Source of the DNA: an uncultured Candidatus Woesearchaeota archaeon
GTDB lineage: Archaea > Nanobdellota > Nanobdellia > Woesearchaeales > UBA10107
Reading direction: 5' to 3'
NCBI GenBank assembly: GCA_963835585.1
Contig: CAWIGF010000003.1
Coordinates: forward strand, 516,530 to 580,529
Length of the DNA stretch: 64,000 nt
The number at the start of each line of letters is the position of its first letter. Within the stretch, counting starts at the first letter, position 1. The translations under genes were made by a program, and so were the position numbers. The notes under the pieces were generated by a model. That model saw only the letters and a list, made by a program, of their open reading frames with translations, had not been told where the DNA came from and did no database searches. Shown one piece after another: positions 1 through 64,000 of this stretch.

Positions 1-156
1 TCTATAAATATGCTCCAAATGCCCAAATTCCCGACTAAAATCGGCTTAAAACCAAAACCTTTATAAAGGAGTGCCGTGACAAAAAACACTATGGCCATCA
101 TTTCTCTAGACATAGTTATTCAATAAGGATAAACTAATGGCTAGAGAGTGATCTAT

Positions 157-229
157 GCCCTGGTGGTGTAGTGGCCTATCATGAAGCCCTGTCGCGGCTT
201 CGACCCGAGTTCAAATCTCGGCCAGGGCG
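157..229 (+). tRNA. tRNA-Asp (anticodon GTC)
   Basis: Cloverleaf folded by hand. Acceptor GCCCTGG/CCAGGGC, anticodon stem AAGCC/GGCTT, loop CTGTCGC giving anticodon GTC, T-loop TTCAAAT, discriminator G. 73 nt. Confidence 0.8.
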
Positions 230-234
230 TTCAG

Positions 235-323
235 GGCCGGTTAGCGCAGTCTGGTAGCGCACAGCACTTTTAACAAGTGCGGAAGCAATGCTGGGGTCGC
301 GGGTTCAAATCCCGTACCGGTCA
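235..323 (+). tRNA. tRNA-Lys (anticodon TTT) with ~15-nt intron
   Basis: Acceptor GGCCGGT/ACCGGTC (one G-U), D-arm GCGC-AGTCTGGTA-GCGC, anticodon stem CAGCA/TGCTG, loop CTTTTA|A. A 15-nt insert (273-287) sits at the canonical 37/38 position. T-arm GCGGG-TTCAAAT-CCCGT. Confidence 0.65.
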
Positions 324-383
324 TCAAGCTGCGAACGGAAGGCATGGAGCCTGCCGGTCATCAAAAAATAAGCAACAAACAAA

Positions 384-635
384 ATGGCAACAACAAAAAA
401 ACGGGCATTCGAGAAACACGATCTGGTGCCTGTTCACGAAAAGATTTCTGACTCGGAAAAAGAGAAGCTCATGCAGGAATTGAATGTCAATTTCAAGGAC
501 CTGCCGAAAATAAGCCGGAACGATCCCGCAATAATTGACGACGCATCGATCAAGACAGGAGACATCATCAGAGTAAAAAGAAAAAGCAGCACGGCAAAGG
601 AAGTAAATTTCTACAGGGGTGTCATCGATGCTTGA
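384..635 (+). CDS. rpoH: DNA-directed RNA polymerase subunit H (Rpb5-like)
   Basis: 83-aa ORF with an RpoH-like sequence (HDLVPVHEKIS...NDPAIIDD..GDIIRVKRKS). It sits immediately upstream of rpoB, as in the conserved archaeal operon. Confidence 0.85.
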   Translation: MATTKKRAFEKHDLVPVHEKISDSEKEKLMQELNVNFKDLPKISRNDPAIIDDASIKTGDIIRVKRKSSTAKEVNFYRGVIDA

Positions 636-2112
636 TTCGAAGCAATTGATCAAGAAATATTTCGAGGAAAAATCATTAGTAGCATCGAACATAAACTCGT
701 TCAACAATTTCGTGGAGCAGGAATTGGCGGAGATTCTCGAGGAAAACAAGACAATAGAGCCAACAATCATACCGCACAACGTGGACAGCTTCCAGATAAA
801 GCTGGACAAGATATGGATTACCGAACCAGAAATAACCGAGGCCGACGGCTCAAAAAGAAAAATATTTCCCATAGAAGCGAGAGTGAGAAAACTCACGTAC
901 GCATCTCCTATCTTCATCAACATATCAGCCCACATAAACGGGATACAGAGGGAAACCTTCACCGCGCAGATCGGAAATCTTCCAATCATGATCAAGTCGA
1001 AATACTGCCATTTAAGCAAATTGAGCAAACAGGAATTGATCGCTAAAGGAGAGGATCCAAACGAACCTGGCGGATACTTCATAGTCAACGGGACCGAGAA
1101 AGTCCTTGTCAACATAGAGGACTTGGCCCCGAACAGATTATTGGTCGAGAAAGCGAATCTCGGCGTATCCGCGTACATAGGAAAATTATTCTCGGAAAAG
1201 GGATCGTTCAAGATTCCCCATTCGTTCGAAAGGCTGAAAGACGGAATATTCTACACCACGTTCACAAGACTGAAGAGAGTCCCTACAATCGTGCTGCTGA
1301 AAGCGCTCGGATTGTTGAAGGATGAGGAGATAATGAATTCCGTTTCGCCGGAAAGGCAGTATGATGAAGTTGTTGTGAACCTTATCGAGTTCAACAGCAT
1401 AAAGACAGAGGAAGACGCCATGGATTACCTCGCGAAAAAGGCAGGAATAACCCAGGCAAAAGAGATCAGGATAGAGAGAATGTCCGAGATGCTGGACAAA
1501 TATCTGTTGCCCCATCTTGGAATAGAAACAAGCGACAGGATTTACAAGGCGAAGAACATATGCAAATATCTCAAGCAATTCATCCAGACAGCACGCAAAG
1601 AAATACCTGAGGACGAGAAGGATCACTATTCCAACAAGAGATTGAAGATGAGCGGGGATCTTCTGGCAGACTTGTTCAGGGTAAACCTGAAAGTATTGAT
1701 AGGGGACGTGCTTTACAATTTCCAGAGGATAGTCAAGAGGGGAAAGTTCCCGAGCATAAAAGTAATAATAAGGGACAAGCTGCTTACTCAACGAATCTAT
1801 TCCAGCATGGCCACCGGAACATGGGTCGGAAGCAGGAAGGGAATCTCGCAGAGAATCCAGAGAACGAATTATCTAGAAACACTTTCGCATCTGCAGAGAG
1901 TAGTCTCGCCATTATCGACGAGCCAGGAAAATTTCGAGGCAAGGGAATTGCATCCTACTCATCTTGGAAGACTGTGCCCTGCGGAAACTCCTGAGGGAAC
2001 CAACATAGGATTAAGGAAAAATTTGGCGATGATGGCAGAGATAACAGAGGAGACTCCGGAAAAGGAAGTCCTTGAAGTACTTAAGAAGAATGGAGTGAGC
2101 ATCATACAATGA
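619..2112 (+). CDS. rpoB2: RNA polymerase subunit B'' (N-terminal half of split RpoB)
   Basis: 497-aa ORF with RpoB N-terminal domains. Its stop overlaps the start of the following B' ORF (ATGA), the split-rpoB arrangement typical of many archaea. Confidence 0.9.
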   Translation: MSSMLDSKQLIKKYFEEKSLVASNINSFNNFVEQELAEILEENKTIEPTIIPHNVDSFQIKLDKIWITEPEITEADGSKRKIFPIEARVRKLTYASPIFINISAHINGIQRETFTAQIGNLPIMIKSKYCHLSKLSKQELIAKGEDPNEPGGYFIVNGTEKVLVNIEDLAPNRLLVEKANLGVSAYIGKLFSEKGSFKIPHSFERLKDGIFYTTFTRLKRVPTIVLLKALGLLKDEEIMNSVSPERQYDEVVVNLIEFNSIKTEEDAMDYLAKKAGITQAKEIRIERMSEMLDKYLLPHLGIETSDRIYKAKNICKYLKQFIQTARKEIPEDEKDHYSNKRLKMSGDLLADLFRVNLKVLIGDVLYNFQRIVKRGKFPSIKVIIRDKLLTQRIYSSMATGTWVGSRKGISQRIQRTNYLETLSHLQRVVSPLSTSQENFEARELHPTHLGRLCPAETPEGTNIGLRKNLAMMAEITEETPEKEVLEVLKKNGVSIIQ

Positions 2113-3911
2113 CCGAAATATACCTCAATTTCAAATACATAGGGGACACTGAAAATTCGAAAGAGCTTATGGCTCATTTGCTAGACCAGAGAAGGAAGGG
2201 AATACTTTCAGGAAACGTAAATTTCCAGCTTGATGAGGAGTGCGACAAGATAAATATCGATTCATCGCGAGGAAGAGTCAGAAGACCATTGATAGTCGTC
2301 AAGGACGGAAAACCAATGGTTACTGAAAAACATGTTCAGCAATTGCAGAAAAACGAGATCACATGGAACGACTTGGCAAGACAAGGAGTCGTTGAATATC
2401 TGGACGCTGCCGAGGAAGAAAACGCGTTCGTTGCGTTCTTCGAAAAAGACGTAACAAAAGAAACCACTCATCTTGAGATCGCTCCGATATCGATGCTAGG
2501 AATCGTGGCATCTCTTGTTCCCTATGGAGATTTCACGCCCGGAGCCCGTATGTGCATCGGTTCAAAGAACCAGAAGCACGCCGCAGGATTCTACGCGGCA
2601 AATTATCCGACTAGATTCGACATGGATGTAAATCTTTTGCATCAGCCTCAGGTTCCCATTGTCCAGACGGCAATGTATGACGTCATCGAATATGACAAGC
2701 ATCCCGCAGGGCAGAATGTTGTCGTTGCAATCATGAGCTACAAGGGTTACAACATAGAGGACGCGATCATAATCAACAAGGGTTCCCTTGACAGGGGACT
2801 GTTCAGATCCACATATTACAGGCCTGAATCCACGGAAGAAATAAGATATTCGGGCGGATTGATGGATGAGATCGGAATTCCTGACAAGGAAGTCAAGGGA
2901 TACAGATCCGAAAAAGATTACAAATACTTAGAGGAAGACGGAATCATATACCCTGAAACAAAAGTCGACGAGGACAATGTCATCATAGGAAAGACATCTC
3001 CTCCAAGATTCCTGAATTCGATGGATGAATACAATCTGGGAGCAAATGTAAGAAGGGAAAGCTCGTCCGCGATAAAGCACGGAGAGACCGGAGTAATTGA
3101 TTTCGTCCTTGTTACTGAAAGCGAAGAAGGAAACAAACTGGTCCAGGTAAGGGTAAGGGACCAGAGGATTCCTGAGATAGGAGACAAGTTCACTCCTCGA
3201 CATTATCAAAAAGGAATCATAGGGTTGCTTGTTCCGCAGCCGGACATGCCATTCTCGGCATCCGGAATTACACCGGACTTAATGACGTCACCCCATGGTA
3301 TCCCGTCACGTATGACAGTTTCATATTTGCTTGAGTTATTGGGGGGGAAAGTCGGGGCATTGAACGGAAGGTACGTCGATGGAACGATATTCGAGGCGGA
3401 ACCCGAATCAGTTTTGCGAACGGAACTCTCGAAGCTCGGATTCATGGAAAATGGAACAGAGACAATGTACAATGGGGAAACGGGAGAGAAATACACCGCG
3501 CGAATATTCGTGGGAAACATGTTCTACCTAAGATTGAAGCACATGGTGGCAAACAAATTGCACTCAAGAGCAAGAGGGCCAATCCAACTGCTCACAAGAC
3601 AGCCAACAGAAGGAAGGGCGAAAGAAGGCGGTCTGAGATTGGGAGAAATGGAGAAGGATACGTTCGTAGCTAACGGGGCGGCAATGCTTTTGAAGGAAAG
3701 ATTCGACTCGGACAAGACAGTCGTTCCGGTATGCGAGAAATGCGGCTCGATGGGATACTACAATGAATACAAGAAAGTCAGGATGTGCCCTATTGACGGG
3801 GAAGATTCCGAACTTTCAAACGTAGAGATGGCATACGCATTCAAGCTAATCATCGATGAATTGAAATCAATGGGGATAAATCCAAAATTATCGCTGGAGG
3901 ACAAATACTGA
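2109..3911 (+). CDS. rpoB1: RNA polymerase subunit B' (C-terminal half of split RpoB)
   Basis: 600-aa ORF with conserved RpoB C-terminal motifs and a terminal Zn-ribbon (CEKCGSMGY...CPIDGE). Confidence 0.9.
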   Translation: MTEIYLNFKYIGDTENSKELMAHLLDQRRKGILSGNVNFQLDEECDKINIDSSRGRVRRPLIVVKDGKPMVTEKHVQQLQKNEITWNDLARQGVVEYLDAAEEENAFVAFFEKDVTKETTHLEIAPISMLGIVASLVPYGDFTPGARMCIGSKNQKHAAGFYAANYPTRFDMDVNLLHQPQVPIVQTAMYDVIEYDKHPAGQNVVVAIMSYKGYNIEDAIIINKGSLDRGLFRSTYYRPESTEEIRYSGGLMDEIGIPDKEVKGYRSEKDYKYLEEDGIIYPETKVDEDNVIIGKTSPPRFLNSMDEYNLGANVRRESSSAIKHGETGVIDFVLVTESEEGNKLVQVRVRDQRIPEIGDKFTPRHYQKGIIGLLVPQPDMPFSASGITPDLMTSPHGIPSRMTVSYLLELLGGKVGALNGRYVDGTIFEAEPESVLRTELSKLGFMENGTETMYNGETGEKYTARIFVGNMFYLRLKHMVANKLHSRARGPIQLLTRQPTEGRAKEGGLRLGEMEKDTFVANGAAMLLKERFDSDKTVVPVCEKCGSMGYYNEYKKVRMCPIDGEDSELSNVEMAYAFKLIIDELKSMGINPKLSLEDKY

Positions 3912-6484
3912 TGGACGAGCAGACAGTTTACAAACGAGTGCAGAGCATATCTTTCGGAATGTTCGACCCGCAGACAATCAAAAAAATGTCCGCAGCAAAG
4001 ATCGTCACCCCCGAATTATATGACCGCGAGGGGTATCCTGTAGATGGCGGTCTGATGGACATCAGGATGGGAGTCATCGACCCAGGATTGCGATGCAAGA
4101 CATGCGGCCAGAAGATAAAGGAATGCCCTGGACACTTCGGGTACATGGAGCTGGCACGACCAGTGATACACATCAAGTTCGTAAATCTAATCATATCTTT
4201 ATTGCGAAGCACATGCAACCAATGCGGACGAATTCTTGCTCCTCACGAAAAAGTAGCCGAGCACCATGACGAGCTGAAGAAGATAGAAGAGGAAGAAGGC
4301 CCAGAAGAAAGGAGAAAGCGAATCGCGGAAATCGTCGCTTCATTGAAATCGGCCATGAAATGCCCTCACTGCAAGGCCAAGCAATTCAAGATCACGCTCG
4401 AAAAACCGTACACCGTCCTTGAAGACGACAAGAGAATATCTCCTATCGAGATCCGATCAAGGCTTGAAAGGATACCGCACGATGATCTCGAGGTAATGGG
4501 AATAAACGGAGAAGTGGCAAGGCCTGAATGGGCAATCCTGACAATAATGGCAATACCTCCTGTAACAATGAGGCCATCCATCACATTGGAAACAGGAGAA
4601 AGGAGCGAGGATGACCTGACTCACAAGCTAGGAGACATCGTAAGGATAAACCAGAGATTGTTCGAGAACATAAATGCAGGAGCTCCTGAAATAATCATAG
4701 AAGATCTTTGGGATCTTTTGCAATACCACATCACGACATTCTTTGACAATGAAGTTGCGCAACTGCCGCCAGCAAGGCACAGGAACGGGCAGCCATTGAA
4801 GACAATCTCAGAAAGAATCAAATCGAAAGAAGGACGAATAAGGCATAACCTTGCAGGAAAGAGAACGAACTTCTCGGCTCGTACCGTAATTTCCCCCGAT
4901 CCTATGATTTCCATAAATGAAGTCGGCGTTCCGGAAGCGATAGCAAGAAAGTTGACGGTTCCGGAAAGAGTTACCGATTGGAATCTTGAATACCTCAAGG
5001 AATTCGTGAAAAGGGGCCCTGAACAATATCCCGGTTCCAACTACATCATAAGACCCGACGGAAAGAAGAAGAAAATAACAAATGAGACGCAGGAAAGCTG
5101 CTTGGAAGAATTGCAGCCCGGCTACGTCGTGGAAAGGCACCTGATGGACGGCGATATCGCGATATTCAACAGGCAGCCGTCACTGCACAGGATGAGCATG
5201 ATGTGCCACAAGGTAAAGATCCTTCCAGGAAAGACATTGAGATTGAACGTGGCAGTTTGCGCACCATACAACGCGGATTTCGATGGAGATGAAATGAACC
5301 TTCACATCCCACAGACAGAGGAAGCAAGAGCCGAAGCGGAAATTCTCATGCTTGTACAGACGCAAATCATATCCCCAAGATACGGCCTCGCCGTGATAGG
5401 AGGAACACAGGACGCATTGTCCGGAAATTACTTGCTTACCAAGAATCTTTCGTTCAGCAAGCGAAAATCAATCGAGCTTCTCGCGTCAGTCGGCATAGAA
5501 GATTTCTCAAGATTGCCCAAGAAAGAAATGATAACAGGAAAGGAAATATTCAGCATGCTTATTCCTCTTGACTTCTCATTCAAAGGGGAGACAAAGGACA
5601 ACACTCCAATCGTGATAAAGAGCGGAATGCTCGTGGAAGGCTACATGGACTCAGCGAATCTTGGAGAAGGCGCTGGCTTGTTCCTGAGAAGCATCCACAA
5701 ACAGTATGGTGAGGAATTCACAGCGGACATACTCGGAAAAATATTCAAGCTTGGAATATCCACTCTCATGAATTATGGGCAGAGCGCAGTGATATCCGAT
5801 TTGGACCTGCCCGACAAGATAAAGAGCCAGATAAAATCCATACTGAATGACACGTACAAAAAAATAGACGAGGCAATCGTTCAATATCACAAGAAGACAA
5901 TGGAAACATTCCCAGGAAAGACAATGGAAGAGACATTCGAGATGAGATGCCTTGAGCTTCTTAACAAGGCGCGTAACAAGATCGCGAACACGCTCTCGGA
6001 GAATGAGATGGAAGACACTCACATGGAAGTCATGATCAGGTCAGGAGCGGCTGGAAAATTCCTTAACCTCACGCAGATGGCGGCATGTGTCGGCCAGCAG
6101 GCATTGCGAGGCGGAAGAATCAGCAACGGATACAGGAACAGGACTTTATCAGCTTTCAAAAAAGGAGATCTGACTTCTGCTGCGCACGGATTCGTGAGCG
6201 GCGGATTCAAGGACGGTTTGAAACCTGCGGAATTCTTCTTCATGAGCATGACAGGACGAGACGCCCTCATGGATACAGCACTGCGTACCCCTAAATCAGG
6301 TTACTTGTACAGGAGACTCGCTAATGCGATGCAGGATTTGCGAGTCGAATACGACGAGACGGTAAGGGATTCATCCGGAAAGATAATCCAGTTCAAGTAC
6401 GGCGAAGACGGCATCGACGTCTCGAAATCTGAAAAAGGAAAGCTGAATGTCACGAGAATAATCAACAAGATCACAGGTGGATAA
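3911..6484 (+). CDS. rpoA1: RNA polymerase subunit A' (largest subunit, N-terminal part)
   Basis: 857-aa ORF with Zn-binding motifs (CKTCGQ..CPGHFG), the catalytic NADFDGDEMN motif, and a trigger-loop region. Confidence 0.92.
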   Translation: MDEQTVYKRVQSISFGMFDPQTIKKMSAAKIVTPELYDREGYPVDGGLMDIRMGVIDPGLRCKTCGQKIKECPGHFGYMELARPVIHIKFVNLIISLLRSTCNQCGRILAPHEKVAEHHDELKKIEEEEGPEERRKRIAEIVASLKSAMKCPHCKAKQFKITLEKPYTVLEDDKRISPIEIRSRLERIPHDDLEVMGINGEVARPEWAILTIMAIPPVTMRPSITLETGERSEDDLTHKLGDIVRINQRLFENINAGAPEIIIEDLWDLLQYHITTFFDNEVAQLPPARHRNGQPLKTISERIKSKEGRIRHNLAGKRTNFSARTVISPDPMISINEVGVPEAIARKLTVPERVTDWNLEYLKEFVKRGPEQYPGSNYIIRPDGKKKKITNETQESCLEELQPGYVVERHLMDGDIAIFNRQPSLHRMSMMCHKVKILPGKTLRLNVAVCAPYNADFDGDEMNLHIPQTEEARAEAEILMLVQTQIISPRYGLAVIGGTQDALSGNYLLTKNLSFSKRKSIELLASVGIEDFSRLPKKEMITGKEIFSMLIPLDFSFKGETKDNTPIVIKSGMLVEGYMDSANLGEGAGLFLRSIHKQYGEEFTADILGKIFKLGISTLMNYGQSAVISDLDLPDKIKSQIKSILNDTYKKIDEAIVQYHKKTMETFPGKTMEETFEMRCLELLNKARNKIANTLSENEMEDTHMEVMIRSGAAGKFLNLTQMAACVGQQALRGGRISNGYRNRTLSAFKKGDLTSAAHGFVSGGFKDGLKPAEFFFMSMTGRDALMDTALRTPKSGYLYRRLANAMQDLRVEYDETVRDSSGKIIQFKYGEDGIDVSKSEKGKLNVTRIINKITGG

Positions 6485-7618
6485 ATGGCAGCGCTCGAAG
6501 AACTGAAATCAAAACTCAACCTGAAAATTGTCGAGGAAATAGAAGCGAACATTCCGAAAGGGACGTCTTCTGACAAGATAAAGAAGATATACGAGGAAGT
6601 CTGCAAGGAATACGAGCTCGCAAAGATAGCGCCCGGAGAGAGCGTAGGCATAGTATCGGCCGAATCGATAGGAGAGCCAGGTACTCAAATGACATTGAAC
6701 GTCTTCCACTTCGCTGGTGTCGCAGAAATGAACGTAACGATGGGCCTTCCAAGACTTATCGAAATTTTAGATGGAAGAAAGACAATCGATACTCCTATGA
6801 TGGAAATTTACCTAAAGGAACCTTACATGTCGGGAAAGAACATAAAAGAGCTGGCCTTGCAGATAAAAGAGACTAGGCTGTCAGAGATCGTGAACGAATT
6901 CGTGATCGATTTGGCCGAGAACTCCGTATCGTTCAGCATTGACGAGGAGAAAGCGAAGATAATAGGGGCAAATTCAACGCATATCATGAAAGGAATAGAG
7001 AAATCCACGAAGCTTTCTGTGAAACAAGAAGGAAAGAGTTATGTCGTGCCTGTTACAAACAAGGACGCGAACGTGAATGAAGTCTACAAATTAAAGGAAA
7101 CTCTAAGGAACGTGTTCATATCCGGAATAAAAGGAATAACTCAGGTCCTTCCGATTAAAAGAGGAGAAGAATACGTAATCATCACGGCAGGAACAAACCT
7201 AAAGGCAGTAATGGGAATGGATTCCGTGGACACGGAAAGAACGACAACAAATGATATCTTCGAGATTTACGATGTCCTTGGAATTGAGGCGACAAGAGCA
7301 GCAATCGTGAATGAGATTTACAAGGTCATAGAAGGCCAAGGATTGGATGTTGACGAAAGGCATGTCATGCTCGTAGCGGACATGATGACTGTCGATGGAA
7401 CAATAAAAGGCATAACAAGATATGGAATAATCGGGGAGAAATCATCGGTATTGGCGAGAGCGTCATTCGAGACGCCTATCAAGCACCTCATCAATGCTGC
7501 GCTTATCGGCGAGAGAGATCCACTTAAGTCTGTTGTCGAGAACGTCATGATAAACCAAATAATCCCCATAGGCACAGGATTGCCGCGAATAGTAATGAAG
7601 GGGAAGGAGAAGAAGTAA
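6485..7618 (+). CDS. rpoA2: RNA polymerase subunit A'' (C-terminal part of largest subunit)
   Basis: 377-aa ORF starting 1 nt after the rpoA' stop. It has RpoA'' motifs (GEPGTQMTLNVFHFAGV). Confidence 0.9.
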   Translation: MAALEELKSKLNLKIVEEIEANIPKGTSSDKIKKIYEEVCKEYELAKIAPGESVGIVSAESIGEPGTQMTLNVFHFAGVAEMNVTMGLPRLIEILDGRKTIDTPMMEIYLKEPYMSGKNIKELALQIKETRLSEIVNEFVIDLAENSVSFSIDEEKAKIIGANSTHIMKGIEKSTKLSVKQEGKSYVVPVTNKDANVNEVYKLKETLRNVFISGIKGITQVLPIKRGEEYVIITAGTNLKAVMGMDSVDTERTTTNDIFEIYDVLGIEATRAAIVNEIYKVIEGQGLDVDERHVMLVADMMTVDGTIKGITRYGIIGEKSSVLARASFETPIKHLINAALIGERDPLKSVVENVMINQIIPIGTGLPRIVMKGKEKK

Positions 7619-7619
7619 A

Positions 7620-7880
7620 ATGACAGTGGCAGAACTTAAGAAACTTGCAGGAGACAAGAAATTAATAATCGGGACGGACAGGACGCTGAAGGCACTCAAG
7701 AAAGGAAACCTCAAGAAAGTCTTTCTTGCTAGCAACTGCGAAGCGTCTGCGAAATCTGACATCGAGAACAACGCAAAAATGACAAAAGTCGAAGTGTCCC
7801 AGCTCGATATTTCAAACGAAGACTTAGGAGTTGTAGTTAAGAAGCCATTTTCAGTTTCAGTAATCGGCCTCGCAAAGTAA
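7620..7880 (+). CDS. rpl30e: ribosomal protein L30e
   Basis: 86-aa L30e/L7Ae-fold sequence (KKLIIGTDRTLKALKKG...VFLASNC) at its conserved position after rpoA''. Confidence 0.85.
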   Translation: MTVAELKKLAGDKKLIIGTDRTLKALKKGNLKKVFLASNCEASAKSDIENNAKMTKVEVSQLDISNEDLGVVVKKPFSVSVIGLAK

Positions 7881-7884
7881 TTCT

Positions 7885-8310
7885 ATGAGCGCAACAAAAG
7901 TAATCTACGACGCCAACACGCTTGGCATTATGAAGCTTTTCGAGAACATGACGCACGCCCAGATAAAAGACTGCATCATCGAGGACGAAAGGATAATATT
8001 CATCGTTTTGGAAGGGGAATTGCGGCAGGCTCTTGGAAAACAGGCCGAGAACATAAGGAAACTGTCCGCGAAATTCAACAAGAAGATAAAAATAGTCGAG
8101 TTCAGCCCGCAGCTTCTCACTTTAATAAAAAATTTCATCCATCCGCTTAAAGTCCAGCAGATGCACGAGGAGAACAACATCGTTGTCCTTGAAAGCGACG
8201 ACATGAAGACGAAAGGATTGCTGATTGGAAGGGCTGCGAAGAATCTCAGGGCTTTAGAGAACCATGTCAGAAGATTCTTTCCAGAACTAAAAGAGATAAA
8301 GGTCGTTTAG
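7885..8310 (+). CDS. nusA: archaeal NusA-like KH-domain transcription termination factor
   Basis: 141-aa protein with two KH-like segments (IIFIVLEGELRQALGKQAENIRKL; LLIGRAAKNLRALE). Position is conserved, between rpl30e and rps12. Confidence 0.8.
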   Translation: MSATKVIYDANTLGIMKLFENMTHAQIKDCIIEDERIIFIVLEGELRQALGKQAENIRKLSAKFNKKIKIVEFSPQLLTLIKNFIHPLKVQQMHEENNIVVLESDDMKTKGLLIGRAAKNLRALENHVRRFFPELKEIKVV

Positions 8311-9266
8311 ATAGAATTTGCAATCTGCATCAGTTCTTTAATTTTTTTATTTGCCCATGTTATCTTTTTTCCTGCATCGAGATCCGGCGTTTTTTTGTAA
8401 TGCCGAAGGAATTGGTTATAACATAATATCGCTGTTTTCAAACAATCGAAATCATGATTGCGTTCAAACAAGGAATGGGAAGATATGGCCCGCGAGCCCA
8501 ATATTTTTGCATACATATCTTTGTCGACGTCCTTGATTTGCTCCGAAGCCATAGTCATACATTCATACCAGTTTCTGGCCCAGACAATATCGTTAGTCAA
8601 CAGGAACATCTGCTGAGCCGCATCTCCAGCTGAAAAATAAACACGCCCAAGAACTGCTTTATCTTCCGTAGTCGTCAATTCTGCGTTTCTTCTCCTATGC
8701 GTATACCAATTTTCCGCAAATTTTATTTTTTGCTGCTTGTCCTGCTCCAGATGATACAGCACAGCTGCCGCGTTGGCGGCAGACTTATGCACAAAAGACG
8801 CGTTTTTCACATCAAGTGTGTCGGCAATATTTGATGCCTCGTCATGACATCTATACCATTCCCTTGACCAATCTATTTTTTTCCCATGATCCGATAAAAC
8901 ACGGGCAGCAGTTCCTGCATACGTCAAAAAATCCATCTTCAGCAAGTCTGTTTTTTCTTCGGAAAGTTGACCCATGTCAACTCTTTTCAACCCTTCAATA
9001 TTCAAAGAATGAATTTTTTGCGCATATTCAAAGACAGGAGAATGAAGCTGAATCATTTTATTTGAAAAACGTGCAAGCCGTTTTATGAAATGTGCATCTG
9101 CAAGTTCAAAATTATGATCGTTCCTGTAATATCCCATTACTATTTCCATGCATAAATGACCGCTACTGGTAAATTTTGGAAAATTTTCGAAAAGCAAAGA
9201 GTCAAGAGAAGGACGAGGTTTACTTTTTGGAATGGTATCTGGAGTCATTACCCTTTTGTTTTGCAC
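8307..9266 (-). CDS. hypothetical TPR/Sel1-like repeat protein
   Basis: 319-aa antisense ORF inserted between nusA and rps12. It has three ~45-aa repeats, each starting with a WY motif (REWYRC / ENWYTH / RNWYEC) followed by an A/L-rich helical pattern, suggestive of a TPR-like fold. Confidence 0.45.
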   Translation of the reverse strand: MQNKRVMTPDTIPKSKPRPSLDSLLFENFPKFTSSGHLCMEIVMGYYRNDHNFELADAHFIKRLARFSNKMIQLHSPVFEYAQKIHSLNIEGLKRVDMGQLSEEKTDLLKMDFLTYAGTAARVLSDHGKKIDWSREWYRCHDEASNIADTLDVKNASFVHKSAANAAAVLYHLEQDKQQKIKFAENWYTHRRRNAELTTTEDKAVLGRVYFSAGDAAQQMFLLTNDIVWARNWYECMTMASEQIKDVDKDMYAKILGSRAISSHSLFERNHDFDCLKTAILCYNQFLRHYKKTPDLDAGKKITWANKKIKELMQIANSI

Positions 9267-9376
9267 CTTTTATATAAAATTAACCAGTATTATTTTCCAT
9301 ATAGTAAATAACAGGCACGAAAAACCATAAAACGCAACAGCAATCTTTATAAACACCTCCCCGTTCAAAAATTCAG

Positions 9377-9814
9377 ATGGGTAAGAAATCAAACGGATTA
9401 AACGCTGGAAAGAGCTTATTGAAGCGAAGGGACTTCGCGCGATGGCACAAGAAGAAATACGTCCAGCGAATAATGCACAGCAAGGAACGATTTGATCCAT
9501 TGGGTGGAGCTTCTCAGGCAAAGGGAATCGTGATTGAAAAGGTCCAGGTAGAAGCGAAGCAACCTAACTCGGCCATGAGAAAATGCGTCAAGGTCCAATT
9601 AATCAAGAATGGAAAGCAGGTAACTGCATTCTGCACCGGAGACGGCGCGACAAAACTTATCGATGAGCACGATGAAGTCATCATCGAGCAGATTGGCGGC
9701 ATCAAGGGAAGGGCGAAAGGAGATTTGCCGGGAATCAGATGGTGCGTAATAAAAGTTAACGATCAATCATTGGATGCATTGAGAAAAGGGATACTGGAGA
9801 AGGCACGAAAGTAA
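9377..9814 (+). CDS. rps12: ribosomal protein S12 (S23e)
   Basis: 145 aa with conserved S12 motifs ([24 protein letters not shown]). Confidence 0.92.
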
Positions 9815-9815
9815 A

Positions 9816-10427
9816 ATGGAAGAAGCTAGAGGAGATACATTGGTATTCAACCGCTGGTCCATGTCAGGAATCGCTGTCGTCGATCCGGGAATACAGGCTT
9901 ACATCACGCTGACTCCGCGAATGGTTCCAAAAACCGGCGGAAGGAATTCTGGGAAAAGATTCCACAAAACAAAAACATCCATCGTCGAAAGATTCATGGA
10001 CAAGGTCATGGTGTCGGGACACAGGGCAAAAAAGCACAAGATAAGCTCCGGACACAACGGCGGAAAGTCACAGTTGATTTACAAGATAATGATCAAGACG
10101 TTGCAAATCATCGAGGCAAAAACCAAAAAAAATCCAATACAGGTCCTTGTTTCGGCAATAGAGAACGCATCACCAAGAGAAGAGATCATCGCGATAGAGT
10201 ACGGCGGTGCAAGATATCCAAAAGCAGTGGAATGCTCGCCTCAGAGAAGAGTGGATCTTGCAATGAGATTCATGACGCAGGGAGCCGCGCAGAAAGCATT
10301 CGGAACGAAGAAATCAATAGAGCAGGCATTATCGGATGAGATTATCGCGGCATCGCAGATGAACGCGGCATCAGCAGCTATTTCTAAGAAGAACGAGCTT
10401 GAAAGACAGGCAGATTCCAGCAGATAA
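9816..10427 (+). CDS. rps7: ribosomal protein S7 (S5e)
   Basis: 203 aa, S7 family. It follows rps12 in the conserved order. Confidence 0.88.
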   Translation: MEEARGDTLVFNRWSMSGIAVVDPGIQAYITLTPRMVPKTGGRNSGKRFHKTKTSIVERFMDKVMVSGHRAKKHKISSGHNGGKSQLIYKIMIKTLQIIEAKTKKNPIQVLVSAIENASPREEIIAIEYGGARYPKAVECSPQRRVDLAMRFMTQGAAQKAFGTKKSIEQALSDEIIAASQMNAASAAISKKNELERQADSSR

Positions 10428-10432
10428 AGAAA

Positions 10433-11062
10433 TTATTTTTTTCTTAAAGAATCATACCAATTATTAAGTGAGTTTACAAACGCAGCTCTAAAATTATATG
10501 AATGACCACCCCATTTTGGTTTAAGTTCCATTGATTTTTCGTCAAGAGAGAATTGAATGAAATTTTCCCTATCCTCATGACGGCCTTCACGGTCACGAAA
10601 ATTCAAGTACATGTCGCGTATCGAATATCCATGCAAATGCCTATCTTCTAACCTTCTTTTCAATTTTGCATGAGCCTTCTTTGTTCTTTCGAAATTAACA
10701 AATATGCAGTGTATTCTTCCGCCGGCCAAATATGTTTGAAATACTTTTTCTTTTTGCGCAGAACATCCGGGTGTGATGGAACCTTCTATTCTGCGAATAT
10801 CCTCAGTCCCATCTCCATTAATGTCAACAACATCCTTGGAAAAAGGGACGACACGATGATCTAGACACTGATTGACATATTTCATTTCCAGGCGTGCTTT
10901 CTGTTTTTCTGCATGGGAAGCATACCGATCAAAATTAGGTATTCCTGCTGCATAAATGCTAAAATGTCCAGAAGGCAAATAAGGAACATTGACCAGCGCT
11001 TCCATTAAACGAGAATGATCTGGCTGGCATCTGCTTTTTTTAGGAAATTTTATTTCTTGCAT
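10433..11062 (-). CDS. hypothetical protein
   Basis: 209-aa ORF on the opposite strand, where fusA/tuf normally follow rps7. I recognise no motif. Confidence 0.35.
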   Translation of the reverse strand: MQEIKFPKKSRCQPDHSRLMEALVNVPYLPSGHFSIYAAGIPNFDRYASHAEKQKARLEMKYVNQCLDHRVVPFSKDVVDINGDGTEDIRRIEGSITPGCSAQKEKVFQTYLAGGRIHCIFVNFERTKKAHAKLKRRLEDRHLHGYSIRDMYLNFRDREGRHEDRENFIQFSLDEKSMELKPKWGGHSYNFRAAFVNSLNNWYDSLRKK

Positions 11063-11156
11063 GGGAGAGCAAATATTAGTTATTATTTAAGCATTTTGTT
11101 TTGTTTATAATGATTCCAGCAGATAAATATTTAAACAAACTGCGTTTTCAGATGGC

Positions 11157-11540
11157 GTGGAAAAAGCACTATACATAGGAGCTCAGTCAAAAGCAATGGG
11201 CGTAACAATCAGAAATTATCTTCTACCAAATTTGTTTGAGTTATATCATATAAACGCGACACAGCATGATTGCCTCTGCGAAGAAGAGAACATGGAAGGA
11301 TTGGAAGGCGAAGTCATCATTTCAGACCCTCACAATACATTTCCGGCCAACGTGGAGTGCTGGGAAAAAATACATAAAATAGTAGAGAAATTTCCAAACA
11401 AGAAATTCTATATTTATTATTATAAGAATCCAGAACATAATACAAGCATGGAAGCAGCAATAGGAAAGCACGATAACATCACATACATAACAAAGAATAA
11501 TCTTGTAAAAATTATAGCTGGATTGATTCATTCCTGCTGA
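11157..11540 (+). CDS. hypothetical protein
   Basis: 127-aa ORF with no recognisable motif. Confidence 0.3.
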   Translation: MEKALYIGAQSKAMGVTIRNYLLPNLFELYHINATQHDCLCEEENMEGLEGEVIISDPHNTFPANVECWEKIHKIVEKFPNKKFYIYYYKNPEHNTSMEAAIGKHDNITYITKNNLVKIIAGLIHSC

Positions 11541-11606
11541 ATACGCGCAAAACCAATGGGAATCAAATCCATAAAGTTTATAAATTAAACAAAAGATGTC
11601 AATGAC

Positions 11607-11948
11607 ATGGCAAAAGAAGACTTGCGATTGAGGAAAACTGGCTCGAAACACGGAATGAGAATGTGGATAGTCATAATCATCGTAATTCTGGCATTATGCA
11701 TAGGCTACGTGGCAGGACAATTTGAAGTTGTCGGGCTGGTAGTAAAAGTGCCGCAAGTAAGCTGCGTGCCTCAAAAAGACTTCCAGTACTTCCTGGACCA
11801 GGATAATAGTCTTCGAGCAAACTACCAGAAATGCGTCGCTGATGATTGGAATCTTCAAGTTGAACTTAGCAAGTTGACTGGCACACCGTTGAACGGAGTA
11901 ACAATACTTCCTGCTAACAGCACTGCTCCTTCAAACACATCGCAATAA
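11607..11948 (+). CDS. hypothetical membrane-anchored protein (N-terminal TM helix)
   Basis: 113 aa. A hydrophobic segment (MRMWIVIIIVILALCIGYVAG) follows a basic N-terminus. Confidence 0.35.
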   Translation: MAKEDLRLRKTGSKHGMRMWIVIIIVILALCIGYVAGQFEVVGLVVKVPQVSCVPQKDFQYFLDQDNSLRANYQKCVADDWNLQVELSKLTGTPLNGVTILPANSTAPSNTSQ

Positions 11949-11994
11949 TTCTTGATTAGACATCTTTTTAAAAAGAGAGAAAGGACATAACACT

Positions 11995-12663
11995 ATGAAA
12001 GTAAGATACGTATTCGCAAAGGCATATGTAGATGTAATTCCTGTTCTGAAAAAAACACTGCCTTTGATAAAAGGGAGAGTAGGAATCATAACCACAATAC
12101 AGTACCTTCATCTCATGAAGGACATAAAGAAGTTCTTCGACGACCATGATATAAAGGCTGAAACGCTGGGTCAAGTCCTTGGGTGCAACACAAAAGTTAC
12201 GGAAAAGAGCAAAGCGGACACAATCATTTTCTTCGGGGATGGATTGTTCCATCCAAAAGGGATGGCCTTGAAGAAGAAATATGTCATAATTGCTAACCCA
12301 TTGTCGAAGACAGCAAGATTATTGACAAAACAAGAAATGGATGATTTTGAAAAAAAGAGATACGCCGGCCTTGCGAAGTTCTACGCATCGAAAAACATCG
12401 GAGTTTTAGTTACATTAAAGCCAGGACAGGAACAGATGAACGCGGCATTGGATCTGAAACACAAATATCCTGGCAAGAACATGTACATCTTGGTATTTGA
12501 CGACCTCAACTGGAATTCATTGGAAGATTTTCCCTTTGTCGAATGCTTCGTGAACACTATGTGCCCCAGGATCGCATATGATGACTACTCAAAATTCCCG
12601 AAGCCGGTCGTGGATTTCCTTGACTTGATCGAGAACGAGAAAAAGGCGAAGAAAAGAAAATGA
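11995..12663 (+). CDS. Dph2-family diphthamide synthase-like protein, lacking N-terminal domain 1
   Basis: 222 aa. It matches my recollection of archaeal Dph2 domains 2-3 (GQVLGCN...; DFPFVECFVNTMCPRIAYDD). The first ~100-aa domain carrying the first cluster-ligating Cys is absent. Confidence 0.5.
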   Translation: MKVRYVFAKAYVDVIPVLKKTLPLIKGRVGIITTIQYLHLMKDIKKFFDDHDIKAETLGQVLGCNTKVTEKSKADTIIFFGDGLFHPKGMALKKKYVIIANPLSKTARLLTKQEMDDFEKKRYAGLAKFYASKNIGVLVTLKPGQEQMNAALDLKHKYPGKNMYILVFDDLNWNSLEDFPFVECFVNTMCPRIAYDDYSKFPKPVVDFLDLIENEKKAKKRK

Positions 12664-13064
12664 AAATCTGGAAATTATTTACGCTGTTGATTATCCTTGC
12701 AGGATGTTCCTCTCAAGTAAGCTCAGTAAAAATAAACAATATCGACATCCCTGTCAAACTGGCAATTACAGAAGCGCAAAGAGAAAATGGATTGATGTAC
12801 CAGACAAATCTAACAGGAGGTATGCTTTTCGTGTATGATAGCGATTCGCCCCACACATTCTGGATGAAGAACATGTTGATTCCATTGGACATAATATACA
12901 TCGGAGGCAACGGCACGATAACAAACATATGGCACGCTCCTCCGTGCACATCCGACCAATGCTATCTATACCCGGGATACGGAAAATATGTTCTTGAGGT
13001 CAACGAAAATTTCACGAATGTTAACAATATCTCAGTAGGCGATACTGTTTCACTCGTGAGATAG
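12660..13064 (+). CDS. DUF192 family protein with lipoprotein-like signal peptide
   Basis: 134 aa. DUF192 pattern (ENGLMY...GMLFVY....FWMKNMLIPLDIIYI...YVLEVN). N-terminus has signal plus lipobox LAGCSS. Confidence 0.7.
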   Translation: MKIWKLFTLLIILAGCSSQVSSVKINNIDIPVKLAITEAQRENGLMYQTNLTGGMLFVYDSDSPHTFWMKNMLIPLDIIYIGGNGTITNIWHAPPCTSDQCYLYPGYGKYVLEVNENFTNVNNISVGDTVSLVR

Positions 13065-13117
13065 ACTTTTCTAGAGCGTACAATATCTTTATAAATACAA
13101 GTGAAAGACCTAAATCA

Positions 13118-13474
13118 ATGGATCCACGTTTCAAAAAACCACTGACAGCCGAGGAGAGAGCTGCGAAGGAGCAGCAGGAAATCTCGAGGATAATGATTCC
13201 AAGGGACAGGGAAGTCTTCGGCATAGTGGAGCAGAGAGTCGGTGGTTCAAGGATGCTCGTCAAATGCTTCGACGGAAAGACCAGAAATTGCAGGATACCC
13301 GGCAGGTTGAAGCGAAAACTTTGGGTGAGAGAAGGGGATGTAGTAATAATAGAACCGTGGGAATTCGACGGCGAGCACAAAGGGGATCTAATTTACAAAT
13401 ACACATCAACGCAGGTAAACTTCCTGAAAAACAAAGGATACTTGTCGCAAATGAGCGAGCTTGAAGAATTCTAG
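13118..13474 (+). CDS. eif1a: translation initiation factor 1A (aIF1A)
   Basis: 118 aa with an S1-like OB fold (REVFGIVEQRVGGSRMLVKCFDGKTRNCRIPGRLKRKLWVREGDVVII). Confidence 0.88.
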   Translation: MDPRFKKPLTAEERAAKEQQEISRIMIPRDREVFGIVEQRVGGSRMLVKCFDGKTRNCRIPGRLKRKLWVREGDVVIIEPWEFDGEHKGDLIYKYTSTQVNFLKNKGYLSQMSELEEF

Positions 13475-13875
13475 ACTCTTAACGGAATTAATCTATTTTC
13501 CTTATCAGCAAGAACTGCTTCATCCTTTAGTTTGTCGACATTTTTCTCGATATCATTAATTCTCTTTTCAAGGTAATATATCAGGACTTTTACTGGAATA
13601 GTCGTTGTCTTTATTCTTCTCAAGTCAGCTATGATTAGTCCTTTCAAGGCTTTTATCTTCCATCCAAAACGACGCGCCCCCTTAACTTTGTATTTTTTGA
13701 ACAAATTCGCCCTTTGAATCAAGCAATCAAAACTCTTGTTCAGCTCATCTATTGAAGAACCATTTTCCAATTTTTTCTTTATGTCTTCTAATTCCCTTCC
13801 TGCCATGACTGCGGCCATAATAACATCTTGATACATGAATCTGCTGAAGTAAAAACAATATATAAAGATTAGCAA
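13471..13875 (-). CDS. hypothetical protein
   Basis: 134-aa ORF. The N-terminal ~20 aa look non-native, so the true start may be the internal MAAVMAG. No recognisable domain. Confidence 0.25.
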   Translation of the reverse strand: MLIFIYCFYFSRFMYQDVIMAAVMAGRELEDIKKKLENGSSIDELNKSFDCLIQRANLFKKYKVKGARRFGWKIKALKGLIIADLRRIKTTTIPVKVLIYYLEKRINDIEKNVDKLKDEAVLADKENRLIPLRV

Positions 13876-13907
13876 TATTTATAAGAGAAGGGAGAGAAAT
13901 AAGCGAT

Positions 13908-14369
13908 ATGAAATGTCCTTTCTGTGGAAGCGAGGAGACTCGTGTTTCTGATAAGCGCGAGGCTGAAGACGGTACCATAACAAGAAGGAGAAGGGAGTGC
14001 CTCAAGTGCAAGAAAAGATTCACGACATATGAGAAGATTGAGAATATTGACCTGACGATCATAAAAAAAGATGGGACAAGAGAGATGTATGACAGGCAGA
14101 AGCTCACGAACGGAATATTACGGGCATGCGAAAAGAGACAAATAAGCAGGGAAGTCATTGACGAAGCTGTGAAGGACATCGAGCAGGAAATACTCAACAA
14201 GGAAAGCAAGGAAATACCTAGCAAGGTCATAGGCGAATTGGTCATAGAAAAACTGAAGGCGATAGATAAGGTCGCATATATCAGGTTCGCATCCGTCTAC
14301 AAGGATTTCGCCGATGTAGAGGATTTCAAGAAAGAACTAGATGAGTTGATTTCTAAACGGGCAAAATGA
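13908..14369 (+). CDS. nrdR: transcriptional repressor NrdR (Zn-ribbon + ATP-cone)
   Basis: 153 aa. MKCPFCG...C.KC Zn-ribbon followed by an ATP-cone (VIKKDGTREMYDRQKL..GILRA). Confidence 0.8.
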   Translation: MKCPFCGSEETRVSDKREAEDGTITRRRRECLKCKKRFTTYEKIENIDLTIIKKDGTREMYDRQKLTNGILRACEKRQISREVIDEAVKDIEQEILNKESKEIPSKVIGELVIEKLKAIDKVAYIRFASVYKDFADVEDFKKELDELISKRAK

Positions 14370-14825
14370 TTACCTGAACTCGTCGTAAATCAAAAGCAAA
14401 ATCCCTATGCATATTGCCGAATCAGCTATGTTGAACGCCGGCCAGAAGCTGAAATATATGAAATCAGTAACGTAGCCGAAAACGATTCTATCGATCACAT
14501 TTCCAATTATTCCGCTAATTATCAGAGCAAAACATATTTTCTCAAAATCCGTGCCTATTTTATCCCAGAAAAATAATATGAGACCAAGGATAATCAGCGA
14601 GATGAAGACAAGGGATGCGTTGAAATTCTGGAATGTCCCGAATCCCGCTCCTGTGTTCTGTATGAACGTTATTGAGAGAAATTTTCCGATTACCTGTATT
14701 GGTTGATATATCTTCAGGTTGCTTCTGACTATGCTCTTCGTAACCTGGTCAAGAACGACAATCAATAAGGCGATGAGGAAGAATACGCTACCAGATCTTC
14801 TTTGTTTGTTTGGTTTCTTCTGCAT
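14370..14825 (-). CDS. lspA: lipoprotein signal peptidase II (bacterial-type LspA)
   Basis: 151 aa, 4 TM segments. Conserved LspA boxes are present: DQVTK, NTGAGFG, GNVIDR, FNIADSAI. Confidence 0.8.
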   Translation of the reverse strand: MQKKPNKQRRSGSVFFLIALLIVVLDQVTKSIVRSNLKIYQPIQVIGKFLSITFIQNTGAGFGTFQNFNASLVFISLIILGLILFFWDKIGTDFEKICFALIISGIIGNVIDRIVFGYVTDFIYFSFWPAFNIADSAICIGILLLIYDEFR

Positions 14826-15150
14826 TTTGCTCCAAAGAATTAAGTCGCTGATTTATCAGATCAAGCATCGCCTTGATCGTATCCAATTTCGCGGATATCA
14901 CCTGCATGTCTGTTGACTGGACCGGCAGAGGAGCTTGCTGTCTTTGAACAGATTGCTGCGATTCGTAAAGATTTTTTCGCTCAGTGCTTTCTGCTCCAGG
15001 CGGGTTCGCAAGATTATCATAGGAAGTTACATCTTCTTGAGTTTTATCAGTTCCCAATCCAAGCCTGTCATTCGGCAATCCAAGCTCTTTTTCAAATGCA
15101 GCTAAGTCGTCCTCTTCTTTTTTCTTTCCAAAAGGCCAGAACCACGCCAT
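14788..15150 (-). CDS. hypothetical protein
   Basis: 120-aa hydrophilic ORF. Its C-terminal codons overlap lspA. Confidence 0.3.
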   Translation of the reverse strand: MAWFWPFGKKKEEDDLAAFEKELGLPNDRLGLGTDKTQEDVTSYDNLANPPGAESTERKNLYESQQSVQRQQAPLPVQSTDMQVISAKLDTIKAMLDLINQRLNSLEQNAEETKQTKKIW

Positions 15151-15306
15151 CTACAGCAACCCCACCGTCGATGACATCGCAAGCACGCCAAGCGCTATGA
15201 ATGCCAATAAGAATGCAAGCTTGATTGTCGTGAAAAAAAGCCATGAAGAAACGCGAAATATCATAAAAGCCCCGAATAGAATCAGGAACAGTATTAAGTA
15301 TGACAT
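15151..15306 (-). CDS. hypothetical small membrane protein (2 TM)
   Basis: 52-aa ORF that I translated myself (MSYLILFLILFGAFMIFRVSSWLFFTTIKLAFLLAFIALGVLAMSSTVGLL). Its TAG stop abuts the ATG of the next ORF. Confidence 0.3.
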   Translation of the reverse strand: MSYLILFLILFGAFMIFRVSSWLFFTTIKLAFLLAFIALGVLAMSSTVGLL

Positions 15307-15371
15307 ACAGAGCATTTAATGAAAAGGAGTTTATAAAGGTTGCTTCGAAATTTACAATATGTCTATATCTT

Positions 15372-16622
15372 CTAGATTATCGTTATATTATCATTCATGA
15401 CATCAGAAATCTTTGACTCAATCTCTTTTTTCATATGGGCTAGATTTATTTGCCCATAATCATATTCCACTTTTTTAATGTCGTTCTTTACTTCTTCTTC
15501 CTCGCTCTTTTCCTTATGCAACCTGTCCTTGCATGCCTCTATCCTTTTCACGACAGATTCGCTCTCTATGTGGTGGCTTATTTCTCTTATTTTCTTTTCA
15601 AGCTCCTTTTTTTTCTGCAGGAACGACTTCAAATAGGAAATGTCGAACGAATCGCATGCCTCGAGTATTTTTTCTTTCTTATCTTGCTTCAATTCTATCT
15701 TCCCATTCACAATTGCTTTCTTGATTTCCTGCACAATATCCGCGATTTTCAGTTCGACATCCTCTTCCAGCGCGTTTAGCGGACTATCCACATATCTTTT
15801 CACCAATTCCTTGTCAAGGGACATCCGCTCGTATTTCTTCAATGCGTCATTGAGCGTCGAGAAATATTTCAATGGGTTCATTTCCACTTCACCAAGCTCT
15901 TTTTCGGCCGTTTTCTTGTCGGCGATTAAATTTCCTAGCCTCTTGTATTCAGGCCCTTCCTCAAGTTCCTTTATCTTGTTCTCGTTGTCCTTGATTTCAT
16001 TCAACACATTCTTGGCCTTTTCCTTTTCTTCAATGATTTTCCTATGCAATGATTCTTTGCTTTTTGTTTTCTCTTTCAGTTCATTGACAGCATCCTTGAT
16101 CTCTTGCACTTTTTCCGCTCCCGACTCCATTATTATTTTCTGGCATTGTTTTATCAAAGAATGTATCTTCACTATGTTCTTGGAAATCAAGTTGAGTTTT
16201 TCCCCGTAGAACTGCTGGATTATCTGGTAATTTCTGAACGTGCTCTTGCTGAACTCATCCAAATGGTGTTCGAACTTTATCCCATACTTAATTACTTCTT
16301 CCATCGAATCTGGCAGGACAATAGAATCAAAGAACGCCCTTATCTTCAGAAGATAGGATTTCTTGTTGTCCTGCAGCATATGCACAGCATGTTCAGGGAT
16401 ATTCTTTATTTTGGGAACGGTCTCATCAAGTAATTCTATCTTCTTCTTCATTGTCTCCTTCTCATCGCTTAATTTCTCCCTTAATGCGACTAATTTCATG
16501 GATGTTTCCTTTTCTAGGTTTTTGTAGAACGAATCGATTAGCTTTCCTACCTCATCTAAATTGACTTTTCTTACTTCCACAGCCTTCTGAGAAGGTTTCT
16601 TCAAAAAATCAAATATCCCCAT
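15372..16622 (-). CDS. long coiled-coil protein with PspA/IM30-like N-terminus
   Basis: 416 aa, K/E-rich heptad repeats throughout. The N-terminus MGIFDFLKK resembles the MGIF-start of PspA/Vipp1 (ESCRT-III superfamily). Confidence 0.4.
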   Translation of the reverse strand: MGIFDFLKKPSQKAVEVRKVNLDEVGKLIDSFYKNLEKETSMKLVALREKLSDEKETMKKKIELLDETVPKIKNIPEHAVHMLQDNKKSYLLKIRAFFDSIVLPDSMEEVIKYGIKFEHHLDEFSKSTFRNYQIIQQFYGEKLNLISKNIVKIHSLIKQCQKIIMESGAEKVQEIKDAVNELKEKTKSKESLHRKIIEEKEKAKNVLNEIKDNENKIKELEEGPEYKRLGNLIADKKTAEKELGEVEMNPLKYFSTLNDALKKYERMSLDKELVKRYVDSPLNALEEDVELKIADIVQEIKKAIVNGKIELKQDKKEKILEACDSFDISYLKSFLQKKKELEKKIREISHHIESESVVKRIEACKDRLHKEKSEEEEVKNDIKKVEYDYGQINLAHMKKEIESKISDVMNDNITII

Positions 16623-16689
16623 GACAATAACGGCATAATCAGGACTTATAAATCTTTTTCATTCGTTATTCAAAGAAATGACAATAATA

Positions 16690-17448
16690 TCACGCTATTT
16701 TCTCGTATTTGCAGAACTCAGGGAGCATTTCCCTCATCTTTGCCGCGGCCTTTTCGCTTTCCGACGGGCCGTTGTCCTGGTTGTTTGGCATGCAATAAAG
16801 CAGGAAGATAAGCTTGTCTCCCATTGCAGCTCCAAGTATCGAGAAATTCCTTGCACACTCTATAAGATTATATCTCTGCATATGCAGGAATTTGTTCCCG
16901 AGAACAGTGCAGTCATAATTCTTCATGAATCGCGTGTTGCATGCGAGTATGTCACAGTCAAACTTAAGCAGCGCTTTTGCGAGGTCCCCAGATGGTCTTA
17001 GATGAATTCCATACTTATTTTGAACAACAATGTCGTCCAGGACCATTATGTGATTGTATTCAGGGGTTTGTATGCTTTCCCTCCAGTTTTGCGGGTTATT
17101 TTCAAGCCATTCCTGTCTTGCCTTGTTTCCTATGTCCATTTTTTGCTTCTCAGATTCAATCCATGCATGCTTATCCATTTCATCAATCTGGGCAAGATTC
17201 CCCTCAAGTGTCTTCTGCTGCCTCCATTCAGGCTCTACATTATGGTAGAAACTGCACATCGCCTCCGACATCGAGACATCCTCGCTCACAACCTCTGAAT
17301 TATCTCTCTCTGCCTTGCGCCTTTCGGATTCGATACGATAATTGTCGAGGGTTTTGAAATATTTGTGATCAAGAATGGCTCTAAGCACGTCATAAGTGAG
17401 ATTTTCATCCCTCAACAAATTATCCGTCGCTTGATGTCCTGTATCCAT
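16690..17448 (-). CDS. hypothetical protein
   Basis: 252-aa ORF with an acidic N-terminal half and a conserved-looking alpha/beta C-terminal half. Unassigned. Confidence 0.35.
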   Translation of the reverse strand: MDTGHQATDNLLRDENLTYDVLRAILDHKYFKTLDNYRIESERRKAERDNSEVVSEDVSMSEAMCSFYHNVEPEWRQQKTLEGNLAQIDEMDKHAWIESEKQKMDIGNKARQEWLENNPQNWRESIQTPEYNHIMVLDDIVVQNKYGIHLRPSGDLAKALLKFDCDILACNTRFMKNYDCTVLGNKFLHMQRYNLIECARNFSILGAAMGDKLIFLLYCMPNNQDNGPSESEKAAAKMREMLPEFCKYEKIA

Positions 17449-17640
17449 GGCCTTTTTCCTCGACTGCTCCTTGCTTTATCTCCCAAACAAATATTTAATC
17501 CCGGCGATAGCAAAGATAGTCCGCATAGTGAAGAACACGGTTCTCGTACTCGAAAAACCCATATGCTTCTTCCATTTTATCACTCATAATGACAGCAACA
17601 ATATATTATTGCGTACATGATAATCAATATGCATATATAT

Positions 17641-18615
17641 TCAATTCGTTTCCAGCAGCGCTTCGTGATTGATTGCCATAAGAGGCTCCAATGAATCCCA
17701 TATCCTTGACGTGACGTCGTACAACGAAAACAGCACCTTGAAATCTATGGCCTGCGCATTCTTCTCGACAATCCCGTCTATGGCGTCAAAAATAACATGG
17801 GCATCCACGGCGCATTTGTTCGCGCGCTCTATCGTGAATTTGCAGTATGTGTGATAGAACAAGTCGAGCAGGGTAATAGTCTTGTTGAATATACCCATTA
17901 CTACTTTGCTTATCTCCTTGTTCTTGATAAAATTGTAATAAATATCTCGGTAGATGTCCCCTATCTGTTCTATCCGCTCGACCAGCGAGTACACAAATAT
18001 GCTCTTCTGATATTCGCTGTAGCCGCGCTCAGCAAGTATCCGTATGCAGAAATTTGTCGTCTGGTTTATCAGATTGTCCATGAGCGATATTTCATCCTTT
18101 CTTGTGTCGTCTCCCTTTCTGATAGACTCATAGATTTCGCTGGCCATCATCTTCAAATCCAGGAACGACTGATTCAGGCTCCTGTCGAATTCCTCTGGCA
18201 GTATCTGCGCTTTCTGCTCTGCGATCACAAAATTTCCCTTCTTTGTGTTTTTTATGTCCACAAGATCTATCCCTGTGTACGAATCAAGAGAATTCTTTAT
18301 CAGATTTATGTCCTCACGAACATGGTCCCTGAATCTTTTCTTTCCTTCGTCATATTTTATTGAGAAGTTCGAGTACCCTGTCTTGTACAAAACACCTAAT
18401 GCTCTTAATGCAAGGTGGCTGAATTTTGATATGTCGAAAACGGCCGATTTGTGGCTGGCTTTCTCCTGGACTCCGATCTGGAGATGATCACCGACTTCCT
18501 GGACATCAATCTCCTCCTTGTCTTTCAGTTCAAATCTCCTGACCCAATCTGCAGGCAATGACACGACTATGGAAGAAGGCCCCATGCGCATCAATTTTCG
18601 CTTCATACGGCCCAA
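17641..18615 (-). CDS. PhoU-domain regulator with N-terminal AbrB/SpoVT-type DNA-binding domain
   Basis: 324 aa. The N-terminus (MKRKLMRMGPSSIVVSLPADWVRRFELK) is a swapped-hairpin AbrB-like domain. The rest is a helical PhoU-like repeat, an architecture common in archaeal PhoU homologs. Confidence 0.55.
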   Translation of the reverse strand: MGRMKRKLMRMGPSSIVVSLPADWVRRFELKDKEEIDVQEVGDHLQIGVQEKASHKSAVFDISKFSHLALRALGVLYKTGYSNFSIKYDEGKKRFRDHVREDINLIKNSLDSYTGIDLVDIKNTKKGNFVIAEQKAQILPEEFDRSLNQSFLDLKMMASEIYESIRKGDDTRKDEISLMDNLINQTTNFCIRILAERGYSEYQKSIFVYSLVERIEQIGDIYRDIYYNFIKNKEISKVVMGIFNKTITLLDLFYHTYCKFTIERANKCAVDAHVIFDAIDGIVEKNAQAIDFKVLFSLYDVTSRIWDSLEPLMAINHEALLETN

Positions 18616-18767
18616 TATGGATTATTAAATATATAAATGTTTACCAATATAATATAGACTAGTCTATATATTGATGCATAGTGTCGTATATTCAATATAT
18701 TTTTTTGCGAGATATTACTAATAATGATTTATTTCTGCCATGATTACCTATTTTATCAGAATCCTAA

Positions 18768-19151
18768 TCAAACTAAAATAGCGTTCAGAAATCCCTGCTG
18801 ACCAGGCCTTGATGTTATCCTTGCTTTTCCCTTCGAAGTCTGGACTATTACTCCCCTTGTGAGGATGTTACGCCTGACGTACTGCGAATTCGCAGGATTT
18901 TCGAGTACTGTCTCGACATCGACAATTGAATATTTTTTTGTCTTGGGATCGTAAAGATTTACTTTGTTTGCATCCAATGACTTTATCTTATTTATGCCGC
19001 TTCTGGCTCTTACGACCTTTATTTTAGCCGCTCCCAATTTTGTGAGGACTGGAGGCCTTGCAAGCTCGTACTGCTTGGGCTTCCTAAATGATATGTATTT
19101 GGCCCCGCTTCCAGAACGCTTTGTGATGCCCCTTGTCTTTATAGATGCCAT
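18768..19151 (-). CDS. rps8e: ribosomal protein S8e
   Basis: 127 aa from the internal ATG (MASIKTRG...). S8e motifs are present (KVVRARSGINKIKSL..ANKVNLYDPKT...VLENPANSQYVRRNILTRGVIVQT..GKARITSRPGQQGFLNAILV). A TATA-like TTTATAA lies ~30 bp upstream. Confidence 0.85.
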   Translation of the reverse strand: MASIKTRGITKRSGSGAKYISFRKPKQYELARPPVLTKLGAAKIKVVRARSGINKIKSLDANKVNLYDPKTKKYSIVDVETVLENPANSQYVRRNILTRGVIVQTSKGKARITSRPGQQGFLNAILV

Positions 19152-19203
19152 GGTATTTTTGCTTGGATACTCATTTATAAATATTACTGTGTTTTTGGCT
19201 GAT

Positions 19204-20021
19204 AGGCTCTGTCCTAAAAGTCGGTAAAGCCAAGAAAATAAGTTATGGCAGACTAGCCGCAAATATACTTCTGTGCGGATTGTCCGCACAGTTTTGGAGC
19301 TGACACTAGCTCCAAACTTGCGTTTTATACTGCTGTTGCTTGATTCAACAAGCGATCTTCGATGATACGTTCTCAATCGATACTGCCTCGCCATTTTCTT
19401 ACGATAACGACCTCGCTTTGCGTTCTTTTTCGCTGGAACCATGAGCACCATGTTGTGCTCATGCGCAAACTTGAACAAATACTCGGCAGAATATCCTTTG
19501 TCTGCCACAGCAATCCTCGGATTACTGTTTTTTAAGAGAAATTTCGCATCCTTGATGTCGTGTGCTGGAAGCACACGAATCTTCGCAGCGCAGAATTTCT
19601 TTTTTCGCGTGTCGAATGCTGTGCTTAGTTTGATGGGAATACAAGGGAAATTCCCGTCGATGCGCTTCAGATAATGATAGCTCGGATTTGTCCTCGACAA
19701 ACCTGTGCTGTCGATGGCAACGAGATGCGAGTTGCCACAAGTTATGCTCAATATTTTCTGCCAGAAAGCTGTATCGAGTTTTGCAGCGGTATACTGCAAC
19801 GCTGATTTGCTTGGGCATCGTATGCCAAGCAAATCGCAGTGTTCCCGGACCCTGCGATAGGACAATCTGCAATATGCCTTGATGATCAGTGCGTGCAAAT
19901 GCTCCAGAAATTCATACGTCTTCGGTCCGAAATGGTGCAGCCATCTCGGACAGCCCAATCTCCTCAACAAACGCTTAAGTTTTTGTATTAGTTTTGTTTC
20001 TTTTCCCATGTGGGGGTTCAC
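19204..20021 (-). CDS. IS5-family DDE transposase
   Basis: DDE triad context: VAIDSTGLS / VADKGYSAEYL / SLVESSNSSIKRKFG, with C-terminal RLVCHNLFSWLYRLL. The ORF has no stop inside the IS and runs in frame into rps8e. Confidence 0.7.
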
Positions 20022-20095
20022 TCCCCACCCCAGAACAGCCTAGCGGCTGTCTGGGTTATTAGTTTTATGAATTACAGAGATTTAGGACAGAGCCT
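19204..20095 (-). mobile_element. IS5-family insertion sequence (~892 bp) with 15-bp terminal inverted repeats and GGCTGAT target-site duplication
   Basis: Terminal inverted repeats AGGCTCTGTCCTAAA (19204-19218) and TTTAGGACAGAGCCT (20081-20095). The flanking direct repeat GGCTGAT(AG) lies at 19197-19205 and 20096-20104. The element encodes a DDE transposase. Confidence 0.75.
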
Positions 20096-20160
20096 GGCTG
20101 ATAGTAACATTTATATAGCGTTACCAGGTTTTAGAATCTATAATTTGAGGGGTAATTACT

Positions 20161-20397
20161 ATGAACGAAATGGAATCATCAAGGCCTCTGGATGCCTTAA
20201 ACAAGTCACGGAACAAGAAAGTCCTTGTTGAACTGAAGAACAACAAGCAGTACGTAGGCAAGCTCAACTCATTCGATATCCACATAAATGTTGTATTGGA
20301 CGAAGCAGAAGAACGATTCGAAGGCGAAGTGAAGAGAAAGCTTGGCACTGTTTTCTTGCGGGGAGATACAATAACAATAATAGTACCAACGGAGTAA
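20161..20397 (+). CDS. Sm-like archaeal protein (LSm/SmAP)
   Basis: 78 aa with Sm1/Sm2 motifs (VLVELKNNKQYVGKLNSFDIHINVVL...VFLRGDTI). Confidence 0.8.
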   Translation: MNEMESSRPLDALNKSRNKKVLVELKNNKQYVGKLNSFDIHINVVLDEAEERFEGEVKRKLGTVFLRGDTITIIVPTE

Positions 20398-20398
20398 A

Positions 20399-20563
20399 AT
20401 GACAAAGGGATCAGTTTCTCAGGGAAAAAGATCTAAGAACATAATGATGATAGCGTGCAGGAGATGCGGCACGCGAACATTTCATGTTACGAAGAAGAAA
20501 TGCTCAAGTTGCGGGTTCGGAAAAAGTGCACGCATGAGAAAATACGCCTGGCAGAAGAAATAA
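20399..20563 (+). CDS. rpl37e: ribosomal protein L37e
   Basis: 54-aa ORF missing from the ORF track; I translated it myself (MTKGSVSQGKRSKNIMMIACRRCGTRTFHVTKKKCSSCGF...RKYAWQKK). C2C2 Zn-ribbon. The Sm-L37e pair is conserved in archaea. Confidence 0.8.
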   Translation: MTKGSVSQGKRSKNIMMIACRRCGTRTFHVTKKKCSSCGFGKSARMRKYAWQKK

Positions 20564-20618
20564 CTGATTTCTAAACATCAATACATTTAAAAACAAAATA
20601 CAAGTAGATTTCTTTAAC

Positions 20619-20724
20619 GCGGGGTTGCCAGAGCGGTCAAATGGGACAGGTTTAGGGGAGCTCAAAAGCATCTAAGAACCCTGTTGGCTTAGTGCCTTCG
20701 CAGGTTCGAATCCTGTGCCCCGCA
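20619..20724 (+). tRNA. tRNA-Leu (anticodon TAG; class II) with ~22-nt intron
   Basis: Acceptor GCGGGGT/GCCCCGC, Leu/Ser-type D-loop GAGCGGTCAAA, anticodon stem ACAGG/CCTGT. Loop TTTAGG followed by an insert containing CTAA complementary to the anticodon, then a variable arm GGC-TTAGT-GCC and T-arm GCAGG-TTCGAAT-CCTGT. An AAG anticodon cannot be fully excluded. Confidence 0.6.
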
Positions 20725-20911
20725 AGTTTTTGGATTTTGATATTTTTTGGATAAATTATCACAACATTTTTTAGTACTATCCAGAAACAAAAAAGAAATA
20801 TTTTGTTGATTATAATTCAGAACAAATGTGTTTGAAATCCATTAGATTTAAATATTAATTACTTGGAAGATATAATTGGAAAAGGCTATTTGGGTTTAAA
20901 AAAGAGGACAT

Positions 20912-21853
20912 ATGAAACAAACACTCGTTGCTTTAGCGGTTCTTTTGACACTATTGACTGTTGGCATACATGTTGTTAATGCAGATATACAAGAGATAAA
21001 TACTACCGCAAGTCAGGTAATAAACGCGGGTTCTCAGGACAATGCCATATTCGAAGTCCAGACGCTAAAATACGAACCATATCCTGTTAATGCGGGAGAT
21101 TGGTTCGACATATGGATCAAGGCGGAAAATATCGGGAATGATGACGCGATAAATTCGCAGTTCATATTGATCCCTGAATATCCATTTGAGGCCGATAACG
21201 AATCATCACTTACTCAGAACTTGGGAACGGTTCCCGGCATGACATCCGCTTACCTGAACAGGCAACAAGGAGAGATTAGTCAGGAGAGCAATTATGTCAC
21301 GTTGAAATTCAGGGTCAAGGTTGCTGACAACGCTCCGGAGGGAGACAGCAGCCTGAAAATAATGAGCAGAACAGACAACACTGGAGATTTCGTTTATTTG
21401 CTTCCGATCACAATAGAAAAGACAAAGACAGATTTTGAGGTAAAAATGAATGACCTTAATGCGCAGGAGACGTCATTCATAGTGACAAATTCAGGAGAAA
21501 AAGCAGCGGAGTCGGTAGTCATAAATGTTCCTCCGCAGGATGGCGTCGTACTTTTGCAGGGAGAAGGACCAGTTTCGATGGGGGACATGAATAGCGGTGA
21601 TTTCAGCATAGCGCACCTGGACATATTGCCGACGCAAAATGCAACTAACATAACGATGGACATATCATACACGGACATTTCCGGAATAAGGGACACGATA
21701 ACAAAAACAGTCCCAATCGACAGCACAAAATTATCCCTCATCTATGCGCCAATATCCCATTCGAATTACACATGGACATTCGGCATAGTCGGATTTCTGA
21801 TTGGGGCATTCATAGTCATATTTGGAATAAGGATTTTCCATAAAAAGAAATGA
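20912..21853 (+). CDS. secreted surface protein with C-terminal TM anchor
   Basis: 313 aa. Signal peptide MKQTLVALAVLLTLLTVGIHVVNA, a CARDB/Ig-like middle region, and a C-terminal hydrophobic helix plus a basic tail (IFHKKK). Confidence 0.45.
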   Translation: MKQTLVALAVLLTLLTVGIHVVNADIQEINTTASQVINAGSQDNAIFEVQTLKYEPYPVNAGDWFDIWIKAENIGNDDAINSQFILIPEYPFEADNESSLTQNLGTVPGMTSAYLNRQQGEISQESNYVTLKFRVKVADNAPEGDSSLKIMSRTDNTGDFVYLLPITIEKTKTDFEVKMNDLNAQETSFIVTNSGEKAAESVVINVPPQDGVVLLQGEGPVSMGDMNSGDFSIAHLDILPTQNATNITMDISYTDISGIRDTITKTVPIDSTKLSLIYAPISHSNYTWTFGIVGFLIGAFIVIFGIRIFHKKK

Positions 21854-22548
21854 CGATTGTTGTACGATATGGAGAAAAAAAATCATCTCTAGCCGAAATA
21901 GAAAAAGTTATAGAGAAGGATGAGAAGAAAGTTACTAACTTCTTCGGACGCCAGAGCACTATAAATTTTTTGATAATATTCGTATTTGCTGTTCTTTTAG
22001 CGGGTGTGCTCTACCTATCCACCGAAGAAAATCAAGTCTACATAGAGAATTCATTGGTCGACGCTCCCGTGATTTCACTTTCTTCGGAAACACCAGGAGT
22101 GCTGGATTACATATTTGTCAAGGAAGGAGATCATGTTACGGCAGGCATGACTGTCGCAGAAGTTAACGGAACTCCGATAAAAGCTCAAATAGATGGATTG
22201 GTAACATCTGTTTTCAACACACCGGGCCAGATAGTCAATAGCGAAACACCAATTGTCAATATGATTGATCCCCAGCAATTGAGGATTGTCGGGGCCCTTG
22301 AGGAAGACAAGGGACTCAAGGACATAAAAGTCGGGCAGAAAGCCGTATTTACATTGGATGCGTTCGGTTCTGAGAAATTTGATGGCGTAGTTGACTCGAT
22401 AGGCCAGACGTCAGCAGCCCAAGACATCGTTTTTAGCATATCCAGTACAAGACAGGAAAAAAACTTCGACGTGTATGTAAAATTCGATGCGAACCAATAC
22501 CCCCAAATCAAGAGCGGCATGTCTGCTAAGATATGGGTATACAAATAA
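21850..22548 (+). CDS. HlyD/EmrA-type membrane fusion protein
   Basis: 232 aa. N-terminal TM, a biotin-lipoyl-like hairpin (GDHVTAGMTVAEV) and a beta-barrel region. The ATGA overlaps the upstream gene, and the downstream gene is a major-facilitator-superfamily (MFS) EmrB-like pump. Confidence 0.6.
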   Translation: MTIVVRYGEKKSSLAEIEKVIEKDEKKVTNFFGRQSTINFLIIFVFAVLLAGVLYLSTEENQVYIENSLVDAPVISLSSETPGVLDYIFVKEGDHVTAGMTVAEVNGTPIKAQIDGLVTSVFNTPGQIVNSETPIVNMIDPQQLRIVGALEEDKGLKDIKVGQKAVFTLDAFGSEKFDGVVDSIGQTSAAQDIVFSISSTRQEKNFDVYVKFDANQYPQIKSGMSAKIWVYK

Positions 22549-22557
22549 GCAAATACT

Positions 22558-24036
22558 ATGGCAGAATCCAATCTAAGATGGTGGGTGCTTACGACAGTCA
22601 TCATCGGCACTTTTCTTGGACGTCTTGATCAGACTATAGTGAATCTTGCGCTGCCAAAGATAATAACCGCATTCAGGATTACCGTTGTTTCTGCCGGTTG
22701 GATCGCGACAGCGTACATAATCGCGAACGCGGTTTTTGTTCCAGTCTGGGGGAAATTGGGAGACAAGGTCGGAAGAAAAAAAATTTACATCCTTGGATTC
22801 AGCATATTCATATTAGGATCAGTCCTTGCGGGTCTTGCCTGGAATCTGACATCCCTGATTTTTTTCAGGGTCATACAAGCGACGGCAAGCGCTGCTGATT
22901 ATCCGACTGCCATGGCCATTATCACCATCACATTCAAGCAGGGAAAAGAACGCGCCCAAGCCCTTGGGTTATGGTCGACATCATTTGCCGCAGCAACAGT
23001 ATTTGGACCATTGATCGGCGGTCCATTGATCGATTTTTTCGGATGGCGCTCTGTTTTCTTGGTGAACTTACCAGTCGGCATAATAGGTATGTTCATGGCT
23101 ATAAAATTTATTGACGAATCTGTATCCAACGACAGAAAGGAGAAATTCGACATCTGGGGAACCATTTATCTAGGAGTAACGTTGTCTTCCTTGGTTCTTG
23201 TCCTTGATCAGGGGATGACATGGGGCTGGCTGTCGCTTAACAGCATAATTTGCTACGTAGTCATTGTCGTATTCTTCATACTATTTTATCTTACAGAGAA
23301 GCATCACACGGATCCTATTGTGGATCTGAAATTTTTCAAGAACAAGATATTTGTCGGCACTTTGGTAAATAATTTTGTGGTCTTCATGGGGATGATGGGA
23401 AGTGTATTCCTCATCCCTTTGTTCTCACAGACGTTTCTGGGATATAGTGCACAGCAAAGCGGATACCTTTTCATTCCAATGGCGGCATTCATGGTGATTT
23501 CTGCCCAGATCGGTGGACGCCTTATTGGAAAGATAAAATCAAATTATGTAATGGCATTGAGCACATTCATTGCCGCAATAGGATTAATGATGTTTGGCCT
23601 TTACATAGATCCACGTTCAAATGCATGGGCTATAGTAATTCCCCTTTCAGTCATGGCATTTGGTCTAGGCCTGGGGATGGCGCAGCGTACTAGCGCCATT
23701 GCGAACGCCGTCCCCCAGAACGAGATCGGAATCGCATCGTCCATTCTGGCGCTTACGAGGAACATTTCGGGAGCGTTCGGGATAGCTATTTTTGCGACGA
23801 TACTTGATAACAGAATCACTAGTAACATAATAAGAACTGCGCAGCATACCGTCATTAATTCAATTAACCCAACTGTATATCAAAAAGTGGCCGGACTGAT
23901 AATACTCAAGTCAGAAGTTTCCGCATATTCGTATGTCTTCTGGATATCCGCGCTGGTTGTCTTCATCGGCGCTATCATGGCCTTGTTCATAAAAATAACA
24001 AAAGAAACGAACGTGAAAGTGCACATAGACGCGTGA
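22558..24036 (+). CDS. MFS drug efflux transporter, EmrB/QacA (DHA2, 14-TMS) family
   Basis: 492 aa, about 14 hydrophobic segments. MFS motifs are present (GRLDQTIVNLALP; GKLGDKVGRKK). Confidence 0.8.
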   Translation: MAESNLRWWVLTTVIIGTFLGRLDQTIVNLALPKIITAFRITVVSAGWIATAYIIANAVFVPVWGKLGDKVGRKKIYILGFSIFILGSVLAGLAWNLTSLIFFRVIQATASAADYPTAMAIITITFKQGKERAQALGLWSTSFAAATVFGPLIGGPLIDFFGWRSVFLVNLPVGIIGMFMAIKFIDESVSNDRKEKFDIWGTIYLGVTLSSLVLVLDQGMTWGWLSLNSIICYVVIVVFFILFYLTEKHHTDPIVDLKFFKNKIFVGTLVNNFVVFMGMMGSVFLIPLFSQTFLGYSAQQSGYLFIPMAAFMVISAQIGGRLIGKIKSNYVMALSTFIAAIGLMMFGLYIDPRSNAWAIVIPLSVMAFGLGLGMAQRTSAIANAVPQNEIGIASSILALTRNISGAFGIAIFATILDNRITSNIIRTAQHTVINSINPTVYQKVAGLIILKSEVSAYSYVFWISALVVFIGAIMALFIKITKETNVKVHIDA

Positions 24037-24054
24037 TTCTTCATTAAAAAGAAA

Positions 24055-27000
24055 TTAACTAAGCAAGCCAGCACTAGAACTTCCTAGAGCAACTCCTGGT
24101 GTTGCATAGATAAGCGTTATGTATTGTCCAGGATCAGTCGAATTACCGGCGAATATTATTTTCATGAAACCGCTTGACGTGAACAAGTCGTTAATGCCAG
24201 CAGGGGCCTGATTTACATATTTCAATTCTGCGATATATGCATCGTCGTTCAAGTCTTGAGGCGTATCTGCAATATTTATTCCATTCCATGTTCCTGAACC
24301 TGAGTTTGGCAATGAAACAACGGTGCCATCGAGTTCTACATTATCCACCTTAAGAAAGTCACCATCAACAAATTCATATTGATGTGCACCAAGAGCAACT
24401 TTACATGTGCTAGCTCCAGCAGCATTGGTCGAAATATTAATCACGCCGACGTTTAAACCATTGATTGTTTCTACTGAGTTCTGATCAATGATTGCAGCTA
24501 TATTATTGACATTAATCTGACATGAATTAGATGATGTGGTAGTCATGAGCGTAACATTGTACTGATTTCCACCAATAGTTGTTGAGAACGGTTGATTTTG
24601 TTTCAACAATGCTGGATTACCTAAGACTGTCGTAATGCTGCTTAAAACACCATTATTTGCCGTCGCGCTTACAATGATGTGTATTGTCCCAAGCATCGCG
24701 AACATCGTTCCTGCGAAATTTGCCGAAACATCATTTGGATCAAATATAACTGAACTATTGAATAAAAGCGAGTAGCTGTAAAGAGGGTTATTCTTGCCTA
24801 TGTACAAATATTCATCCCTGATTGGAGCGAGTCGATTGTCCTCTGTATTCTCCACAAGAATATTGTTCGGATTAGAAATCAGCGAGAGTGTTTGATTGTC
24901 CGACACTAAATTTCCGGCAGCGCCATTGTCTTGCAAATCACTATATTTTCCGTTCGCAAGCACTCTTGGAAAATCAACCACAGTTATTGTTGGTTTTACC
25001 TGACTTAACGAACTACCATCTGTCGTATTTATGCAAAGGACATCATTTTTTACTATGGTAAAATTAGAATCGAGAGCAGCGACAGCTGCCTCAGCGCTAC
25101 TGCACATGAATGGTCCGCTGAATTGTGTTTGAGTGAGAGTTAATGGAACACAACTTCCAGAAGTGCAAATCTGTCCTGTGGAACAATCGGAATTCGAAGA
25201 GCATGTTGATGCTGTTGTGTTCACTATGCAATTTCCATTAGAGCAAATCTGCCCTGAAGGACAAACAGTCACATCATTGCTAAGTGGACATCCAAATCCT
25301 CCATAAGCTGTATGTCCCATGATTGTTCCGTTGATATTGTAACTTGTCACATTGAATGTTCCTGTCAGCTGAGGCGCCCATGCTGTTGAGTTATAACATA
25401 TTGGTCCATTTCCTTGAACGTTGATTGCGTTTGGTGGAGGGCATGTTGACACAGTCGTATTTATCACGCAATTTCCAGATGAGCATGCATATCCTGAACC
25501 GCACGATGAAAGAGCTACCCTGCATTGGAAAAATCCCCCTGTTTGATTGCTTCCCATGTACACAATTCCAGGCGTTGTCAAATTCATGCACGTGCCGTAG
25601 CCAGTACCAGATGTAGCATTAGGTGCTGGGCACGTTGATGTTGTAGTAGGTGATACGCAAGAAGCAAAACCTCCATTTTGTTGAGAGCAAATCTGCCCTG
25701 CAGGACAAGAAATAGGATCATGATAACAACCATATGAACCTGAGCAAGTTGGCGAAGAGAACATTCCTCCTCCTACCAAAATCTGTCCATGCGTCTGGTA
25801 CATTATCGCTGTTGAATTATAGCAATAAGGAGTGTTTGTTGAACTGCCACATATGCTGACTCCTTGCGGAGGACATGTACCGCATGCGTTATTTGAACAT
25901 CCATTCACACAAGAAATATTATTCAAAAAAGTACCATAAATAACCATTTCCGTTGCATTATTCAAAGTACCATAACCATTTCCGTAGTAGTAGTCGATTC
26001 CGTTGCATGTGTAAAGAAGCAAGTTTGTTCCGTCAGCGGAGCAAGTAGTAGTCGCATTCAAGTAAGCGCCGTTTATAGGTCCCCATGTTATTGTGCTATT
26101 TACTTGAGTACATTGAACTGCTGTTGTATTTTGTGTGCCTAAACATTGTTGACCAGAACCATATTGAGGAATCCATGATTCAAGTGTGACATCAGTTACA
26201 TTTATCAAAGTTTCATTGACTGTTTGTGATGAATTTACGTCAACAATGAAGGTAATATTACCTAGAGTGAGTTGACATACATAGCCAGAATAATCACTGC
26301 CAATAGCGTCCAATGTAACGCCAGAAAAGTTTGTGCCCTCTTTTACCGTCGAAAAAATTCCGTTCACACCAAATGTACATGTGCTATTCATCGGGTCAGG
26401 TCCATTAATTAGACAGGATGATGCATTCACTATGGGAGTCGCTACGTTGGTAACGCAAACATTATTTGAGCAAACCTGTCCCGAACTGCAATCAGAATCT
26501 ACGCTGCATGTGTTAGTGTTAATCTGCAAATTGCCAGGCGCAGGTGGAGCAAGAGGAAGATTAGGAACTGTTATTGTCGTATTGATTATCTGAAGCATCC
26601 ACTCGCCAGCAGGATTGTTAACGCTGCCGTGACAATCCCAAGTTACCAAATCACTCGACCTTGAGCACGCATATGCCACGACGTATATTGGCTGGCTTTG
26701 ATTAATTAAGGATTGATTGAGAAGATAATCCTCTGTTATGGACAGGGGTGCCGTTACATTCCCGCTTATCCAGCCGCTAGAACCAACGGTTGCCTGAGGG
26801 AATGTGAATGGATACCATGTACTGGAATTACCATTGTAAACGTAGCCAGTTTTGTAGACATACTGTTCTCCATTTACTCCGACATTCGCCACTACTGCAT
26901 TATTAGTAAAATTAAACTCAGTATTAGCATAATTGATGCCGAAAGTCGTTGGAAGCGCATATCCCTGCGAATAAGCGTCTATGGCCTTTCCAAGAGGAGC

Positions 27001-27093
27001 ATTGAATGAGGAAGAGCTTGGAGTTGGAGGAAGATTCTGACTACATGCCACAATCAAGAACAATGTAAGGATAAATAGTCCTGTTTTTCTCAT
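24055..27093 (-). CDS. large Cys-rich, sequon-rich surface lipoprotein paralogous to the S-layer protein
   Basis: 1012 aa. Signal plus lipobox (FLIVAC|SQ). Repeated CxxGQ[IV]CSxxxC modules. More than 40 N-x-S/T sequons. The C-terminal ~350 aa align with aa ~110-350 of the 34801 S-layer protein (NTEDNRLAPIRDEYLYIGKNNPLYSYSLLF vs TEDDRLAPNAGDYLYIQKDQQLYNYSLEF). Confidence 0.6.
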   Translation of the reverse strand: MRKTGLFILTLFLIVACSQNLPPTPSSSSFNAPLGKAIDAYSQGYALPTTFGINYANTEFNFTNNAVVANVGVNGEQYVYKTGYVYNGNSSTWYPFTFPQATVGSSGWISGNVTAPLSITEDYLLNQSLINQSQPIYVVAYACSRSSDLVTWDCHGSVNNPAGEWMLQIINTTITVPNLPLAPPAPGNLQINTNTCSVDSDCSSGQVCSNNVCVTNVATPIVNASSCLINGPDPMNSTCTFGVNGIFSTVKEGTNFSGVTLDAIGSDYSGYVCQLTLGNITFIVDVNSSQTVNETLINVTDVTLESWIPQYGSGQQCLGTQNTTAVQCTQVNSTITWGPINGAYLNATTTCSADGTNLLLYTCNGIDYYYGNGYGTLNNATEMVIYGTFLNNISCVNGCSNNACGTCPPQGVSICGSSTNTPYCYNSTAIMYQTHGQILVGGGMFSSPTCSGSYGCYHDPISCPAGQICSQQNGGFASCVSPTTTSTCPAPNATSGTGYGTCMNLTTPGIVYMGSNQTGGFFQCRVALSSCGSGYACSSGNCVINTTVSTCPPPNAINVQGNGPICYNSTAWAPQLTGTFNVTSYNINGTIMGHTAYGGFGCPLSNDVTVCPSGQICSNGNCIVNTTASTCSSNSDCSTGQICTSGSCVPLTLTQTQFSGPFMCSSAEAAVAALDSNFTIVKNDVLCINTTDGSSLSQVKPTITVVDFPRVLANGKYSDLQDNGAAGNLVSDNQTLSLISNPNNILVENTEDNRLAPIRDEYLYIGKNNPLYSYSLLFNSSVIFDPNDVSANFAGTMFAMLGTIHIIVSATANNGVLSSITTVLGNPALLKQNQPFSTTIGGNQYNVTLMTTTSSNSCQINVNNIAAIIDQNSVETINGLNVGVINISTNAAGASTCKVALGAHQYEFVDGDFLKVDNVELDGTVVSLPNSGSGTWNGINIADTPQDLNDDAYIAELKYVNQAPAGINDLFTSSGFMKIIFAGNSTDPGQYITLIYATPGVALGSSSAGLLS

Positions 27094-27153
27094 GTGTCTA
27101 GTCCCTTTTGTGGTTGTCCTAAAAATTAATCTTAGACTATTTAAACATTATGC

Positions 27154-28101
27154 TCAAGAATGTTTTTTCCTGTATACTTCAGATACCACAACAACAATAA
27201 GCAAAATCAGAGTAATAATAAGCACGGTCGCAGTGTTGCGCAGGCAAGTGCCGCTTGTCAGGAGTTGCCACGATATCTTGGACTCGATAAGCGCACCGAC
27301 TACCAGCATGATTATAGATGATATGAATATTAATACAGCATATCTCAATGTTTTGAAGAATCCCGAAGAAAACAACTTCTCATTTGAAACCGAGAACGAC
27401 AACACGCATCCTGCTATTGCCGCCAAGAAATATGCAATGACTTCCGGGATCATGTGGAAGAACATCACTCCCATGTTGCATGCCATGATTGAAAACAAAG
27501 CGACCTGCCCGAAAGTTCCTGCCGACTGCCTTATCACATCGGCCAATGCGAACGCGAAGATGGATGAGTTCATCATCAACAACAGCAATGATCCTGCTCC
27601 GTAGAGCAATGACAGAATGAATGCAATTATCATGACGTACAGATTATTCGAGAATATGCCCATGAACAAGGCGTTGCTGTCTATTGGCGGCGGCGGGATG
27701 CCAGCGTTCTGAGGAAGTATGACGCTCGTGCTGCTGCCGAAAAGCTGCGCTTCTGAAAATACTCTGCCAGGAGCGATGAGCGCTATCAAAAAAAACACGA
27801 CAAATGACCCTATGAAAAAATATATGTAGAAATCAAGTATGTGTCTTGTCTTGGAGAGGAACGTCTTCTTCGCGATGAAAGACTCCATCTTGAACAAACT
27901 CATCACGACAGGCATCGCAAGGACGACAGTGAGCAATACTGTGCTTACGCCGACAAAATATGGCGTCTTGTTGAATAATAGATAAGACACAATAAAAGAA
28001 AAAATCGTGAAGAAGACGCCGGCAAATAACGCGTAATTCGCATTTGACTCAATATTTTTCAGGCTGAATATCTTATCGAACATTGCCAAATGCCTCATCA
28101 A
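27154..28101 (-). CDS. polytopic membrane protein (possibly SpoIIM/DUF95-like)
   Basis: 315 aa with at least 7 hydrophobic helices. The family assignment is tentative. Confidence 0.35.
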   Translation of the reverse strand: MMRHLAMFDKIFSLKNIESNANYALFAGVFFTIFSFIVSYLLFNKTPYFVGVSTVLLTVVLAMPVVMSLFKMESFIAKKTFLSKTRHILDFYIYFFIGSFVVFFLIALIAPGRVFSEAQLFGSSTSVILPQNAGIPPPPIDSNALFMGIFSNNLYVMIIAFILSLLYGAGSLLLLMMNSSIFAFALADVIRQSAGTFGQVALFSIMACNMGVMFFHMIPEVIAYFLAAIAGCVLSFSVSNEKLFSSGFFKTLRYAVLIFISSIIMLVVGALIESKISWQLLTSGTCLRNTATVLIITLILLIVVVVSEVYRKKHS

Positions 28102-28987
28102 TCATGTCCTGCCTGTATCCGTTCTGCAGCAGAGATGCCTTGATTTGGTCCTGTGAATATCCTCGTTGCAGCATCTGGGTTATGTACGCGCGTGCCTGCA
28201 TGGCCTGGGCATCCTGAACAGGTTCTGTTTGCTTCTTCGCGAATGGCTTTTTGATGAGGATGAAAAGGACGCATGCAAGTATTATCACCAACAAAATTCC
28301 GCCGTATAATAGATAATCAGGACCTGAACTCTGTTGTGAGGAAACGACAGTAGATTGAACATTTTGTTCTGTAGGAGGAATATTTTGCTGAGTTACAGGA
28401 GGTGCGGTTTGTGGTGTCTGGACAATTGGTGTTTGTACTGGTGTGCTCTGTTGGGATGAACTATTTACCGGCTCGTTCACAATGATTCCTGAATTTGAAG
28501 AAAATCCACTGCCGCTAGATGATGATGAGCCTGATGATGTTGTGGTTATTGATGCAGTTGTCGTTACTGTCAATGATGCAGTCTGCGTTGGATCGGAATT
28601 CGAGGTTGCGGTTATTGTAATAGGATATTGCTGGCCGTTTGTGGAACTGCTTGGAACAATGTACGTCATGGCGGCAGTCCCTGATGAGCCTGCAGAGACG
28701 GAAACAGAAGTTGGCTTGATTTGCGCGTTAAGATTATTTGTGCTCAAGGAATATGTATCATCAACAGTTCCGCCATTTGCAATAGTTATCGTGTATGTGG
28801 CAGTGGAACCTGGCGCCATGGACTGGGCAGAGTGATCAACACTCAAGCTTATGTTTACGACATTGAGCAATGGACTAGCAGGAGGAGTTGGAACTCCTTG
28901 AGCCAATGCAAATACAGCAAGCAGAACGGAAAGAAAAAACGTTAAAACGAATGCCCTCTTCATGGACCAGTTAAAATAGAATGACAT
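28073..28987 (-). CDS. secreted S/T-rich surface protein with C-terminal TM anchor and short cytoplasmic tail
   Basis: 304 aa. Signal peptide, a CARDB-like beta domain, a long Ser/Thr/Gln linker, a TM helix (LLYGGILLVIILACVLFILI), and a tail with two GY(S/R)QDxI repeats. Confidence 0.45.
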   Translation of the reverse strand: MSFYFNWSMKRAFVLTFFLSVLLAVFALAQGVPTPPASPLLNVVNISLSVDHSAQSMAPGSTATYTITIANGGTVDDTYSLSTNNLNAQIKPTSVSVSAGSSGTAAMTYIVPSSSTNGQQYPITITATSNSDPTQTASLTVTTTASITTTSSGSSSSSGSGFSSNSGIIVNEPVNSSSQQSTPVQTPIVQTPQTAPPVTQQNIPPTEQNVQSTVVSSQQSSGPDYLLYGGILLVIILACVLFILIKKPFAKKQTEPVQDAQAMQARAYITQMLQRGYSQDQIKASLLQNGYRQDMIDEAFGNVR

Positions 28988-29044
28988 TTATAAAGCTTAT
29001 TGAAAAGGGAAAACAAGTTAGTCGTTCTCTTGAAATAGTTTCAA

Positions 29045-29458
29045 TCAGATTTCTTTTTCAGTGAATACCTTTATGTTATTTTTCTTGAACAGCTTGGCTG
29101 TGACCCCGTCACCATCGATCAATTTTCCAGAGAATGTACCATCATATACTTTTCCTGAGCCACAGGATGGGGACTTCGATTTCAATATCGCTTCCGTGCA
29201 ATTTGCAAGTTTTGCAAATCTCAATGCTTCTTCCGCACCTTTCTCAAACTGAACCGTCAAGTCCCTTCCATCTTTTGTGAATACCTTGTCTGCTTTCTGT
29301 TCTGCCGGTGCCCTTGGTGTTGTCAAACCGCCCAATTGTTCAGGGCATACAGGGATTGCCTTTCCTTGTCTAACCAAATCGATGACTTTCTGACAGGGCT
29401 TCACTTCGACATCCCATCTGCATTTTATTCCAGCCAAGCAAGCGCTCACTATCTTCAT
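29045..29458 (-). CDS. DUF523 family protein (TudS-like)
   Basis: 137 aa. Strong DUF523 pattern (MKIVSACLAGIKCRWD...PVCPEQLGGLTTPR...SPSCGSGKVYDGTFSGK...GVTA). Confidence 0.75.
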   Translation of the reverse strand: MKIVSACLAGIKCRWDVEVKPCQKVIDLVRQGKAIPVCPEQLGGLTTPRAPAEQKADKVFTKDGRDLTVQFEKGAEEALRFAKLANCTEAILKSKSPSCGSGKVYDGTFSGKLIDGDGVTAKLFKKNNIKVFTEKEI

Positions 29459-29685
29459 GCAAATGCGAATTCATCCATGTATATAAAGCATGTGCGAATC
29501 AGAAAAATAAATAACGGCCGAGAATATTCTCACTAGTGATTATATTGTTCAAATCTAAATACTTCAATAAAAACATTCTTATGAGGGGGCAGGGATGTCA
29601 TTGCGAAAAATCAATACGCATCTATATTGTCTAGCCTTAATGTTCATATATTGGAAATGATAAAATAATTGCGAAGTAAAACAAA

Positions 29686-30195
29686 ATGTCATTACTAGAA
29701 AAAGTATCAAAATCGGTCAAGATTGCAGGATTAGCAGGAGCACTTCTTGGAGCGACAATGTTAGGCTGTTCTAATAACAATAATCCCACATCACCTAAAC
29801 CGACACCCACTCCGTCAATAATAACGACGGGAACTCCTTCGATGTCTGTCACATACGTGCCACCTATTGGAAGCTCGGATGAATTTGCTGGAACAGTGAA
29901 TCATCTCCAACCCGCGGACTACGTCATAACTGGCTATGATTATGTTCCAAATGTCGGTGGATGGTGGGTGAAACCAACAACGATGACCCCGTACGTAAAA
30001 ATCAACAGCGATGGTTCATGGAGTTTTGATTACGACACGGGAAGGTACACAGGAGGGTATGATGAGTATTCGACGCAGGTCGCATTCTTCCTAATACCTG
30101 CATCTCAGATTCCGAATATTCCTATTGTGGAGAATAGCGCTACATTGCCTAATATCAGTTTTGCTGTCGCCCAGACGATAGTAAACAGGAACTAA
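29686..30195 (+). CDS. putative lipoprotein
   Basis: 169 aa. Signal plus lipobox (LGATMLGC|SNNNN), followed by a Pro/Thr linker. Confidence 0.45.
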   Translation: MSLLEKVSKSVKIAGLAGALLGATMLGCSNNNNPTSPKPTPTPSIITTGTPSMSVTYVPPIGSSDEFAGTVNHLQPADYVITGYDYVPNVGGWWVKPTTMTPYVKINSDGSWSFDYDTGRYTGGYDEYSTQVAFFLIPASQIPNIPIVENSATLPNISFAVAQTIVNRN

Positions 30196-30197
30196 AA

Positions 30198-30635
30198 ATG
30201 TCATTATTGCAAGAAAAGACCAAGAAAGAAGGTGGTATGAAGACAATACCTCCTGAGCTTGAGATGCTCGCTCGTGCCGGCTATCATTTTCGTGAGGGGT
30301 TGACTGACAAGATAAGATTTGCAAAAATTGGAGGTCGTCTCTCTTTTCCACCACATTGGTTATTCTATGATGGGATATATGTGTTAGGTCCAGAGGAGAA
30401 CAGGACATTATTGGTGGCGCACGATCAATTCCATATGCTAGAGACACTAGAATTTTCGCAGACAGAAACACCAGGTGTGATACAAGTGATAACACAGCCT
30501 GTGCATATGCCGGTCGAAAAGCCCAGCGTAGCATATTTCATCCACATGTCGAATGAAACGACGCCGAAAGATGCTATGTGGTCTGAGTTTGATCTAAGGA
30601 CATACAATAAACTAAGAACAGATAATTACCGATGA
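30198..30635 (+). CDS. hypothetical protein
   Basis: 145-aa ORF with tight spacing to the upstream gene. Confidence 0.3.
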   Translation: MSLLQEKTKKEGGMKTIPPELEMLARAGYHFREGLTDKIRFAKIGGRLSFPPHWLFYDGIYVLGPEENRTLLVAHDQFHMLETLEFSQTETPGVIQVITQPVHMPVEKPSVAYFIHMSNETTPKDAMWSEFDLRTYNKLRTDNYR

Positions 30636-30677
30636 GAATTTCTTAATATTTATATATCACCATCACTTTTCCGTACC

Positions 30678-31361
30678 ATGAAAGCGTTATTAGACAGACA
30701 CGAAATTCCGATACAGTCCATACAAGGACGAGAGAGAAAAGACTTGGAGCTGACTATCACCGTTCCTGTCCAAACAGACATATTCAGGCTACTCAAGCTT
30801 TCTCCGGAAGCAGGGACAAATAAAGATTTTCTTAAAGGGGCCAGAGAAAAAGTAAAAGAATGGTTCAATGAAGACGTTGCATACCATCTTTGCTGTTCGG
30901 ATCAGAGCATGGTACGTCCAATCCCGATCGGATACGATAGATTCAATGACGCATGGATTCTTGACGGAGAACCTGACGAGCATGGATTCCTGAAATTGAT
31001 TTGGAAACACAATAATATCGAAGACACAATGCATTTTTTGTCAATTAATCTTTCTCTCTGCAATCAATTCTCCGAAAACAAGGAATTCTATACTCCCGAC
31101 TATTTCATGAAAAGCAAGAAGATAGAGAACTTCATCAGATCGCCACAGCATCCCGAGCAATTATTCATGGACCCTGAGAAGATGAAATCATACGGCGATA
31201 AACCAGTCAATGAAAAGAAAGTTGAGGGCATAGCAGAGATAATCGGCACATGTTTTTGTTCCGATTACAAGCCTAACATGGCATATGCATTGTTTTGTAG
31301 AGATTACACTGTTTATTATCTTAATACATTATCGGAAAAAGCAGACAAAATACTGAACTGA
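30678..31361 (+). CDS. hypothetical protein
   Basis: 227-aa ORF. Confidence 0.3.
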   Translation: MKALLDRHEIPIQSIQGRERKDLELTITVPVQTDIFRLLKLSPEAGTNKDFLKGAREKVKEWFNEDVAYHLCCSDQSMVRPIPIGYDRFNDAWILDGEPDEHGFLKLIWKHNNIEDTMHFLSINLSLCNQFSENKEFYTPDYFMKSKKIENFIRSPQHPEQLFMDPEKMKSYGDKPVNEKKVEGIAEIIGTCFCSDYKPNMAYALFCRDYTVYYLNTLSEKADKILN

Positions 31362-31436
31362 TTGTTCTTATTGTCCTTCCACATAATAATTTCCTACGCT
31401 GTTCGCACAGAATTTGAATAAATAATGCAGAGAAAT

Positions 31437-31787
31437 TCAGTTAAATACCCTATATCCTATGATTTTTTCGTATTTTATTTCGTGCCCCTCACAACGCACA
31501 CCATGTCCTTGCCCGGCATTTGGTTCTTTTGAAAGGATCAATCCGTCTTCCCCGAACATAAATATATATCCCTCGTGTCGCAATGGTTTTCCATTGCCAT
31601 TTTTGTGGTCGCTTTCGACAAACATAAGAACGCGATTACTTATGCAGGCATCTTTCTGTATAGAATTTTTCAGAGTATCGATTTTTTCACTAAGTTCGGC
31701 CATATTTTTTTGTGTTTTTATCCCATATATAAATATTTCGAGGGTAGTCAAAAACGAACCTGCCCCGATATATTTAAATAAGAGCAT
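31437..31787 (-). CDS. hypothetical protein
   Basis: 116-aa ORF. The true start may be the internal MAELSEK. Confidence 0.25.
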   Translation of the reverse strand: MLLFKYIGAGSFLTTLEIFIYGIKTQKNMAELSEKIDTLKNSIQKDACISNRVLMFVESDHKNGNGKPLRHEGYIFMFGEDGLILSKEPNAGQGHGVRCEGHEIKYEKIIGYRVFN

Positions 31788-31804
31788 AGTGATGACGCAA
31801 GATC

Positions 31805-32266
31805 ATGGAATTGTCAGGTTCATTGCAGGACAAAATCAAGGGCGATAATCCCGTTCGCTGCGGCTGCGGATTCATACGTCTAAATAGCAAGACGAATAAG
31901 TTTCCTGAATTGCAGTATGTAATGCAATGCGATCATTGTGATTTTCACTTATACAAGGGAGCATCAACTCCTGAAGAAAAAGAAGAAGTAATAAAAATGA
32001 TAAACAAAGTTAGGCAGGCTAGACAAGTTATGCTCCACTCACAGAATAATCATCTCGCTAGTTCTGCAGAAGCGAATAAGGAAGAAGAGAACTACATTAA
32101 GTTACCAAGACTGTATTCAAGAGCAGCATATATGCAAAACCTCTACGAACAGGCAATTTCGAATTATGAAAATTTACGAAACAAACTACTCGAATTGCCT
32201 ACGGAAAAGACATTCACACAGGCTCCGTTTTCATCCGAAATAGGAGGAAAATTACTCACTGATTGA
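31805..32266 (+). CDS. hypothetical protein with Cys4 Zn-ribbon-like N-terminus
   Basis: 153 aa with CGCG...CDHCDF near the N-terminus. Confidence 0.3.
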   Translation: MELSGSLQDKIKGDNPVRCGCGFIRLNSKTNKFPELQYVMQCDHCDFHLYKGASTPEEKEEVIKMINKVRQARQVMLHSQNNHLASSAEANKEEENYIKLPRLYSRAAYMQNLYEQAISNYENLRNKLLELPTEKTFTQAPFSSEIGGKLLTD

Positions 32267-32303
32267 GATGGATATTTTTATTGATTGAGCTGACCTAAAC
32301 AAA

Positions 32304-32543
32304 ATGGAAGAAGTAAAAATTGATGGGCTGTATCGTCATTTCAGCGGAAAAGAATATAGAGTTATTGCGATTGCGAGGGACTGCAACAAGCCAGATCTGA
32401 TACGGGTCGTATACAAAGCGCTTTATGAATCCCCTAAATTCGGAAAAAATCAAGTGTGGACAAGAGAGATTAGCGATTTTGTCGGCAACAAGGATCAAGG
32501 AGAAGGCAATCTCGTTAAGAGATTCACATTCGTTCCTGAATAA
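32304..32543 (+). CDS. DUF1653 family protein
   Basis: 79 aa with the DUF1653-like pattern (YRHFSGKEYRVIAIARDCNKPDLIRVVYKALYE...RFTFV). Confidence 0.55.
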   Translation: MEEVKIDGLYRHFSGKEYRVIAIARDCNKPDLIRVVYKALYESPKFGKNQVWTREISDFVGNKDQGEGNLVKRFTFVPE

Positions 32544-32677
32544 GCATCATTTCTTCTTTCAAAAATTCAGCAAATTTTCTATCGTTGAAAAGGCTTAAAT
32601 ATTACCTTAAATTAGCAAATCCAGAGATGTTCTAGACTCAGTTTGAATGCACTCATGAAGGTAATAACAGGAGCAAC

Positions 32678-33688
32678 ATGACAATAAAGAACGCAATCAA
32701 CGAACGCTATTTTGAAGAAGAATCGAAAGCCATGTACTATGTCTTAGGTGCTTTCTATAACTGCTATCGCCCATCGACAAAGTATGGGAACTATTTTATT
32801 TTTCAATCACAATACAAAGACCTTGTGCGGATAATAAATAAAGAGCTTGAGTCCAAATATTCAATAACATGTACTGACTCCAAACATGGAAGAAATTCGC
32901 ACATGATATACGCACGGTCGCTACAACTCAAGAATGACCTTGTCCATCTTGGCTTGAATGCCCCAAGGGAAGAACGAAAATTCCCGGAAAAAATAAAAGA
33001 GGAAAATATAAGTCATTTTGTCAGGGGATTTATTGATGCAACTGCAACAGCTTTCCAACCAAAAAGCAATGGATACACGACACTCGAAATCCATTTCAAC
33101 AATTTATTCTTATCAGAACTTAATGATGTTTTGAAAAAATATGCAGGAGTGAATCGTGAAAAGAAAACAGATTCAAATACTATCTACTATGGCCACAAAA
33201 ATGCAATACGTATTCATGATTTCATCTATAAGGACTGGCAGTACATCCAGGAAAGCGGCCTCTGCTTGCCATGGAAAAAAGAACTCTTCGGAACAGACTA
33301 TGTTGTAAAACAAACAAGGGCAACTAAACTTAAATTACAAAAGAGAATAGAGGCGGCAATTACATTATTTCGTGAAGGCAAGTATACTGCGGTTGAAATC
33401 GCCAATCTAGTCGGCTATAAATCTCCTCCTGCATTCTACGCGGGATTCAGAACAGTGACAGGAGAGCCTCTTATGCAATGGATGCGAGAGAATAATATTC
33501 AGCACATCACAAAAGGATTCAGGAAATCACTCGCAAAAATCGAGAAATCCAAGGAGTGGATGATTCAAAACACGAATCCCTTGGATATTTTCAAAATGCT
33601 AGGCTATAGCTCTTATTACAAATTTAGCAAAGCGTTCGAGCGACACACAGGAAAAACAATAACGGAATGGAACAGACAAATTAATTGA
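32678..33688 (+). CDS. putative regulator: degenerate double-LAGLIDADG-like N-terminal domain fused to AraC-type HTH
   Basis: 336 aa. Two LAGLIDADG-like segments (YYVLGAFYNCY; FVRGFIDATATAF). The C-terminus has two AraC-like HTH units (AVEIANLVGYKSPPAFYAGFRTVTGEPLMQW; IFKMLGYSSYYKFSKAFERHTGKTITEW). Confidence 0.4.
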   Translation: MTIKNAINERYFEEESKAMYYVLGAFYNCYRPSTKYGNYFIFQSQYKDLVRIINKELESKYSITCTDSKHGRNSHMIYARSLQLKNDLVHLGLNAPREERKFPEKIKEENISHFVRGFIDATATAFQPKSNGYTTLEIHFNNLFLSELNDVLKKYAGVNREKKTDSNTIYYGHKNAIRIHDFIYKDWQYIQESGLCLPWKKELFGTDYVVKQTRATKLKLQKRIEAAITLFREGKYTAVEIANLVGYKSPPAFYAGFRTVTGEPLMQWMRENNIQHITKGFRKSLAKIEKSKEWMIQNTNPLDIFKMLGYSSYYKFSKAFERHTGKTITEWNRQIN

Positions 33689-33786
33689 TATCCTATGATA
33701 ATTCATCTTTTCTTGATTTATTACGTCGCTCCTTAATCGGACTGCTTCCTGAGGAGCATATATAACAAGGACATAATGAGAAAACA

Positions 33787-34158
33787 TCATAACTCGAGCA
33801 TTTTTAGGCCCGGTATCTTTTTGAAATCATTGTCAAACGTGACCAATGTCGCATCATTAGTAATACAAATTCCCGCTATTAATGGGTCCATTGCATTTAT
33901 CATAGTGCCTTTCCGAGAGAGATTTTGAGCTATCTTTCCGCTAACTTCCGCTTCATTATCAGTGAAAGCCAAGGTTTGCGTTCCCTGCATGATATTTTTT
34001 ATGACAAATATGTCCTTTTCGGACGCTCCTGCAAAGAACTCATGTAGCGAAATGACGTTAATGACGGCATCCTCATCAACTAGTATTTTCTGTATTTTCT
34101 TTGATCGCTCAGTATTATCTAGCAAATCAATTAGAGCTGATGTATCTAGCACGTACAC
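33787..34158 (-). CDS. vapC: PIN-domain toxin VapC
   Basis: 123 aa with PIN acidic residues (MYVLDTSALID; D near the C-terminus in TFDNDF). Confidence 0.75.
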   Translation of the reverse strand: MYVLDTSALIDLLDNTERSKKIQKILVDEDAVINVISLHEFFAGASEKDIFVIKNIMQGTQTLAFTDNEAEVSGKIAQNLSRKGTMINAMDPLIAGICITNDATLVTFDNDFKKIPGLKMLEL

Positions 34159-34390
34159 GTTGTATGCGTTCCTCCACGTCTTTGCCCATTTTTTCTCTGA
34201 TCTCGCGCATACGTTCCTGGAGTTTTTTGTGCTCTTCAGGCGTATGATTTAGTATGCCTATTATATCTCTGATTTTCAATTTTCTTCCTGTAATGCGTTT
34301 AATCACTTCGCTGAAACTTTCATCAGCCTGTTTCTGCATCTTAAGCGCCTCATAGGCGTCTTCTGTTATGGTGATTGTTTTTACTACCAT
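34127..34390 (-). CDS. vapB: VapB-type antitoxin (archaeal DUF217-like)
   Basis: 87-aa ORF overlapping vapC by 32 nt. The N-terminus (KTITITEDAYEALKMQKQADESFSEVIKRI) resembles archaeal putative-antitoxin proteins. Confidence 0.55.
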   Translation of the reverse strand: MVVKTITITEDAYEALKMQKQADESFSEVIKRITGRKLKIRDIIGILNHTPEEHKKLQERMREIREKMGKDVEERIQRVRARYISSN

Positions 34391-34800
34391 ATGTGTTTAA
34401 ACATATGTTTAAACTTATAAATCTTTTCTTTATTTATCTTCTGTATAGCAAATAATCAATAGAAAGGAATAAATAACGTTAATACCTAGGACATATAATA
34501 TACTCATCATCAAAAAAATAAAAATAGTACTTCAAAAACAAATTCATACAATCTATGGTAGGGGAATGGTTTACAAAAGGATACACCAAGACTTTATCAT
34601 TTTCAAGTGATGAAAGCGTTAAAATACCATAAAAAGCTGATATGGCCTAAATTGACAATTATAGCCTATTCTAAGACATACCAGGCTGCGAAAACTTTAT
34701 AAAAGGAACCTCAAATATGAATCTATCGTCTAGATTAATCAATCTAGACATGTCATGAGAACATCATGATCAAAAACTAACACACGGAGGTGTTTAGGTA

Positions 34801-37314
34801 ATGGAAGTAAAGAAAGTATTGAAAGTGGCGACTGCAATCGCAGCGAGTGCCTCCTTTATTGGAGCAACATTGCTAGGTGCAGTAGCACAAGATCTGTCGA
34901 CATATCCGGCGCCATTCGTAAACAATGGCGTATTTGACGCGTTTATCGTCGTCGGTGCAAATGCACAACCGGTAGATATAGTCGGCGCAGTCGACGTTGG
35001 AGCAAGCCTTCAATTCTCATTGAAGCAGGCAACAACACAAGTTGGCGCTAGCAGCGCAACAATTGACAACGGCGTAATGATCCAGAAGTCTGGAAACAAG
35101 TTCGTCTACGGGAATTCAATCTCGTCGGTAGAAGGAGCAGGAGCATCCCTTTCACAGGATGACTTGCCATTGATACTTGCAGACGGAAAATACGTTGATT
35201 CTGAAGGAACTAATACAAATTCTGTAACGTACACTCAGAGGCTCGCGTTCAACACGAACACCACAGCTAGTTTGGTATACACAGAAGATGACAGATTGGC
35301 TCCAAATGCAGGAGACTATTTGTACATACAAAAAGACCAACAGTTGTACAACTACTCGCTTGAATTCGACAGCCCAGTTGTCTATGACGACACAACCAGC
35401 GCAGACGCGCTCAATGACTGGAAGACAACGACACTCAACATAGAAGGAAAGACTTACACAGTTACTGACTTATCATTGACAGCATCTCTCGGAAAGCTTT
35501 CATCGATTACATTGTTATCAGGAGAAGCTGTTTTGTGGTTAACGCAAGACAATCCAATAACAAAGACTGTTGATGGCGTACAACACACTATTGAAGTATT
35601 GTCCGTTACTGAGCCAGCTGTATCTCAAACAATGGGATGTCAGGTTCAAGTTGACGACGTTACTGCAATCATAGATGTTGATAGCACGCAGACAATCAAC
35701 GGAGTCCAGATTGGTGTAACTGATGCAAGAGCAATCAGGTCACAATTACAGGACACGAACGTATGCCAGTTATCCATTGGAGCAAGCCAAATCGAGCTTA
35801 AAGATGGAGACCAGGTACAAGTTGACGGGACAAACCTAGAAGGTTCCATGACAACTTTCCATGAAGCTACTAATGGACAGTTCGAAGGATTTGACGTTGT
35901 ATACAACGCAAATGATTTAACTGACGACAAGTACTTGACGGCAGGCCAAGAATTCATCGACCCGGTATTCCAAAGCTGGAAGATCGTGTACGGCGGATTG
36001 ACTGCTAACTACGAAAACTACACAATACGAACGAGTGGAAGCGCGAACGCGTACTTTGACTTCATCAACAATGCTGGAAAGCAGGTTGAGATACCAATGT
36101 ACATGAACAAGACTGGAGCAGCTGCGAACAACAAAATCTTCTTAGGAAGAGGTTCGAACCCTAACCAGCAATTGCTTGCAACCGGAACCGGCATAAGCGG
36201 AGCTGACATTCCCGCAAACATCTCAACAAGTTCCGTATCGAACTTGGAAGGAGTGGATATCCTTGCAACAACACCAACTGGAGAAGCACACGTGTTTGAA
36301 ATCTCAAGCATAGACACCAACAAGAACCAGACGAACATCCAAGATTTGACGAATGGAAGAACATTCGACAATCTTGACTACACACCTAGTATATACACTC
36401 AGTTGTCACTTGGATCGTTTGGATCGTTGAACGTTGATTTCGCGGGTAGCGCGATTTCTGCAAAAGTAGACCTATTGGATAATACAACAACCGCATTCGT
36501 TGGTGTGTCAAATACAGTACCTGCGAAAGTTGAAACGCATGCACTTGGTTCAATCAGCCTTGCTGACATTAACGGAGGCAATGTAACGATTTCGTTGTCA
36601 GAACTTGACAGAAACGGCAATGCAAAGATACCTGTTCAGCAACCAGCTTCAGTTGTATCAATTAACGTATACGAGGACACGACAAGCAACCACAACGGCC
36701 AGATTGATGTAGGTCCAGCATCTGCAACAAATGTAACTGCAACACCACTTACGTTGATAGCGAACAACGTCAACCTAGCAGCTGACAACTCGAACTACGA
36801 AGTTCTTGTAACACCAGTTGGTACAGTAGTAACGTCTGACAACAACAATTACGCATCAGTCGTAATACAGATGCCTACTGCAGAAGTATACGGAAACGTA
36901 TTCATCGCACCAATCGTTGCACAATTAACAGGTGCAGCAGGTGGGTCACCAGCATATACAATCTCGAAATTGAATGTTGGCGCAGCAAAGCTTGACAGTG
37001 ATGTCACTGACATAACGGCAGACAACTTAATCATTATTGGCGGACCTTGCGCAAATAGCGTCGCAGCGAAAGCACTTGGGTTAACATACCCAGCATGCGG
37101 AACTGCTTCAGGAATTGCAGCAAACACGGCAATAATCAAGGAAGTTGCTCAGTCGACAGGAAAAGTATCTCTAGTCGTCGCAGGTTACTCTGCAGATGAC
37201 ACGCAAAGAGCTACAAGAGTCCTTTCAAACTACAACGCATACAACTTAACAGGAAGTAGCGTTACAGTTACAGGAACTAGCCTGACTGACATACAAGTTT
37301 CGAAATCAGCGTAA
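34801..37314 (+). CDS. S-layer protein (Methanococcales-type N- and C-terminal S-layer motifs)
   Basis: 837 aa. Signal peptide. N-terminal motif FIVVGANAQPVDIVGAVDVGASL and C-terminal motif NLIIIGGPCANSVAAKAL. The gene has a long AT-rich leader, a strong GGAGGTG ribosome-binding site (RBS) 8 nt before the ATG, and a T-rich terminator downstream. Confidence 0.6.
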   Translation: MEVKKVLKVATAIAASASFIGATLLGAVAQDLSTYPAPFVNNGVFDAFIVVGANAQPVDIVGAVDVGASLQFSLKQATTQVGASSATIDNGVMIQKSGNKFVYGNSISSVEGAGASLSQDDLPLILADGKYVDSEGTNTNSVTYTQRLAFNTNTTASLVYTEDDRLAPNAGDYLYIQKDQQLYNYSLEFDSPVVYDDTTSADALNDWKTTTLNIEGKTYTVTDLSLTASLGKLSSITLLSGEAVLWLTQDNPITKTVDGVQHTIEVLSVTEPAVSQTMGCQVQVDDVTAIIDVDSTQTINGVQIGVTDARAIRSQLQDTNVCQLSIGASQIELKDGDQVQVDGTNLEGSMTTFHEATNGQFEGFDVVYNANDLTDDKYLTAGQEFIDPVFQSWKIVYGGLTANYENYTIRTSGSANAYFDFINNAGKQVEIPMYMNKTGAAANNKIFLGRGSNPNQQLLATGTGISGADIPANISTSSVSNLEGVDILATTPTGEAHVFEISSIDTNKNQTNIQDLTNGRTFDNLDYTPSIYTQLSLGSFGSLNVDFAGSAISAKVDLLDNTTTAFVGVSNTVPAKVETHALGSISLADINGGNVTISLSELDRNGNAKIPVQQPASVVSINVYEDTTSNHNGQIDVGPASATNVTATPLTLIANNVNLAADNSNYEVLVTPVGTVVTSDNNNYASVVIQMPTAEVYGNVFIAPIVAQLTGAAGGSPAYTISKLNVGAAKLDSDVTDITADNLIIIGGPCANSVAAKALGLTYPACGTASGIAANTAIIKEVAQSTGKVSLVVAGYSADDTQRATRVLSNYNAYNLTGSSVTVTGTSLTDIQVSKSA

Positions 37315-37388
37315 AAGCTGATTTTATTTTTTCTTTTTTATTTTCTTCTTTTCAAAACCTATTTATATCACTTCAACATCGCAATCCC

Positions 37389-37736
37389 ATGAAAAAGGAC
37401 TTGCAGCAGAAAATCAAGATCATAGGCGTTCCAAAAGAATACCTTCTAAGACACGGTGAGTTAACTCCTGCAATGCCTTTATGGGAGACAAGAAGGGACA
37501 ATGCATTCTACTTCGCCCGGGACGTCATGGCAGGGAAAATTAATTATTATGAGGGAACATTTGTAGCATATCGGCGCGGAGCTCTTGTAGGCCAGAGCAA
37601 AAACAAAAGAGCGTTGTACCATAAAGCAAGAGAATATTATGGAACATTAAACCTCACCGTTTTCCCAGTACCGACCCAAAAAACAGATAAGAGCATAGAA
37701 GACGCAGTCAAGAACGCCATCGAAAATACATCATAA
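37389..37736 (+). CDS. hypothetical protein
   Basis: 115-aa ORF. Confidence 0.3.
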   Translation: MKKDLQQKIKIIGVPKEYLLRHGELTPAMPLWETRRDNAFYFARDVMAGKINYYEGTFVAYRRGALVGQSKNKRALYHKAREYYGTLNLTVFPVPTQKTDKSIEDAVKNAIENTS

Positions 37737-37797
37737 ATCGCATTCTCAATATAAAAAATTATATAAACTACACGACTGTTAAAATAAGAGGGGGAAA

Positions 37798-38400
37798 ATG
37801 ACAATAACATACGAATCACTTTTCGAGATTCTTAGGAAGGAAAAGAACCAGGAAGATCTTCAGAAAATAGACGATTCCTTCTTCAGCGATGTAAAAAACT
37901 ACATCGACGACAAGAACAAAGCATTGCATGAAAAGCCAAGGCTCGAGCAATTCACCGAGGAAAACGAGCAAAATGCCCTTAGAACCCAGTTAAAAAGCGC
38001 CCTCAAGCTCATACGAGAGATCATCAACAGAAGGCAGAGAAAGATAATAGAAATAGCCATGAACAAGGCCGAGAACGGCTCAAATATAATCAATACAAAC
38101 TCATTATTACCGGAAGAAAAGGTATTCTTTGACCACCAAGTGGAAGTCATAGGAAATTTCCGCGCATCGCTCCTGGACAGCATGCACAGGCCTAACACAG
38201 CCCCTAAACCACAAGACTTAAATATGGCTCCGCACGAACCCAATACTAGCGACCTTAAGGTGCAGATTCTTGAATCCGTGCCTAAATTCGTCGGTGTGGA
38301 TCTGGAGATTTACGGGCCTTATATGGCGCAGGAAACAATTGCATTGAAGCCGGAAATCGCGGATATGCTCATAAAAACTAACAAAGCGAAGATAATATGA
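37798..38400 (+). CDS. possible GINS subunit (Gins51/Psf-like)
   Basis: 200 aa. The N-terminal helical A-domain pattern (ESLFEILRKEKNQEDLQKIDDSFFSDVKNYI) is GINS-like. Assignment is tentative. Confidence 0.35.
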   Translation: MTITYESLFEILRKEKNQEDLQKIDDSFFSDVKNYIDDKNKALHEKPRLEQFTEENEQNALRTQLKSALKLIREIINRRQRKIIEIAMNKAENGSNIINTNSLLPEEKVFFDHQVEVIGNFRASLLDSMHRPNTAPKPQDLNMAPHEPNTSDLKVQILESVPKFVGVDLEIYGPYMAQETIALKPEIADMLIKTNKAKII

Positions 38401-38717
38401 AACTGCCAAAAGAAACGAAACGATTCTGCCCTACGTGCAGAAAACATCAGACTCACAAGATACTGATAGCCAAGAAAAGAACAAGAGGAACGGCAAGACC
38501 ATTGTCCAGAGGATCGTTAGTAAGAGCGCACAGAAGGAGCCAGGATGTCGGCGTCGGAAATCACGGCCGTTACTCTAAGCCGCCAAAACCAAAGATGACT
38601 GGAAAGAAGCAAAGCAAGAAGACTGATCTTAGGTATGAATGCACGGTCTGCAAGAAACAGCACGTGCAAAGAAAGGGATACCGTACAAAAAAAATAGAGT
38701 TCAAGCAGGAGAAATAA
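38397..38717 (+). CDS. rpl44e: ribosomal protein L44e
   Basis: 106 aa with the L44e Zn-ribbon (FCPTCRKHQTHK...YECTVCKKQH). Confidence 0.9.
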   Translation: MKLPKETKRFCPTCRKHQTHKILIAKKRTRGTARPLSRGSLVRAHRRSQDVGVGNHGRYSKPPKPKMTGKKQSKKTDLRYECTVCKKQHVQRKGYRTKKIEFKQEK

Positions 38718-38719
38718 AA

Positions 38720-38899
38720 ATGAGATACAATCCGACAACCAAGTTCGACAAGATAAGATGCCCGAAATGCAAGAATGAGCAAATCGTTTTCGAGAAGGCA
38801 AGCATGAACGTGCCCTGTCTCGTATGCGGCAACATCCTTGCTGAGCCAACTGGCGGAAAGGCAATAATAAAATCCAGGATTCTTGAGTCGCTAGAGTAA
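38720..38899 (+). CDS. rps27e: ribosomal protein S27e
   Basis: 59 aa from the internal ATG (MRYNPTTKFDKIRCPKCKNEQIVFEKASMNVPCLVCGNILAEPTGGKA). C4 Zn-ribbon. The longer 38639 ORF is a track artifact. Confidence 0.85.
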   Translation: MRYNPTTKFDKIRCPKCKNEQIVFEKASMNVPCLVCGNILAEPTGGKAIIKSRILESLE

Positions 38900-38901
38900 A
38901 C

Positions 38902-39687
38902 ATGATGCTATACAGACGGGAAGGTTTTCCTGAGGATGGCGAAATTCTTCTATGCACCGTTACGAAGGTAAATCCCGATTCTGTTTTTGTGCACATCGAT
39001 GAATACGACAAATCAGGAATGATACATATTTCTGAGATAAGCCCGGGAAGGATAAGGAACATAAGGGAATTTGTCGCGGAAGGAAAAGTAATAGTCTGCA
39101 AGGTTCTCAGGGTAAACAAGGAACGCGGCTATATCGACCTCTCATTAAGAAGAGTAAACGAGACATTGAGAAGAAACAAGCTCAACGAGATAAAACAAGA
39201 GCAGAAGGCTGAAAAGATCATAGAGCTGGTTGCGCAAAAAAACAAGAAAGATTTCAGGAAAGTATACAGCGAAATCGCTCCTGCGATACGAAAGGCATAT
39301 GACATGCTGTACCTGGCTTTCACCGATGTCGCGACGGACAAGATACCAATCGATAGCCTGGAAGTTCCAAAGGAATACAAGAAAGACCTTGAGGAGAATA
39401 TCAGGAAGAGATTCAGGCCGGAGAAAATACCGCTAGGAGGAATTTTGAAACTGCACACTTATGCCCCGGATGGCGTCGAGATTGTCAAGAAATTATTGAA
39501 GGAAGTCGAGAAGCTCAAGAACACGACGATACGATACCTCGGAGCCGGATCATACAAGATAAGCATCGATTCAGAGAACGTGAAGAAGGACGAGAAGATT
39601 ATGGATGAGAAGATAGAAGAGGTTCTTGAATCGATAAGGAAACAAGATGGGGATGGAAGCTTCACGAAAGAAGCGGCCGAGCAATGA
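38902..39687 (+). CDS. eif2a: translation initiation factor 2 alpha subunit (aIF2alpha)
   Basis: 261 aa with an S1 domain (PEDGEILLCTVTKVNPDSVFVHIDEYDKSGMIHISEIS). Confidence 0.85.
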   Translation: MMLYRREGFPEDGEILLCTVTKVNPDSVFVHIDEYDKSGMIHISEISPGRIRNIREFVAEGKVIVCKVLRVNKERGYIDLSLRRVNETLRRNKLNEIKQEQKAEKIIELVAQKNKKDFRKVYSEIAPAIRKAYDMLYLAFTDVATDKIPIDSLEVPKEYKKDLEENIRKRFRPEKIPLGGILKLHTYAPDGVEIVKKLLKEVEKLKNTTIRYLGAGSYKISIDSENVKKDEKIMDEKIEEVLESIRKQDGDGSFTKEAAEQ

Positions 39688-39845
39688 CAAGGCATATTCT
39701 CAAATGCGTTGTTTGCGGCTCGTACACGATGAAGGAAATACATTGCGGCAAGAAGACCATCTCTCCGAAGCCGATGAAATATTCTCCCGAGGACAAGTAT
39801 GGAAAGTACAGGAGACAGGTTAAGAAAGAAAAAGGATTGATTTGA
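39684..39845 (+). CDS. nop10: H/ACA snoRNP protein Nop10
   Basis: 53-aa ORF I translated myself (MTRHILKCVVCGSYTMKEIHCGKKTISPKPMKYSPEDKYGKYRRQ...). The L44e-S27e-aIF2a-Nop10 cluster is conserved in archaea. Confidence 0.8.
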   Translation: MTRHILKCVVCGSYTMKEIHCGKKTISPKPMKYSPEDKYGKYRRQVKKEKGLI

Positions 39846-40796
39846 TCAGATGTATTTCATGTAAATAAAAAAGAATTTTCTGAAAGTGTCTTCCATCTTC
39901 TCCAGCAAAAATCTCAGCAGCTTTGGCTTGTGACCGTTATCAAACGCATCCAGCGCATTAAAATAAGGGCCTCGCACGGTTTTCCTTATTATTAGGGGGG
40001 AATAGCCATTCTCCAGAAGAATTGCATTAATCAGAATCCTTCCGACCCTGCCATTCCCGTCCTCAAACGGATGAATCTTCTCAAACCTACCGTGGAATTC
40101 GGAAGCCATCTTAAGCGGATGCTCCTTTCCTTTGTTTTTTTCATACCATAAGACAAGCGCATTCATCTCTTTTTCAACGTCTTCAGGAGGCGTAGTTTTT
40201 ACGTTTCTCATCAAGAGAAAATTTGGTATTTTTTTAAATCCTACTTGAATTCCTGTGTCTTTCACAAGGACGGAATGGAGTTTGATTATATCCGCGATTG
40301 TTATTTTGATTTTGCCGGCAAACAAAAGCTCATTGGCATCCCTTGTATTTTTGGTATCATAAACCTCTCTCAAATCCTTTCCCTTGGGGAGTATGTTGTG
40401 GGAAAAAAACAGAGTTACATCTTTCAAAGTCAGTGAGTTCCCCTCGATTGCATTCGATTCATATGTGAAATTTGCAGTGAATCTATCCAGTATGTCCTTG
40501 AACTGCGCCTTTGTCAAACTTCTGATTATTTGTCTGTATTCAGCCTTGAACAATTCCAACTTCTCTATTTTTTGCTTGGTGAGAACATAATCAGGGATGT
40601 ACTTTGATGAGGCATATTTGGCATATTCCTCTTCCTCTTTTCTTAGAAAGTATTTCTTAGTTTCCGGTCCTTTTGCCTCTTCCGCGCTTTTGACCAGTTT
40701 CGAGGTTTTCTTCACGTTTCCGTTCGGCAGCCTAAATGAATGCTCTGCATACAAGTATTCTTTGCCATTGATTCTTTTCTTTCTTACGCTGACCAT
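39846..40796 (-). CDS. fic: Fic/Doc family protein (AMPylase-type motif HPFEDGNGRVGR)
   Basis: Canonical Fic motif HPFEDGNGRVGRILINAILL. The probable start is the internal M (MVSVRKKRING...), because the upstream in-frame codons cover a palindrome and a TATA-like element. Confidence 0.8.
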   Translation of the reverse strand: MVSVRKKRINGKEYLYAEHSFRLPNGNVKKTSKLVKSAEEAKGPETKKYFLRKEEEEYAKYASSKYIPDYVLTKQKIEKLELFKAEYRQIIRSLTKAQFKDILDRFTANFTYESNAIEGNSLTLKDVTLFFSHNILPKGKDLREVYDTKNTRDANELLFAGKIKITIADIIKLHSVLVKDTGIQVGFKKIPNFLLMRNVKTTPPEDVEKEMNALVLWYEKNKGKEHPLKMASEFHGRFEKIHPFEDGNGRVGRILINAILLENGYSPLIIRKTVRGPYFNALDAFDNGHKPKLLRFLLEKMEDTFRKFFFIYMKYI

Positions 40797-40914
40797 ACTC
40801 TTATTTACCCCTACAAATATATAAATGTTGTGTTTTTGTAGGGGTAAAAGAACCCATCGTCCAGCGAAACCCGGATTTGACAATATTTAAATAATAGTTT
40901 CTTTTTGCTGTTGC

Positions 40915-42039
40915 ATGGTCGATATAACAGATAAGGGTTTACGAATAAAATTAGAAAGAGAAGTTGACGAATCGTATTACATAGATATTGGTTCTGACTT
41001 GTTTCCAAGAATTGCGCAGGATATAAAAGAAAACAAGGAAGAAAGAAGAATCGCGATACTTACAGATGATAATTTGGTTCGGGTGGGCCATGTGAGTGCG
41101 CTGCAAAATGAATTAAGCAAACAGGGCTTGTCTTCAAGTGTATTTTCAGCAAAGGCAGGGGAGGAATACAAAACAATTGGAGTTTGTGAGCAAATAGCTG
41201 ATCAATTGTCCGAAGCCAGTTATGGAAGGGATACATTGATTCTAGCTCTTGGCGGAGGTGTCGTTGGAGACCGTTCCGGATTCATCGCAGCAAGCTTCAA
41301 CAGAGGAGTTCCTTATTACCAAATACCTACAACAACCATCTCAATAGCGGATTCGTCAGTCGGCGGCAAGACAGGAGTTGATACGAATCACGGAAAAAAT
41401 CTATTTGGCGCATTCAAGCAGCCAGACAAAGTCTATATTGATGTCAAAACATTGCGTACTCTCCCTAGAGAAGAATACATATCCGGATTGGTTGAAACAA
41501 TCAAGCACGGAATAATCCAGGACAAATCATTCTTTGAATTTTTGGAAAATCATGTAGATGAGCTACTTCGCCTTGATTTAGAAGTTCTTGAACATATTGC
41601 AAATGAAAACTGCAGGATAAAGGGGACTGTTGTGGAGCAGGATCCACACGAAAAAGGAGTGAGAAGGATACTTAATTACGGTCATACAATGGGGCACGCA
41701 ATTGAAAGGGCAATGAACTATAAGATGCGCCATGGAGACTGCGTTGCAATCGGAAAAGGGCCTGCTGGATACATAGCCAACAAAGGATATGGATTTCCCT
41801 CTGTCGATCTAGAAAGGCAGGAACAACTGCTTATCAAAATAGGTCTTCCGACAAGAATACCGAGCGGCATAACTGATGACGAGCTTTTGAAAATAACGAC
41901 AATTGACAAAAAGGCAAAAGGCGGCTCTGCACGATACTGTCTCCCGAAAAAAATAGGAGAGATGCATGAATTTTCAGGAGCATATGCAACTTACGTTGAT
42001 GAATCATTGATAAGAGAAGCACTGAAACAATACAGATAA
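40915..42039 (+). CDS. 3-dehydroquinate synthase family (AroB-type sugar-phosphate cyclase)
   Basis: 374 aa with the DHQS core (LGGGVVGDRSGFIAASFNRGVPYYQIPTTTISIADSSVGGKTGVDTNHGKNLFGAFKQP), metal-binding His (NYGHTMGHAIE) and a trailing His further downstream (KMRHGD). Confidence 0.7.
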   Translation: MVDITDKGLRIKLEREVDESYYIDIGSDLFPRIAQDIKENKEERRIAILTDDNLVRVGHVSALQNELSKQGLSSSVFSAKAGEEYKTIGVCEQIADQLSEASYGRDTLILALGGGVVGDRSGFIAASFNRGVPYYQIPTTTISIADSSVGGKTGVDTNHGKNLFGAFKQPDKVYIDVKTLRTLPREEYISGLVETIKHGIIQDKSFFEFLENHVDELLRLDLEVLEHIANENCRIKGTVVEQDPHEKGVRRILNYGHTMGHAIERAMNYKMRHGDCVAIGKGPAGYIANKGYGFPSVDLERQEQLLIKIGLPTRIPSGITDDELLKITTIDKKAKGGSARYCLPKKIGEMHEFSGAYATYVDESLIREALKQYR

Positions 42040-42052
42040 CTTAAAATAATCA

Positions 42053-42808
42053 CTAAGAACTAGCTGTTATTAATTTAACGCCCTGCGTCAACTTTGGAAA
42101 ATCTCCCTTCATACCTATTTTTTCAAGAATATCTTTTAACGTAGATGGATTGTCAATACCGGATTGGGATGCGTCTTGAACATTCTTTCCAGTATTATAA
42201 AAATCAATCGTTACTTCTCCGTCATAGGCTCTGAGTGTTGCATCATAATTGGTTCCACTTGAATAGTGATCGTGCACATAATCTTGTGGGTTAAGTCCCA
42301 CATGAACAAAAGTCAGTTCATAATTTTCTTTTGGAGTAACCAAGACTGTATCTTTAACTGTAGCAATATCCTGTCTTGATTCCGCGTCAGCCAAAGAAAC
42401 TTTGAAATAACGCCAAGCAGGGTCAAAAAATCTTGAAGGATGCATTATTCCAAGCAGAGGACTTTCCTCAGGCCAAAGGAAGTGATGTTCTATTTTCACA
42501 CCCATTTTTGGTTGTCCGTAACCGCATTCTAGCGAAGAGAACGGATGGATTTTATTAATTGCGGACTCGCCTGCAATCTTTTCCAACAAGGAACAAAAGT
42601 CCTTGTCCTTATACATATCACGAACCATACAGTAGTTTTCTCTCATATGTTTATGTTTAACATTGAATATCGAGTCAATTAAATCATAAAAGGATTGAGG
42701 AGCAGTCGCACGCATTTCCACCGATAGCTTCAAAGAAGTTGCTGAAATAGCGTCAACTAGTTGCCGCAACTGTGATTCGCTGTCATAAGTGAATTTGAAC
42801 TCATTCAT
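42053..42808 (-). CDS. hypothetical protein
   Basis: 251-aa ORF convergent with the AroB-like gene. No recognisable motif. Confidence 0.35.
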   Translation of the reverse strand: MNEFKFTYDSESQLRQLVDAISATSLKLSVEMRATAPQSFYDLIDSIFNVKHKHMRENYCMVRDMYKDKDFCSLLEKIAGESAINKIHPFSSLECGYGQPKMGVKIEHHFLWPEESPLLGIMHPSRFFDPAWRYFKVSLADAESRQDIATVKDTVLVTPKENYELTFVHVGLNPQDYVHDHYSSGTNYDATLRAYDGEVTIDFYNTGKNVQDASQSGIDNPSTLKDILEKIGMKGDFPKLTQGVKLITASS

Positions 42809-42940
42809 GGTTCCTCCAAAATGAACTTTTATTTAAGCCTTTTTATAATATAAGGCCTGTTAATCTAGAAAAAACAACTAATCCCATTGTAAATCCGACC
42901 TCATCTAAAGCTTTATTAATATCAGGCTCTGAAAAAATGC

Positions 42941-43273
42941 ATGGCAACATACGATGATTTTCAAAAATTGGACATTCGCGTCGGAAAGATTGTCGAAGTT
43001 GAAGACTTCCCTGAAGCTAAAAAGCCAGCATACAAGCTAAAAATAGACTTGGGGAATGAGATTGGAATCAAGAAATCAACGGCGCAACTCGTCAAAAACT
43101 ACAATAAAACTGAATTAAAGGGAAAATTGGTTCTCTGCGTTGTCAACTTTCCTCCAAGGCAGATAGGGCCTGCAACATCTGAAATTCTCACTCTTGGCGT
43201 TCCTGATAATGAAGGTCAATGCGTTCTCATACAGCCTGAACGAAATGTTCCGATTGGCGGCAGGCTTTACTGA
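42941..43273 (+). CDS. tRNA-binding domain protein (CsaA/Trbp111/EMAP-II-like OB fold)
   Basis: 110 aa (LDIRVGKIVEVEDFPEAKKPAYKLKIDLG...). Confidence 0.7.
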   Translation: MATYDDFQKLDIRVGKIVEVEDFPEAKKPAYKLKIDLGNEIGIKKSTAQLVKNYNKTELKGKLVLCVVNFPPRQIGPATSEILTLGVPDNEGQCVLIQPERNVPIGGRLY

Positions 43274-43275
43274 TA

Positions 43276-43722
43276 ATGGAGATAATCCTAGCAGATAAAC
43301 GTTATGCGAACCAGGCAGCAAATCTTCTTTTGAAAGCGTTCTTCGGTTCGTTCAGCCAGGCGAAAAAAGAAATTGAAGAAAAAATAAAGTCAAGGGAGTG
43401 CTATCTTGCAATAAAAAATAATAGAATTGTAGGCATGTTTTTGTACGCACGAAATTACTCGCACTACGCAAACTACCTTGAAGAGCTTCTTGTGCAAAAA
43501 AAATACAGAAGAAAAGGTATTGCGATGGCACTCCTGGAAAAATTCGTCGAGATAAGCAAAAAAGAGCAGCCAAAAAAACAACGCTATGTTCTGAGTAGCA
43601 CAAATAAAAATAACAAGGCATCGATCAATATGCATCTTAAATTTGGATTCAAGAAATCAGGAATAGTGCATAATCTGCACTATGGAAATGACGAGATGTT
43701 TTTCGTCTACAAACTGCGTTAA
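43276..43722 (+). CDS. GNAT family N-acetyltransferase
   Basis: 148 aa with a GNAT motif A region (LLVQKKYRRKGIAMALLEKFV). Confidence 0.6.
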   Translation: MEIILADKRYANQAANLLLKAFFGSFSQAKKEIEEKIKSRECYLAIKNNRIVGMFLYARNYSHYANYLEELLVQKKYRRKGIAMALLEKFVEISKKEQPKKQRYVLSSTNKNNKASINMHLKFGFKKSGIVHNLHYGNDEMFFVYKLR

Positions 43723-43754
43723 CTTTATAAAACATACATCATTATCAGTTCTTT

Positions 43755-44984
43755 ATGATTATTAGAAAAATAAGAGGGAGGGAAGTTCTTGATTCAAGAG
43801 GGAATCCGACTGTCGAAGTAGAGTTGCGCACTTCAAAGTGCATCGCAAGAGCAATAGTTCCAAGCGGCGCAAGCACTGGAATCCATGAAGCTCTTGAATT
43901 GAGGGATGGGCAGAAAAACAGATTCTTCGGAAAGGGCGTATTAAATGCAGTAAATAACGTAAATGTCCTTGGAAAGCAAATCACAAATAAAAAAATAACA
44001 GTGCAGGAGATTGACTCATATCTTATCAAGAAAGACGGAACCAAGAACAAATCGACATACGGCGCGAACGCAATTTTGGGAATCAGCCTGGCTGCAACTA
44101 AAGCACAGGCAATGGAAAATAATTCCTCTTTGTACAAAGAATTTGCGAAAATTGCGAAAAACAAAAAAATGATGCTTCCAAAACCATTCTTCAACGTCAT
44201 AAATGGAGGAGCGCATGCAGGAAATCATCTCGATTTCCAGGAGTACATGCTTGTTCCGCAGGCAAAGACGTTCAGGGAAAATCTCAGGATGGGTTCTGAG
44301 ATTTATCATGAATTAAAACAAATTCTGCTGAAAAAATACGGCAAGAGCGCAATCAATGTCGGCGATGAGGGAGGATTTGCACCCCCTTTGACAATGATTG
44401 AGGAGCCTATTGATTTCATCCTTGATGCCGCGAAGGAATTAGGCTATGAAAAACAAGTGAAAATAGGAATTGATGCTGCTGCATCCCAGTTCAAGGTAGA
44501 AAAAGATTATGTTGTTGAGAGAAAATCACGTTCGCCGTTCGAGATGGTCGACATCTACAAGGAACTGGCTGCAACATATCCTGTGATCTCCATCGAGGAT
44601 CCGTTCGCTGAGGATGATTGGGATAGCTTCTATGTCCTTACGAAAGAGATGGGAAACAAAATTCAGATCGTAGGCGATGATCTATTGGTTACAAACAAGG
44701 AACGGATACAGAAAGCGATTGATCTTAAGAGCTGCAATTCGTTGCTGCTAAAGATGAATCAAGTTGGGACTGTTACAGAATCGATAGCTGCCGCCAATCT
44801 CGCGTTCAAGCATAAATGGAAAGTAATGGTTAGCCATAGAAGCGGAGAAACGGAAGATACTAGCATAGCTGACTTGAGTGTCGGGCTTGGAACAGGCCAG
44901 ATAAAATCAGGAGCTCCTGCACGAGGAGAAAGGACTGCCAAATACAATCAACTATTGAGGATTGAAGAAGAGCTAAAGAAATGA
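43755..44984 (+). CDS. eno: enolase (phosphopyruvate hydratase)
   Basis: 409 aa with canonical enolase motifs (EVLDSRGNPTVEVEL; SHRSGETEDT; GAPARGERTAKYNQLLRIEE). Confidence 0.95.
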   Translation: MIIRKIRGREVLDSRGNPTVEVELRTSKCIARAIVPSGASTGIHEALELRDGQKNRFFGKGVLNAVNNVNVLGKQITNKKITVQEIDSYLIKKDGTKNKSTYGANAILGISLAATKAQAMENNSSLYKEFAKIAKNKKMMLPKPFFNVINGGAHAGNHLDFQEYMLVPQAKTFRENLRMGSEIYHELKQILLKKYGKSAINVGDEGGFAPPLTMIEEPIDFILDAAKELGYEKQVKIGIDAAASQFKVEKDYVVERKSRSPFEMVDIYKELAATYPVISIEDPFAEDDWDSFYVLTKEMGNKIQIVGDDLLVTNKERIQKAIDLKSCNSLLLKMNQVGTVTESIAAANLAFKHKWKVMVSHRSGETEDTSIADLSVGLGTGQIKSGAPARGERTAKYNQLLRIEEELKK

Positions 44985-45484
44985 AGATGATTGAAAAAAT
45001 AACCATAAGGCCACAAAATATTTCAGATGCAAAAAGATTTTATGAAATCCTGAATAATAAAAATTTTAAGTATTTCCCAGTAAGACCAAAAAGTATTGCA
45101 GCCGAAAGAAAGTTCATAAAGGCCCAAAAGAAAAAAAGAAAGAATAATTATGCATATGATTATTCAATATTGCTTAACGGAAAACTTGTTGGTGCAGTCG
45201 GAATAAAAATAAACCAACAAAGAAAGTTTATAGGCGAAATCGGTTATTTCATTGATGAGAAATATTGGGGAAAAGGAATCACAACCAAGGCAGTAAAAAG
45301 TCTAGAGAAGATTGCTTTTAAAAAACTGAAAATAAGACGAATTGAGATAATAATGTACCCAATGAACAAGGCCAGTGAGAAAGTTGCGATAAAATGTGGA
45401 TATAAAAAAGAAGGGCTCATGAAAAAAGCAGTTGCACACTTCAATACATATCGTGATGTTTTTCTATATGCGAAGGTAAAATGA
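44981..45484 (+). CDS. GNAT family N-acetyltransferase (RimL/RimJ-like)
   Basis: 167 aa (YWGKGITTKAVKSLEKIAF...KASEKVAIKCGYKKEG). Confidence 0.6.
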   Translation: MKMIEKITIRPQNISDAKRFYEILNNKNFKYFPVRPKSIAAERKFIKAQKKKRKNNYAYDYSILLNGKLVGAVGIKINQQRKFIGEIGYFIDEKYWGKGITTKAVKSLEKIAFKKLKIRRIEIIMYPMNKASEKVAIKCGYKKEGLMKKAVAHFNTYRDVFLYAKVK

Positions 45485-46056
45485 AACTCCATATCTATTT
45501 GTTCAGGCACGGCCAGACTACATTCAATAGAGACAAGAGATTCACAGGCTGGCTCGACGCAAAACTGACAAAATTAGGAAAGCAGCAGGCAAGAATAGTC
45601 GCAAAAAAACTGAAAAACAAGAAGTTTGATGTCGCATACTCAAGTGATTTGAGCAGATGCAAGGATACATTGAATGAAGTTCTCAAATATCACAAGGAAT
45701 GCAGAATGACAATTATTGACAAACGATTGAGAGAAAGAAGATATGGAAAATTGCAAGGACTGCGTCACAAGGACATAATCAAGAAATACGGGCAGAAACA
45801 ATTCGATATCTGGCATCGTTCATACGATGTTCCTCCTCCCAACGGAGAATCAATAAAGATGGTCGAGAAAAGGGTCATGTCGTTCGTGAGAGAATTGATG
45901 AAAACAATGAAAGAGGACAAAGTCAACGTCGCGATTTCCGCTTCTGGAAATTCAATGAGACCCATGAGAAAGTATTTCGAGCATTTGACGATAAAACAAA
46001 TGATGAGACTGGAGAATCCATGGGATAACTATTTCGAGTATATAATCAACACATGA
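45481..46056 (+). CDS. histidine phosphatase / phosphoglycerate mutase family protein
   Basis: 191 aa with the RHG catalytic motif (LFRHGQTTFN). It lies adjacent to enolase. Confidence 0.65.
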   Translation: MKLHIYLFRHGQTTFNRDKRFTGWLDAKLTKLGKQQARIVAKKLKNKKFDVAYSSDLSRCKDTLNEVLKYHKECRMTIIDKRLRERRYGKLQGLRHKDIIKKYGQKQFDIWHRSYDVPPPNGESIKMVEKRVMSFVRELMKTMKEDKVNVAISASGNSMRPMRKYFEHLTIKQMMRLENPWDNYFEYIINT

Positions 46057-46102
46057 TTCTACCGAAAAGTATATAAACAAGTGTTGTTACGTATAAACTA
46101 TA

Positions 46103-46648
46103 ATGGATAAGTATAAACTAAAGTTTACAAAACTCCAAAATGAAATATTCAGGTTGATGTGCATCAAATCAGGAAACGCACTTAACAAAAGAGAGATTGC
46201 AAACCTTCTTGATGTTTCTCCTACAGCGATCGCGAAAGCACTAGTCGCGTTAGAGAAAGAGAATCTTGTAAAAGTTGAGAAAATAAAAGGAATGAATTTA
46301 ACCCATATTGAATTAAACAGAGACAATCAAAATGCGTTGCTTATGAAGCGGACGGAGAATTTGAAACAAATATATGAATCGGGATTTGCAGAATTTCTTG
46401 AAGAAAATTTCCCAGGAACGACAATTATTTTATTCGGGAGCTATTCCCGGGGGGATGATACAATAACGTCGGATATAGATATGGCGGTAATTGAGGCGAA
46501 AGCAAAAAAAATAAACATAGATGTTTTTGAAAAGATACTTGAGAGAGAGATAAGAATAAATTATTATGATTCATTCAGAGGAATAAACAAAGAGTTGAAG
46601 GAGAACATATGCAACGGGATAGTTCTTGCTGGAGGCATACGATTGTGA
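46103..46648 (+). CDS. minimal nucleotidyltransferase (MNT) with N-terminal wHTH
   Basis: 181 aa with the nucleotidyltransferase motif ILFGSYSRGDDTITSDIDMAVI. Confidence 0.65.
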   Translation: MDKYKLKFTKLQNEIFRLMCIKSGNALNKREIANLLDVSPTAIAKALVALEKENLVKVEKIKGMNLTHIELNRDNQNALLMKRTENLKQIYESGFAEFLEENFPGTTIILFGSYSRGDDTITSDIDMAVIEAKAKKINIDVFEKILEREIRINYYDSFRGINKELKENICNGIVLAGGIRL

Positions 46649-47094
46649 AACCAATAAAAGAATTTGAGGAATATATCTTCAATGGAACTGTCAAGAAGCA
46701 GGCAATTGATGTTTCACGGGCGGAATCATTAAGGAAAGATTCAGAGACATCTTATTTAATCGTACATGAAATGATAAATAAGCTCGGATTGGATGACAGA
46801 AATGCTAATACAATAATAAAAATCAGTTATGATACAATTATGGATGCCATTAGAGCGAAGATGTTAAGCAATGGATTTAATTCATCTGGCCAAGGTGCTC
46901 ATGAAGCGGAAGTATCATATCTACGAAAACTTAACATCTCAGAAAATGATGTCCAATTCTGTGACCAGCTCAGATATTTCAGGAATAGAATAATGTATTA
47001 CGGAAAAGTCCTTGACAAAGAATATGCAGAGAAAGTTGTTTCATTTCTTGACAAAGTATGCAAAGAACTACATAAAGGAAGTAAAAAACCATGA
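46609..47094 (+). CDS. HEPN-domain protein (partner of MNT)
   Basis: 161-aa ORF overlapping the MNT gene. It is helical and has an R-x-x-x-x-R/Y motif near the C-terminus (RYFRNRIMYYG). A GTG at 46636 is a possible alternative start. Confidence 0.4.
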   Translation: MQRDSSCWRHTIVKPIKEFEEYIFNGTVKKQAIDVSRAESLRKDSETSYLIVHEMINKLGLDDRNANTIIKISYDTIMDAIRAKMLSNGFNSSGQGAHEAEVSYLRKLNISENDVQFCDQLRYFRNRIMYYGKVLDKEYAEKVVSFLDKVCKELHKGSKKP

Positions 47095-47756
47095 AACTCT
47101 CGCATCTCAAGGGAAAAGTCCCTGAACTTCTTTATGACATTTTGCAGAAGAAAGGCATAACAGAATTAAGGCCTGCACAGGAAAAAGCAATCAAGGCCGA
47201 GCTTCTCAATAGGAAAAATCTTCTAATCTGTACTCCAACTTCGTCCGGAAAAACTTTAGTCGCTGAGCTCGCCGCGTTCAACTCCATATTTACACATAGA
47301 GGCAAGGCAATTTACATTGCCCCGTTGAAATCACTTGCTACTGAAAAATACAAGGAGTTCAAGGAATTCTATGGAAAAAACGCGAAAATAGGATTGAGCA
47401 TAGGCGACGTCGACGAGATCGACCCAAGACTCAATGACTACGATTTCATAATTCTGACGAGCGAAAAAGCGGATTCATTGCTCAGGCATAAGGTAGATTG
47501 GATAATAGATGTCGCAGTAGTCATCATCGATGAAATACATTTGCTGAATGATTCAAGCAGGGGTCCTACTCTCGAAATCTTGATAACAATACTGAAAGAG
47601 AAATTGAAGAATGTGCAGATAATAGGGCTTTCAGCCACTATAGGAAATCCAGAGGAGCTCTCTAAATGGCTGAACGCAACATTGATTATCGATGACTGGC
47701 GTCCTGTAAAATTATACAAAGGAACTTATATGCAGGGAAAAGTCGAGTTAGAGTAA
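47091..47756 (+). pseudogene. truncated Hel308/Ski2-like DNA helicase (RecA1 domain only)
   Basis: 221 aa. Motifs Q, I (CTPTSSGKT), Ia and II (DEIHLL) are present, and the ORF stops after motif III (GLSATIGN). About 500 aa of the expected protein are missing. Confidence 0.55.
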
Positions 47757-47760
47757 AAAA

Positions 47761-48327
47761 TTACCTGTGTCTCCTGTAGAAGTCAGCAAGAAAGAAATTC
47801 TTTCCAAATGCCAAACAAGGTATTCCAACCAGAACAAAGCAGAGCACGAAATACACTGCGCCGAAAACAATCGATTTGAGCAATGCGAAAAGGTATTCAA
47901 CAACATGTACTGTGACAACTTTGTATGCCCTATTAATGTCCCACAATGATTCAAACGTTTCCTTCATAAAGAAGTTTATCATCAGCCATGGTAAAAGGAA
48001 AATTACAGAGAGTACTGTCACAAGCTCTCCAATCAAAGGAACCATGTTCATCACCATTAATGCTACGATTGTAGGTATCATGAAGACTAAAATGAAGATG
48101 CCTTCCTTGAAATTCTGCCAGAAGCTTCCGAATGCAGGAAGTTGCTCTGTATTCCCTGAGACAAGCGATTTCACAATCTTTTTGCTATAGCCGCCTAACG
48201 CGAACCATCCGAAGATTGGCAGCAATACCCAGAGAATATTCCATAACCTCGAAGGTTTTCCCCATGGATAGCTGAAGCCCGACTTGAAACTTCGTTTGAA
48301 TTCTTCTTTCGTCATTTTTTCGCTCAT
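47761..48327 (-). CDS. hypothetical membrane protein (4 TM)
   Basis: 188 aa with hydrophobic helices. Confidence 0.4.
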   Translation of the reverse strand: MSEKMTKEEFKRSFKSGFSYPWGKPSRLWNILWVLLPIFGWFALGGYSKKIVKSLVSGNTEQLPAFGSFWQNFKEGIFILVFMIPTIVALMVMNMVPLIGELVTVLSVIFLLPWLMINFFMKETFESLWDINRAYKVVTVHVVEYLFALLKSIVFGAVYFVLCFVLVGIPCLAFGKNFFLADFYRRHR

Positions 48328-48337
48328 TTTCTATGCC

Positions 48338-49714
48338 TCATAATCCTAATGTTTTTATTATCTCGTTCTTGCTGAACGGTTTCAGATCATCGTACGCCTG
48401 TCCAGTCCCTAAAAACAAAATAGGTTTTTTCGTCACGTAAGAAACAGAAATTGCGGCTCCACCTTTCTCATCAACATCAGCCTTCGAAAGAACTATGCCA
48501 TCTATGGAAACAGCGTCATTGAACTGCTGCGCCTGCTCGACGCAATCATTTCCTGTTATGGATTCGCCTATGAAAAGCTTGTAATCTGGCTTCGCAACAC
48601 GCATTATTTTTTTCATCTCAGACATCAAATTCACGTTAGAGTGGAGACGTCCCGCGGTATCTATCAACACAACATCTATTTTGTTCGCTTCTGCGTACTT
48701 AACAGCATCAAATGCGACAGCTGCGGCGTCGGAACCATAATCCTGTTTTATCAATTTGACATGCAACCTATTCGCGTGCTCTTCCAACTGCTGTATTGCA
48801 GCAGCTCGGAACGTATCCGCTGCCGCCATTACCACTGTGAGCTTATTGTTCATGAAATATTGCGCAAGCTTTGCAATCGTAGTCGTCTTTCCTGAGCCGT
48901 TCACTCCAACAAAAGCGAGTATCAACGGCTTTTTCTTCTTCGCCTCCTTTACCAGATCTACCTTGTCGAACGTGAGTATCTCGTCTATGCTTTTTTTCAA
49001 GGTGTCCAGAACCGTCTTGTCGACATCGAACCTGCTTATCTTTCCTTTTACCAACTTTTCCTTCATGTCATCTTTTATTTTATCTATGACTTCGACGGCG
49101 ACATTGTTCTCCAATAAAATTACCTCGAGATCCCAGAAAAGCGAATTGAATTTATCCTCAGACAAAGAAGTCTTTGTTATGGCCTCTGCGATCTTAGAGA
49201 AGAATCCCTTCTTCTTTTCAGGCTCTTCTTCCTCCTCGAGAAGTTCTGCATCCTCCTCTCCTTCTTCGAACGCCGCTTCCTCAGGAGTTACTTCATCATC
49301 TTCTAATTCTTCCTCTGTTTCCTCTGTCTCCTTGTCCTCAAATTCTTCTACAGGTTCCTCTTCAGAAACTTCTTCTTTAGTTTCAGGTTCCTTCGCAATC
49401 GGTTTTTTTCCAAAAATCCTCGAGAAGAATCCCTGCTTCTCTTCCTGCACCTTTTCTTTTTTCTTAGGAGAAGCTTTTGATTTCTTAGAAGCCATCTTTT
49501 TTATCTGTTCTGTGTCTGGTTGGAAACTTTCTGTTCCTACATTGAACTTCACAGGAGCCTCTTCGTACTTTATGCTCTTCTTATTTTTTTTGGGTTTTGC
49601 CTTCTTCTGAGAAGTTTTCTTGACTTTTTTCTCTTCCTCTTCGACTTCCTTCTTCACGTCTTTCGTGAACTTTGAAAGTGCCTGCTTCAGCTTGTCTTTT
49701 AGAAATCCGAACAT
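48338..49714 (-). CDS. ftsY: signal recognition particle receptor FtsY
   Basis: 458 aa. Long acidic N-terminal region. NG domain with GVNGSGKTTT, DTAGR and SKAD motifs. Confidence 0.9.
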   Translation of the reverse strand: MFGFLKDKLKQALSKFTKDVKKEVEEEEKKVKKTSQKKAKPKKNKKSIKYEEAPVKFNVGTESFQPDTEQIKKMASKKSKASPKKKEKVQEEKQGFFSRIFGKKPIAKEPETKEEVSEEEPVEEFEDKETEETEEELEDDEVTPEEAAFEEGEEDAELLEEEEEPEKKKGFFSKIAEAITKTSLSEDKFNSLFWDLEVILLENNVAVEVIDKIKDDMKEKLVKGKISRFDVDKTVLDTLKKSIDEILTFDKVDLVKEAKKKKPLILAFVGVNGSGKTTTIAKLAQYFMNNKLTVVMAAADTFRAAAIQQLEEHANRLHVKLIKQDYGSDAAAVAFDAVKYAEANKIDVVLIDTAGRLHSNVNLMSEMKKIMRVAKPDYKLFIGESITGNDCVEQAQQFNDAVSIDGIVLSKADVDEKGGAAISVSYVTKKPILFLGTGQAYDDLKPFSKNEIIKTLGL

Positions 49715-49715
49715 T

Positions 49716-50105
49716 TTAGTGGATGTGGTCTCCCAACTCTACGAGCCTGTCCTCGATCTTCTGCATCTGGTCGAGCATGTTTTCCCGCATCTCGCTCATC
49801 TCCTTGATCCGCGAATCCAATAGTGATTTTGTGTCAGGAATCGTCTTCTCAACCACGATTTCCTTGCCGACATTCACCAGTAGCATATCTGTCTTCTCAA
49901 GTTTTGCCTTTAGAAATATTCCGTTGCTGACGGGAGCTAAAATTTGCGAATTATTGGATGTGCTGGCAAGCTCATCGAGGCAATTTTTAACATATTCCAT
50001 TTCCATTAAGCTTGCATCCACGCGCTCAATCTGTTCTCCTATGAACTGCGCCTCTGTGTTCAAGATCTGCAATTCTTTTTCCGTTTCTTTGCTCGTTTCT
50101 TTCAT
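49716..50105 (-). CDS. pfdA: prefoldin alpha subunit
   Basis: 129 aa: coiled coil, two beta-hairpins (ILAPVSNGIFLKAKLEKTDMLLVNVGKEIVVEKT), coiled coil. The pfdA-ftsY adjacency is conserved in archaea. Confidence 0.6.
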   Translation of the reverse strand: MKETSKETEKELQILNTEAQFIGEQIERVDASLMEMEYVKNCLDELASTSNNSQILAPVSNGIFLKAKLEKTDMLLVNVGKEIVVEKTIPDTKSLLDSRIKEMSEMRENMLDQMQKIEDRLVELGDHIH

Positions 50106-50263
50106 TTTAACTTTTTTAGGATTTCCTGCAGGACAGCTTCGTACTTCGCCTCGGCGCCTATCAAAGCAATTATATCATCATCATATTTTTTGTCCTTCCT
50201 GACCTCTTCGAGATGATATGACACAAGATTCTTAATCACATCTTTTTCCTGTTTTGTAAACAT
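50102..50263 (-). CDS. hypothetical small protein
   Basis: 53-aa ORF from the internal ATG (MFTKQEKDVIKNLVSYHLEE...). It sits between scpA and pfdA. The longer track ORF overlaps scpA. Confidence 0.2.
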   Translation of the reverse strand: MFTKQEKDVIKNLVSYHLEEVRKDKKYDDDIIALIGAEAKYEAVLQEILKKLK

Positions 50264-50267
50264 TGTC

Positions 50268-51104
50268 TCACCTTTTTTTCTTGTTCTTGTCTGACTCTTC
50301 AAGAGCGTCCCCGACAAAATCGTGTTGTTTCTTGAGATCAGGAACTTCATGCAGGGCCGAACCTGATTTTCTCTCGCTCTTATTAGGGAGAAGTATATCA
50401 ATCTCGCCGAAATGCGTCTCCTGCTCTAGCTCCACTTTCTGATCGTTTGACAGATGCAATAACGGCAAAAACACGCCGACAAGATCTGCCTTATTTTTTG
50501 AAGGAACGAGCTCGCTGAATGTAAGCGACTGCGCCTTCGCGAGGTGCTTTGTTATCTGCCCATAAAGCGCATCGATAATTTTCGAGATATCTATCTTTTT
50601 TTCAGGAACAGTTATGTTGACCGCTGCGAGGATTTCCCGTCGTCGCTTCTTTACTTCCAATGCTTGCTTCAATGCCTCAACCAAATCATATATTGATACT
50701 TTCCTTTTTCGCGGCTGCGGAGTTTTTGGAATAAGCTTGGCATGTTCCATGTCGAACTGGGGCCTTGGTTTCTCGATATTATACAAGTCCTCCTCGGGAT
50801 AATCCTCTGGATGCATCAGTCTGTCAAGATTTAGCATCTCTTCGTTGATAAGATAATTAGACTTGAACTTGAGGAGAACTGCCGCCGCGAGAACGACCTT
50901 TCCGGAAACGCGCAAATCCATCTCCTGCATCTTCTTGAGCATTTCGATGTACTTGTGTGAGATTTCAGAAACATCTATGTCCCATGGATCCATTCCTTCC
51001 GACTTGACAAGCTCCATGAGAAGGGCCTGCCAGGTGACTTCATCCTCCTTAAATATTATGTCAAAGATGCGTTGTTCCATAGGGAAAAAAGGCAGTTTCG
51101 ACAT
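50268..51104 (-). CDS. scpA: segregation and condensation protein A (ScpA kleisin)
   Basis: 278 aa. ScpA N-terminal helical region (MDPWDIDVSEISHKYIEMLKKMQEMDLRVSGKVVLAAAVLLKFKS) and a C-terminal wHTH. Confidence 0.6.
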   Translation of the reverse strand: MSKLPFFPMEQRIFDIIFKEDEVTWQALLMELVKSEGMDPWDIDVSEISHKYIEMLKKMQEMDLRVSGKVVLAAAVLLKFKSNYLINEEMLNLDRLMHPEDYPEEDLYNIEKPRPQFDMEHAKLIPKTPQPRKRKVSIYDLVEALKQALEVKKRRREILAAVNITVPEKKIDISKIIDALYGQITKHLAKAQSLTFSELVPSKNKADLVGVFLPLLHLSNDQKVELEQETHFGEIDILLPNKSERKSGSALHEVPDLKKQHDFVGDALEESDKNKKKR

Positions 51105-51237
51105 TTATAAACTTATCTCGTTGAAACAAGCTTCTAAAGCCTTCGCAGGCCATACATAAGCGTAAAGTTTAAATATGGTATGGTGTACTTCAATGAATAA
51201 GACTTATTAAATAATATTGAAACAAAGGGGTACAGAA

Positions 51238-51792
51238 ATGGCAAAGAAAACACAGAAAAACGCGGCGCATGCTAAACATGAAGCAGCACCTGCAAAGAAA
51301 GAAGAGGGAAGTTCTATTGGATGGATTATCGCGGCAATCGTCGTAATAGTAATCATCGCATTCCTGGTTATGAAGCCTTCAACACAGGCACCTACGCAGA
51401 ATAACAATGCGCAACAGGCTCCTACTCAAGTAAATGGAGTACAATCGGCATCAGCGCCCACAAATTTGATCAATAACTGCACAGCAACGATTGGAATAAT
51501 CCCTGGGTCATTCTCATTGGCGAACAATATCGTCACGGTAACGTTCAGGAATAATGGACGTGTACAGATTGATGGAACATACTTGCAATTCAGAGGTGTT
51601 GACCAGACAAAAGTCATATACGAGCAAGATAATAGCGTAATCGCAGTAGGACAGACTGCAAATTACACTGTCGACTTGAATGCACTTGGCACTACGCTTG
51701 GAGCAGCAGTCAACTCGTTCGTCTTGTACCCAATACAAGCCGGAAACACATGTTTCAATCAGAAAGTCGTTGTGATTAAAGACAGAGCATAA
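51238..51792 (+). CDS. membrane-anchored secreted protein
   Basis: A basic N-terminus (MAKKTQKN..), a TM helix (IGWIIAAIVVIVIIAFLV), then a Q/N/T-rich extracellular domain. Confidence 0.4.
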   Translation: MAKKTQKNAAHAKHEAAPAKKEEGSSIGWIIAAIVVIVIIAFLVMKPSTQAPTQNNNAQQAPTQVNGVQSASAPTNLINNCTATIGIIPGSFSLANNIVTVTFRNNGRVQIDGTYLQFRGVDQTKVIYEQDNSVIAVGQTANYTVDLNALGTTLGAAVNSFVLYPIQAGNTCFNQKVVVIKDRA

Positions 51793-51855
51793 TCACGCGC
51801 TTTTTTCTTTATTTTTTTCATAATCTTTATTAGTACTTGAGTTTTCATTCAACAC

Positions 51856-52116
51856 ATGATACCACATTTACCTGATTGGGCAATAACCACTTATCTTATC
51901 ATAGGGGCAATAATATTCATTCTCGCTGTATATGATGCGTTCTTCAGAAAAGAACACCACAAAGTTCATGTGGAGAAACCCAAGAAGGCTATGCACAGGG
52001 CGCACAAAGAACCCAAGATAGTTCATGTGGAAGAGCACAATAAGGAAGAAGTCACGGAACAAAAACAAGAGGCTGTTGCAGAAGAGCCGGGAGAACAATT
52101 AATAGTAAATCACTGA
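51856..52116 (+). CDS. small membrane protein
   Basis: 86 aa with one TM helix and a His/Lys/Glu-rich tail. Confidence 0.3.
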   Translation: MIPHLPDWAITTYLIIGAIIFILAVYDAFFRKEHHKVHVEKPKKAMHRAHKEPKIVHVEEHNKEEVTEQKQEAVAEEPGEQLIVNH

Positions 52117-52195
52117 TTATTTCAAATTCTCAATTTTAGGGCGTATAAACATTTACATAAACTTTTTAAAGAAACAGAAGGTTCAGAAAGGTTAG

Positions 52196-52268
<73 letters not shown>

Positions 52269-52273
52269 TTAAT

Positions 52274-52344
52274 GCGATGATGGTTAAATGGTAGAATATA
52301 GCCTTCCCAAGGCTGTGATCCGGGTTCGATTCCCGGTCGTCGCA
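52274..52344 (+). tRNA. tRNA-Gly (anticodon CCC)
   Basis: Acceptor GCGATGA/TCGTCGC, anticodon stem TAGCC/GGCTG, loop TTCCCAA, T-arm CCGGG-TTCGATT-CCCGG. 71 nt. Confidence 0.7.
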
Positions 52345-52354
52345 GTTGAAAGAA

Positions 52355-52466
52355 GCGATGATAGTTGAATGGTACAATACGACCTTGCCAATAGCGGCCG
52401 TCCGAGACGTTCGGATGTTTGCCAAGCAAACAGGTTGTGGCCCGGGTCCGATTCCCGGTCATCGCA
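52355..52466 (+). tRNA. tRNA-Gly (anticodon GCC) with ~41-nt intron
   Basis: Acceptor and D-arm are nearly identical to the Gly-CCC gene. Anticodon stem CGACC/GGTTG, loop TTGCCA|A, with a 41-nt insert at 52391-52431. The insert contains a TCCGA-gacgt-TCGGA hairpin and a second TTGCCAAGCAA copy of the anticodon loop. Confidence 0.65.
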
Positions 52467-52500
52467 TCATACCATAAATCCAATGCGACAACAAGAAACC

Positions 52501-52584
52501 GGTGGTTTAGATTTATAGGACGGCCCCCGGTCATCGCATGAATTTTGAATCTTCTTTTTTTGAATAAATTACTATTTTGCACAC
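52501..52584 (+). repeat. direct repeat A (tRNA-Gly 3'-end-like; downstream flank of fic cassette)
   Basis: GGTGGTTTAGATTTATAGGACGGCCCCCGGTCATCGCATGAATTTTGAATCTTC...TGAATAAATTACTATTTTGCACA. The ...GGCCC-CCGGTCATCGCA segment equals the tRNA-Gly(GCC) 3' end with the 11-nt T-loop deleted. Confidence 0.65.
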
Positions 52585-52627
52585 GTCAGACATAGCTAAA
52601 CTCTATTTGCAACGATCAGAGAACGGA

Positions 52628-53554
52628 CTATAATCTAAATTGATCTATAACAACTTCGAACATTTTCTCGCAGTATTTCTTGACATTTTTTACATTGTAA
52701 TAATCGGTTGCTTCATAATATTTTGCCCTTAATTTAACGGGAACAAATAGTTTCGGATAGTTGGATTTCATTAAAATCCAATTCATCAAAGCTCGCCCCG
52801 TTCTTCCGTTTCCGTCCTCAAATGGATGAATTTCGACAAATTGCGCATGTACCAAGCAAGCTAAGACAAAAGGATGAATCTTTCTTTTATTTTGTTCATA
52901 AAATTTAATCATTTCATTAAGCAGGGGCTTGACTTTTTCGGGTGACGGCGGAACAAACTCTGTTCCTTCAATTTTTACAGGAAAGAATCTTACCCGCCCA
53001 GGATAAATGACCCCTGTATTTTGTGTCAGAATTAAATTCATTTTCTCCAAAAACTCGATTGTTAACTTTCCCTTGTATCTTTTGATAAAATCTAGCGCTT
53101 CTCTTCCATTCAATGCTTCATTGTAGTCCTTTGGAGGAGCTCCTGATGGAATTTGTTTTTCCTTGATAACTAAAAATGTATCTCTCAAAGTTAATCTATT
53201 TCCTTCGATTGCATTTGAATTATAAGTAAATCTGATGACAAAATCAGTTTCTTCTTTTTCAAGTATCGTCTTTGGAATTGTTTTAAGATGATTACCGTAC
53301 ACTTCCTTAAAATCATCGATGATTTCAAGTTTATCTGCATCCAGATAGTTTTCGTTATAGACTTTGTATTCTTCGAGTTTCAATTCTTTTAATTTTTCTC
53401 CTATCTGTTCTCGTGTTGGTTTATGTTCACCTAACTTTATCCTTATTTTCTTCCATTTGTCTTTCCCGACTCTGATTGTTTTCCCCAGGTAGTAGAAGTA
53501 TTTGTTTCCAGATCGTATTCTATCAACGTATGCCACAGGATATTTATTGTCCAC
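52628..53554 (-). CDS. fic: Fic/Doc family protein (motif HPFEDGNGRTGR), paralog of 39846..40796
   Basis: 308 aa. Fic motif IHPFEDGNGRTGRALMNWIL. The N-terminal domain is shared with the other Fic protein. It uses an apparent GTG start, overlapped by a 9-bp inverted repeat (TTGTCCACA ... TGTGGACAA) that flanks a TATA-like box. Confidence 0.8.
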   Translation of the reverse strand: MDNKYPVAYVDRIRSGNKYFYYLGKTIRVGKDKWKKIRIKLGEHKPTREQIGEKLKELKLEEYKVYNENYLDADKLEIIDDFKEVYGNHLKTIPKTILEKEETDFVIRFTYNSNAIEGNRLTLRDTFLVIKEKQIPSGAPPKDYNEALNGREALDFIKRYKGKLTIEFLEKMNLILTQNTGVIYPGRVRFFPVKIEGTEFVPPSPEKVKPLLNEMIKFYEQNKRKIHPFVLACLVHAQFVEIHPFEDGNGRTGRALMNWILMKSNYPKLFVPVKLRAKYYEATDYYNVKNVKKYCEKMFEVVIDQFRL

Positions 53555-53691
53555 ATATTATATAAATCTTTCTATTTTGTGGACAACATATAATCAAAAA
53601 AATATCAGTGCCCAGAAATCTGGGCAAAAATCACAAGATATAAAAAGTCCAAGAACGTCCATGTCGCTGAAATAAACCATTTATAGCCTTT

Positions 53692-53780
53692 GGCGGTTTA
53701 AACCTATAGGTCGGTTCCCGATCGTCGCATGAATTTTAGATTTTCATATTACTTTCTGAATAAATTCTCTGTTTTTCATA
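53692..53780 (+). repeat. direct repeat B (tRNA-Gly 3'-end-like; upstream flank of fic cassette)
   Basis: GGCGGTTTAAACCTATAGGTCGGTTCCCGATCGTCGCATGAATTTTAGATTTTCATATTACTTTCTGAATAAATTCTCTGTTTTTCATA. It is about 75% identical to repeat A, and its tRNA-like end (TCGTCGCA) resembles the tRNA-Gly(CCC) 3' end. Confidence 0.65.
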
Positions 53781-54129
53781 AACAAAGTAGTCAGGGATAC
53801 AAATCATGAAGTTATCCTTCACAAATTATACTCAACCCACTCGCTAAAAAAAGCAATAGATTTTTAAGCATCATAAGTTTAGAAATTAGTATGAGGCTGA
53901 AATATTACGGTTTCTTATTTATGTGTTTGACGTTCGGAGTGATTTTCATAAGTGGCGTTACAGGAGAATCGCAGATATCGTGAAGAGCACAAATGCTGCA
54001 GAAGCAAAAGAAGCGTGCAGTGCAATGTCTTCAGCAAATTCCCCTGGGTGCCTGCAGGAAATCAGGGGATAATGTGCCTTCCTGAACCCATATCTTTATA
54101 AACAAAATATTTTCTTAACTCTATGAGCT

Positions 54130-54235
54130 GAGCCCGTAGCTTAGCCTGGTGGAGCGTCGGTCTTATATGGCAACGTTTCATTGAAACGGTGATTAGGAAC
54201 ACCGGTGGTCGAGAGTTCAAATCTCTCCGGGCTCA
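54130..54235 (+). tRNA. intron-containing tRNA, anticodon TAT (Ile) candidate
   Basis: Acceptor GAGCCCG/CGGGCTC, D-arm GCTT-AGCCTGGTG-GAGC, anticodon stem TCGGT/ACCGG, loop CTTATA followed by a ~33-nt insert with a CGTTTCA-TT-GAAACG hairpin. T-arm GAGAG-TTCAAAT-CTCTC, discriminator A. Confidence 0.55.
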
Positions 54236-54569
54236 CTTTTATTGATTTGAACCCCTAACTGAGAAAATTGAGTTATGGGGTCTCCTGATAAAGAATAATT
54301 AGATTTAGGCAAAAATGATATTTTCATCGTTTCTACATTTATTTTAGTTTTTTGCATGTTTTTGAGGAGACAAGGTTTTTAGTGATTATCTCCTTGACCG
54401 ACCCTTCGTTATAGACTTTGTAATGCCCATTCTTCATAAATCTTTTCCTATTTTTATGGATTTGAACCCTTGACCTAATTTTATTAATAAATACTGCCAA
54501 GAAATAATTATCCGAAACGGATATTTTCTGGATTTAGTTTAATTAACTTTTTTTGACAATTAGTCTTCT

Positions 54570-54764
54570 ATGAAATGTTTACATTGTAAAAAAGAACTTG
54601 AAGAACATGAATACAAATTTTGTATTACTTGTCTGAGAGCTTTGAAGCATAAGTATGCGAAAGAAGCATTGTCAATGACTGAACTTGAATTTGAGGACTG
54701 GCTAAATGAAAAATATGAGATTCAGTATAAGGCAGACCGCCACTTTAGAAGATTTCAAAACTGA
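54570..54764 (+). CDS. small Cys-pair protein (Zn-ribbon-like)
   Basis: 64 aa with MKCLHCKK...FCITC. First ORF of the low-GC island. Confidence 0.3.
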   Translation: MKCLHCKKELEEHEYKFCITCLRALKHKYAKEALSMTELEFEDWLNEKYEIQYKADRHFRRFQN

Positions 54765-55104
54765 AATCGGTTGGCTGATGATTTTCACAGCCTTGTATTT
54801 GCCGTTTTCAATAATTATTTCGCTGAAAGGAAATTACCTGCATCTTTTTTTATCATCTGTAATGTCAGGAGCTCTGCTTACGATTGAGTTCAGAGATATG
54901 TTCACTAAAGAAAACAAGCCAACCCCCATACAGATGAGGCCTCAGAGGAAGCAGGAGATACGCCATCCTGAAATTGAGCGTATCCCTGTTTCTTCTCCAT
55001 TTCCTTTCATGAATACAAACACGGAGGTAAAAAATGAAACCCAAGCAAATAATGATGTATCTGTTGTTGGGAATGATGCTGTTAACACCGATAGCGTTTG
55101 CTGA
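54706..55104 (+). CDS. hypothetical membrane protein (2 TM)
   Basis: 132 aa. It overlaps its neighbours in other frames, so the boundaries are uncertain. Confidence 0.3.
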   Translation: MKNMRFSIRQTATLEDFKTEIGWLMIFTALYLPFSIIISLKGNYLHLFLSSVMSGALLTIEFRDMFTKENKPTPIQMRPQRKQEIRHPEIERIPVSSPFPFMNTNTEVKNETQANNDVSVVGNDAVNTDSVC

Positions 55105-55333
55105 CAGCACATTTGACGACATTTTGAAACCCGTTGTCAAAATATATGATTTCGCAAAATATGCGGCATCAATTATTGCGATGATATTTCTGTTATTTGC
55201 AGGAATAACATACATGACATCAGGCGGAGATACACAAAAGCGTGAACAAGCAAAGAACATGGTTGCGTATGTTGTGATTGGCCTAATTGTAATTTGGGCA
55301 GCACCATACTTAGTGGACTTGCTGACAAAATGA
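55034..55333 (+). CDS. VirB2/TrbC-like pilin candidate
   Basis: 99 aa: a signal peptide (MKPKQIMMYLLLGMMLLTPIAFA) and two hydrophobic helices separated by a short polar loop (SGGDTQKREQAKN). This is the canonical conjugative-pilin topology and size. Confidence 0.45.
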   Translation: MKPKQIMMYLLLGMMLLTPIAFADSTFDDILKPVVKIYDFAKYAASIIAMIFLLFAGITYMTSGGDTQKREQAKNMVAYVVIGLIVIWAAPYLVDLLTK

Positions 55334-56649
55334 AAGCAATACTGCTTATGCTGTTGTTAATTCCGACAGCATTTGCTTTGGATTGTGCAAATGTTCAGGA
55401 TTCCACTAATTGCAATTATATTCTGAACAGCGACATTCCACAATCTGAGAAAAATGATTTAATTTCTAATTTAATTTATGTTGGAAATCAATTTCCTGAT
55501 TTTGATTCCGTTTTGAATTGGAATAAAGGACTTGATGTTTCAGAAAATCTTGGCTTCAAAACATATTCTTCGACTTACATAAAGAACGCTTGGATTAAAT
55601 CATTAGCTGTTGTTCCTTCTGTTGTTGATGAAACTTTGTTAGTTGCTCCAAACGGAACGATGCAATGCACGTATGATTATGATGTTGTTATTGACAAAAA
55701 GCTAATTGGAAACGACTGCAAGACAAATTACAAACTTCTTTCTCAAAAAGCAGAAGTCAAGAATTATGTCAATAATGTTTATCAGAACTCAGGAACTCTT
55801 GTCAAATATCAAAGCGATGCTGATGTTTTGAATTTTAAATCTGAATTGAATGTTGAAGCTAATGTTCAAATCGAACACTACAAAATCAGAAGATATTGCT
55901 GTTCAAGAGATGCTTTCGGTAGCTGTAAACATTACTGTACAGTTTGTGAATATAAAAGCACAGAAACAAAAACAGACAAATTGGTTGTTTCTGATTCCAT
56001 TAATGCTAAAAAAGAAAATGCTTTTCCCAAATTAAATCTTGAAGTTCTAAATCAATACAACGGAAACACAAAAATAAGATTTAATTATTCTGATGTTGAA
56101 GCATTTAGAATTGATTTTGCTGATTCTTACATTTCTGAAACAAGAACTTCTTACGTTCCTAATTTCACAATTTACAACATCATGCAGTTGTTTTCAAAAG
56201 AATTGATTGACAGAAATTCTCAAAATGTTGTTTTCTTAAATAACAATACATTTCTTGTGAAAAATACAAATGGCTGTTCAATTACTCTGTGGACACATTT
56301 TACTCAAATAAAACAATCTTGCAATTTAACTTATGTTCCTGTTTCTATTTCGATAAAAACTGATAAGTTTACTTACAAAGAAAACGAAACTATCAAAGTT
56401 TCAATTATTCCGAATGATATTTTTGTTAATTTAAATTATGGAGATATTAGCAAGTTAGCAAAAGGAAATTCTGAATTTATTGTCAAACAGCCGTTCAACA
56501 GAATTGTTGGAACTTACAAAGATGCTTCTGCTGACGCTTTAATCGCTGTGAAAACTGAGAATTGGACTACTTTATTTCAACTAGGAACATTTGCAGGAGC
56601 AAATCTTGCATTATTTGCGATGGTGAGAAAATTCAAAACTGCGGATTAA
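55330..56649 (+). CDS. secreted Cys-containing protein with C-terminal TM anchor (T4SS-associated surface/adhesin candidate)
   Basis: The ATGA start overlaps the pilin stop. Signal peptide MKAILLMLLLIPTAFA, 12 Cys, N/K-rich, C-terminal hydrophobic helix (LFQLGTFAGANLALFAMV). Confidence 0.4.
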   Translation: MKAILLMLLLIPTAFALDCANVQDSTNCNYILNSDIPQSEKNDLISNLIYVGNQFPDFDSVLNWNKGLDVSENLGFKTYSSTYIKNAWIKSLAVVPSVVDETLLVAPNGTMQCTYDYDVVIDKKLIGNDCKTNYKLLSQKAEVKNYVNNVYQNSGTLVKYQSDADVLNFKSELNVEANVQIEHYKIRRYCCSRDAFGSCKHYCTVCEYKSTETKTDKLVVSDSINAKKENAFPKLNLEVLNQYNGNTKIRFNYSDVEAFRIDFADSYISETRTSYVPNFTIYNIMQLFSKELIDRNSQNVVFLNNNTFLVKNTNGCSITLWTHFTQIKQSCNLTYVPVSISIKTDKFTYKENETIKVSIIPNDIFVNLNYGDISKLAKGNSEFIVKQPFNRIVGTYKDASADALIAVKTENWTTLFQLGTFAGANLALFAMVRKFKTAD

Positions 56650-56732
56650 CTAATTTAGCAACTTGTTTGCCTGAAAAGTTCTTTGATTTCATTCTTACAA
56701 TAATCAATGCTCCATTAACTCCATTAATCAAA

Positions 56733-57464
56733 ATGGCACAATCACTTCTTACCGAGCAAGTCAACGTAGAATTATTTCATGGATTGTGGGGAACAATGGT
56801 TTACGTTATCTCGATGTTTTACGGATTATATTTTATAATTGCAGGATTTAATTTAATGATTTCAGGATATGACGCAGAAAAAAGAGAAAAAGCAAAGTCT
56901 TGGCTGAAAAATACTGTGCTTATGGTTTTCTTTGTTCAAGCTTCATATTTATTGTATTCATTAGTTCTTGAATTAGCATCAGGATTAAGTTCAGGAGCGA
57001 TGAGCTTGATTGATGCAAACTTCTTTTTATTGACAACTGATAATTTAGCGAGTATTGGATTAGAAATAATGCTATTTCTTGCTTATGCACTTGTTCTTCT
57101 TTTAACTTCATTATTGCTTGTTCTTAGATACATTTGTGTTGGTGTTGGAGTTATGTTTGTTCCAATCGGAATTTTCTTTTACTTTACACCTATGCTTGAA
57201 GAATACGGAAAACTGATACTAAATGCACTTTCTGTGATTATTTTCCTTCCTTTTGTTCAGGTTTTGATTTTACTTGCTTCATCAAAGCTAATTTCAATGC
57301 CTATTTTTGCAAATATGAAAATCTTAGTGATGATTTCCTCATTTTTATTTATTGACTGCGTTATGATTTTGCTTTTCCTGTTTGTGATAGCAAAAGCAGC
57401 AATGTCGGCATTGCGTTCAGATGTTGGAAAGACAGCTTCAATGGTTTATGGTAAACTAACATGA
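56733..57464 (+). CDS. VirB6/TrbL-like polytopic membrane protein candidate
   Basis: About 243 aa from MAQSLL, with 6-7 TM helices. The first helix-loop region (FIIAGFNLMISGYDAEKREKAKSW) resembles the pilin-like ORF. Confidence 0.4.
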   Translation: MAQSLLTEQVNVELFHGLWGTMVYVISMFYGLYFIIAGFNLMISGYDAEKREKAKSWLKNTVLMVFFVQASYLLYSLVLELASGLSSGAMSLIDANFFLLTTDNLASIGLEIMLFLAYALVLLLTSLLLVLRYICVGVGVMFVPIGIFFYFTPMLEEYGKLILNALSVIIFLPFVQVLILLASSKLISMPIFANMKILVMISSFLFIDCVMILLFLFVIAKAAMSALRSDVGKTASMVYGKLT

Positions 57465-57760
57465 CTTACGAAATACCGCAACAGCTTCAATATGAAGAAA
57501 AGATTATATTCGGATTAAATTTCAAGCAGTTGCTATATGCAATTATATTTTTCCCTATTGGAATTATTATTTTTCTCAAGTCGGGATTAAATTTAGAGAT
57601 TAAATTAACACTCTCTTTAATCCCTATTTTAATCGGTGTTGCATTCATGTTCTTTGACTTGAAAGATTGGTTGAGTTCTGTTTGGCAGTGGCTGAAATTC
57701 AGAGAAGTGTTTCTTAATGGATTTGAAAATGAAAACGTTCTTGGGATTAAAGAATGTTGA
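57461..57760 (+). CDS. VirB3-like small membrane protein candidate
   Basis: 99 aa with 2 TM helices, immediately upstream of and overlapping the VirB4-like gene. This is the typical VirB3-VirB4 arrangement. Confidence 0.35.
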   Translation: MTYEIPQQLQYEEKIIFGLNFKQLLYAIIFFPIGIIIFLKSGLNLEIKLTLSLIPILIGVAFMFFDLKDWLSSVWQWLKFREVFLNGFENENVLGIKEC

Positions 57761-60557
57761 GAAAGGAGTTATTCAGGCACATGGAAAGAAAATTGCTTTG
57801 ATTAAGGTTGAGCCTACAAACTTTGCAATTAGAAATAATGATGAGAAAGAAGTTATTATCAAAGGATTTCAGAAGTTCTTGAACTCCCTTGATTTTCCGA
57901 TACAGATTTGCGTTGGAACAGAAGTTTTGAACATTGACAACTATCTGAACGTCTTGCAGTCAAGAGTAGATGAAACAATAAAGAAAACAAAGAATGATTT
58001 GTATAAAAAGCAGTTTGATTCATACAAAGAGCATTTATTGGAATTAATTAAAAATAATCAAGTTCTGAATAGGTCTTTCTATGTTGTAATTCCTGAAAAG
58101 AAAAGCATTAGTTTGGAAGTTCAGACAAATGTATGCCTTGAAAAATTAAAAGCACTTGATTTGAAAGTCAGAGAAATTAAGGATAATGAAGAAGCAACAC
58201 AAATTATTGCGGGATTTTTCAATAACTTGCAGGAAGATGAAGATAAGTCAGAGCTTCTTGAGAACGATAAAATAAGCGATAAGAATTTATTGCATTACTT
58301 AGTTGCTCCTAAATTCATTCTAAACCATCAAAAATCAATTCAGGTCAACAATAAGTTAGTAAGGACAATTACTGCCTCAGGCTATCCTCGAATTGTTGAC
58401 CCAGGATTCATGGACAGAATAATAACAGCGAATGGCGATTTTGATTTAAGTCTTGCATATTGAGCCTTATGCTATCGAAAGCATGATGTTAATGTTAAAT
58501 AAAGAATTGCAGAAGCAAAGAGCGGACTTGTATTCTGCTCAGATAAAAAATGCCGTCAATCCTTCTTTAGAAATAAAATACCAAGATACTAAGAATGTTC
58601 TTGAGAATTTGCAGAAAGGAAATGAGAAATTGTTTAATGTTTCGCTTTATGTTAATTGCAAAGCAAGAGATGAAAAAGAATTAAACATAACTATCAAAGA
58701 AAGTCGAGTCTGAATTAAATTCCATTATGATGATTCCGAAAGTTCCTTCTTTCAGAATGGCACAGGGAATTAAATCAGTTGCTCCATTTGGAATTGATGA
58801 TTTAAACATAAAAAGAAATATTCCTACTTCTGCCTTATCTGCTTTCTTTCCTTTTACTTCTCAATTCTTGCAAGTTGATGAAAAAGGAGTTTGGCTTGGA
58901 TTGAATAAAAATAATATTCCAATTATCAAAGACATATTTTCATTTTCAAATCCAAACGGAGTAATTATGGCTTCATCAGGAGCAGGAAAATCATACATGG
59001 CAAAATTATTTATTGCAAGACAATTACTGAACGGAACAAAAGTAATGGTTATTGACCCTCAATCAGAATATGTTAAATTATCTGAAACATATGGTGGTCA
59101 AACAATAACAATTTCAAAAACATCTGATACAATAATTAATCCTCTTGATTTAATGGGACATGATTATTCTGAAAAAAGATTAGCGTTAATGGATTTGCTT
59201 CCAGTTATGCTTGGCTCAGAAGAAACTTCTGAAATTCAAAAATCAGTTTTAGATAGAGCATTAACAGAAGCTTACTCAAAGAAAAGAATTACAAATGACC
59301 CTGAAACTTGGGTTAATGAACCGCCAATACTTTCTGATTTAGTCTCGGTAATTGGAAATAATGTCGAAGAAAGCAACAATCATAGAAAGACCCACGTATA
59401 ATTCATTAATCAATCGTTTGAATATGTATACAACAGGAGCATTTTCATTTTTGAATAGACAGACAAATATTAATTTTGATAATCGCTTTGTTGTTTTCAA
59501 CATTGGAGAAATGCCGAAACAAGTAAAGCCTGTTGTTATGTTCTTGATTCTTGATTATGTTTATATGAAAATGAAGAAAGACAGAGAAAGAAAACTTCTT
59601 GTTATTGATGAAGCGTGGTCTTTATTGTCAAGAGCAGAAGATTCTTCTTACATTTTTGAAATTGTTAAGACGTGTCGTAAGTTTAATTTAGGATTATTGT
59701 TAATCACTCAAGATGTTGCAGACTTATTAAATAGTCAGGCAGGAAATGCTGTTTTATCTAATTCTGCTTATACAATTATGTTAAGACAAAAACCCGCAGT
59801 TATTGACAGAGTTGGAGCTACATTTCATTTGAGTTCTTCTGAAAGAAACAGATTACTTACAGCAAATGTCGGTGAAGGATTAATCATAATGGAAAACGAC
59901 CATTCGGAAATTAAAATCGTTGCTTCTGAAAAAGAGCATGAATTAATCACAACAAATGCAGATGAATTATTGAAACAAGAAAATAAAGAAGAAGTCGTAA
60001 AGAAGAAACAAAACATAAACGTAAAAGTAGATGCTGATAATGGATTATTCAGAAAGAAAGAATTGACAAACCATGATATTGATTATCTTCTTGAGAAAGA
60101 TTACAAGATTTTATCTGCGATTGGTTTGCATGGCGGAAGAAGAGAAGATTATCTTGTCATGCCACGTTCAAATGAAAGTCCCATTCATTTCTTTTTATGC
60201 AAGACCATTTCCGATTTTGTAAAACAATATACTGAGAAAGTGTGGCTGTATCAAACAAAAAAGCCAGATATTGTTTTCCAAGCTGACGGAAAAATATTTG
60301 CGATTGAAATTGAAACAGGAAGCAGACTTACTTATCATGCAGAAATGTTTGACAAAAAAGTGGAACAGCTCAAAAAAGAGTATGGGGAGAATTGGTTGAT
60401 TGTTGTGTCGGACAGAAAAGAGAGAGCAGTATGCGAGGCATGGCAGAACGATTGTTCGGGGCGAAGTGGGGGAGTTTGTGCGGGGGTTAGTTCGGGCGGG
60501 TTGAGGAGGGTTAGAGAGGGGTCTGTGGGGGCAAAATTCGGGCAGATTACGGGTTAA
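57717..60557 (+). pseudogene. VirB4/TrbE/CedB-type conjugative ATPase, interrupted by three +1 frameshifts
   Basis: Four overlapping ORFs in frames 0/1/2/0 cover this span: 57717-58463, 58453-58713, 58727-59401, 59352-60557. The N-terminal VirB4 domain has EPTNFAIRNNDEKE...YVVIPEKK...VAPKFI. Walker A is VIMASSGAGKSYMAK. Walker B/DEAW is RKLLVIDEAWSLL, followed by LLITQDVADL. A ~200-aa non-ATPase C-terminal extension follows. Confidence 0.7.
60440..60545 (+). repeat. G-rich, C-poor tract with multiple G3-G5 runs
   Basis: GTTCGGGGCGAAGTGGGGGAGTTTGTGCGGGGGTTAGTTCGGGCGGGTTGAGGAGGGTTAGAGAGGGGTCTGTGGGGGCAAAATTCGGGCAGATTACGGG. Strong strand-asymmetric G enrichment inside an AT-rich island. It coincides with the end of the VirB4-like ORF. 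Confidence 0.6.
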
Positions 60558-60869
60558 ATCGCATTGCGATAAGAGCAACTCATCAGAACTCATAATTAAG
60601 GTGTCTCACGCCTTAGGAGAGCAAAACAATGGAAAACAACACAACAATTTGAGCCAAAGAAACCTGACTTACAGGTGCATTACAACAAGTCAAAGGACGG
60701 CAGATATTTGATTGTCAAAACGACAATAACTGACATCAAGCCAATAGCTTACTTTGAGAAAGTTTTGGAAAACAACCCTCAGGAATGAGGGCTTTCTTTC
60801 TTTTAAAGCACAACCTCAGAAAACCTTTATAAAGAAGCCATTCAATAGGTGTGGTAGATTGGTGCAAGA

Positions 60870-61406
60870 ATGTTAGAACTAAAAGACAACATAATCAAAC
60901 CCATGATTCCCACAAAACATAAAAAAGATAATGTTAAATGTGAAGAAGCACCCGTCAACATAACAAAAGAGCTTTCTAAAATTCGTCAACAAATATCTGA
61001 AACACGAAAAGAAATACAAGTTGCCGTTGTTCCGAAGTTTCTCGAAGTTTCTACTGAAGCAAAAGATTTGATTGAACACGCCGTAGAAATATGGAGACTT
61101 GAACAAAAAATAAATAAGATTTTGCCAATATTGCCTGAAAATCAGAAGGAAACTTTTGTCAATATACTGAAGAAACTAAAAAGGTATTTGGAAAAGAACG
61201 ATATCGAAATTTTGGACTACACCAATCAAAAATTCAACGATGGTCGAAACTTGGAAATTCTTTCGGTTGAAAAAAATCCTAAAATTTCAGAATCAACAAT
61301 AAAAGAGACAAAAGAACCAACAATAATGTGCAAGGGACAAGTTGTTAGAAGAGGCAAAGTCATAATATCAGCAAAAGACGACAAACTATCTGCTGGTGAA
61401 AAATGA
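60870..61406 (+). CDS. grpE: GrpE-like nucleotide exchange factor
   Basis: 178 aa with a coiled-coil N-terminus and a C-terminal beta-domain pattern (F.DGRNLEIL.....KGQVVRRGKVIISA). It lies immediately upstream of, and overlapping, the Hsp70 gene. Confidence 0.5.
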   Translation: MLELKDNIIKPMIPTKHKKDNVKCEEAPVNITKELSKIRQQISETRKEIQVAVVPKFLEVSTEAKDLIEHAVEIWRLEQKINKILPILPENQKETFVNILKKLKRYLEKNDIEILDYTNQKFNDGRNLEILSVEKNPKISESTIKETKEPTIMCKGQVVRRGKVIISAKDDKLSAGEK

Positions 61407-63892
61407 CGAACGAAACAATTTTAATAGGAATTGATTTGGGTACTACTAACTCTTCTATTGCAGTCAATATCAATGGAAAAATAGAAATTATAAAAAAACC
61501 AGGTGGTTTAGAATATACTCCTTCTGTTTTCGGATTTGATAAATCTAAGAACAAAATTGTTGGAGATGTTGCTTACAAACAATTATACAAATTTGGTGAC
61601 GATAAAAACTTTAAAGCAGAAATAAAGAGAGAAATGGGTACCCCGGGATCTTTTTTCTTTGAAAGGGCAAAAGTTAAAATGACTCCTGAAGAAATATCCG
61701 CAGAAATACTCAAAAGTTTGAAGGAGGATTTACTCAAAAGACATCCTGATTTTAATACATCTGCGGCAGTAATCACGGTTCCTGCTGCATTCTCTGTTTT
61801 ACAAGCAGAAGCCACAAAAAGAGCAGGAAAATTAGCGGGATTTGATTATGTTGTCTTACTGCAAGAACCTATTGCTGCTTCGATTGCTTACAATTTTATG
61901 AATGCGAAAAATGAGAATTGTTTGATTTATGATTTGGGAGGAGGAACTTTCGATATAGCTCTTGTTTCTTGTAAAGATGGGATGTTATCAGTTATAGGTC
62001 ATAACGGAGATAACTTCCTTGGTGGAAAAAATATTGATTGGGAGATTGTGGAAAAAATAATCATTCCAAAAATTCTGGCGAAATATAAATTAACTAATTT
62101 CAAAAGAAGAAATAAAAAATATTCTAGCACTTTTTCAACATTAAAGTATCTTGCAGAGCAGGCAAAAATTGAATTATCTGACTACAAAAAAACAACAATA
62201 GATATAGACGACATAGGAAAAGACGATGATGGGAAAAATATTCGCATTTCTATTGATTTAACTAGAACTGAGTTTGAAAAATTAGCCAAGCCAGTTATAG
62301 ACAAAACAATCGAACTGACGAAAAAAACGCTAAGCGAAGCTGGAGTTAAAAATACATCTGTTAAAAAGATAATTCTCGTCGGAGGACCAACACAAATTCC
62401 ATATTTGAGAGAAAGACTGGAAGCAGATTTAAAAATAAAAGTTGATTCATCCGTTGACCCGTTGACTGTCGTTGCTCACGGAGCTTGTATTTTTGCGATG
62501 AGCCAGAAAATCCCAAAGAAATTCTTGAAATCTGATAATAAAAAAATAGAGAAAGGTACACACGAAATCACTTTGAATTATGTAACTCTAACATCCGAAA
62601 CTGAAGAATCAATCACAGGAATTGTTGACGGACTAAATAATAAAGAACAATACTATGTACAAGTTCAATCAGATAGTGGAACTTTTACTGGACCTAAGAC
62701 AAAGATAAATAATGGGAAGATATACTATACTGTTGATGTTGAAAAAAATAAACAAAATCTTTATTGGATATATATTTTTGACAGCAAAGGAAATCCGATA
62801 AAAATATCTCCTGATTCATTCATAATTACTCACGGAATTTCTGTATCTGGAGCTCCCCTTCCGAAATCAATAGGTGTTGTTGTTATGTCAAATGACTTCT
62901 CTAGAAATAGAACAATCAACATTTACGAAAAAATATTTGAGAAAGGAGACATACTCCCTCTTAAAAAAACACTGGATGTATACAAAACATCAAGAAAACT
63001 GAAAAAAGGAGAAGATGGTTCACTAGATGTAGAATTACTTGAGGGAGAATCTGAGATTCCTGACCGTAATGATTTTGTCTGTGGCGTTGGTTTTAAAGGA
63101 AAAGATATGCCTCACGACATACCTGCTGGAACTCCAATTGAATTAACATTAGAAGTAAATGAGTCGAGAGAAATTTTCTTAACTGCGTACATTCCATTAA
63201 TAGATATGACCCTAAATGCTAGGTCGACTTTGAAAAATAAAGAAGTAGCTACAGAAGAACTATCTTCAGATTTAGAAACCCAAAGAAGAAGAATGGAATT
63301 CGCCTCGGAAGAATGCTCAATTGAGGAACGAAAAAAAATAGCAGACATGTTTGAATCCACATCAGACAGTGTAAAGAATTCGAGTGGAGATGAGGATGAG
63401 AAACGCAAAGCGGATAAACAATTAAAAGACTTGAAAATAGAATTGGACAAAATTGAAGAAGAAAAAGCCATGCCACAGCTTGTAAAAATATTTAACATTA
63501 TGTCAAATGAAGTGCAGAAAATAATCGATGAATATGCTGACCCAAAAGAAAGGGACGAATTAAAACGTGAACTTGAAAATATAAAAAAAGAAAGTAAAAA
63601 AGCAACCGAACAAAATGATAAGGCGTTGATGATAAGAGTAAACGAACAACTCGGAGATTTAAGAAATGCTGCCATATTTTCTAATCCAAACAGCTGGGTT
63701 GCTCATTTCAAACAAATTGTTCAGAATGACACGTTCATAAACGAACAACAAGCACAATATTACATAAATAAAGGAAATCGTGCAATAGAAACAGGAGATG
63801 TTGAGGAATTAAAACGTTGTACAAGACAACTTGCTCTGCTATTATCAAATGAAGACCAAAAAAACATGAAATTATCGGGAATAACGAGGTAA
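61403..63892 (+). CDS. dnaK: atypical Hsp70/DnaK-family chaperone (829 aa) with inserted domain and extended helical C-terminus
   Basis: Nucleotide-binding-domain (NBD) motifs IGIDLGTTNSSIAV, DLGGGTFDIAL and ILVGGPTQIPYL. A ~130-aa insertion follows the NBD. A substrate-binding-domain-like segment (LPKSIGVVV...LDVELLEGESEIPDRNDFVCGVGFKG...IPAGTPIELTLEVNESREIFLTA) follows, then a ~230-aa K/E-rich helical tail. Confidence 0.75.
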   Translation: MTNETILIGIDLGTTNSSIAVNINGKIEIIKKPGGLEYTPSVFGFDKSKNKIVGDVAYKQLYKFGDDKNFKAEIKREMGTPGSFFFERAKVKMTPEEISAEILKSLKEDLLKRHPDFNTSAAVITVPAAFSVLQAEATKRAGKLAGFDYVVLLQEPIAASIAYNFMNAKNENCLIYDLGGGTFDIALVSCKDGMLSVIGHNGDNFLGGKNIDWEIVEKIIIPKILAKYKLTNFKRRNKKYSSTFSTLKYLAEQAKIELSDYKKTTIDIDDIGKDDDGKNIRISIDLTRTEFEKLAKPVIDKTIELTKKTLSEAGVKNTSVKKIILVGGPTQIPYLRERLEADLKIKVDSSVDPLTVVAHGACIFAMSQKIPKKFLKSDNKKIEKGTHEITLNYVTLTSETEESITGIVDGLNNKEQYYVQVQSDSGTFTGPKTKINNGKIYYTVDVEKNKQNLYWIYIFDSKGNPIKISPDSFIITHGISVSGAPLPKSIGVVVMSNDFSRNRTINIYEKIFEKGDILPLKKTLDVYKTSRKLKKGEDGSLDVELLEGESEIPDRNDFVCGVGFKGKDMPHDIPAGTPIELTLEVNESREIFLTAYIPLIDMTLNARSTLKNKEVATEELSSDLETQRRRMEFASEECSIEERKKIADMFESTSDSVKNSSGDEDEKRKADKQLKDLKIELDKIEEEKAMPQLVKIFNIMSNEVQKIIDEYADPKERDELKRELENIKKESKKATEQNDKALMIRVNEQLGDLRNAAIFSNPNSWVAHFKQIVQNDTFINEQQAQYYINKGNRAIETGDVEELKRCTRQLALLLSNEDQKNMKLSGITR

Positions 63893-63897
63893 AAATA

Positions 63898-64000
63898 TGA
63901 CAAACCCAATTCAAAATAATGCTTATCGTTTGCTTGGACTAGATATAACTGCGAGCCAAAAAGAAATTTTGAAGAGATACAAAGAAATCATAAATAGATT
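63898..64000 (+). CDS. J-domain protein (N-terminal fragment at window edge)
   Basis: MTNPIQNNAYRLLGLDITASQKEILKRYKEIINR has a J-domain-like start (A/YxxLG.....S..EIkk.Y). It is truncated by the end of the window. Confidence 0.4.

What the first reader, a model, noticed from the sequence alone, without database searches (positions are those of the whole stretch)
24055..27093. 1012-aa Cys-rich, sequon-dense lipoprotein that is a paralog of the S-layer protein
The protein has a bacterial-type lipobox (LIVAC|S). Its C-terminal third aligns convincingly with an internal region of the S-layer protein at 34801 (for example NTEDNRLAPIRDEYLYIGKNNPLYSYSLLFNSSVIFDPND vs TEDDRLAPNAGDYLYIQKDQQLYNYSLEFDSPVVYDDTT, and QNSVETINGLNVGVIN vs DSTQTINGVQIGVTD). 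The N-terminal two-thirds is different: repeated small Cys-knot-like modules (C-x2-G-Q-[IV]-C-S-x3-C at least five times, about 60 Cys in total) embedded in Thr/Ser/Asn-rich sequence with dozens of N-x-S/T sequons. This looks like a second S-layer or cell-surface component, or a host-attachment adhesin for an episymbiont, in a family I cannot place.
Basis: seen in the sequence. Interest (0 to 1): 0.6.

Follow-up and report, generated by a model that had tools for sequence, protein, structure and literature searches.

The report
Lipid-anchored S-layer-like surface protein, DPANN archaeon
This gene encodes a membrane-lipid-anchored, cysteine-rich surface glycoprotein of a probable Woesearchaeota archaeon whose far end copies part of the cell's own S-layer protein; it always sits beside a SpoIIM-like membrane protein gene, so it probably ties the otherwise anchorless S-layer to the membrane.

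Summary
The 1012-aa ORF is real but lies on the minus strand (24055..27093). It has 45 Cys, not about 60, and 34 N-x-S/T sequons against 21.5±3.9 expected, with the excess confined to the Cys-rich insert. Residues 657-983 align with residues 71-399 of the neighbouring S-layer protein (32% identity, E=2e-40).

The protein has four parts:
- a Sec signal peptide with lipobox (IVAC) and a conserved [DN]LPPxPG motif;
- an undescribed ~150-aa Ig-like domain;
- a 465-aa lineage-specific, disulfide-rich and sequon-rich insert;
- the first half of the S-layer protein's central region, without the PF05124 "dimeric anchor" domain.

The window is archaeal. The only relatives found in named genomes are Woesearchaeota MAGs. 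At least 16 relatives share the lipobox and N-domain but carry different passenger domains. Every S-layer-like member with readable flanks sits next to a SpoIIM-family gene (arCOG01994), usually with a bitopic membrane protein gene as well.

Best reading (inferred, about 0.45): a lipid-anchored tether or minor S-layer component linking membrane and lattice. An adhesin role is not excluded. I rate it a new variant of a known kind, of moderate interest.

The parts
24055..27093 (-). Whole gene: 1012-aa lipobox protein (P0001)
   Evidence: ORF list and translation. The identical protein is on record on a 681-kb contig.
27138..27145 (-). TTTAAATA, an archaeal TATA-box-like element about 50 nt upstream of the ATG, in the 60-nt gap after the SpoIIM-like gene
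   Evidence: Read directly from the sequence. Promoter function is inferred, not tested.
27043..27093 (-). Signal peptide and lipobox, aa 1-17 (MRKTGLFILTLFLIVAC)
   Evidence: The Cys is present at the end of the h-region in all 17 family N-termini, though MAFFT shifts it by one column in a few rows.
27016..27042 (-). Post-Cys motif SQNLPPTPS, matching the family consensus C-x2-3-[DN]-L-P-P-x-P-G
   Evidence: Alignments A3 and A4. The motif is absent from the two other lipobox ORFs of the window.
26524..27015 (-). N-domain, about aa 27-190: Ig-like beta-sandwich with a conserved Cys pair (C143, C154). No Pfam or NCBIfam family.
   Evidence: 17-member alignment. No Pfam hit for any member. AF2 model has pLDDT 82.5. 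Only generic Ig-like matches in the PDB, TM 0.3-0.4.
25129..26523 (-). Cys-rich, sequon-rich insert, aa 191-655: 38 Cys, 21 sequons, and five 4-Cys modules C-x4-6-C-x-[SA]-G-[QY]-x-C-[ST]-x3-8-C. Three of the modules are extended by a ~40-55-aa 'TCP(P)' segment.
   Evidence: Only sub-threshold hits to DUF7107 and TIGR04201. Absent from the orthologs P0002, P0005 and P0040.
26140..26331 (-). Probable degenerate second copy (aa 255-318) of the ~85-aa 'C-Q-x-x-V...IIDV.S..T(I/V)N...C' beta sub-domain of the S-layer-like region
   Evidence: Second BLASTP HSP, target 273-301 against S-layer 280-308, E=7e-5. Repeat profile scores 12.2 bits, a weak match.
24058..25128 (-). S-layer-like region, aa 656-1012, homologous to aa 71-399 of the S-layer protein. 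It has a conserved Cys pair (C858, C897).
   Evidence: AF2 model has pLDDT 79.9 and pTM 0.81, all-beta. No significant PDB fold match.
27154..28101 (-). Directly upstream gene: SpoIIM-family polytopic membrane protein (PF01944 / arCOG01994)
   Evidence: Pfam 40.7 bits against a cutoff of 26.9. Orthologs at 37-60% identity sit next to the lipoprotein in L002, L003, L005, L006/L007, L009 and L010.
28073..28987 (-). Next gene upstream, overlapping the SpoIIM-like ORF as listed by 29 nt: a bitopic membrane protein. It has a signal peptide ending ALA|Q, a Pro-rich stretch, a DUF11/Ig-like ectodomain, a TM helix and a conserved cytoplasmic tail.
   Evidence: Weak Ig-like/DUF11 Pfam hits, all at or below their curated cutoffs. 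Five-locus alignment A6.
34801..37314 (+). The cell's canonical S-layer protein (837 aa, P0003), donor-type paralog of the target's C-terminal region. It has no TM or lipid anchor.
   Evidence: PF05124 hit at E=8e-12. The family profile hits PDB 9FSA, the M. voltae S-layer protein. The signal peptide is its only hydrophobic stretch.

Best explanation
The gene encodes a Sec-exported archaeal lipoprotein.

Inferred processing: the lipobox Cys17 is lipid-modified and the signal peptide is removed, leaving the protein tethered to the outer face of the cytoplasmic membrane.

Shown architecture, running outward from the membrane:
1. A conserved Pro-rich linker (NLPPTP).
2. An Ig-like N-domain.
3. 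A 465-aa stalk of small disulfide-bonded modules, probably heavily N-glycosylated.
4. A beta-rich region homologous to the first half of the lattice-forming central part of the cell's own S-layer protein.

The target lacks the N/C-terminal 'dimeric anchor' domain (PF05124) of true S-layer proteins. In its place it has the lipid anchor and stalk.

Inferred function: the S-layer-like head docks into or co-assembles with the S-layer lattice. The protein would then act as a membrane-to-S-layer tether, or as a minor membrane-anchored lattice component, for an S-layer protein that has no membrane anchor of its own. It would work together with the SpoIIM-family polytopic membrane protein and the bitopic membrane protein encoded directly upstream, as one conserved envelope module.

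The Cys-rich glycosylated insert is a lineage-specific spacer or exposed decoration, not part of the conserved core.
For: Shown:
- ORF, signal peptide and lipobox. The lipobox Cys and [DN]LPPxPG are conserved in the family N-termini.
- S-layer homology at E=2e-40. An exhaustive profile search finds 854 family members, mostly ~800-aa S-layer proteins.
- The neighbouring S-layer protein carries PF05124. The family profile hits PDB 9FSA, which its authors describe as the dimerising anchor domain of the M. voltae S-layer protein (PMC11410804). The target lacks these segments.
- The S-layer protein has no TM or lipid anchor.
- Fusion evidence: P0039 joins the same lipobox and N-domain to an essentially complete S-layer protein.
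- Membrane anchoring of this S-layer-like region recurs in other forms: other lipobox N-termini (P0089, P0092, P0137) and C-terminal TM helices (P0104, P0112, P0119).
- All 7 distinct loci with an S-layer-like N-domain protein and readable flanks have an adjacent SpoIIM-family gene at 37-60% identity. Those loci are the window, L002, L003, L005, L006/7, L009 and L010. Five of them also have the bitopic gene.
- The target's S-layer-like region is at least as similar to its own genome's S-layer protein (31.8%) as to the orthologous lipoproteins P0002 and P0005 (27.5% and 26.1%).

From the literature: lipobox proteins are predicted to be prevalent in DPANN archaea (PMC12462473).
Against: - No direct evidence of lipidation, glycosylation, disulfides, localisation or binding to the S-layer.
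- Stalk length varies from about 40 aa (P0002, P0005, P0040) to about 465 aa (target). That is awkward for a spacer meant to bridge a fixed membrane-to-lattice gap.
- The target carries only half of the central S-layer region, and it is not known which part of that region makes lattice contacts.
- The phylogeny of the shared region is unresolved. Bootstrap support is at most 39% for the groupings tested, so co-evolution with the cognate S-layer protein is not demonstrated.
- The same N-domain also carries FN3, LamG-like and CARDB-like passengers. It is therefore a general display platform, which fits an adhesin or variable-surface-protein role just as well.
- No complex prediction could be run.
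Confidence: 0.45

Rival explanations
1. Host-attachment adhesin or variable exposed surface protein of an episymbiotic DPANN archaeon. The lipid-anchored N-domain would be a generic display platform. The Cys-rich glycosylated stalk would push a binding head beyond the cell's own S-layer, and the S-layer-like head would bind a partner cell's surface, for example a host S-layer, rather than its own lattice.
For: - The only relatives found in named genomes are Candidatus Woesearchaeota MAGs.
- The N-domain family carries highly variable passengers: FN3, LamG-like, CARDB-like, CxDSDGG modules and S-layer-like repeats.
- The lipoprotein diverges much faster than its neighbour: 31-41% identity against 54-60% for SpoIIM in the same loci.
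- The insert is lineage-specific, sequon-enriched and disulfide-rich, as expected for an exposed region.
Against: - The head is homologous to the organism's own S-layer protein family, not to a known adhesin fold.
- No host is known, and nothing in the window bears on symbiosis.
- Tight conserved linkage with SpoIIM and the bitopic protein across divergent lineages suggests a housekeeping envelope function.
- The orthologs P0002, P0005 and P0040 lack the long stalk that would be needed to project beyond the S-layer.
Confidence: 0.25
2. An alternative or second S-layer subunit that itself forms a lattice, or patches of lattice, directly on the membrane.
For: - Clear homology to the S-layer central region.
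- P0039 shows that a complete S-layer protein can carry this lipobox and N-domain.
Against: - The target lacks the PF05124 dimerisation domain and the counterpart of S-layer residues 400-700.
- It has a 465-aa insert that is not conserved in its orthologs.
- A canonical S-layer gene lies 7.7 kb away.
Confidence: 0.1
3. A substrate or partner of the SpoIIM-like protein in membrane or envelope remodelling, such as division, vesicle formation or S-layer insertion. On this reading the S-layer-like head only targets the complex to the lattice, and the module's real activity resides in the membrane proteins.
For: - Conserved three-gene module.
- arCOG01994 was predicted to act in membrane remodelling or vesicle formation, and it is operon-linked to arCOG02177 (AliA), the lipoprotein lipidation enzyme, in euryarchaea (PMC5898192, PMC12462473).
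- In B. subtilis, SpoIIM recruits wall-remodelling enzymes (as summarised in PMC5898192).
Against: - No experimental function exists for any archaeal SpoIIM homolog.
- Gene adjacency does not reveal mechanism.
- The FN3-type N-domain protein is not next to SpoIIM. This rests on L004 and L012, which are effectively one independent case.
Confidence: 0.15

Closest known systems
Methanococcales/Thermococcales-type archaeal S-layer proteins (Pfam PF05123/PF05124; M. voltae SLP, PDB 9FSA)
   Same: Residues 657-983 are homologous to the central region of this family (E=2e-40 to the window's own member). The sequence is acidic and beta-rich, with one conserved Cys pair.
   Different: The target has no PF05124 N/C-terminal 'dimeric anchor' domain and only half of the central region. 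Instead it carries an N-terminal lipobox, an Ig-like domain and a Cys-rich insert.
SlaB of Sulfolobales (membrane-anchored stalk protein that holds the SlaA lattice)
   Same: The proposed role is the same: a separate, membrane-anchored, elongated protein that connects the lattice to the membrane. This is functional analogy only.
   Different: No sequence relationship was detected or tested. SlaB uses a C-terminal TM helix and a coiled-coil, and it is not a paralog of SlaA. Here the anchor is an N-terminal lipid and the head is a paralog of the lattice protein.
Archaeal lipobox lipoproteins (Haloferax volcanii AliA/AliB substrates; PMC12462473)
   Same: A Sec-type signal peptide with a canonical lipobox [LVI][ASTVI][GAS]C. 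Such proteins are predicted to be prevalent in DPANN archaea.
   Different: Known examples are mostly solute-binding proteins and redox proteins. None known to me carries an S-layer-derived domain, and the conserved post-Cys [DN]LPPxPG motif and N-domain are undescribed. AliA/AliB presence in this genome was not checked.
Haloferax volcanii S-layer glycoprotein (ArtA/PGF-CTERM lipid anchoring)
   Same: An S-layer-related polypeptide tethered to the membrane by a covalent lipid.
   Different: That anchor is C-terminal, archaeosortase-dependent, and sits on the lattice protein itself. Here the anchor is an N-terminal lipobox on a truncated paralog.
Short Cys-rich repeat families (Pfam DUF7107, NCBIfam TIGR04201 Myxo_Cys_RPT, Dickkopf_N)
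   Same: C-x5-C-x2-G-x2-C-x4-C spacing of the 4-Cys modules.
   Different: All hits fall below the curated cutoffs (22.0 against 24.6, 15.7 against 25, 15.8 against 25 bits). This is resemblance in pattern, not demonstrated membership.

Membership tests
Archaeal/bacterial-type lipobox lipoprotein | N-terminal signal peptide with a positive n-region and a hydrophobic h-region | tested here: met
   MRK + TGLFILTLFLIVA. It is the top Kyte-Doolittle window of the protein.
Archaeal/bacterial-type lipobox lipoprotein | Lipobox [LVI][ASTVI][GAS]C at the end of the h-region | tested here: met
   I-V-A-C17. A Cys at the end of the h-region is present in all 17 family N-termini.
Archaeal/bacterial-type lipobox lipoprotein | Thioether lipid on the Cys and removal of the signal peptide | not testable with these tools
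   Needs mass spectrometry of the native protein.
Archaeal/bacterial-type lipobox lipoprotein | Lipidation machinery (AliA/AliB, arCOG02177/02178) in the genome | not tested
   Only a 64-kb window was available, and no reference AliA sequence was at hand.
PF05124/PF05123 archaeal S-layer protein | N-terminal (DL..YP.PFV..G..D..IVVG..A) and C-terminal (VGGPCAN...LLVAG...DT) segments that together form the PF05124 domain | tested here: not met
   No PF05124 hit for the target at E<=1, and the segments are absent in alignment A2. They are present in the neighbour P0003 (E=8e-12) and in the consensus of 80 family members.
PF05124/PF05123 archaeal S-layer protein | Central (lattice) region homologous along its whole length | tested here: inconclusive
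   Only S-layer residues 71-399 have a counterpart, at 32% identity and E=2e-40. Residues 400-700 have none.
PF05124/PF05123 archaeal S-layer protein | Self-assembly into a 2-D lattice | not testable with these tools
   Needs assembly assays, cryo-ET or multimer modelling.
DUF7107 / TIGR04201 Cys-rich repeats | Score at or above the curated cutoff | tested here: not met
   22.0 against 24.6 bits, and 15.7 against 25 bits.
SpoIIM family (PF01944, arCOG01994), upstream neighbour 27154..28101 | Pfam score above the gathering threshold | tested here: met
   40.7 bits against 26.9. The H-x-I-P-E and N-[AS]-S-I-F-A motifs are conserved in 5 orthologs.
SlaB-like S-layer anchor | Sequence or fold homology to SlaB, with a C-terminal TM helix and coiled-coil stalk | not tested
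   No comparison with SlaB was run. One search shows no C-terminal hydrophobic stretch in the target. The link is functional analogy only.

The most novel reading that the evidence does not exclude
The conserved trio of bitopic protein, SpoIIM-family protein and S-layer-like lipoprotein is a dedicated machine that anchors or inserts the anchorless Methanococcales-type S-layer in DPANN archaea. In it, the archaeal SpoIIM homolog (arCOG01994) acts directly on the lipoprotein, for example by recognising the conserved C-x2-3-[DN]LPPxPG N-terminus. Because arCOG01994 is also operon-linked to AliA in euryarchaea, it could be a missing component of archaeal lipoprotein maturation, conceivably the unidentified lipoprotein signal peptidase or a lipoprotein-handling factor.
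Probability: 0.1. Interest if true: 0.85.

Novelty: new variant of a known kind. Interest (0 to 1): 0.58.

Why it matters
How S-layers of the Methanococcales/Thermococcales type are held on the membrane is not settled, because these proteins have no TM helix or lipid anchor. DPANN envelopes are almost unstudied.

A lipid-anchored paralog of the lattice protein gives a concrete, testable candidate for the tether. It is conserved across divergent Woesearchaeota-like lineages, and in one relative it is fused to a complete S-layer protein.

The finding also gives a first specific genomic partner for archaeal SpoIIM homologs. [quoted passage not shown]

Finally, it defines an undescribed N-terminal lipoprotein display domain, with its [DN]LPPxPG motif, which could improve annotation of DPANN surface proteomes.

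Tried and rejected
- **Word-indexed homology searches.** Full length and alignment A1 returned only 2-3 proteins. They were swamped by composition, so I switched to the exhaustive profile search.
- **Cys-rich region alone (aa 395-655).** The search returned nothing, not even the query protein itself, so this negative is uninformative.
- **First genome-contig scan (A1).** No hits. The 17-sequence N-domain alignment was too divergent to derive search patterns. The 7-sequence subset gave 2 Woesearchaeota loci. The metagenome scan added only 3 short loci.
- **PDB sequence searches.** With the 3-sequence profile there were no hits. With the S-layer protein alone there was only a chance FN3 match.
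- **Phylogeny of the shared region.** The neighbour-joining tree suggested that the target, P0002 and P0005 are sister to the window's S-layer clade. Bootstrap support was only 4-39%, so I make no co-evolution claim. Monophyly of all the lipoproteins was recovered in 0 of 200 replicates.
- **Bacterial origin of the lipobox.** Rejected. The window encodes a split RpoB, RpoA'/A'', GINS51, aIF2-alpha and an intron-containing tRNA.
- **Sigma-70 promoter and terminator scan.** Not meaningful for an archaeon.
Full report
**1. The observation**

The coordinates hold a single 1012-codon ORF, but on the minus strand. The plus-strand reading is full of stops.

The product starts MRKTGLFILTLFLIVAC|SQNLPPTPS. 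This is a short positive n-region, a hydrophobic h-region and a canonical lipobox (I-V-A-C17). It is the only strongly hydrophobic stretch in the protein.

The composition is rich in Thr, Ser, Asn and Gly, and acidic (54 D+E against 19 K+R). There are 45 Cys, not about 60, and 38 of them lie in aa 191-655. Excluding the lipobox Cys leaves 44, an even number, which is compatible with full disulfide pairing.

There are 34 N-x-S/T sequons against 21.5±3.9 in shuffles. The excess lies entirely in the Cys-rich part (21 against 11.3±2.8, z=3.5). The C-terminal region (7 against 7.0) and the neighbouring S-layer protein (10 against 12.2) show none.

The motif CxxG[QY]xC[ST] occurs five times. Aligned, these are five 4-Cys modules of the form C-x4-6-C-x-[SA]-G-[QY]-x-C-[ST]-x3-8-C-[VI]. 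Three of them are preceded by a 40-55-aa 'TCP(P)...' extension carrying two more Cys.

BLASTP of the target against the ORF at 34801..37314 aligns residues 657-983 with residues 71-399. The homology is real and is not low-complexity.

**2. The organism**

The window encodes a split RNA polymerase B, A' and A'' subunits, GINS51 and aIF2-alpha. It also has a 106-nt tRNA match, longer than the 71-position model, which I read as intron-containing. The window is therefore archaeal.

The only named genomes that carry the target's N-terminal domain are two 'Candidatus Woesearchaeota archaeon' MAGs. The window's own genome was not identified directly. I infer a Woesearchaeota-like DPANN archaeon.

Two further lipobox ORFs lie in the window. 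This fits the predicted prevalence of lipoproteins in DPANN archaea (PMC12462473).

**3. The partner protein is a bona fide S-layer protein**

The 837-aa ORF hits Pfam S_layer_C (PF05124) at E=8e-12. The match is split between its extreme N- and C-terminal parts.

A profile of 80 family members hits PDB 9FSA with the same two segments. 9FSA is the crystal structure of residues 24-75 plus 484-576 of the Methanococcus voltae S-layer protein. Its authors describe it as the domain that dimerises the 'anchor' of the lattice (PMC11410804).

The 837-aa protein has no TM helix or C-terminal anchor. Its only hydrophobic stretch is the signal peptide.

**4. Anatomy of the target**

- **(a) aa 1-17:** signal peptide and lipobox.
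- **(b) aa 18-26:** NLPPTP, part of a family-wide C-x2-3-[DN]LPPxPG motif.
- **(c) aa ~27-190:** a domain with a conserved Cys pair (C143, C154) and invariant Trp, Tyr and Gly positions.
  - No member hits any Pfam family.
  - The AF2 model (pLDDT 82.5) is an all-beta sandwich.
  - It has only generic Ig-like neighbours in the PDB, such as pilus chaperones and the sulfite oxidase dimerisation domain, at TM 0.3-0.4.
- **(d) aa 191-655:** the Cys- and sequon-rich insert.
  - It gives only sub-threshold hits to DUF7107, Dickkopf_N and TIGR04201.
  - It contains a probable degenerate second copy (aa 255-318) of the ~85-aa 'CQ..V...IIDV.S..TIN...C' sub-domain of the S-layer-like region. The evidence is a BLASTP HSP at E=7e-5 and a repeat-profile score of 12.2 bits, which is weak.
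- **(e) aa 656-1012:** the S-layer-like region.
  - The AF2 model has pLDDT 79.9 and pTM 0.81 and is all-beta.
  - It has no significant PDB fold match.
  - The target has nothing that corresponds to S-layer residues 1-70 or 400-837. That includes the PF05124 domain.

**5. The family**

Word-indexed searches found almost nothing. An exhaustive HMMER search with a profile of the target, P0002 and the S-layer protein found 854 proteins at E<=1e-3 and 158 at E<=1e-30.

Most hits are ~800-aa canonical S-layer proteins with both PF05124 segments. At least 16 carry the lipobox and N-domain. After the N-domain they differ:

- S-layer-like region directly (P0002, P0005, P0040);
- S-layer-like region after one or more Cys modules (P0039, P0073, P0081);
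- arrays of the 85-aa sub-domain (P0005, P0011);
- FN3 domains (Pfam fn3 on record for P0113; read by eye in P0131), and regions I read by eye as LamG-like (P0136) and CARDB-like (P0142).

The lipobox and N-domain therefore form a display platform, and the target belongs to its S-layer-like branch.

P0039 is especially informative. It joins the platform to an essentially complete S-layer protein. Its N-terminal PF05124 segment has been moved next to the C-terminal one, which is a circular permutation.

Other proteins carry the same S-layer-like region on different anchors. Some have lipoboxes without the N-domain (P0089, P0092, P0137). Others have C-terminal TM helices (P0104, P0112, P0119).

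The 465-aa insert is not conserved. The closest orthologs (P0002, P0005, P0040) go from the N-domain to the S-layer-like region through about 40-50 residues. Among 151 collected proteins, the CxxG[QY]xC[ST] module is essentially unique to the target, and relatives use CxDSDGG modules instead.

**6. Gene context**

A 60-nt gap containing TTTAAATA lies between the target's ATG and the stop of the upstream gene. That gene is a SpoIIM-family polytopic membrane protein (PF01944, 40.7 bits against a cutoff of 26.9).

Overlapping that ORF, as listed, by 29 nt is a 304-aa bitopic protein. It has a signal peptide ending ALA|Q, a Pro-rich stretch, an Ig-like/DUF11 ectodomain (Pfam hits at or below cutoff), a TM helix and a conserved cytoplasmic tail NYIxQNLxxGYxxEQI...GYxQxxIDEAF.

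The pairing of SpoIIM-like gene and lipoprotein recurs in every other locus that has an S-layer-like N-domain protein and readable flanks. Identity of the SpoIIM-like gene to the window's copy, and the bitopic gene, are as follows:

| Locus | SpoIIM-like gene, identity to window | Bitopic gene |
|---|---|---|
| L002 | 60% | not seen (contig end) |
| L003 | 57% | present |
| L005 | 54% | present |
| L009 | 44% | present |
| L010 | 49%, truncated by the contig end | not seen (contig end) |
| L006/L007 | 37%, convergent arrangement | present |

The FN3-type member is not next to SpoIIM. This rests on L004 and L012, which are effectively one independent case. Loci L008, L011, L013 and L014 are too short to tell.

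In the same loci the lipoprotein is far more divergent (26-41% identity) than SpoIIM.

From the literature:
- arCOG01994 (the archaeal SpoIIM family) is ancestral and uncharacterised, and was predicted to act in membrane remodelling.
- In several euryarchaea it forms a predicted operon with arCOG02177 (PMC5898192).
- arCOG02177 has since been shown to be AliA, needed for lipoprotein lipidation.
- The archaeal lipoprotein signal peptidase is still unidentified (PMC12462473).

**7. Mechanism**

Shown:
- the protein has the features of a lipoprotein precursor;
- the four-part architecture;
- partial paralogy with the lattice protein;
- absence of the S-layer 'anchor' domain;
- the lack of any anchor on the S-layer protein;
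- recurrent fusion of this S-layer-like region to membrane anchors;
- a conserved three-gene envelope module.

Inferred: the protein is lipid-anchored, and its S-layer-like head docks into or co-assembles with the S-layer, tethering the lattice to the membrane in concert with the two membrane proteins. The Cys-rich, glycosylated insert is a lineage-specific rigid spacer or exposed decoration.

I put this at about 0.45. The main weaknesses are these:
- there is no interaction evidence;
- stalk length is highly variable;
- only half of the central region is present;
- the phylogeny is unresolved.

The rivals are an adhesin or variable surface protein (0.25), an accessory of a SpoIIM-centred remodelling complex (0.15) and a second lattice former (0.10).

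**8. Comparison with known systems, and novelty**

The protein works like SlaB (a separate membrane-anchored connector) and like the lipid-anchored Haloferax S-layer glycoprotein. It is a member of neither.

It fails the defining PF05124 test for S-layer proteins, although it is homologous to their central region. It meets the sequence criteria for a lipobox lipoprotein.

The N-domain and the [DN]LPPxPG motif match no Pfam or NCBIfam model. Full-text searches found no description of such a protein or of the SpoIIM linkage in DPANN archaea.

I class it as a new variant of a known kind: an archaeal lipoprotein acting as an S-layer-associated anchor. Interest is moderate (0.58). It would be higher if the SpoIIM link proves functional.

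Noticed in passing
window 27154..28987 (-); L003, L005, L006/L007, L009, L002, L010: A conserved three-gene envelope module: a bitopic protein, a SpoIIM-family protein (arCOG01994) and the lipoprotein. In euryarchaea arCOG01994 is operon-linked to AliA, the lipoprotein lipidation enzyme. That makes it a candidate lipoprotein-handling or S-layer-anchoring factor.
   Followed up: partly
window 28073..28180 (-), the C-terminal ~35 aa of the bitopic protein; also the C-termini of P0065, P0082 and P0108: A small conserved cytoplasmic tail (NYIxQNLxxGYxxEQIxxxLxQxGYxQxxIDEAF, with weak RecX-HTH-like hits) ends both the bitopic module proteins and giant proteins containing the S-layer-like region. 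It may be a shared cytoplasmic docking module for surface proteins.
   Followed up: no
L006 1076..4285 (P0039): A lipobox and N-domain fused to an essentially complete S-layer protein. Its N-terminal PF05124 segment has been relocated next to the C-terminal segment, an apparent circular permutation.
   Followed up: partly
window 27016..27042 (-), 28880..28920 (-) approx., and the SpoIIM-like loop around aa 125-140: All three module proteins carry a Pro-rich motif predicted to lie near the outer membrane face. The lipoprotein has [DN]LPPxPG, the bitopic protein has AQxPPPPP, and SpoIIM has ILPQNxGIPPPPI.
   Followed up: no
L002 2830..3996: The gene directly downstream of the ortholog P0002 also begins with the N-domain (33% identity) and carries a thrombospondin type-3 repeat. 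N-domain paralogs therefore occur in tandem.
   Followed up: no
window 18768..20021 (-): One 417-aa ORF gives both a DDE transposase (PF01609) hit and a ribosomal protein S8e hit. An IS element probably abuts or reads into the S8e gene.
   Followed up: no
window 54130..54235 (+): A 106-nt tRNA match found by Rfam but missed by ARAGORN. It is probably an intron-containing archaeal tRNA.
   Followed up: no
window 20912..24036 (+) and 32678..33688 (+): Bacterial-looking genes in an archaeal context. A DUF11-like surface protein, a HlyD-family protein and an MFS transporter lie convergent to the target, and there is an AraC-type HTH regulator.
   Followed up: no
window 12660..13064 (+) and 29686..30195 (+): Two further small ORFs with lipobox signal peptides (LILAGC|SSQ and TMLGC|SNNNN). 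Neither has the [DN]LPPxPG motif.
   Followed up: no
window 61403..63892 (+): An 829-aa protein with Hsp70/MreB-like actin-fold hits. This is unusually long for an archaeal DnaK or MreB homolog.
   Followed up: no

What the first reader, a model, noticed from the sequence alone, without database searches (positions are those of the whole stretch)
52486..53790. Fic toxin-like gene on a 1.2-kb cassette bounded by ~85-bp direct repeats carrying degenerate tRNA-Gly 3' ends, inside a tRNA cluster
Three tRNAs (Val, Gly-CCC, Gly-GCC) are followed within 35 bp by repeat A, whose ...GGCCC-CCGGTCATCGCA segment equals the 3' end of the adjacent tRNA-Gly(GCC) with the T-loop deleted. About 1.2 kb downstream, repeat B is a ~75%-identical direct copy whose tRNA-like end (TCGTCGCA) matches the other Gly tRNA. 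Between the repeats lies a single gene, a Fic/Doc-family protein (HPFEDGNGRTGR).

Duplicated tRNA 3' ends in direct orientation are the signature of site-specific integration (attL/attR) into tRNA genes. Here the flanked unit is tiny and has no integrase. Possible explanations:
- a remnant of an integrated element that delivered a Fic effector or toxin;
- a cassette mobilised in trans;
- a recombination product between the two Gly tRNA genes.

The repeats' conserved 5' halves (GG(T/C)GGTTTA.A..TATAGG.CGG) are not tRNA-like and could instead be a regulatory or RNA element.
Basis: seen in the sequence. Interest (0 to 1): 0.7.

Follow-up and report, generated by a model that had tools for sequence, protein, structure and literature searches.

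The report
Fic gene between tRNA-end fragments
A well-conserved Fic enzyme gene sits in a tRNA gene cluster of a tiny (DPANN) archaeon between two decayed copies of a tRNA-Gly tail, most likely an old insertion scar and not an active mobile toxin cassette.

Summary
Two ~90-bp direct repeats (A 52501-52590, B 53692-53783; 76-79% identical) flank one fic gene just after tRNA-Val, tRNA-Gly(CCC) and tRNA-Gly(GCC). Each repeat has about 25 nt of non-tRNA sequence, then the last 14-23 nt of a tRNA-Gly gene, then a T-rich trailer.

In seven related Woesearchaeota-like genomes the flanking genes are the same, but tRNA-Gly(GCC) and tRNA-Ile lie 98-200 bp apart or have other small genes between them. 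None has fic there. The window-specific segment is 52468-54084, so this spacer is a variable insertion spot. Next to it lie a decayed fic fragment and a type IV secretion-like mobile module. One relative has an integrase in the same tRNA cluster.

This is not a classical attL/attR pair. Neither repeat is part of a tRNA gene, no integrase is present, and both cores lack an intact T-arm.

Fic is not a toxin-antitoxin toxin. It is a self-inhibited, FICD-like class II Fic, 71-83% identical across more than 100 relatives, each with the same palindromic promoter, in varying genomic contexts and without these repeats.

Best reading: a fossil of a recombination-mediated insertion at a tRNA-Gly-derived site. 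In passing, relatives carry a covarying tRNA "top-half" hairpin family downstream of tRNA genes.

The parts
52196..52268 (+). tRNA-Val(UAC)
   Evidence: ARAGORN and Rfam, 72.9 bits.
52274..52344 (+). tRNA-Gly(CCC). It is absent from this position in all seven syntenic relatives.
   Evidence: Relatives have Val followed directly by Gly(GCC).
52355..52466 (+). tRNA-Gly(GCC) with a 41-nt intron at position 37/38
   Evidence: ARAGORN with introns allowed. Rfam 49.1 bits in E-value mode. 94.7% identical to L028 6830-6943.
52501..52590 (+). Repeat A. It has a 5' non-tRNA half (52501-52521), a tRNA-Gly(GCC) 3'-end copy (GGCCCCCGGTCATCGCA, 52522-52538) and a T-rich trailer with TTTTTGAATAAATTA. Together with 52487-52500 it can form a weak hairpin (GCGA/TCGC plus ACCGG/CCGGT).
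   Evidence: The fold is not better than shuffles (z -0.6). The trailer resembles the trailer of tRNA-Leu at 20725.
52628..53536 (-). fic gene, 302 aa, class II FICD-like, with the SNAIEGN inhibitory motif and the HPFEDGNGRTGR active site
   Evidence: Pfam Fic 5.8e-22. Best PDB match is a FICD homolog, 3.8e-26, with SNAIEGN aligned to TVAIEGN. Identical to database protein P0001; 950 homologs at E<=1e-10 and the 120 listed are 71-100% identical.
53541..53592 (-). fic promoter and operator: the palindrome TTGTCCACA ... TGTGGACAA around a TTTATATA TATA box, about 5-55 nt upstream of the start codon
   Evidence: Inverted repeat I6. The regular expression used matched 16 of 17 fic loci from other genomes; the 17th (L014) differs by one base. 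Sequence further upstream is unrelated between loci. DNA homology among loci begins here and ends at the stop codon.
53692..53783 (+). Repeat B. It has a 5' non-tRNA half, a tRNA-Gly T-loop-to-3'-end copy (TCGGTTCCCGATCGTCGCA, 53711-53729) and a T-rich trailer. It has no upstream strand that could close a hairpin.
54130..54236 (+). tRNA-Ile(UAU) with an intron. This is the right-hand anchor of synteny: homology to relatives resumes at about 54085, the tRNA-Ile promoter.
54405..54574 (-). Decayed fragment of the 5' part of a fic gene (about codons 1-60). It includes an 18-nt exact match to fic.
   Evidence: Collinear 182-nt alignment, 60% identity, E 3e-5, to 53351-53526. 18-nt exact repeat D10. 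The protein-level signal is weak.
54706..60557 (+). Context: a mobile-element-like module with a NikA-like gene, two type IV secretion pilin genes and a split VirB4/TraG-like ATPase. It has lower G+C (0.31-0.36) than the DNA to the left of the tRNA cluster (0.42).
   Evidence: Pfam. The NikA-like gene is homologous to one in the integrase-bearing element of L028, including 57 nt at 93% identity. Composition.

Best explanation
A and B are two diverged copies of one ~90-bp unit. The unit is a tRNA-Gly gene tail (T-loop or T-stem to the discriminator base) with a tRNA-type T-rich trailer, preceded by about 25 nt of other sequence. They mark an old recombination-mediated insertion of about 1.2-1.6 kb, carrying fic with its own promoter, into the spacer between tRNA-Gly(GCC) and tRNA-Ile. 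In this archaeal clade that spacer is a variable insertion spot.

The most economical mechanism is Campbell-type. A circular or incoming DNA carried fic plus a related copy of the unit, derived from a relative whose tRNA-Gly ends TCGTCGCA. It recombined with the resident unit just downstream of tRNA-Gly(GCC), probably within the shared block TCGCATGAATTTT. This left one hybrid unit on each side. The recombinase was supplied in trans or has been lost.

Today the structure is a fossil. There is no integrase, the units differ at about one position in four, and their tRNA-like cores lack a complete T-arm.

fic is not a toxin cassette. It is a self-inhibited, FICD-like AMP-transferase that is strongly conserved in Woesearchaeota-like archaea and is probably autoregulated through the palindrome over its TATA box.

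Shown: the repeats, the insertion relative to relatives, the Fic class, the conserved promoter, and the absence of an integrase from the window. Inferred: the recombination mechanism, the crossover point, and autoregulation.
For: 1. Insertion. Seven syntenic loci found through ScpA homologs keep the order ScpA-prefoldin-FtsY on one side and Val, Gly(GCC), Ile tRNAs on the other.
- The Gly-Ile spacer is 98-200 bp in L035, L054, L025 and L028.
- It holds unrelated genes in L027 (152 aa), L036 (270 aa) and L053 (two small genes).
- None has fic there.
- Homology to the window stops at 52467 and resumes at about 54085.

2. tRNA-tail nature of the repeats.
- A matches tRNA-Gly(GCC) 14 of 14.
- B matches the T-loop-to-3'-end region 17 of 19.
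- The trailers resemble that of a genuine tRNA-Leu elsewhere in the window, with the motif at the same offset.

3. The neighbourhood is recombination-prone.
- 12-nt duplicates of tRNA tails 45-60 nt downstream occur at four tRNAs in the window, L025 and L028 combined. Among the 40 tRNAs examined the upstream control gave 0 hits.
- An 11-nt duplicate follows tRNA-Lys at 317-364.
- A decayed fic fragment lies right after tRNA-Ile.
- A type IV secretion / NikA-like module follows.
- L028 has a tyrosine integrase next to the fourth tRNA of the same cluster.
- tRNA gene fragments left by integration are well documented in archaea (PMC9897764).

4. Both units share homologous flanks on both sides of the core and the same shortened T-arm. 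This fits recombination between two related copies of one unit better than two independent tRNA ends. TCGTCGCA is the tRNA-Gly(GCC) end in relative L053.

5. Fossil state.
- No integrase homolog in 64 kb.
- No further copies in the window.
- None by exact degenerate pattern in GTDB species genomes, JGI metagenomes or IMG/VR.
Against: - Neither repeat is part of a functional tRNA, and A lies 34 nt beyond the tRNA. A textbook tRNA-targeted integration is therefore not shown.
- No relative with an A/B-type unit was found, so the 'resident unit before insertion' is hypothetical.
- fic shows no sign of recent transfer. Its nearest DNA relatives are only 73-76% identical. Its conserved unit ends exactly at the promoter and the stop codon, and it has no repeats in the other fic loci retrieved.
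- fic may simply have been relocated by ordinary rearrangement.
- 85 bp at 76% identity is too diverged for homologous recombination as it stands, so either the units have decayed since or a site-specific enzyme was involved.
- The public-collection scans were exact-pattern scans and would miss diverged copies. The source genome itself is not in the genome collection that was scanned.
Confidence: 0.55

Rival explanations
1. Purely local duplication. The unit downstream of tRNA-Gly(GCC) was duplicated by unequal crossing-over or replication slippage. fic arrived, or was retained, between the copies by unrelated rearrangement. No site-specific recombination or mobile element was involved.
For: - A and B are paralogs of each other and share the same truncated core and both flanks.
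- Another direct repeat of a tRNA trailer lies at 54237-54259 and 54452-54474.
- In L053 the tRNA-Gly trailer is also duplicated after a short element.
- fic shows no mobile-element hallmarks in other genomes.
Against: - It does not explain how a 1.1-kb foreign segment came to lie exactly between the copies.
- It does not explain why B carries a different acceptor-strand variant, one that matches a relative's tRNA-Gly.
- The locus lies beside clear mobile DNA.
Confidence: 0.2
2. The repeat units are functional elements and not scars. They might be degenerate or AT-rich relatives of the tRNA 'top-half' hairpins seen after tRNA genes in relatives, or paired terminator/insulator modules. Such modules would stop plus-strand transcription from the tRNA operon running antisense through fic and on into tRNA-Ile.
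For: - In L025, L028 and L053 a covarying 19-bp hairpin sits at the equivalent place after tRNA-Gly(GCC) and ends in the same CCGGTCAYCGCA.
- A starts with GCGA, ends with TCGCA, and has an ACCGG/CCGGT stem of similar geometry.
- Both trailers carry T-runs of the kind that terminate archaeal transcription, and they resemble a real tRNA trailer.
Against: - The covariance model of the hairpin family does not detect A or B even with filters off.
- Folds of A and B are no better than shuffles.
- B lacks any 5' closing strand.
- No Rfam match.
- With only two copies, no covariation test is possible.
Confidence: 0.15
3. A still-mobile single-gene cassette, integron-like or mobilised in trans. It would excise by recombination between A and B and reinsert at tRNA-Gly-like sites.
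For: - fic lies at different places in different genomes.
- In L009 fic is part of an array in which a ~40-nt imperfect-palindrome repeat follows successive genes, including toxin-antitoxin pairs.
- Integrons are known in DPANN archaea (PMC9668308).
Against: - A and B are not palindromic and have no R''/R' boxes.
- They accompany fic in no other genome.
- They are 24% diverged, and the longest identical run is 13 nt.
- No recombinase is nearby.
- fic DNA divergence indicates old vertical history.
Confidence: 0.07
4. The repeats come from recombination between the two resident Gly tRNA genes, with A from Gly(GCC) and B from Gly(CCC).
For: A ends TCATCGCA like Gly(GCC), and B ends TCGTCGCA like Gly(CCC).
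Against: - The distinction is a single base.
- A and B share about 25 nt upstream and about 45 nt downstream that neither tRNA gene has.
- Both tRNA genes are intact.
Confidence: 0.03

Closest known systems
tRNA gene fragments (attL/attR direct repeats) left by integrative elements in archaeal genomes, e.g. PYG1 in Pyrococcus yayanosii and the TKV elements (as reviewed in PMC9897764)
   Same: - Direct repeats contain the 3' part of a tRNA gene, starting in the T-loop/T-stem region.
- They lie at a tRNA cluster and bound lineage-specific DNA.
- Sites without the insert exist in relatives.
   Different: - Here neither repeat belongs to the intact tRNA.
- The tRNA-like part is only 14-23 nt, against about 40-50 nt in the cited cases.
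- The repeats are also homologous outside the tRNA part.
- The cargo is one gene, with no integrase.
- The repeats are 24% diverged.
FICD/HYPE-type class II Fic AMP-transferases
   Same: - HxFx(D/E)GNGRxxR active-site motif.
- A cis inhibitory (S/T)xxxE(G/N) helix N-terminal to the core.
- The best solved-structure matches are FICD proteins.
   Different: - Archaeal, with no TPR or transmembrane region.
- It has a ~60-aa N-terminal extension of unknown role.
- Substrate and activity were not tested.
- Sequence identity to FICD is modest.
Integron gene cassettes and attC sites (known in DPANN archaea, PMC9668308)
   Same: - A single gene is bounded by related recombination-site-like repeats.
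- Fic/Doc and toxin-antitoxin genes are typical integron cargo.
- An array-like arrangement with fic is seen in L009.
   Different: - A and B are not imperfect palindromes and lack the AAC/GTT boxes.
- No IntI is present.
- The repeats are tRNA-derived.
tRNA acceptor/T-arm minihelices ('top-half' tRNA mimics)
   Same: - The hairpins found in relatives at the position of repeat A consist of an acceptor-like stem stacked on a T-stem-like stem.
- They end in the discriminator base of the neighbouring tRNA.
   Different: - Natural minihelix genes next to their cognate tRNA genes were not found in the literature search.
- Window repeats A and B do not meet the model of that family.

Membership tests
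tRNA-targeted integrated element (attL/attR) | One of the two direct repeats forms the 3' end of an intact tRNA gene | tested here: not met
   The intact tRNA-Gly(GCC) ends at 52466. Repeat A begins at 52501 and B at 53692.
tRNA-targeted integrated element (attL/attR) | The repeats contain a copy of the tRNA 3' part | tested here: met
   A matches 14 of 14. B matches 17 of 19 from the T-loop to the discriminator base.
tRNA-targeted integrated element (attL/attR) | An integrase gene lies inside or next to the bounded segment | tested here: not met
   fic is the only gene between the repeats. tblastn with the L028 tyrosine integrase finds nothing in the 64-kb window. Pfam scans of 20 ORFs between about 40.9 and 63.9 kb show no recombinase. 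ORFs elsewhere in the window were not scanned with Pfam.
tRNA-targeted integrated element (attL/attR) | Related genomes have the site without the insert | tested here: met
   L025, L028, L035 and L054 have 98-200 bp between tRNA-Gly(GCC) and tRNA-Ile and no fic.
Integron cassette / attC | An imperfect-palindrome attC with R''/R' (..AAC / GTT..) boxes at the 3' end of the cassette | tested here: not met
   No significant hairpin in A or B. By inspection of the sequence, no inverted-repeat partner and no AAC/GTT boxes.
Integron cassette / attC | An IntI integrase or a cluster of at least two attC sites | tested here: not met
   No tyrosine recombinase homolog in the window. Only two copies of the repeat.
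Fic/Doc toxin-antitoxin module (class I Fic or Doc/Phd) | A separate small antitoxin gene adjacent to, and co-oriented with, the toxin | tested here: not met
   No ORF of 40 aa or more is co-oriented and adjacent to fic. The 5' and 3' flanks are the palindromic promoter and repeat A.
Class II (FICD-like) Fic AMP-transferase | Active-site motif HxFx(D/E)GNGRxxR | tested here: met
   HPFEDGNGRTGR is in the translation. Pfam Fic 5.8e-22.
Class II (FICD-like) Fic AMP-transferase | An inhibitory (S/T)xxxE(G/N) motif in cis, N-terminal to the Fic core | tested here: met
   SNAIEGN aligns with TVAIEGN of the FICD homolog 5jj6.
Class II (FICD-like) Fic AMP-transferase | AMPylation / de-AMPylation activity on a protein substrate | not testable with these tools
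   This needs biochemistry.
tRNA 'top-half' hairpin family found here in relatives (model R1) | A 19-bp hairpin made of an acceptor-like stem, a T-stem-like stem and an apical stem, scored by the covariance model | tested here: not met
   R1 scores the four family members at 59-76 bits. It gives no hit on A or B with filters off at E<=10.
tRNA or tRNA pseudogene (Rfam RF00005) | A cloverleaf match | tested here: not met
   No RF00005 hit on A or B at E<=1.
MITE / transposon | Terminal inverted repeats plus a fixed-length target-site duplication | tested here: not met
   No inverted repeats at the ends of the 52501-53783 segment. The repeats are direct and about 90 bp long.

The most novel reading that the evidence does not exclude
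Repeat A (and its partial copy B) could be a diverged member of an undescribed class of elements in Woesearchaeota-like archaea. These are ~50-nt 'top-half tRNA' hairpins that sit just downstream of a tRNA gene. They copy that tRNA's acceptor stem, always with one mismatch or bulge, and they show strong covariation. On this reading the hairpins are the actual recombination or landing sites at which single genes such as fic are inserted next to tRNA genes. That would be a tRNA-mimic analogue of integron attC sites. Alternatively they could be expressed tRNA-like RNAs recognised by tRNA-processing or charging enzymes.
Probability: 0.15. Interest if true: 0.75.

Novelty: new member of a known kind. 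Interest (0 to 1): 0.38.

Why it matters
As found, the locus is one more example of tRNA clusters acting as recombination hot spots that accumulate tRNA-tail fragments and cargo genes, here in a poorly studied DPANN lineage.

Two by-products are of more interest.
- A FICD-like Fic enzyme with an invariant palindromic promoter is better conserved than the housekeeping protein ScpA across Woesearchaeota-like genomes. This points to an important, unstudied regulatory AMPylase in these reduced cells.
- Relatives carry a covarying tRNA 'top-half' hairpin family downstream of tRNA genes. It has no Rfam entry, and the one literature search made found no description. If these hairpins are functional RNAs or recombination sites, they would be a new kind of tRNA mimic.

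Tried and rejected
- Exact degenerate-pattern scans for the repeat found nothing. GGNGGTTTANANNTATAGGNCGG gave 0 hits in GTDB species genomes and in IMG/VR. TATAGGNCGGNNCCCGNTCNTCGCA gave 0 hits in JGI metagenomes. The source genome is evidently not in the genome collection, so dispersal within its own 681 kb could not be tested.
- A look-up of the 308-aa ORF found nothing because the real start is the downstream GTG (302 aa, P0001).
- BLAST and nhmmer of A and B against 23 fic loci and against all loci held found no A/B-like sequence around fic elsewhere.
- Scans of IMG/VR for the core of the relatives' hairpin gave 16 hits. All are chance matches in GC-rich phage coding sequence.
- Looking for att duplicates of the integrase-bearing element in L028 found none within the 7 kb held.
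- The idea that the 5' halves of A and B derive from the intron or body of tRNA-Gly was rejected (p 0.4-0.99). A's left flank resembles the tRNA-Ile 3' exon (family-wise p 0.015-0.04), but B's does not, so this remains only a hint.
- Split-tRNA 3'-half, promoter and H/ACA readings of the repeats were considered and dropped. There is no complete T-arm, no complementary partner in the window, and T-runs follow immediately after any putative transcription start.
- The protein-level similarity of the ORF at 54339-54500 to Fic is not significant. The DNA-level collinear alignment is significant.
Full report
**What is in the window**

The window comes from a low-G+C archaeon of the DPANN / Woesearchaeota kind.
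- It encodes prefoldin, FtsY, ScpA and intron-containing tRNAs.
- The closest database proteins are labelled Woesearchaeota or Nanoarchaeota.

The tRNA cluster was confirmed as follows.
- tRNA-Val is at 52196-52268 and tRNA-Gly(CCC) at 52274-52344.
- tRNA-Gly(GCC) is at 52355-52466 and has a 41-nt intron. Default tools missed it, but it is confirmed. It is 94.7% identical to an Rfam-called tRNA in a relative.
- tRNA-Ile(UAU), also with an intron, is at 54130-54236.

Repeat A (52501-52590) begins 34 nt after tRNA-Gly(GCC). Repeat B (53692-53783) lies 1191 bp further on.
- They are 76% identical over 59 ungapped nt, and 79% by mean column identity over the 127-column alignment that includes flanks, with one 5-nt indel.
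- They are the only two matches to their consensus in the window. No shuffle gave two matches.
- An independent Logan assembly reproduces the region exactly.

**Anatomy of the repeat unit**

Each unit has three parts.

1. About 25 nt, GG(T/C)GGTTTA.A..TATAGG.CGG.
   - This part is not derived from the body or intron of tRNA-Gly.
   - A's left flank resembles the start of the tRNA-Ile 3' exon (family-wise p 0.015-0.04). B's does not.
2. A tRNA-Gly tail.
   - A has CCCGGTCATCGCAT, identical to the end of tRNA-Gly(GCC).
   - B has TCGGTTCCCGATCGTCGCA, which aligns without gaps to the T-loop, the T-stem 3' strand and the acceptor 3' strand.
The same TCGTCGCA end is found in tRNA-Gly(GCC) of relative L053.
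3. A ~45-nt T-rich trailer.
   - Its motif TTTTTG(A/G)ATAAATTA also follows, at the same offset, a genuine tRNA-Leu at 20619-20724.
   - It looks like this genome's usual tRNA trailer or terminator.

Neither unit folds better than shuffled sequence. Neither matches Rfam.

A and B share both flanks and the same shortened T-arm. They are therefore copies of one another, not two independent tRNA ends.

**The gene between the repeats**

fic (52628-53536, minus strand, 302 aa, GTG start) has the canonical HPFEDGNGRTGR motif.
- N-terminal to the core it has SNAIEGN. In the alignment with the FICD homolog 5jj6 this lines up with the inhibitory TVAIEGN motif.
- There is no adjacent antitoxin-sized gene.
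- It is therefore a self-inhibited class II, FICD-like Fic and not a toxin-antitoxin toxin.

The gene is strongly conserved.
- 950 homologs have E<=1e-10, and the 120 best are 71-100% identical.
- In a genome where ScpA is only 50% identical to the window's, Fic is 78% identical. P0184 and P0044 both have a 542,637-nt longest contig.

DNA homology among 23 fic loci runs from about 54 bp upstream of the start codon to the stop codon and no further, at 73-76% identity.
- The upstream 54 bp are a palindrome, TTGTCCACA...TGTGGACAA, around a TTTATATA box.
- The search pattern matched 16 of 17 loci and the 17th differs by one base. Everything further upstream is unrelated.
- I infer an operator for a dimeric repressor, possibly Fic's own N-terminal region.

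The genomic neighbours of fic differ from genome to genome. None of those loci has A/B-like sequence. A tRNA lies near fic in only 3 of about 17 contexts.

**Comparison with syntenic loci**

ScpA homologs (62-67% identical) led to seven relatives that keep ScpA-prefoldin-FtsY-DUF4013-DEAD-enolase on one side and the tRNA cluster on the other.

| Locus | What lies between tRNA-Gly(GCC) and tRNA-Ile |
|---|---|
| L035, L054 | 98-190 bp of spacer |
| L025, L028 | A ~50-nt hairpin element plus spacer |
| L053 | A hairpin element plus two small genes |
| L027 | A 152-aa gene |
| L036 | A 270-aa gene |
| Window | Repeat A, fic, repeat B and about 300 bp |

- Homology to the window stops at 52467 and resumes at about 54085, the tRNA-Ile promoter. 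The window-specific segment is therefore 52468-54084.
- tRNA-Gly(CCC) is also an addition peculiar to the window.
- L028 has a tyrosine integrase beside the fourth tRNA of the cluster.
- That L028 element shares a NikA-like gene with the window's 54706-55104, including 57 nt at 93% identity.
- In the window that gene heads a module with type IV secretion pilins and a split VirB4/TraG-like ATPase, at lower G+C.
- Directly after tRNA-Ile lies a decayed fragment of a fic 5' region (54405-54574; 60% identity over 182 nt, E 3e-5).
- The window has no integrase homolog.

**tRNA-tail duplicates are a local habit**

- Among the 40 tRNAs examined, 12-nt duplicates of a tRNA tail 45-60 nt downstream occur at four tRNAs in the window, L025 and L028 combined. 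None occurred in an upstream control.
- tRNA-Lys at 235-323 has an 11-nt duplicate.
- A generic scan of JGI metagenomes for 'tRNA-Gly tail, 36-66 nt, same tail' gave five loci from diverse archaea. In all five the two free positions were identical in both copies, and the interiors were unrelated.
- tRNA gene fragments left by integration are well documented in archaea (PMC9897764).

**Most likely history**

Insertion at a hot spot is well supported. The mechanism is inferred.

The units resemble each other on both sides of the tRNA-like core. I therefore favour recombination between a resident unit downstream of tRNA-Gly(GCC) and a related unit on incoming, probably circular, DNA that carried fic.
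- The crossover would lie near the only long identical block, TCGCATGAATTTT.
- This makes A a hybrid of resident-left and incoming-right sequence, and B the reverse.
- It explains why A's core equals the adjacent tRNA, while B's equals a tRNA-Gly variant seen in a relative.
- The enzyme is missing and the cores are no longer T-arm-like, so the structure is a fossil.

Rivals are a purely local duplication, a functional terminator or RNA role for the units, and an active cassette. They are weighed in their own section. None is excluded by direct evidence.

**A hairpin family in relatives**

The elements after tRNA-Gly(GCC) in L028, L025 and L053, and after tRNA-Val in L025, form one family.
- They share a 19-bp hairpin in which 97% of cells are paired, against about 33% when the partners are slid.
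- Nine pairs show changes on both sides.
- The outer stem copies the acceptor stem of the tRNA just upstream (Gly or Val), with one mismatch or bulge.
- The next stem and its flanking TT/ATT align to a T-arm.
- An extra GNRA-type hairpin sits in the 'T-loop'.
- The native tRNA trailer follows the element and not the tRNA. The element is therefore an insertion or duplication at the tRNA's end.
- There is no Rfam match, and the literature search found no description.

Repeat A occupies the same position and has the same terminal sequences. It fails the family model, however. I do not file it as a member.

**Verdict**

The finding is real and is best read as tRNA-tail debris bounding an old insertion of a conserved FICD-like fic gene at a tRNA-cluster hot spot.
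- The toxin idea, the 'two Gly tRNAs' idea and the 'RNA element' idea are not supported.
- The window feature is a new member of a known kind, of modest interest.
- The hairpin family in relatives and the conserved Fic operator deserve separate follow-up.

Noticed in passing
L028 6765-6814 (-); L025 5735-5786 (-) and 6417-6467 (-); L053 661-709 (-): A family of ~50-nt hairpins lies 5-20 nt downstream of tRNA-Gly(GCC) or tRNA-Val. The outer stem copies that tRNA's acceptor stem with one mismatch or bulge. The inner part resembles a T-arm with an extra hairpin in the loop. Of 19 base pairs, 9 show compensatory changes. There is no Rfam match.
   Followed up: partly
window 53541-53592, and upstream of fic in L001, L005 and L008-L022: A near-invariant palindrome, TTGTCCACA-N-TTTATATA-N-TGTGGACAA, overlaps the fic TATA box in every genome examined. 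It is a probable operator. DNA conservation starts exactly there.
   Followed up: partly
window 54405-54574 (-): A decayed copy of the first ~60 codons of fic lies right after tRNA-Ile, with an 18-nt exact match to fic. Nearby is a direct repeat of the tRNA-Ile trailer (54237-54259 and 54452-54474), and an inverted partial T-arm copy at 54459-54475.
   Followed up: partly
window 317-364: The tail of tRNA-Lys(UUU) plus 4 nt (CCGGTCATCAA) is duplicated 37 nt downstream, just before the rpoH-like gene. The intervening 26 nt can form a small hairpin. Default ARAGORN called this tRNA Leu; with introns allowed it is Lys with a 15-nt intron.
   Followed up: no
window 20619-20724 and 52355-52466: Two intron-containing tRNA genes, Leu(UAA) and Gly(GCC), are missed by default ARAGORN and by Rfam at gathering threshold on the whole window. 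tRNA-Ile carries the rare UAU anticodon.
   Followed up: yes
L009 4935-4972, 5558-5595 and 8305-8342: In GCA_043803105.1 a ~40-nt imperfect-palindrome repeat (GCAAC..TATCG...CGATA..GTTGC) follows fic, then a small two-gene cassette, then a VapB/ParE pair. A second fic lies in between and a tRNA directly upstream. The arrangement looks like an integron-type cassette array without an integrase.
   Followed up: partly
window 39846-40883 (-): A second, distant Fic-family gene (345 aa, 33% identical over 239 aa to the fic studied here).
   Followed up: no
window 54706-60557: A type IV secretion-like module: a NikA-like gene, two T4SS pilin genes, and a VirB4/TraG-like ATPase split into two ORFs (58727-59401 and 59352-60557). 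G+C drops to 0.31-0.36. GrpE and DnaK follow.
   Followed up: partly
L025 5515-5584; L027 6189-6248; L028 6461-6524; L035 929-1013; L036 3096-3193: Between tRNA-Ile and the next tRNA (Glu) the relatives share a small hairpin (GCGAGA..TCTCGC, with GTGAG..CTCAC in L028). Its loop (GGTATAAG) is complementary to a downstream CTTATACC, and the two covary in L028 (GTATGAG and CTCATAC). This may be a pseudoknotted spacer element.
   Followed up: no
window 53609-53626: A perfect 7-bp hairpin, TGCCCAG-AAAT-CTGGGCA, followed on the minus strand by a T-run, lies between repeat B and the fic promoter. It is terminator-like for minus-strand transcripts entering from the right.
   Followed up: no

Follow-up and report, generated by a model that had tools for sequence, protein, structure and literature searches.

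A decaying type-IV-secretion-like module beside a tRNA gene in a Woesearchaeota archaeon: probable remnant of an ICE-like element family of DPANN-type archaea

Type-IV-secretion-like genes next to a tRNA gene in an archaeal genome raise the question of whether they came with an integrated mobile element or form an apparatus that serves the cell itself. We favour the first answer: with a probability of roughly 60%, what stands here is the decaying remainder of an integrative, ICE-like element whose family is widespread in DPANN-type archaea. The original prediction had offered an integrated element as one possibility; it is now the best reading, but the evidence for it comes from relatives of the module (integrase-tRNA loci and att-like repeats) and not from the window, by which we mean the whole 64-kb stretch of DNA analysed. 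The archaeal identity of the host was borne out by the split RpoB and RpoA genes, the S-layer protein and the intron-bearing tRNAs of the window, and the closest relative of the module, L002, adjoins an archaeal rRNA operon.

All the ORFs previously listed for the island are present on the + strand, and the matches of its components to HMMs, together with the archaeal genes of the window, support the presence of a type-IV-secretion-like module in an archaeon. The conserved module opens with the gene for a 64-aa Zn-ribbon protein (family f7; 54570-54764; CxxC...CxxC, weak DZR matches), whose homologues lie directly 5' of the pilin gene in 18 loci. It is followed by a gene for a 132-aa protein with one predicted TM segment (54706-55104), homologous to a 149-aa ORF in the same position in L002. 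The expected 99-aa VirB2/TrbC-type pilin (55034-55333) was confirmed by PF18895 T4SS_pilin (1.8e-15) and PF04956 TrbC (4.4e-11), as well as by its predicted signal peptide and two hydrophobic helices; it was also matched by the Mbov_0395 pilin-like model in the NCBIfam search, and is present in 58 of the 82 related loci. The next gene encodes a secreted, Cys-containing surface protein of 439-440 aa (DUF8186; 55330-56649). Its N-terminal part is helical and its C terminus holds a TM anchor; it also has a beta region with long strands and an Ig/FN3-like domain. The topologies proposed earlier for the island proteins agree with those predicted here.

The gene in the VirB6 position (56562-57464) encodes a polytopic protein, present in 66 of the 82 loci. 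The earlier VirB6/TrbL-like assignment, with seven TM segments, is kept as a tentative one on the basis of position, membrane topology (5-7 predicted TM segments) and a pilin-like hairpin; the label itself has no direct HMM support, since no TrbL/VirB6 HMM and no PDB entry matched the protein. Its only match is to a pilin-like N-terminal hairpin, recognised by PF18895 at residues 79-125 (3.2e-5), and the same model matched 25 of 40 members of the family. The predicted 99-aa VirB3-like protein with two TM segments (57461-57760) was identified as a PrgI/VirB3 homologue (PF12666 PrgI, 8e-8) and can be aligned with the N-terminal ends of P0002 and P0003; in most relatives PrgI/VirB3 is fused to VirB4, and 12 loci have it as a separate gene. 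The genes for the pilin, the surface protein, the VirB6-like protein and PrgI are still open in the window copy.

For the VirB4/TrbE-family ATPase (57717-60504, + strand) the family and the Walker motifs (GAGKS for A, DEAW for B) stood, but the gene is not intact. Compared with intact homologues its frame changes four times, by +1 nt near 58455, 58687 and 59349 and by -2 nt near 60420, and the corrected stop codon lies at 60502-60504 rather than at 60557 as given earlier. The pieces match Pfam DUF87, P-loop_TraG and AAA_10, and in NCBIfam they gave colinear matches to conju_CD1110 (1.3e-38 and 2.4e-37) and VirB4_plasma (7.8e-22); VirB4_plasma and TraC are colinear over all four pieces, with all NCBIfam scores below the equivalog cutoffs. 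Downstream lies f10, the last gene of the shared module (60629-60788, + strand; about 56 aa in relatives), which tblastn aligned to the L002 copy at 71% identity and which carries a +1 frameshift after codon 6, at ~60647. In the fetched loci 78 VirB4 genes are free of truncation by contig ends, and every one of them is intact. Judged from the assembled sequence, the window copies of VirB4 and f10 are best explained as genes inactivated by four frameshifts and one, respectively, and with four frameshifts in its VirB4 this copy is probably unable to work.

The last part of VirB4 (59940-60504, + strand) is a C-terminal extension with the fold of PD-(D/E)xK restriction endonucleases, in which the alpha-beta-beta-beta-alpha-beta core of that superfamily was found together with conserved E..H, PD, ExETG and K motifs. 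No Pfam or PDB match was found for this domain at the sequence level. Residues E83, H87, D114, E127-x-E129 and K144 are invariant, and the third signature position holds E, not K, which we take to resemble the BamHI-type ExE variant. The domain is fused to the C terminus of VirB4 in all relatives, whereas bacterial VirB4 proteins do not have it. VirB4 of this element family is a motor ATPase fused to a nuclease-like domain, a putative nuclease, and in the window copy all the catalytic motifs of VirB4 and all the invariant residues of the nuclease domain are intact.

The intron-containing tRNA noted at the left edge of the island proved to be a tRNA-Ile(UAU) gene at 54130-54235 on the + strand (Rfam tRNA, 54.2 bits; Ile(tat) by ARAGORN with introns allowed), which forms the island's left border and is probably a former integration site. 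Between it and the Zn-ribbon gene lies a Fic-family gene fragment on the - strand (54339-54500), recognised by 18 consecutive nucleotides identical to 53351-53368 in the Fic gene and by a similar peptide (KVYNE...); in relatives the same slot is occupied by integrase, methylase and RHH genes. At the right end the interval first proposed was too narrow, since the shared module reaches about 60.8 kb, and nucleotide homology to L002 and L003 stops at 60803. The low GC content of the island is real (0.330 for 54236-60800 versus 0.416 for 1-52000, with a minimum of 0.382 in other 6.5-kb windows) and extends to GC3, which is 0.19-0.41 for island genes versus 0.34-0.57 for genes elsewhere. The contrast is not, however, confined to 54.2-60.6 kb as had been thought: low GC starts at ~52.5 kb with a Fic cassette and runs through GrpE-like and HSP70-like genes up to the window's end and beyond 64 kb. 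In relatives the module has a GC content of about 0.32, equal to that of its own flanks, and the best explanation for the composition seen here is that the element came from a lower-GC donor.

Finding such a cluster in an archaeon had been called unusual, which turned out not to be so: the module is very common in DPANN-type archaea, where full-length homologues of VirB4 number over 1000 and no fewer than 205 stretches were confirmed in species genomes, the named ones being Woese-, Pace- or Nanoarchaeota. Several genomes have two copies on one contig. The interest of the locus lies in the element family, a minimal bacterial-style T4SS with a nuclease-fused ATPase that is common in tiny DPANN-type archaea. 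Gene order is conserved across the related loci. In intact elements a tyrosine integrase lies next to a tRNA gene, genes for an orphan N4/N6 DNA methylase and an RHH protein often follow, and then come the module and variable cargo. Within the module the order is Zn-ribbon, VirB2-like pilin, anchored surface protein, VirB6-like protein, PrgI/VirB3, VirB4 and a small protein. The cargo consists mostly of restriction-modification genes, and orphan methylases occur in 27 loci.

An integrase with att repeats, as expected of an ICE, was found in relatives and not in the window. A tyrosine recombinase is encoded in 31 of the 82 loci (21 of the 36 whose upstream sequence measures 9 kb or more), and in 16 it is no further than 300 nt from a tRNA gene; where the upstream flank is long, about 40% of loci have no integrase within 10 kb. 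The integrase family, f11, is XerA-like (PDB 4a8e, 5.7e-13; Pfam Phage_integrase in 18 of 23 members). Direct repeats of a partial tRNA 3' end, resembling att sites, flank a 16.7-kb stretch in L058 and one of 14.7 kb in L078, these being only two of the 17 loci tested, and the L058 'element' includes housekeeping-looking genes for a D-aminoacyl-tRNA deacylase and a radical SAM protein. Nor is the island held in a syntenic position with genome-typical composition in all relatives: in the nearest ones, L002 and L003, the module lies in genomic contexts different from that of the window, L002 having an integrase and a NikA-like gene beside the rRNA operon.

The reported absence of an integrase, a relaxase and VirD4 from the window was confirmed using Pfam, NCBIfam and comparison with relatives; no integrase remnant was found there, and neither the window nor L001 holds a second copy of the tRNA-Ile 3' end. 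A VirD4/TcpA coupling protein was likewise missing from the window, and no recurrent family of this kind was seen within 10 kb of the module in the 82 loci. Among the recurrent neighbours of the module (the 25 commonest Pfam families listed) there was no replication gene and no relaxase, a weak NikA-like RHH protein being the only hint of the latter, and we saw no TrsD-like second ATPase. With neither a relaxase nor a coupling protein or replication gene among these recurrent neighbours, self-transfer can only be tentatively proposed for this family. Moreover, since the window copy has lost its integrase end and carries the VirB4 and f10 frameshifts, it can most likely neither move nor work as a motor.

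Could VirB4 nevertheless be truly intact, the five indels being assembly or consensus errors in an organism with a working system? The preserved catalytic motifs and nuclease invariants would fit this, as would the 74% identity to the intact homologue P0001, the fact that the only in-frame stops in VirB4 are those made by the shifts, and the displacement of the frame by all five indels in the same (+1) direction. An independent Logan assembly (ERR10755942) also breaks here, its contigs stopping at 56800 and restarting at 60696, which suggests strain heterogeneity or repeats in exactly that stretch. Against such errors, the VirB4 indels lie outside long homopolymers, and a cluster of five within 3 kb is not what a uniform error process would be expected to give. 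None of the roughly 70 other genes of the 64-kb window is broken, and a check of about 75 ORFs found no other split gene, although low GC extends to both sides of the module. The integrase end is missing as well, which fits decay. We therefore consider it rather unlikely that the indels are artefacts.

A similarly doubtful, if slightly more plausible, alternative is that the module is a host-adapted apparatus used on partner cells, for DNA or nucleotide uptake or for effector delivery, which merely sits in integrase-rich variable islands; it would then be comparable to the T4SS of Patescibacteria, which is chromosomal and lacks a relaxase, or to the Ced/Ted importers. Its part list is that of the Patescibacteria system (PF18895/TrbC pilin, PrgI, VirB6 and VirB4, with no relaxase; PMC12102498), Ced and Ted likewise join a VirB2-like pilin to VirB6 and VirB4 and have no VirD4 (PMC9905601), the module is spread very widely through a single symbiotic lineage, and a nuclease fused to the ATPase would be apt for processing DNA that is taken up. 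A host-adapted apparatus is nonetheless hard to reconcile with the recurrent integrase-tRNA arrangement, att-like repeats that enclose the module, more than one copy in several genomes, non-syntenic positions in close relatives, foreign composition and a CedB score of only 36 bits (cutoff 700), while the decay of VirB4 in the window implies that the module is dispensable there. Far less probable still is a restriction-like anti-phage defence system formed by the ATPase-nuclease fusion and a nearby methylase. The ATPase core does match PADLOC mad8 (4.8e-20) and HerA, the fusion carries a PD-(D/E)xK domain, orphan methylases occur in 27 loci, and restriction-modification genes surround the module; the homology to conjugative VirB4 is, however, full-length, N-terminal domain included, and the co-encoded pilin, PrgI/VirB3 and polytopic membrane protein have no role in known defence systems.

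If the region is indeed the remnant of an ICE-like element, an intact member of the family might work as follows. PrgI/VirB3 would anchor VirB4 to the VirB6-like membrane protein, and VirB4 would power the extraction of pilin from the membrane and drive the assembly of a conjugative-type pilus through the S-layer, with the Ig-domain surface protein mediating contact. Since there is neither a coupling ATPase nor a relaxase, we infer that VirB4 itself may handle nucleic acid, presumably DNA, which the fused PD-(D/E)xK domain would cut or process.

A close parallel in its parts is the T4SS of Patescibacteria (CPR), also an ultra-small symbiotic lineage, in which a monoderm (MPF_FATA/FA-like) VirB4 is accompanied by VirB2-like pilins matched by PF18895 and PF04956, PrgI/VirB3 and VirB6-like genes adjoin virB4, and a relaxase is generally absent (PMC12102498). 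The sequence set of that study contained no DPANN; the likeness is one of part lists. In contrast to the CPR system, which lies near dnaA, the module described here has an archaeal host and occupies tRNA/integrase islands; most of its loci have a PrgI-VirB4 fusion, none being found in CPR, and its VirB4 has the C-terminal PD-(D/E)xK-fold domain, with no TrsD-like ATPase alongside (PMC12102498). The Ced (Sulfolobales) and Ted (Thermoproteales) systems are likewise archaeal and minimal, with a pilin, a VirB6-like protein whose N terminus resembles pilin and a VirB4-like ATPase, and without VirD4 or relaxase (PMC9905601). This likeness is one of architecture only, and membership in Ced/Ted by sequence was ruled out by scores far below the cutoffs (CedB 2.8e-9, 36 bits versus 700; CedD 24 bits versus 600). 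Whereas those systems are chromosomal and domesticated (PMC9905601), our module travels with integrases and adds PrgI, the DUF8186 surface protein and the nuclease-fused ATPase.

Sulfolobus pNOB8-type plasmids and thaumarchaeal ICEs share integration into tRNA genes by tyrosine recombinases, homologues of VirB4, VirB6 and VirB3, TFIIB homologues in some elements and the lack of a detectable relaxase, but their VirB4 is paired with a VirD4/TraG ATPase and they are large, with a median of 64 kb (PMC6563490). The elements studied here are about 15-17 kb where bounded, lack VirD4, and have a VirB2-type pilin and the VirB4-nuclease fusion. The best HMM and plasmid matches for VirB4 came from monoderm bacterial modules (CD1110-family VirB4, pCF10 PrgI/PrgJ and the Mycoplasma ICE protein Mbov_0397), which share the PrgI-family VirB3; identity is only 25-33%, the similarity ends at about residue 746 of 953, and NCBIfam scores are far below the cutoffs. 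Of the parts of a monoderm T4SS, we recovered the VirB4 family and PrgI (by PF12666), together with a candidate for VirB6 (by position, TM segments and the pilin-like hairpin), and neither VirD4/TcpA nor a relaxase; the bacterial systems have a relaxase as well as a coupling protein, and as a rule lack a VirB2 pilin.

In HerA-NurA and other HerA/FtsK-family pairs a hexameric translocase of the same superfamily works with a nuclease, in soluble complexes devoted to repair or defence. The DUF87/HerA model matches the ATPase core of our VirB4, which differs from these pairs in having the full VirB4 architecture and membrane partners.

The window is archaeal: it encodes a protein of the S-layer type, two of its tRNA genes have introns, and RpoB and RpoA are each split, the former as B'' (619-2112) and B' (2109-3911), the latter as A' (3911-6484) and A'' (6485-7618). 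The type IV secretion-like island lies 3' of a tRNA-Ile(UAU) gene (54130-54235; 54.2 bits with the Rfam tRNA model, also found by ARAGORN with intron search), and the ORFs listed for it in the original prediction are all present, all on the + strand, with most of their labels backed by HMM searches. The 99-aa VirB2/TrbC-type pilin matches PF18895 (1.8e-15) and PF04956 (4.4e-11), the 439-aa surface protein is identical to a database protein carrying PF26589 (DUF8186), and a 99-aa protein with two TM segments matches PF12666 (8e-8) of the PrgI family, the analogue of VirB3 in monoderm systems. The VirB4 ORFs, last in the island, have Pfam matches to DUF87/HerA, P-loop_TraG and AAA_10 and are colinear with the NCBIfam VirB4 models conju_CD1110, VirB4_plasma, TraC and VirB4_CagE. 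Pfam already holds models for several parts of the module (T4SS_pilin, PrgI, TraC-like PF26593 and DUF8186).

The protein in the VirB6 position (56562-57464, 5-7 predicted TM segments) has no TrbL/VirB6 HMM match, and its family profile matched no PDB sequence. Its sole HMM match is a pilin-like TM hairpin near the N terminus (PF18895, 3.2e-5), which recurs in 25 of the 40 family members aligned; pilin likeness has also been reported for CedA versus CedA1 and for VirB6 versus VirB2 (PMC9905601). For the surface protein, word-indexed homologue searches gave 5 and 9 proteins, and an AlphaFold model built on the resulting shallow, 9-sequence alignment (pLDDT 82) places a signal peptide first, then a small helical part with Cys and a region of very long beta strands, followed by an Ig/FN3/PKD-like sandwich and a C-terminal TM helix. 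Its profile matched no PDB sequence, and the fold search returned generic Ig/FN3 matches only.

The original prediction, largely right about the island, had called such a cluster unusual in an archaeon, and this part did not survive. Searching with the frame-corrected VirB4 gave 1008 proteins at E <=1e-10 (8000 candidates scored), the best 120 of which are 899-1134 aa long with 92-99% query coverage and, where a source is named, come from Woesearchaeota, Pacearchaeota or Nanoarchaeota; some homologues bear the IMG label 'conjugal transfer ATP-binding protein TraC'. With one genome per GTDB species, 205 VirB4 stretches were confirmed, several contigs having two copies. In the closest relative (L002), 73% identical, the locus neighbours an archaeal rRNA operon on a contig of 369 kb. 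When all ORFs from 82 related loci were clustered, a conserved order emerged, with counts that are minimum values since many of the contigs are short: a Zn-ribbon protein (18 loci), the pilin (58), the DUF8186 protein (40, with a short version in 12), the VirB6-like protein (66), PrgI (a separate gene in 12 loci and part of a VirB4 fusion in the others), VirB4 and finally a small protein of family f10.

Homology between the window and L002 begins at the Zn-ribbon gene at the protein level and spans 54934-60803 at the nucleotide level, with the same end point, 60803, for L002 and for another relative, L003. The flanks are unlike one another in the window, L002 and L003, and therefore the combination that the original prediction had named as counting against it, a conserved syntenic position with genome-typical composition, was not seen. 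The compositional contrast it described between 54.2 and 60.6 kb is real (GC 0.330 at 54236-60800 versus 0.416 at 1-52000, the lowest 6.5-kb window elsewhere being 0.382; GC3 0.19-0.41 in island genes and 0.34-0.57 in housekeeping genes), but it is not confined to those coordinates. The low-GC tract opens at about 52.5 kb, where a Fic gene lies (GC 0.34), and low GC (0.33) persists to the window end across the genes for a GrpE-like protein and for an HSP70-like protein of 829 aa. In the 28 related loci with long flanks, module and flanks have the same composition (0.323 versus 0.324), so that the foreign look of the module in the window reflects a host richer in GC than those that usually carry it.

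A family of 390-aa proteins (f11) encoded upstream of the module consists of tyrosine recombinases: the family profile finds archaeal XerA and XerC-like structures (4a8e, 5.7e-13; 5hxy, 1.7e-12), Pfam Phage_integrase matches 18 of its 23 members, and the R...K...R-H...W...Y residues are kept. A second integrase family (f35) includes the L002 enzyme, and one or the other occurs in 31 of the 82 loci, or in 21 of the 36 whose sequence extends 9 kb or more upstream of VirB4. In 16 loci a tRNA gene is found no further than 300 nt from the integrase, nine times tRNA-Asp(GTC), and elsewhere Glu, Gly, Thr, Leu or Ile. Two loci have partial copies of the tRNA 3' end lacking the tRNA body, 19 nt of tRNA-Thr 16.7 kb downstream in L058 and 15 nt of tRNA-Asp 14.7 kb downstream in L078, with integrase, module and cargo inside. 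Between integrase and pilin lies an orphan N4/N6 methylase in 27 loci, and often an MT-A70 methylase and a small protein that we read as RHH-like and that has no Pfam match. The downstream cargo consists mainly of type I and other R-M genes, plus helicases; other cargo includes TFIIB homologues (8 loci), regulators of the Lrp type and reverse transcriptases. Among the 25 commonest Pfam families near the module there was no recurrent coupling ATPase, relaxase or protein of replication, and no relatives were found in IMG/VR viral contigs, so nothing there points to a virus.

The window copy differs. Only 335 bp, containing a Fic gene fragment, separate the tRNA-Ile from the Zn-ribbon gene; tblastn with all neighbour proteins of the related loci found no integrase, methylase or RHH remnant in the window, and a second copy of the tRNA-Ile 3' end is absent both from it and from L001, a sequence that also bears part of the low-GC tract. 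Two other candidate att sites were rejected, a 23-nt repeat at 54237 and 54452 as short and local, and tRNA-Gly-like repeats at 52310 and 52432 since the second is a genuine intron-bearing tRNA-Gly(GCC). In tblastn, intact homologues are colinear over the window VirB4 in four different frames, and nucleotide alignment to the closest intact genes placed the breaks at about 58455, 58687 and 59349 (+1 nt each) and about 60420 (-2 nt, within a GA-rich run). After correction the C-terminal tail aligns with the invariant residues and the stop is 60502-60504, the ORF end first placed at 60557 being a product of the uncorrected frame. The small f10 gene (60629-60788) has a +1 insertion after codon 6 (about 60647). 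The lack of any integrase, methylase or RHH remnant, the differing flanks and the five indels together describe the window copy as a degraded, integrase-less remnant of an element, with both the motor and the end needed for mobility gone. Walker A, Walker B and all C-terminal invariants of this VirB4 are intact, and therefore any inactivation would be recent.

Two other explanations of the VirB4 indels were considered. Programmed frameshifting is implausible, as four events in one gene would be needed and all 78 uncut VirB4 genes of related loci read through as one ORF of 909 aa or more, in a set that excludes genes cut by contig ends and is biased to high-scoring intact copies. The other, that the indels are errors of the assembly, we regard as unlikely. 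Look-ups of the surface protein and the HSP70-like protein reached Logan contigs of run ERR10755942 that cover 54519-56800 and 60696-64000+ at 99.7-99.96% identity; that assembly has no contig between 56.8 and 60.7 kb, and exact-protein look-ups of the pilin, PrgI and three VirB4 fragments gave no record and no independent VirB4 assembly. Elsewhere in the window no split genes were found; every long ORF is uninterrupted, and five pairs of overlapping ORFs that had looked suspicious each proved to be separate complete genes. For the family as a whole, the integrase-tRNA arrangement, att-like repeats, multiple copies and variable context, with the decay of the window copy, lead us to favour a machine borne by mobile elements over a domesticated one.

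In all relatives VirB4 has a C-terminal extension of about 190 residues with invariant E83, H87, D114 (in a PD motif), E127-x-E129-T-G and K144, in the C-terminal numbering of the intact, 74% identical VirB4 P0001. The domain had no Pfam or PDB sequence match, and its AlphaFold model (pLDDT 82, pTM 0.71) has an alpha-beta-beta-beta-alpha-beta layout in which, by our reading, the acidic residues on helix 1, strand 2 and strand 3 would be placed as in PD-(D/E)xK enzymes. Glu stands in place of the usual Lys, a variant resembling BamHI. The domain profile gave 728 clusters at 50% identity which, as far as lengths and match positions show, are probably VirB4 C termini. VirB4 proteins of bacterial plasmids gave the best matches; these, from the CD1110 family (Firmicutes, Actinobacteria) and Spiroplasma ICE proteins, are 25-33% identical, and their alignments stop at about residue 746 of 953, the C-terminal domain being absent. 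A PADLOC mad8 match, which would make the ATPase part of a defence system, was judged to be generic P-loop similarity.

Several known systems share much with this module. The T4SS of Patescibacteria, the related bacterial radiation, is reported to be essential for epibiotic growth; it is very similar and has the same part list, with pilins found by the same models, PrgI, a VirB6-like protein and a VirB4 of monoderm type, and likewise lacks a relaxase (PMC12102498). The VirB4-nuclease fusion is absent from bacterial systems. The Ced/Ted archaeal importers have an equal architecture (PMC9905601), although by sequence the module VirB4 is not a Ced member (CedB 36 bits versus a cutoff of 700). Thaumarchaeal ICEs likewise integrate at tRNA genes, carry TFIIB genes and have no relaxase, but they have VirD4 and are much larger (PMC6563490). 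We found no description of the module for DPANN or Woesearchaeota in the searchable full-text literature, whose coverage is incomplete; the nearest papers are a study of CPR T4SS that includes no DPANN VirB4 (PMC12102498) and accounts of giant nanohaloarchaeal proteins in which VirB4-like domains occur (PMC10266531). The family is a variant of known archaeal/CPR T4SS-like systems, notable mainly for its fusion of VirB4 with a nuclease-like domain and for its small carriers that integrate at tRNA genes.

We infer that VirB4 itself moves DNA and that its nuclease domain substitutes for a relaxase. The full reading, to which we give a rough probability of 0.22, is that the intact relatives are a DPANN DNA-transfer machine with neither relaxase nor coupling protein, in which VirB4 would be the DNA motor and the PD-(D/E)xK domain would replace the relaxase, carried by small elements that integrate at tRNA genes and pass between symbiont and host cells or act on them; the machine may export or import, and its substrate may be other than DNA. 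If true, this would add a mechanistically new type of conjugation or DNA exchange and a path for genes linking DPANN cells with their partners. DPANN archaea rely on other cells, and their exchange machinery and mobile elements are largely unknown. The window, whose own degraded copy serves chiefly as evidence of a foreign and dispensable element, points to a DPANN family, large and coherent, of tRNA-integrated, integrase-bearing elements of ~15 kb with a minimal T4SS comprising a VirB2-type pilin and the VirB4-nuclease fusion. Were they to function in DNA transfer, these elements would be a testable model of relaxase-independent archaeal conjugation and a vehicle of defence-gene traffic in DPANN genomes.

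Several further observations concern the relatives. One contig (JAHWHZ010000001.1, L036/L059) has two whole modules ~20 kb apart with an integrase and a tRNA-Ile(GAT) between them, which suggests tandem integrations, and another (JAIORZ010000011.1, L065/L070) has the whole module twice. TFIIB homologues (family f33) near the module, in L069, L079, L082, L049, L051, L036, L044 and L059, often accompany two small conserved ORFs (f28 and f54), and are likewise present in thaumarchaeal ICEs (PMC6563490). Reverse transcriptase genes (f45) lie directly 3' of VirB4 in L003 (5211-6760), L064, L072, L073 and L078, that of L003 accompanied by an Rfam RT-16 RNA (82 bits). In L002 the gene directly downstream of the module, at 14196-22922, encodes a surface protein of 2908 aa that has CARDB, CBM96 and Laminin_G domains.

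Others concern the flanks in the window. At 52196-52466 lies a cluster of tRNA-Val(TAC), tRNA-Gly(CCC) and tRNA-Gly(GCC), the last (52355-52466) with an intron of ~41-43 nt and missed by default ARAGORN and the Rfam gathering threshold. The Fic/DOC gene beyond it (52628-53554, minus strand; Pfam Fic 5.8e-22, PADLOC SoFic 8e-34) is flanked by a 59-nt imperfect direct repeat (52501-52559 and 53692-53750, 76% identity), each copy of which takes in the 13 nt that end the neighbouring tRNA-Gly genes (CCCGRTCRTCGCA), and gene and repeats resemble a small cassette that integrated at tRNA-Gly. The window has a second full Fic paralogue at 39846-40883, and Fic genes also occur near the module in L008, L015 and L029. 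The 3' end of the VirB4 pseudogene (60440-60560) is strikingly G-rich and in the corrected frame encodes the variable C-terminal tail (RGEVGEFVRGLVRAG). The low-GC tract past the module (60870-64000; 3202-4503 in L001) encodes a GrpE-like protein, an 829-aa HSP70/MreB-like ATPase with a long, unannotated C-terminal extension (about residues 370-829) and an ORF of at least 434 aa that has no Pfam match. This trio has no PADLOC match, stands beside the module in no other related locus, and is 99.7% identical in Logan run ERR10755942.
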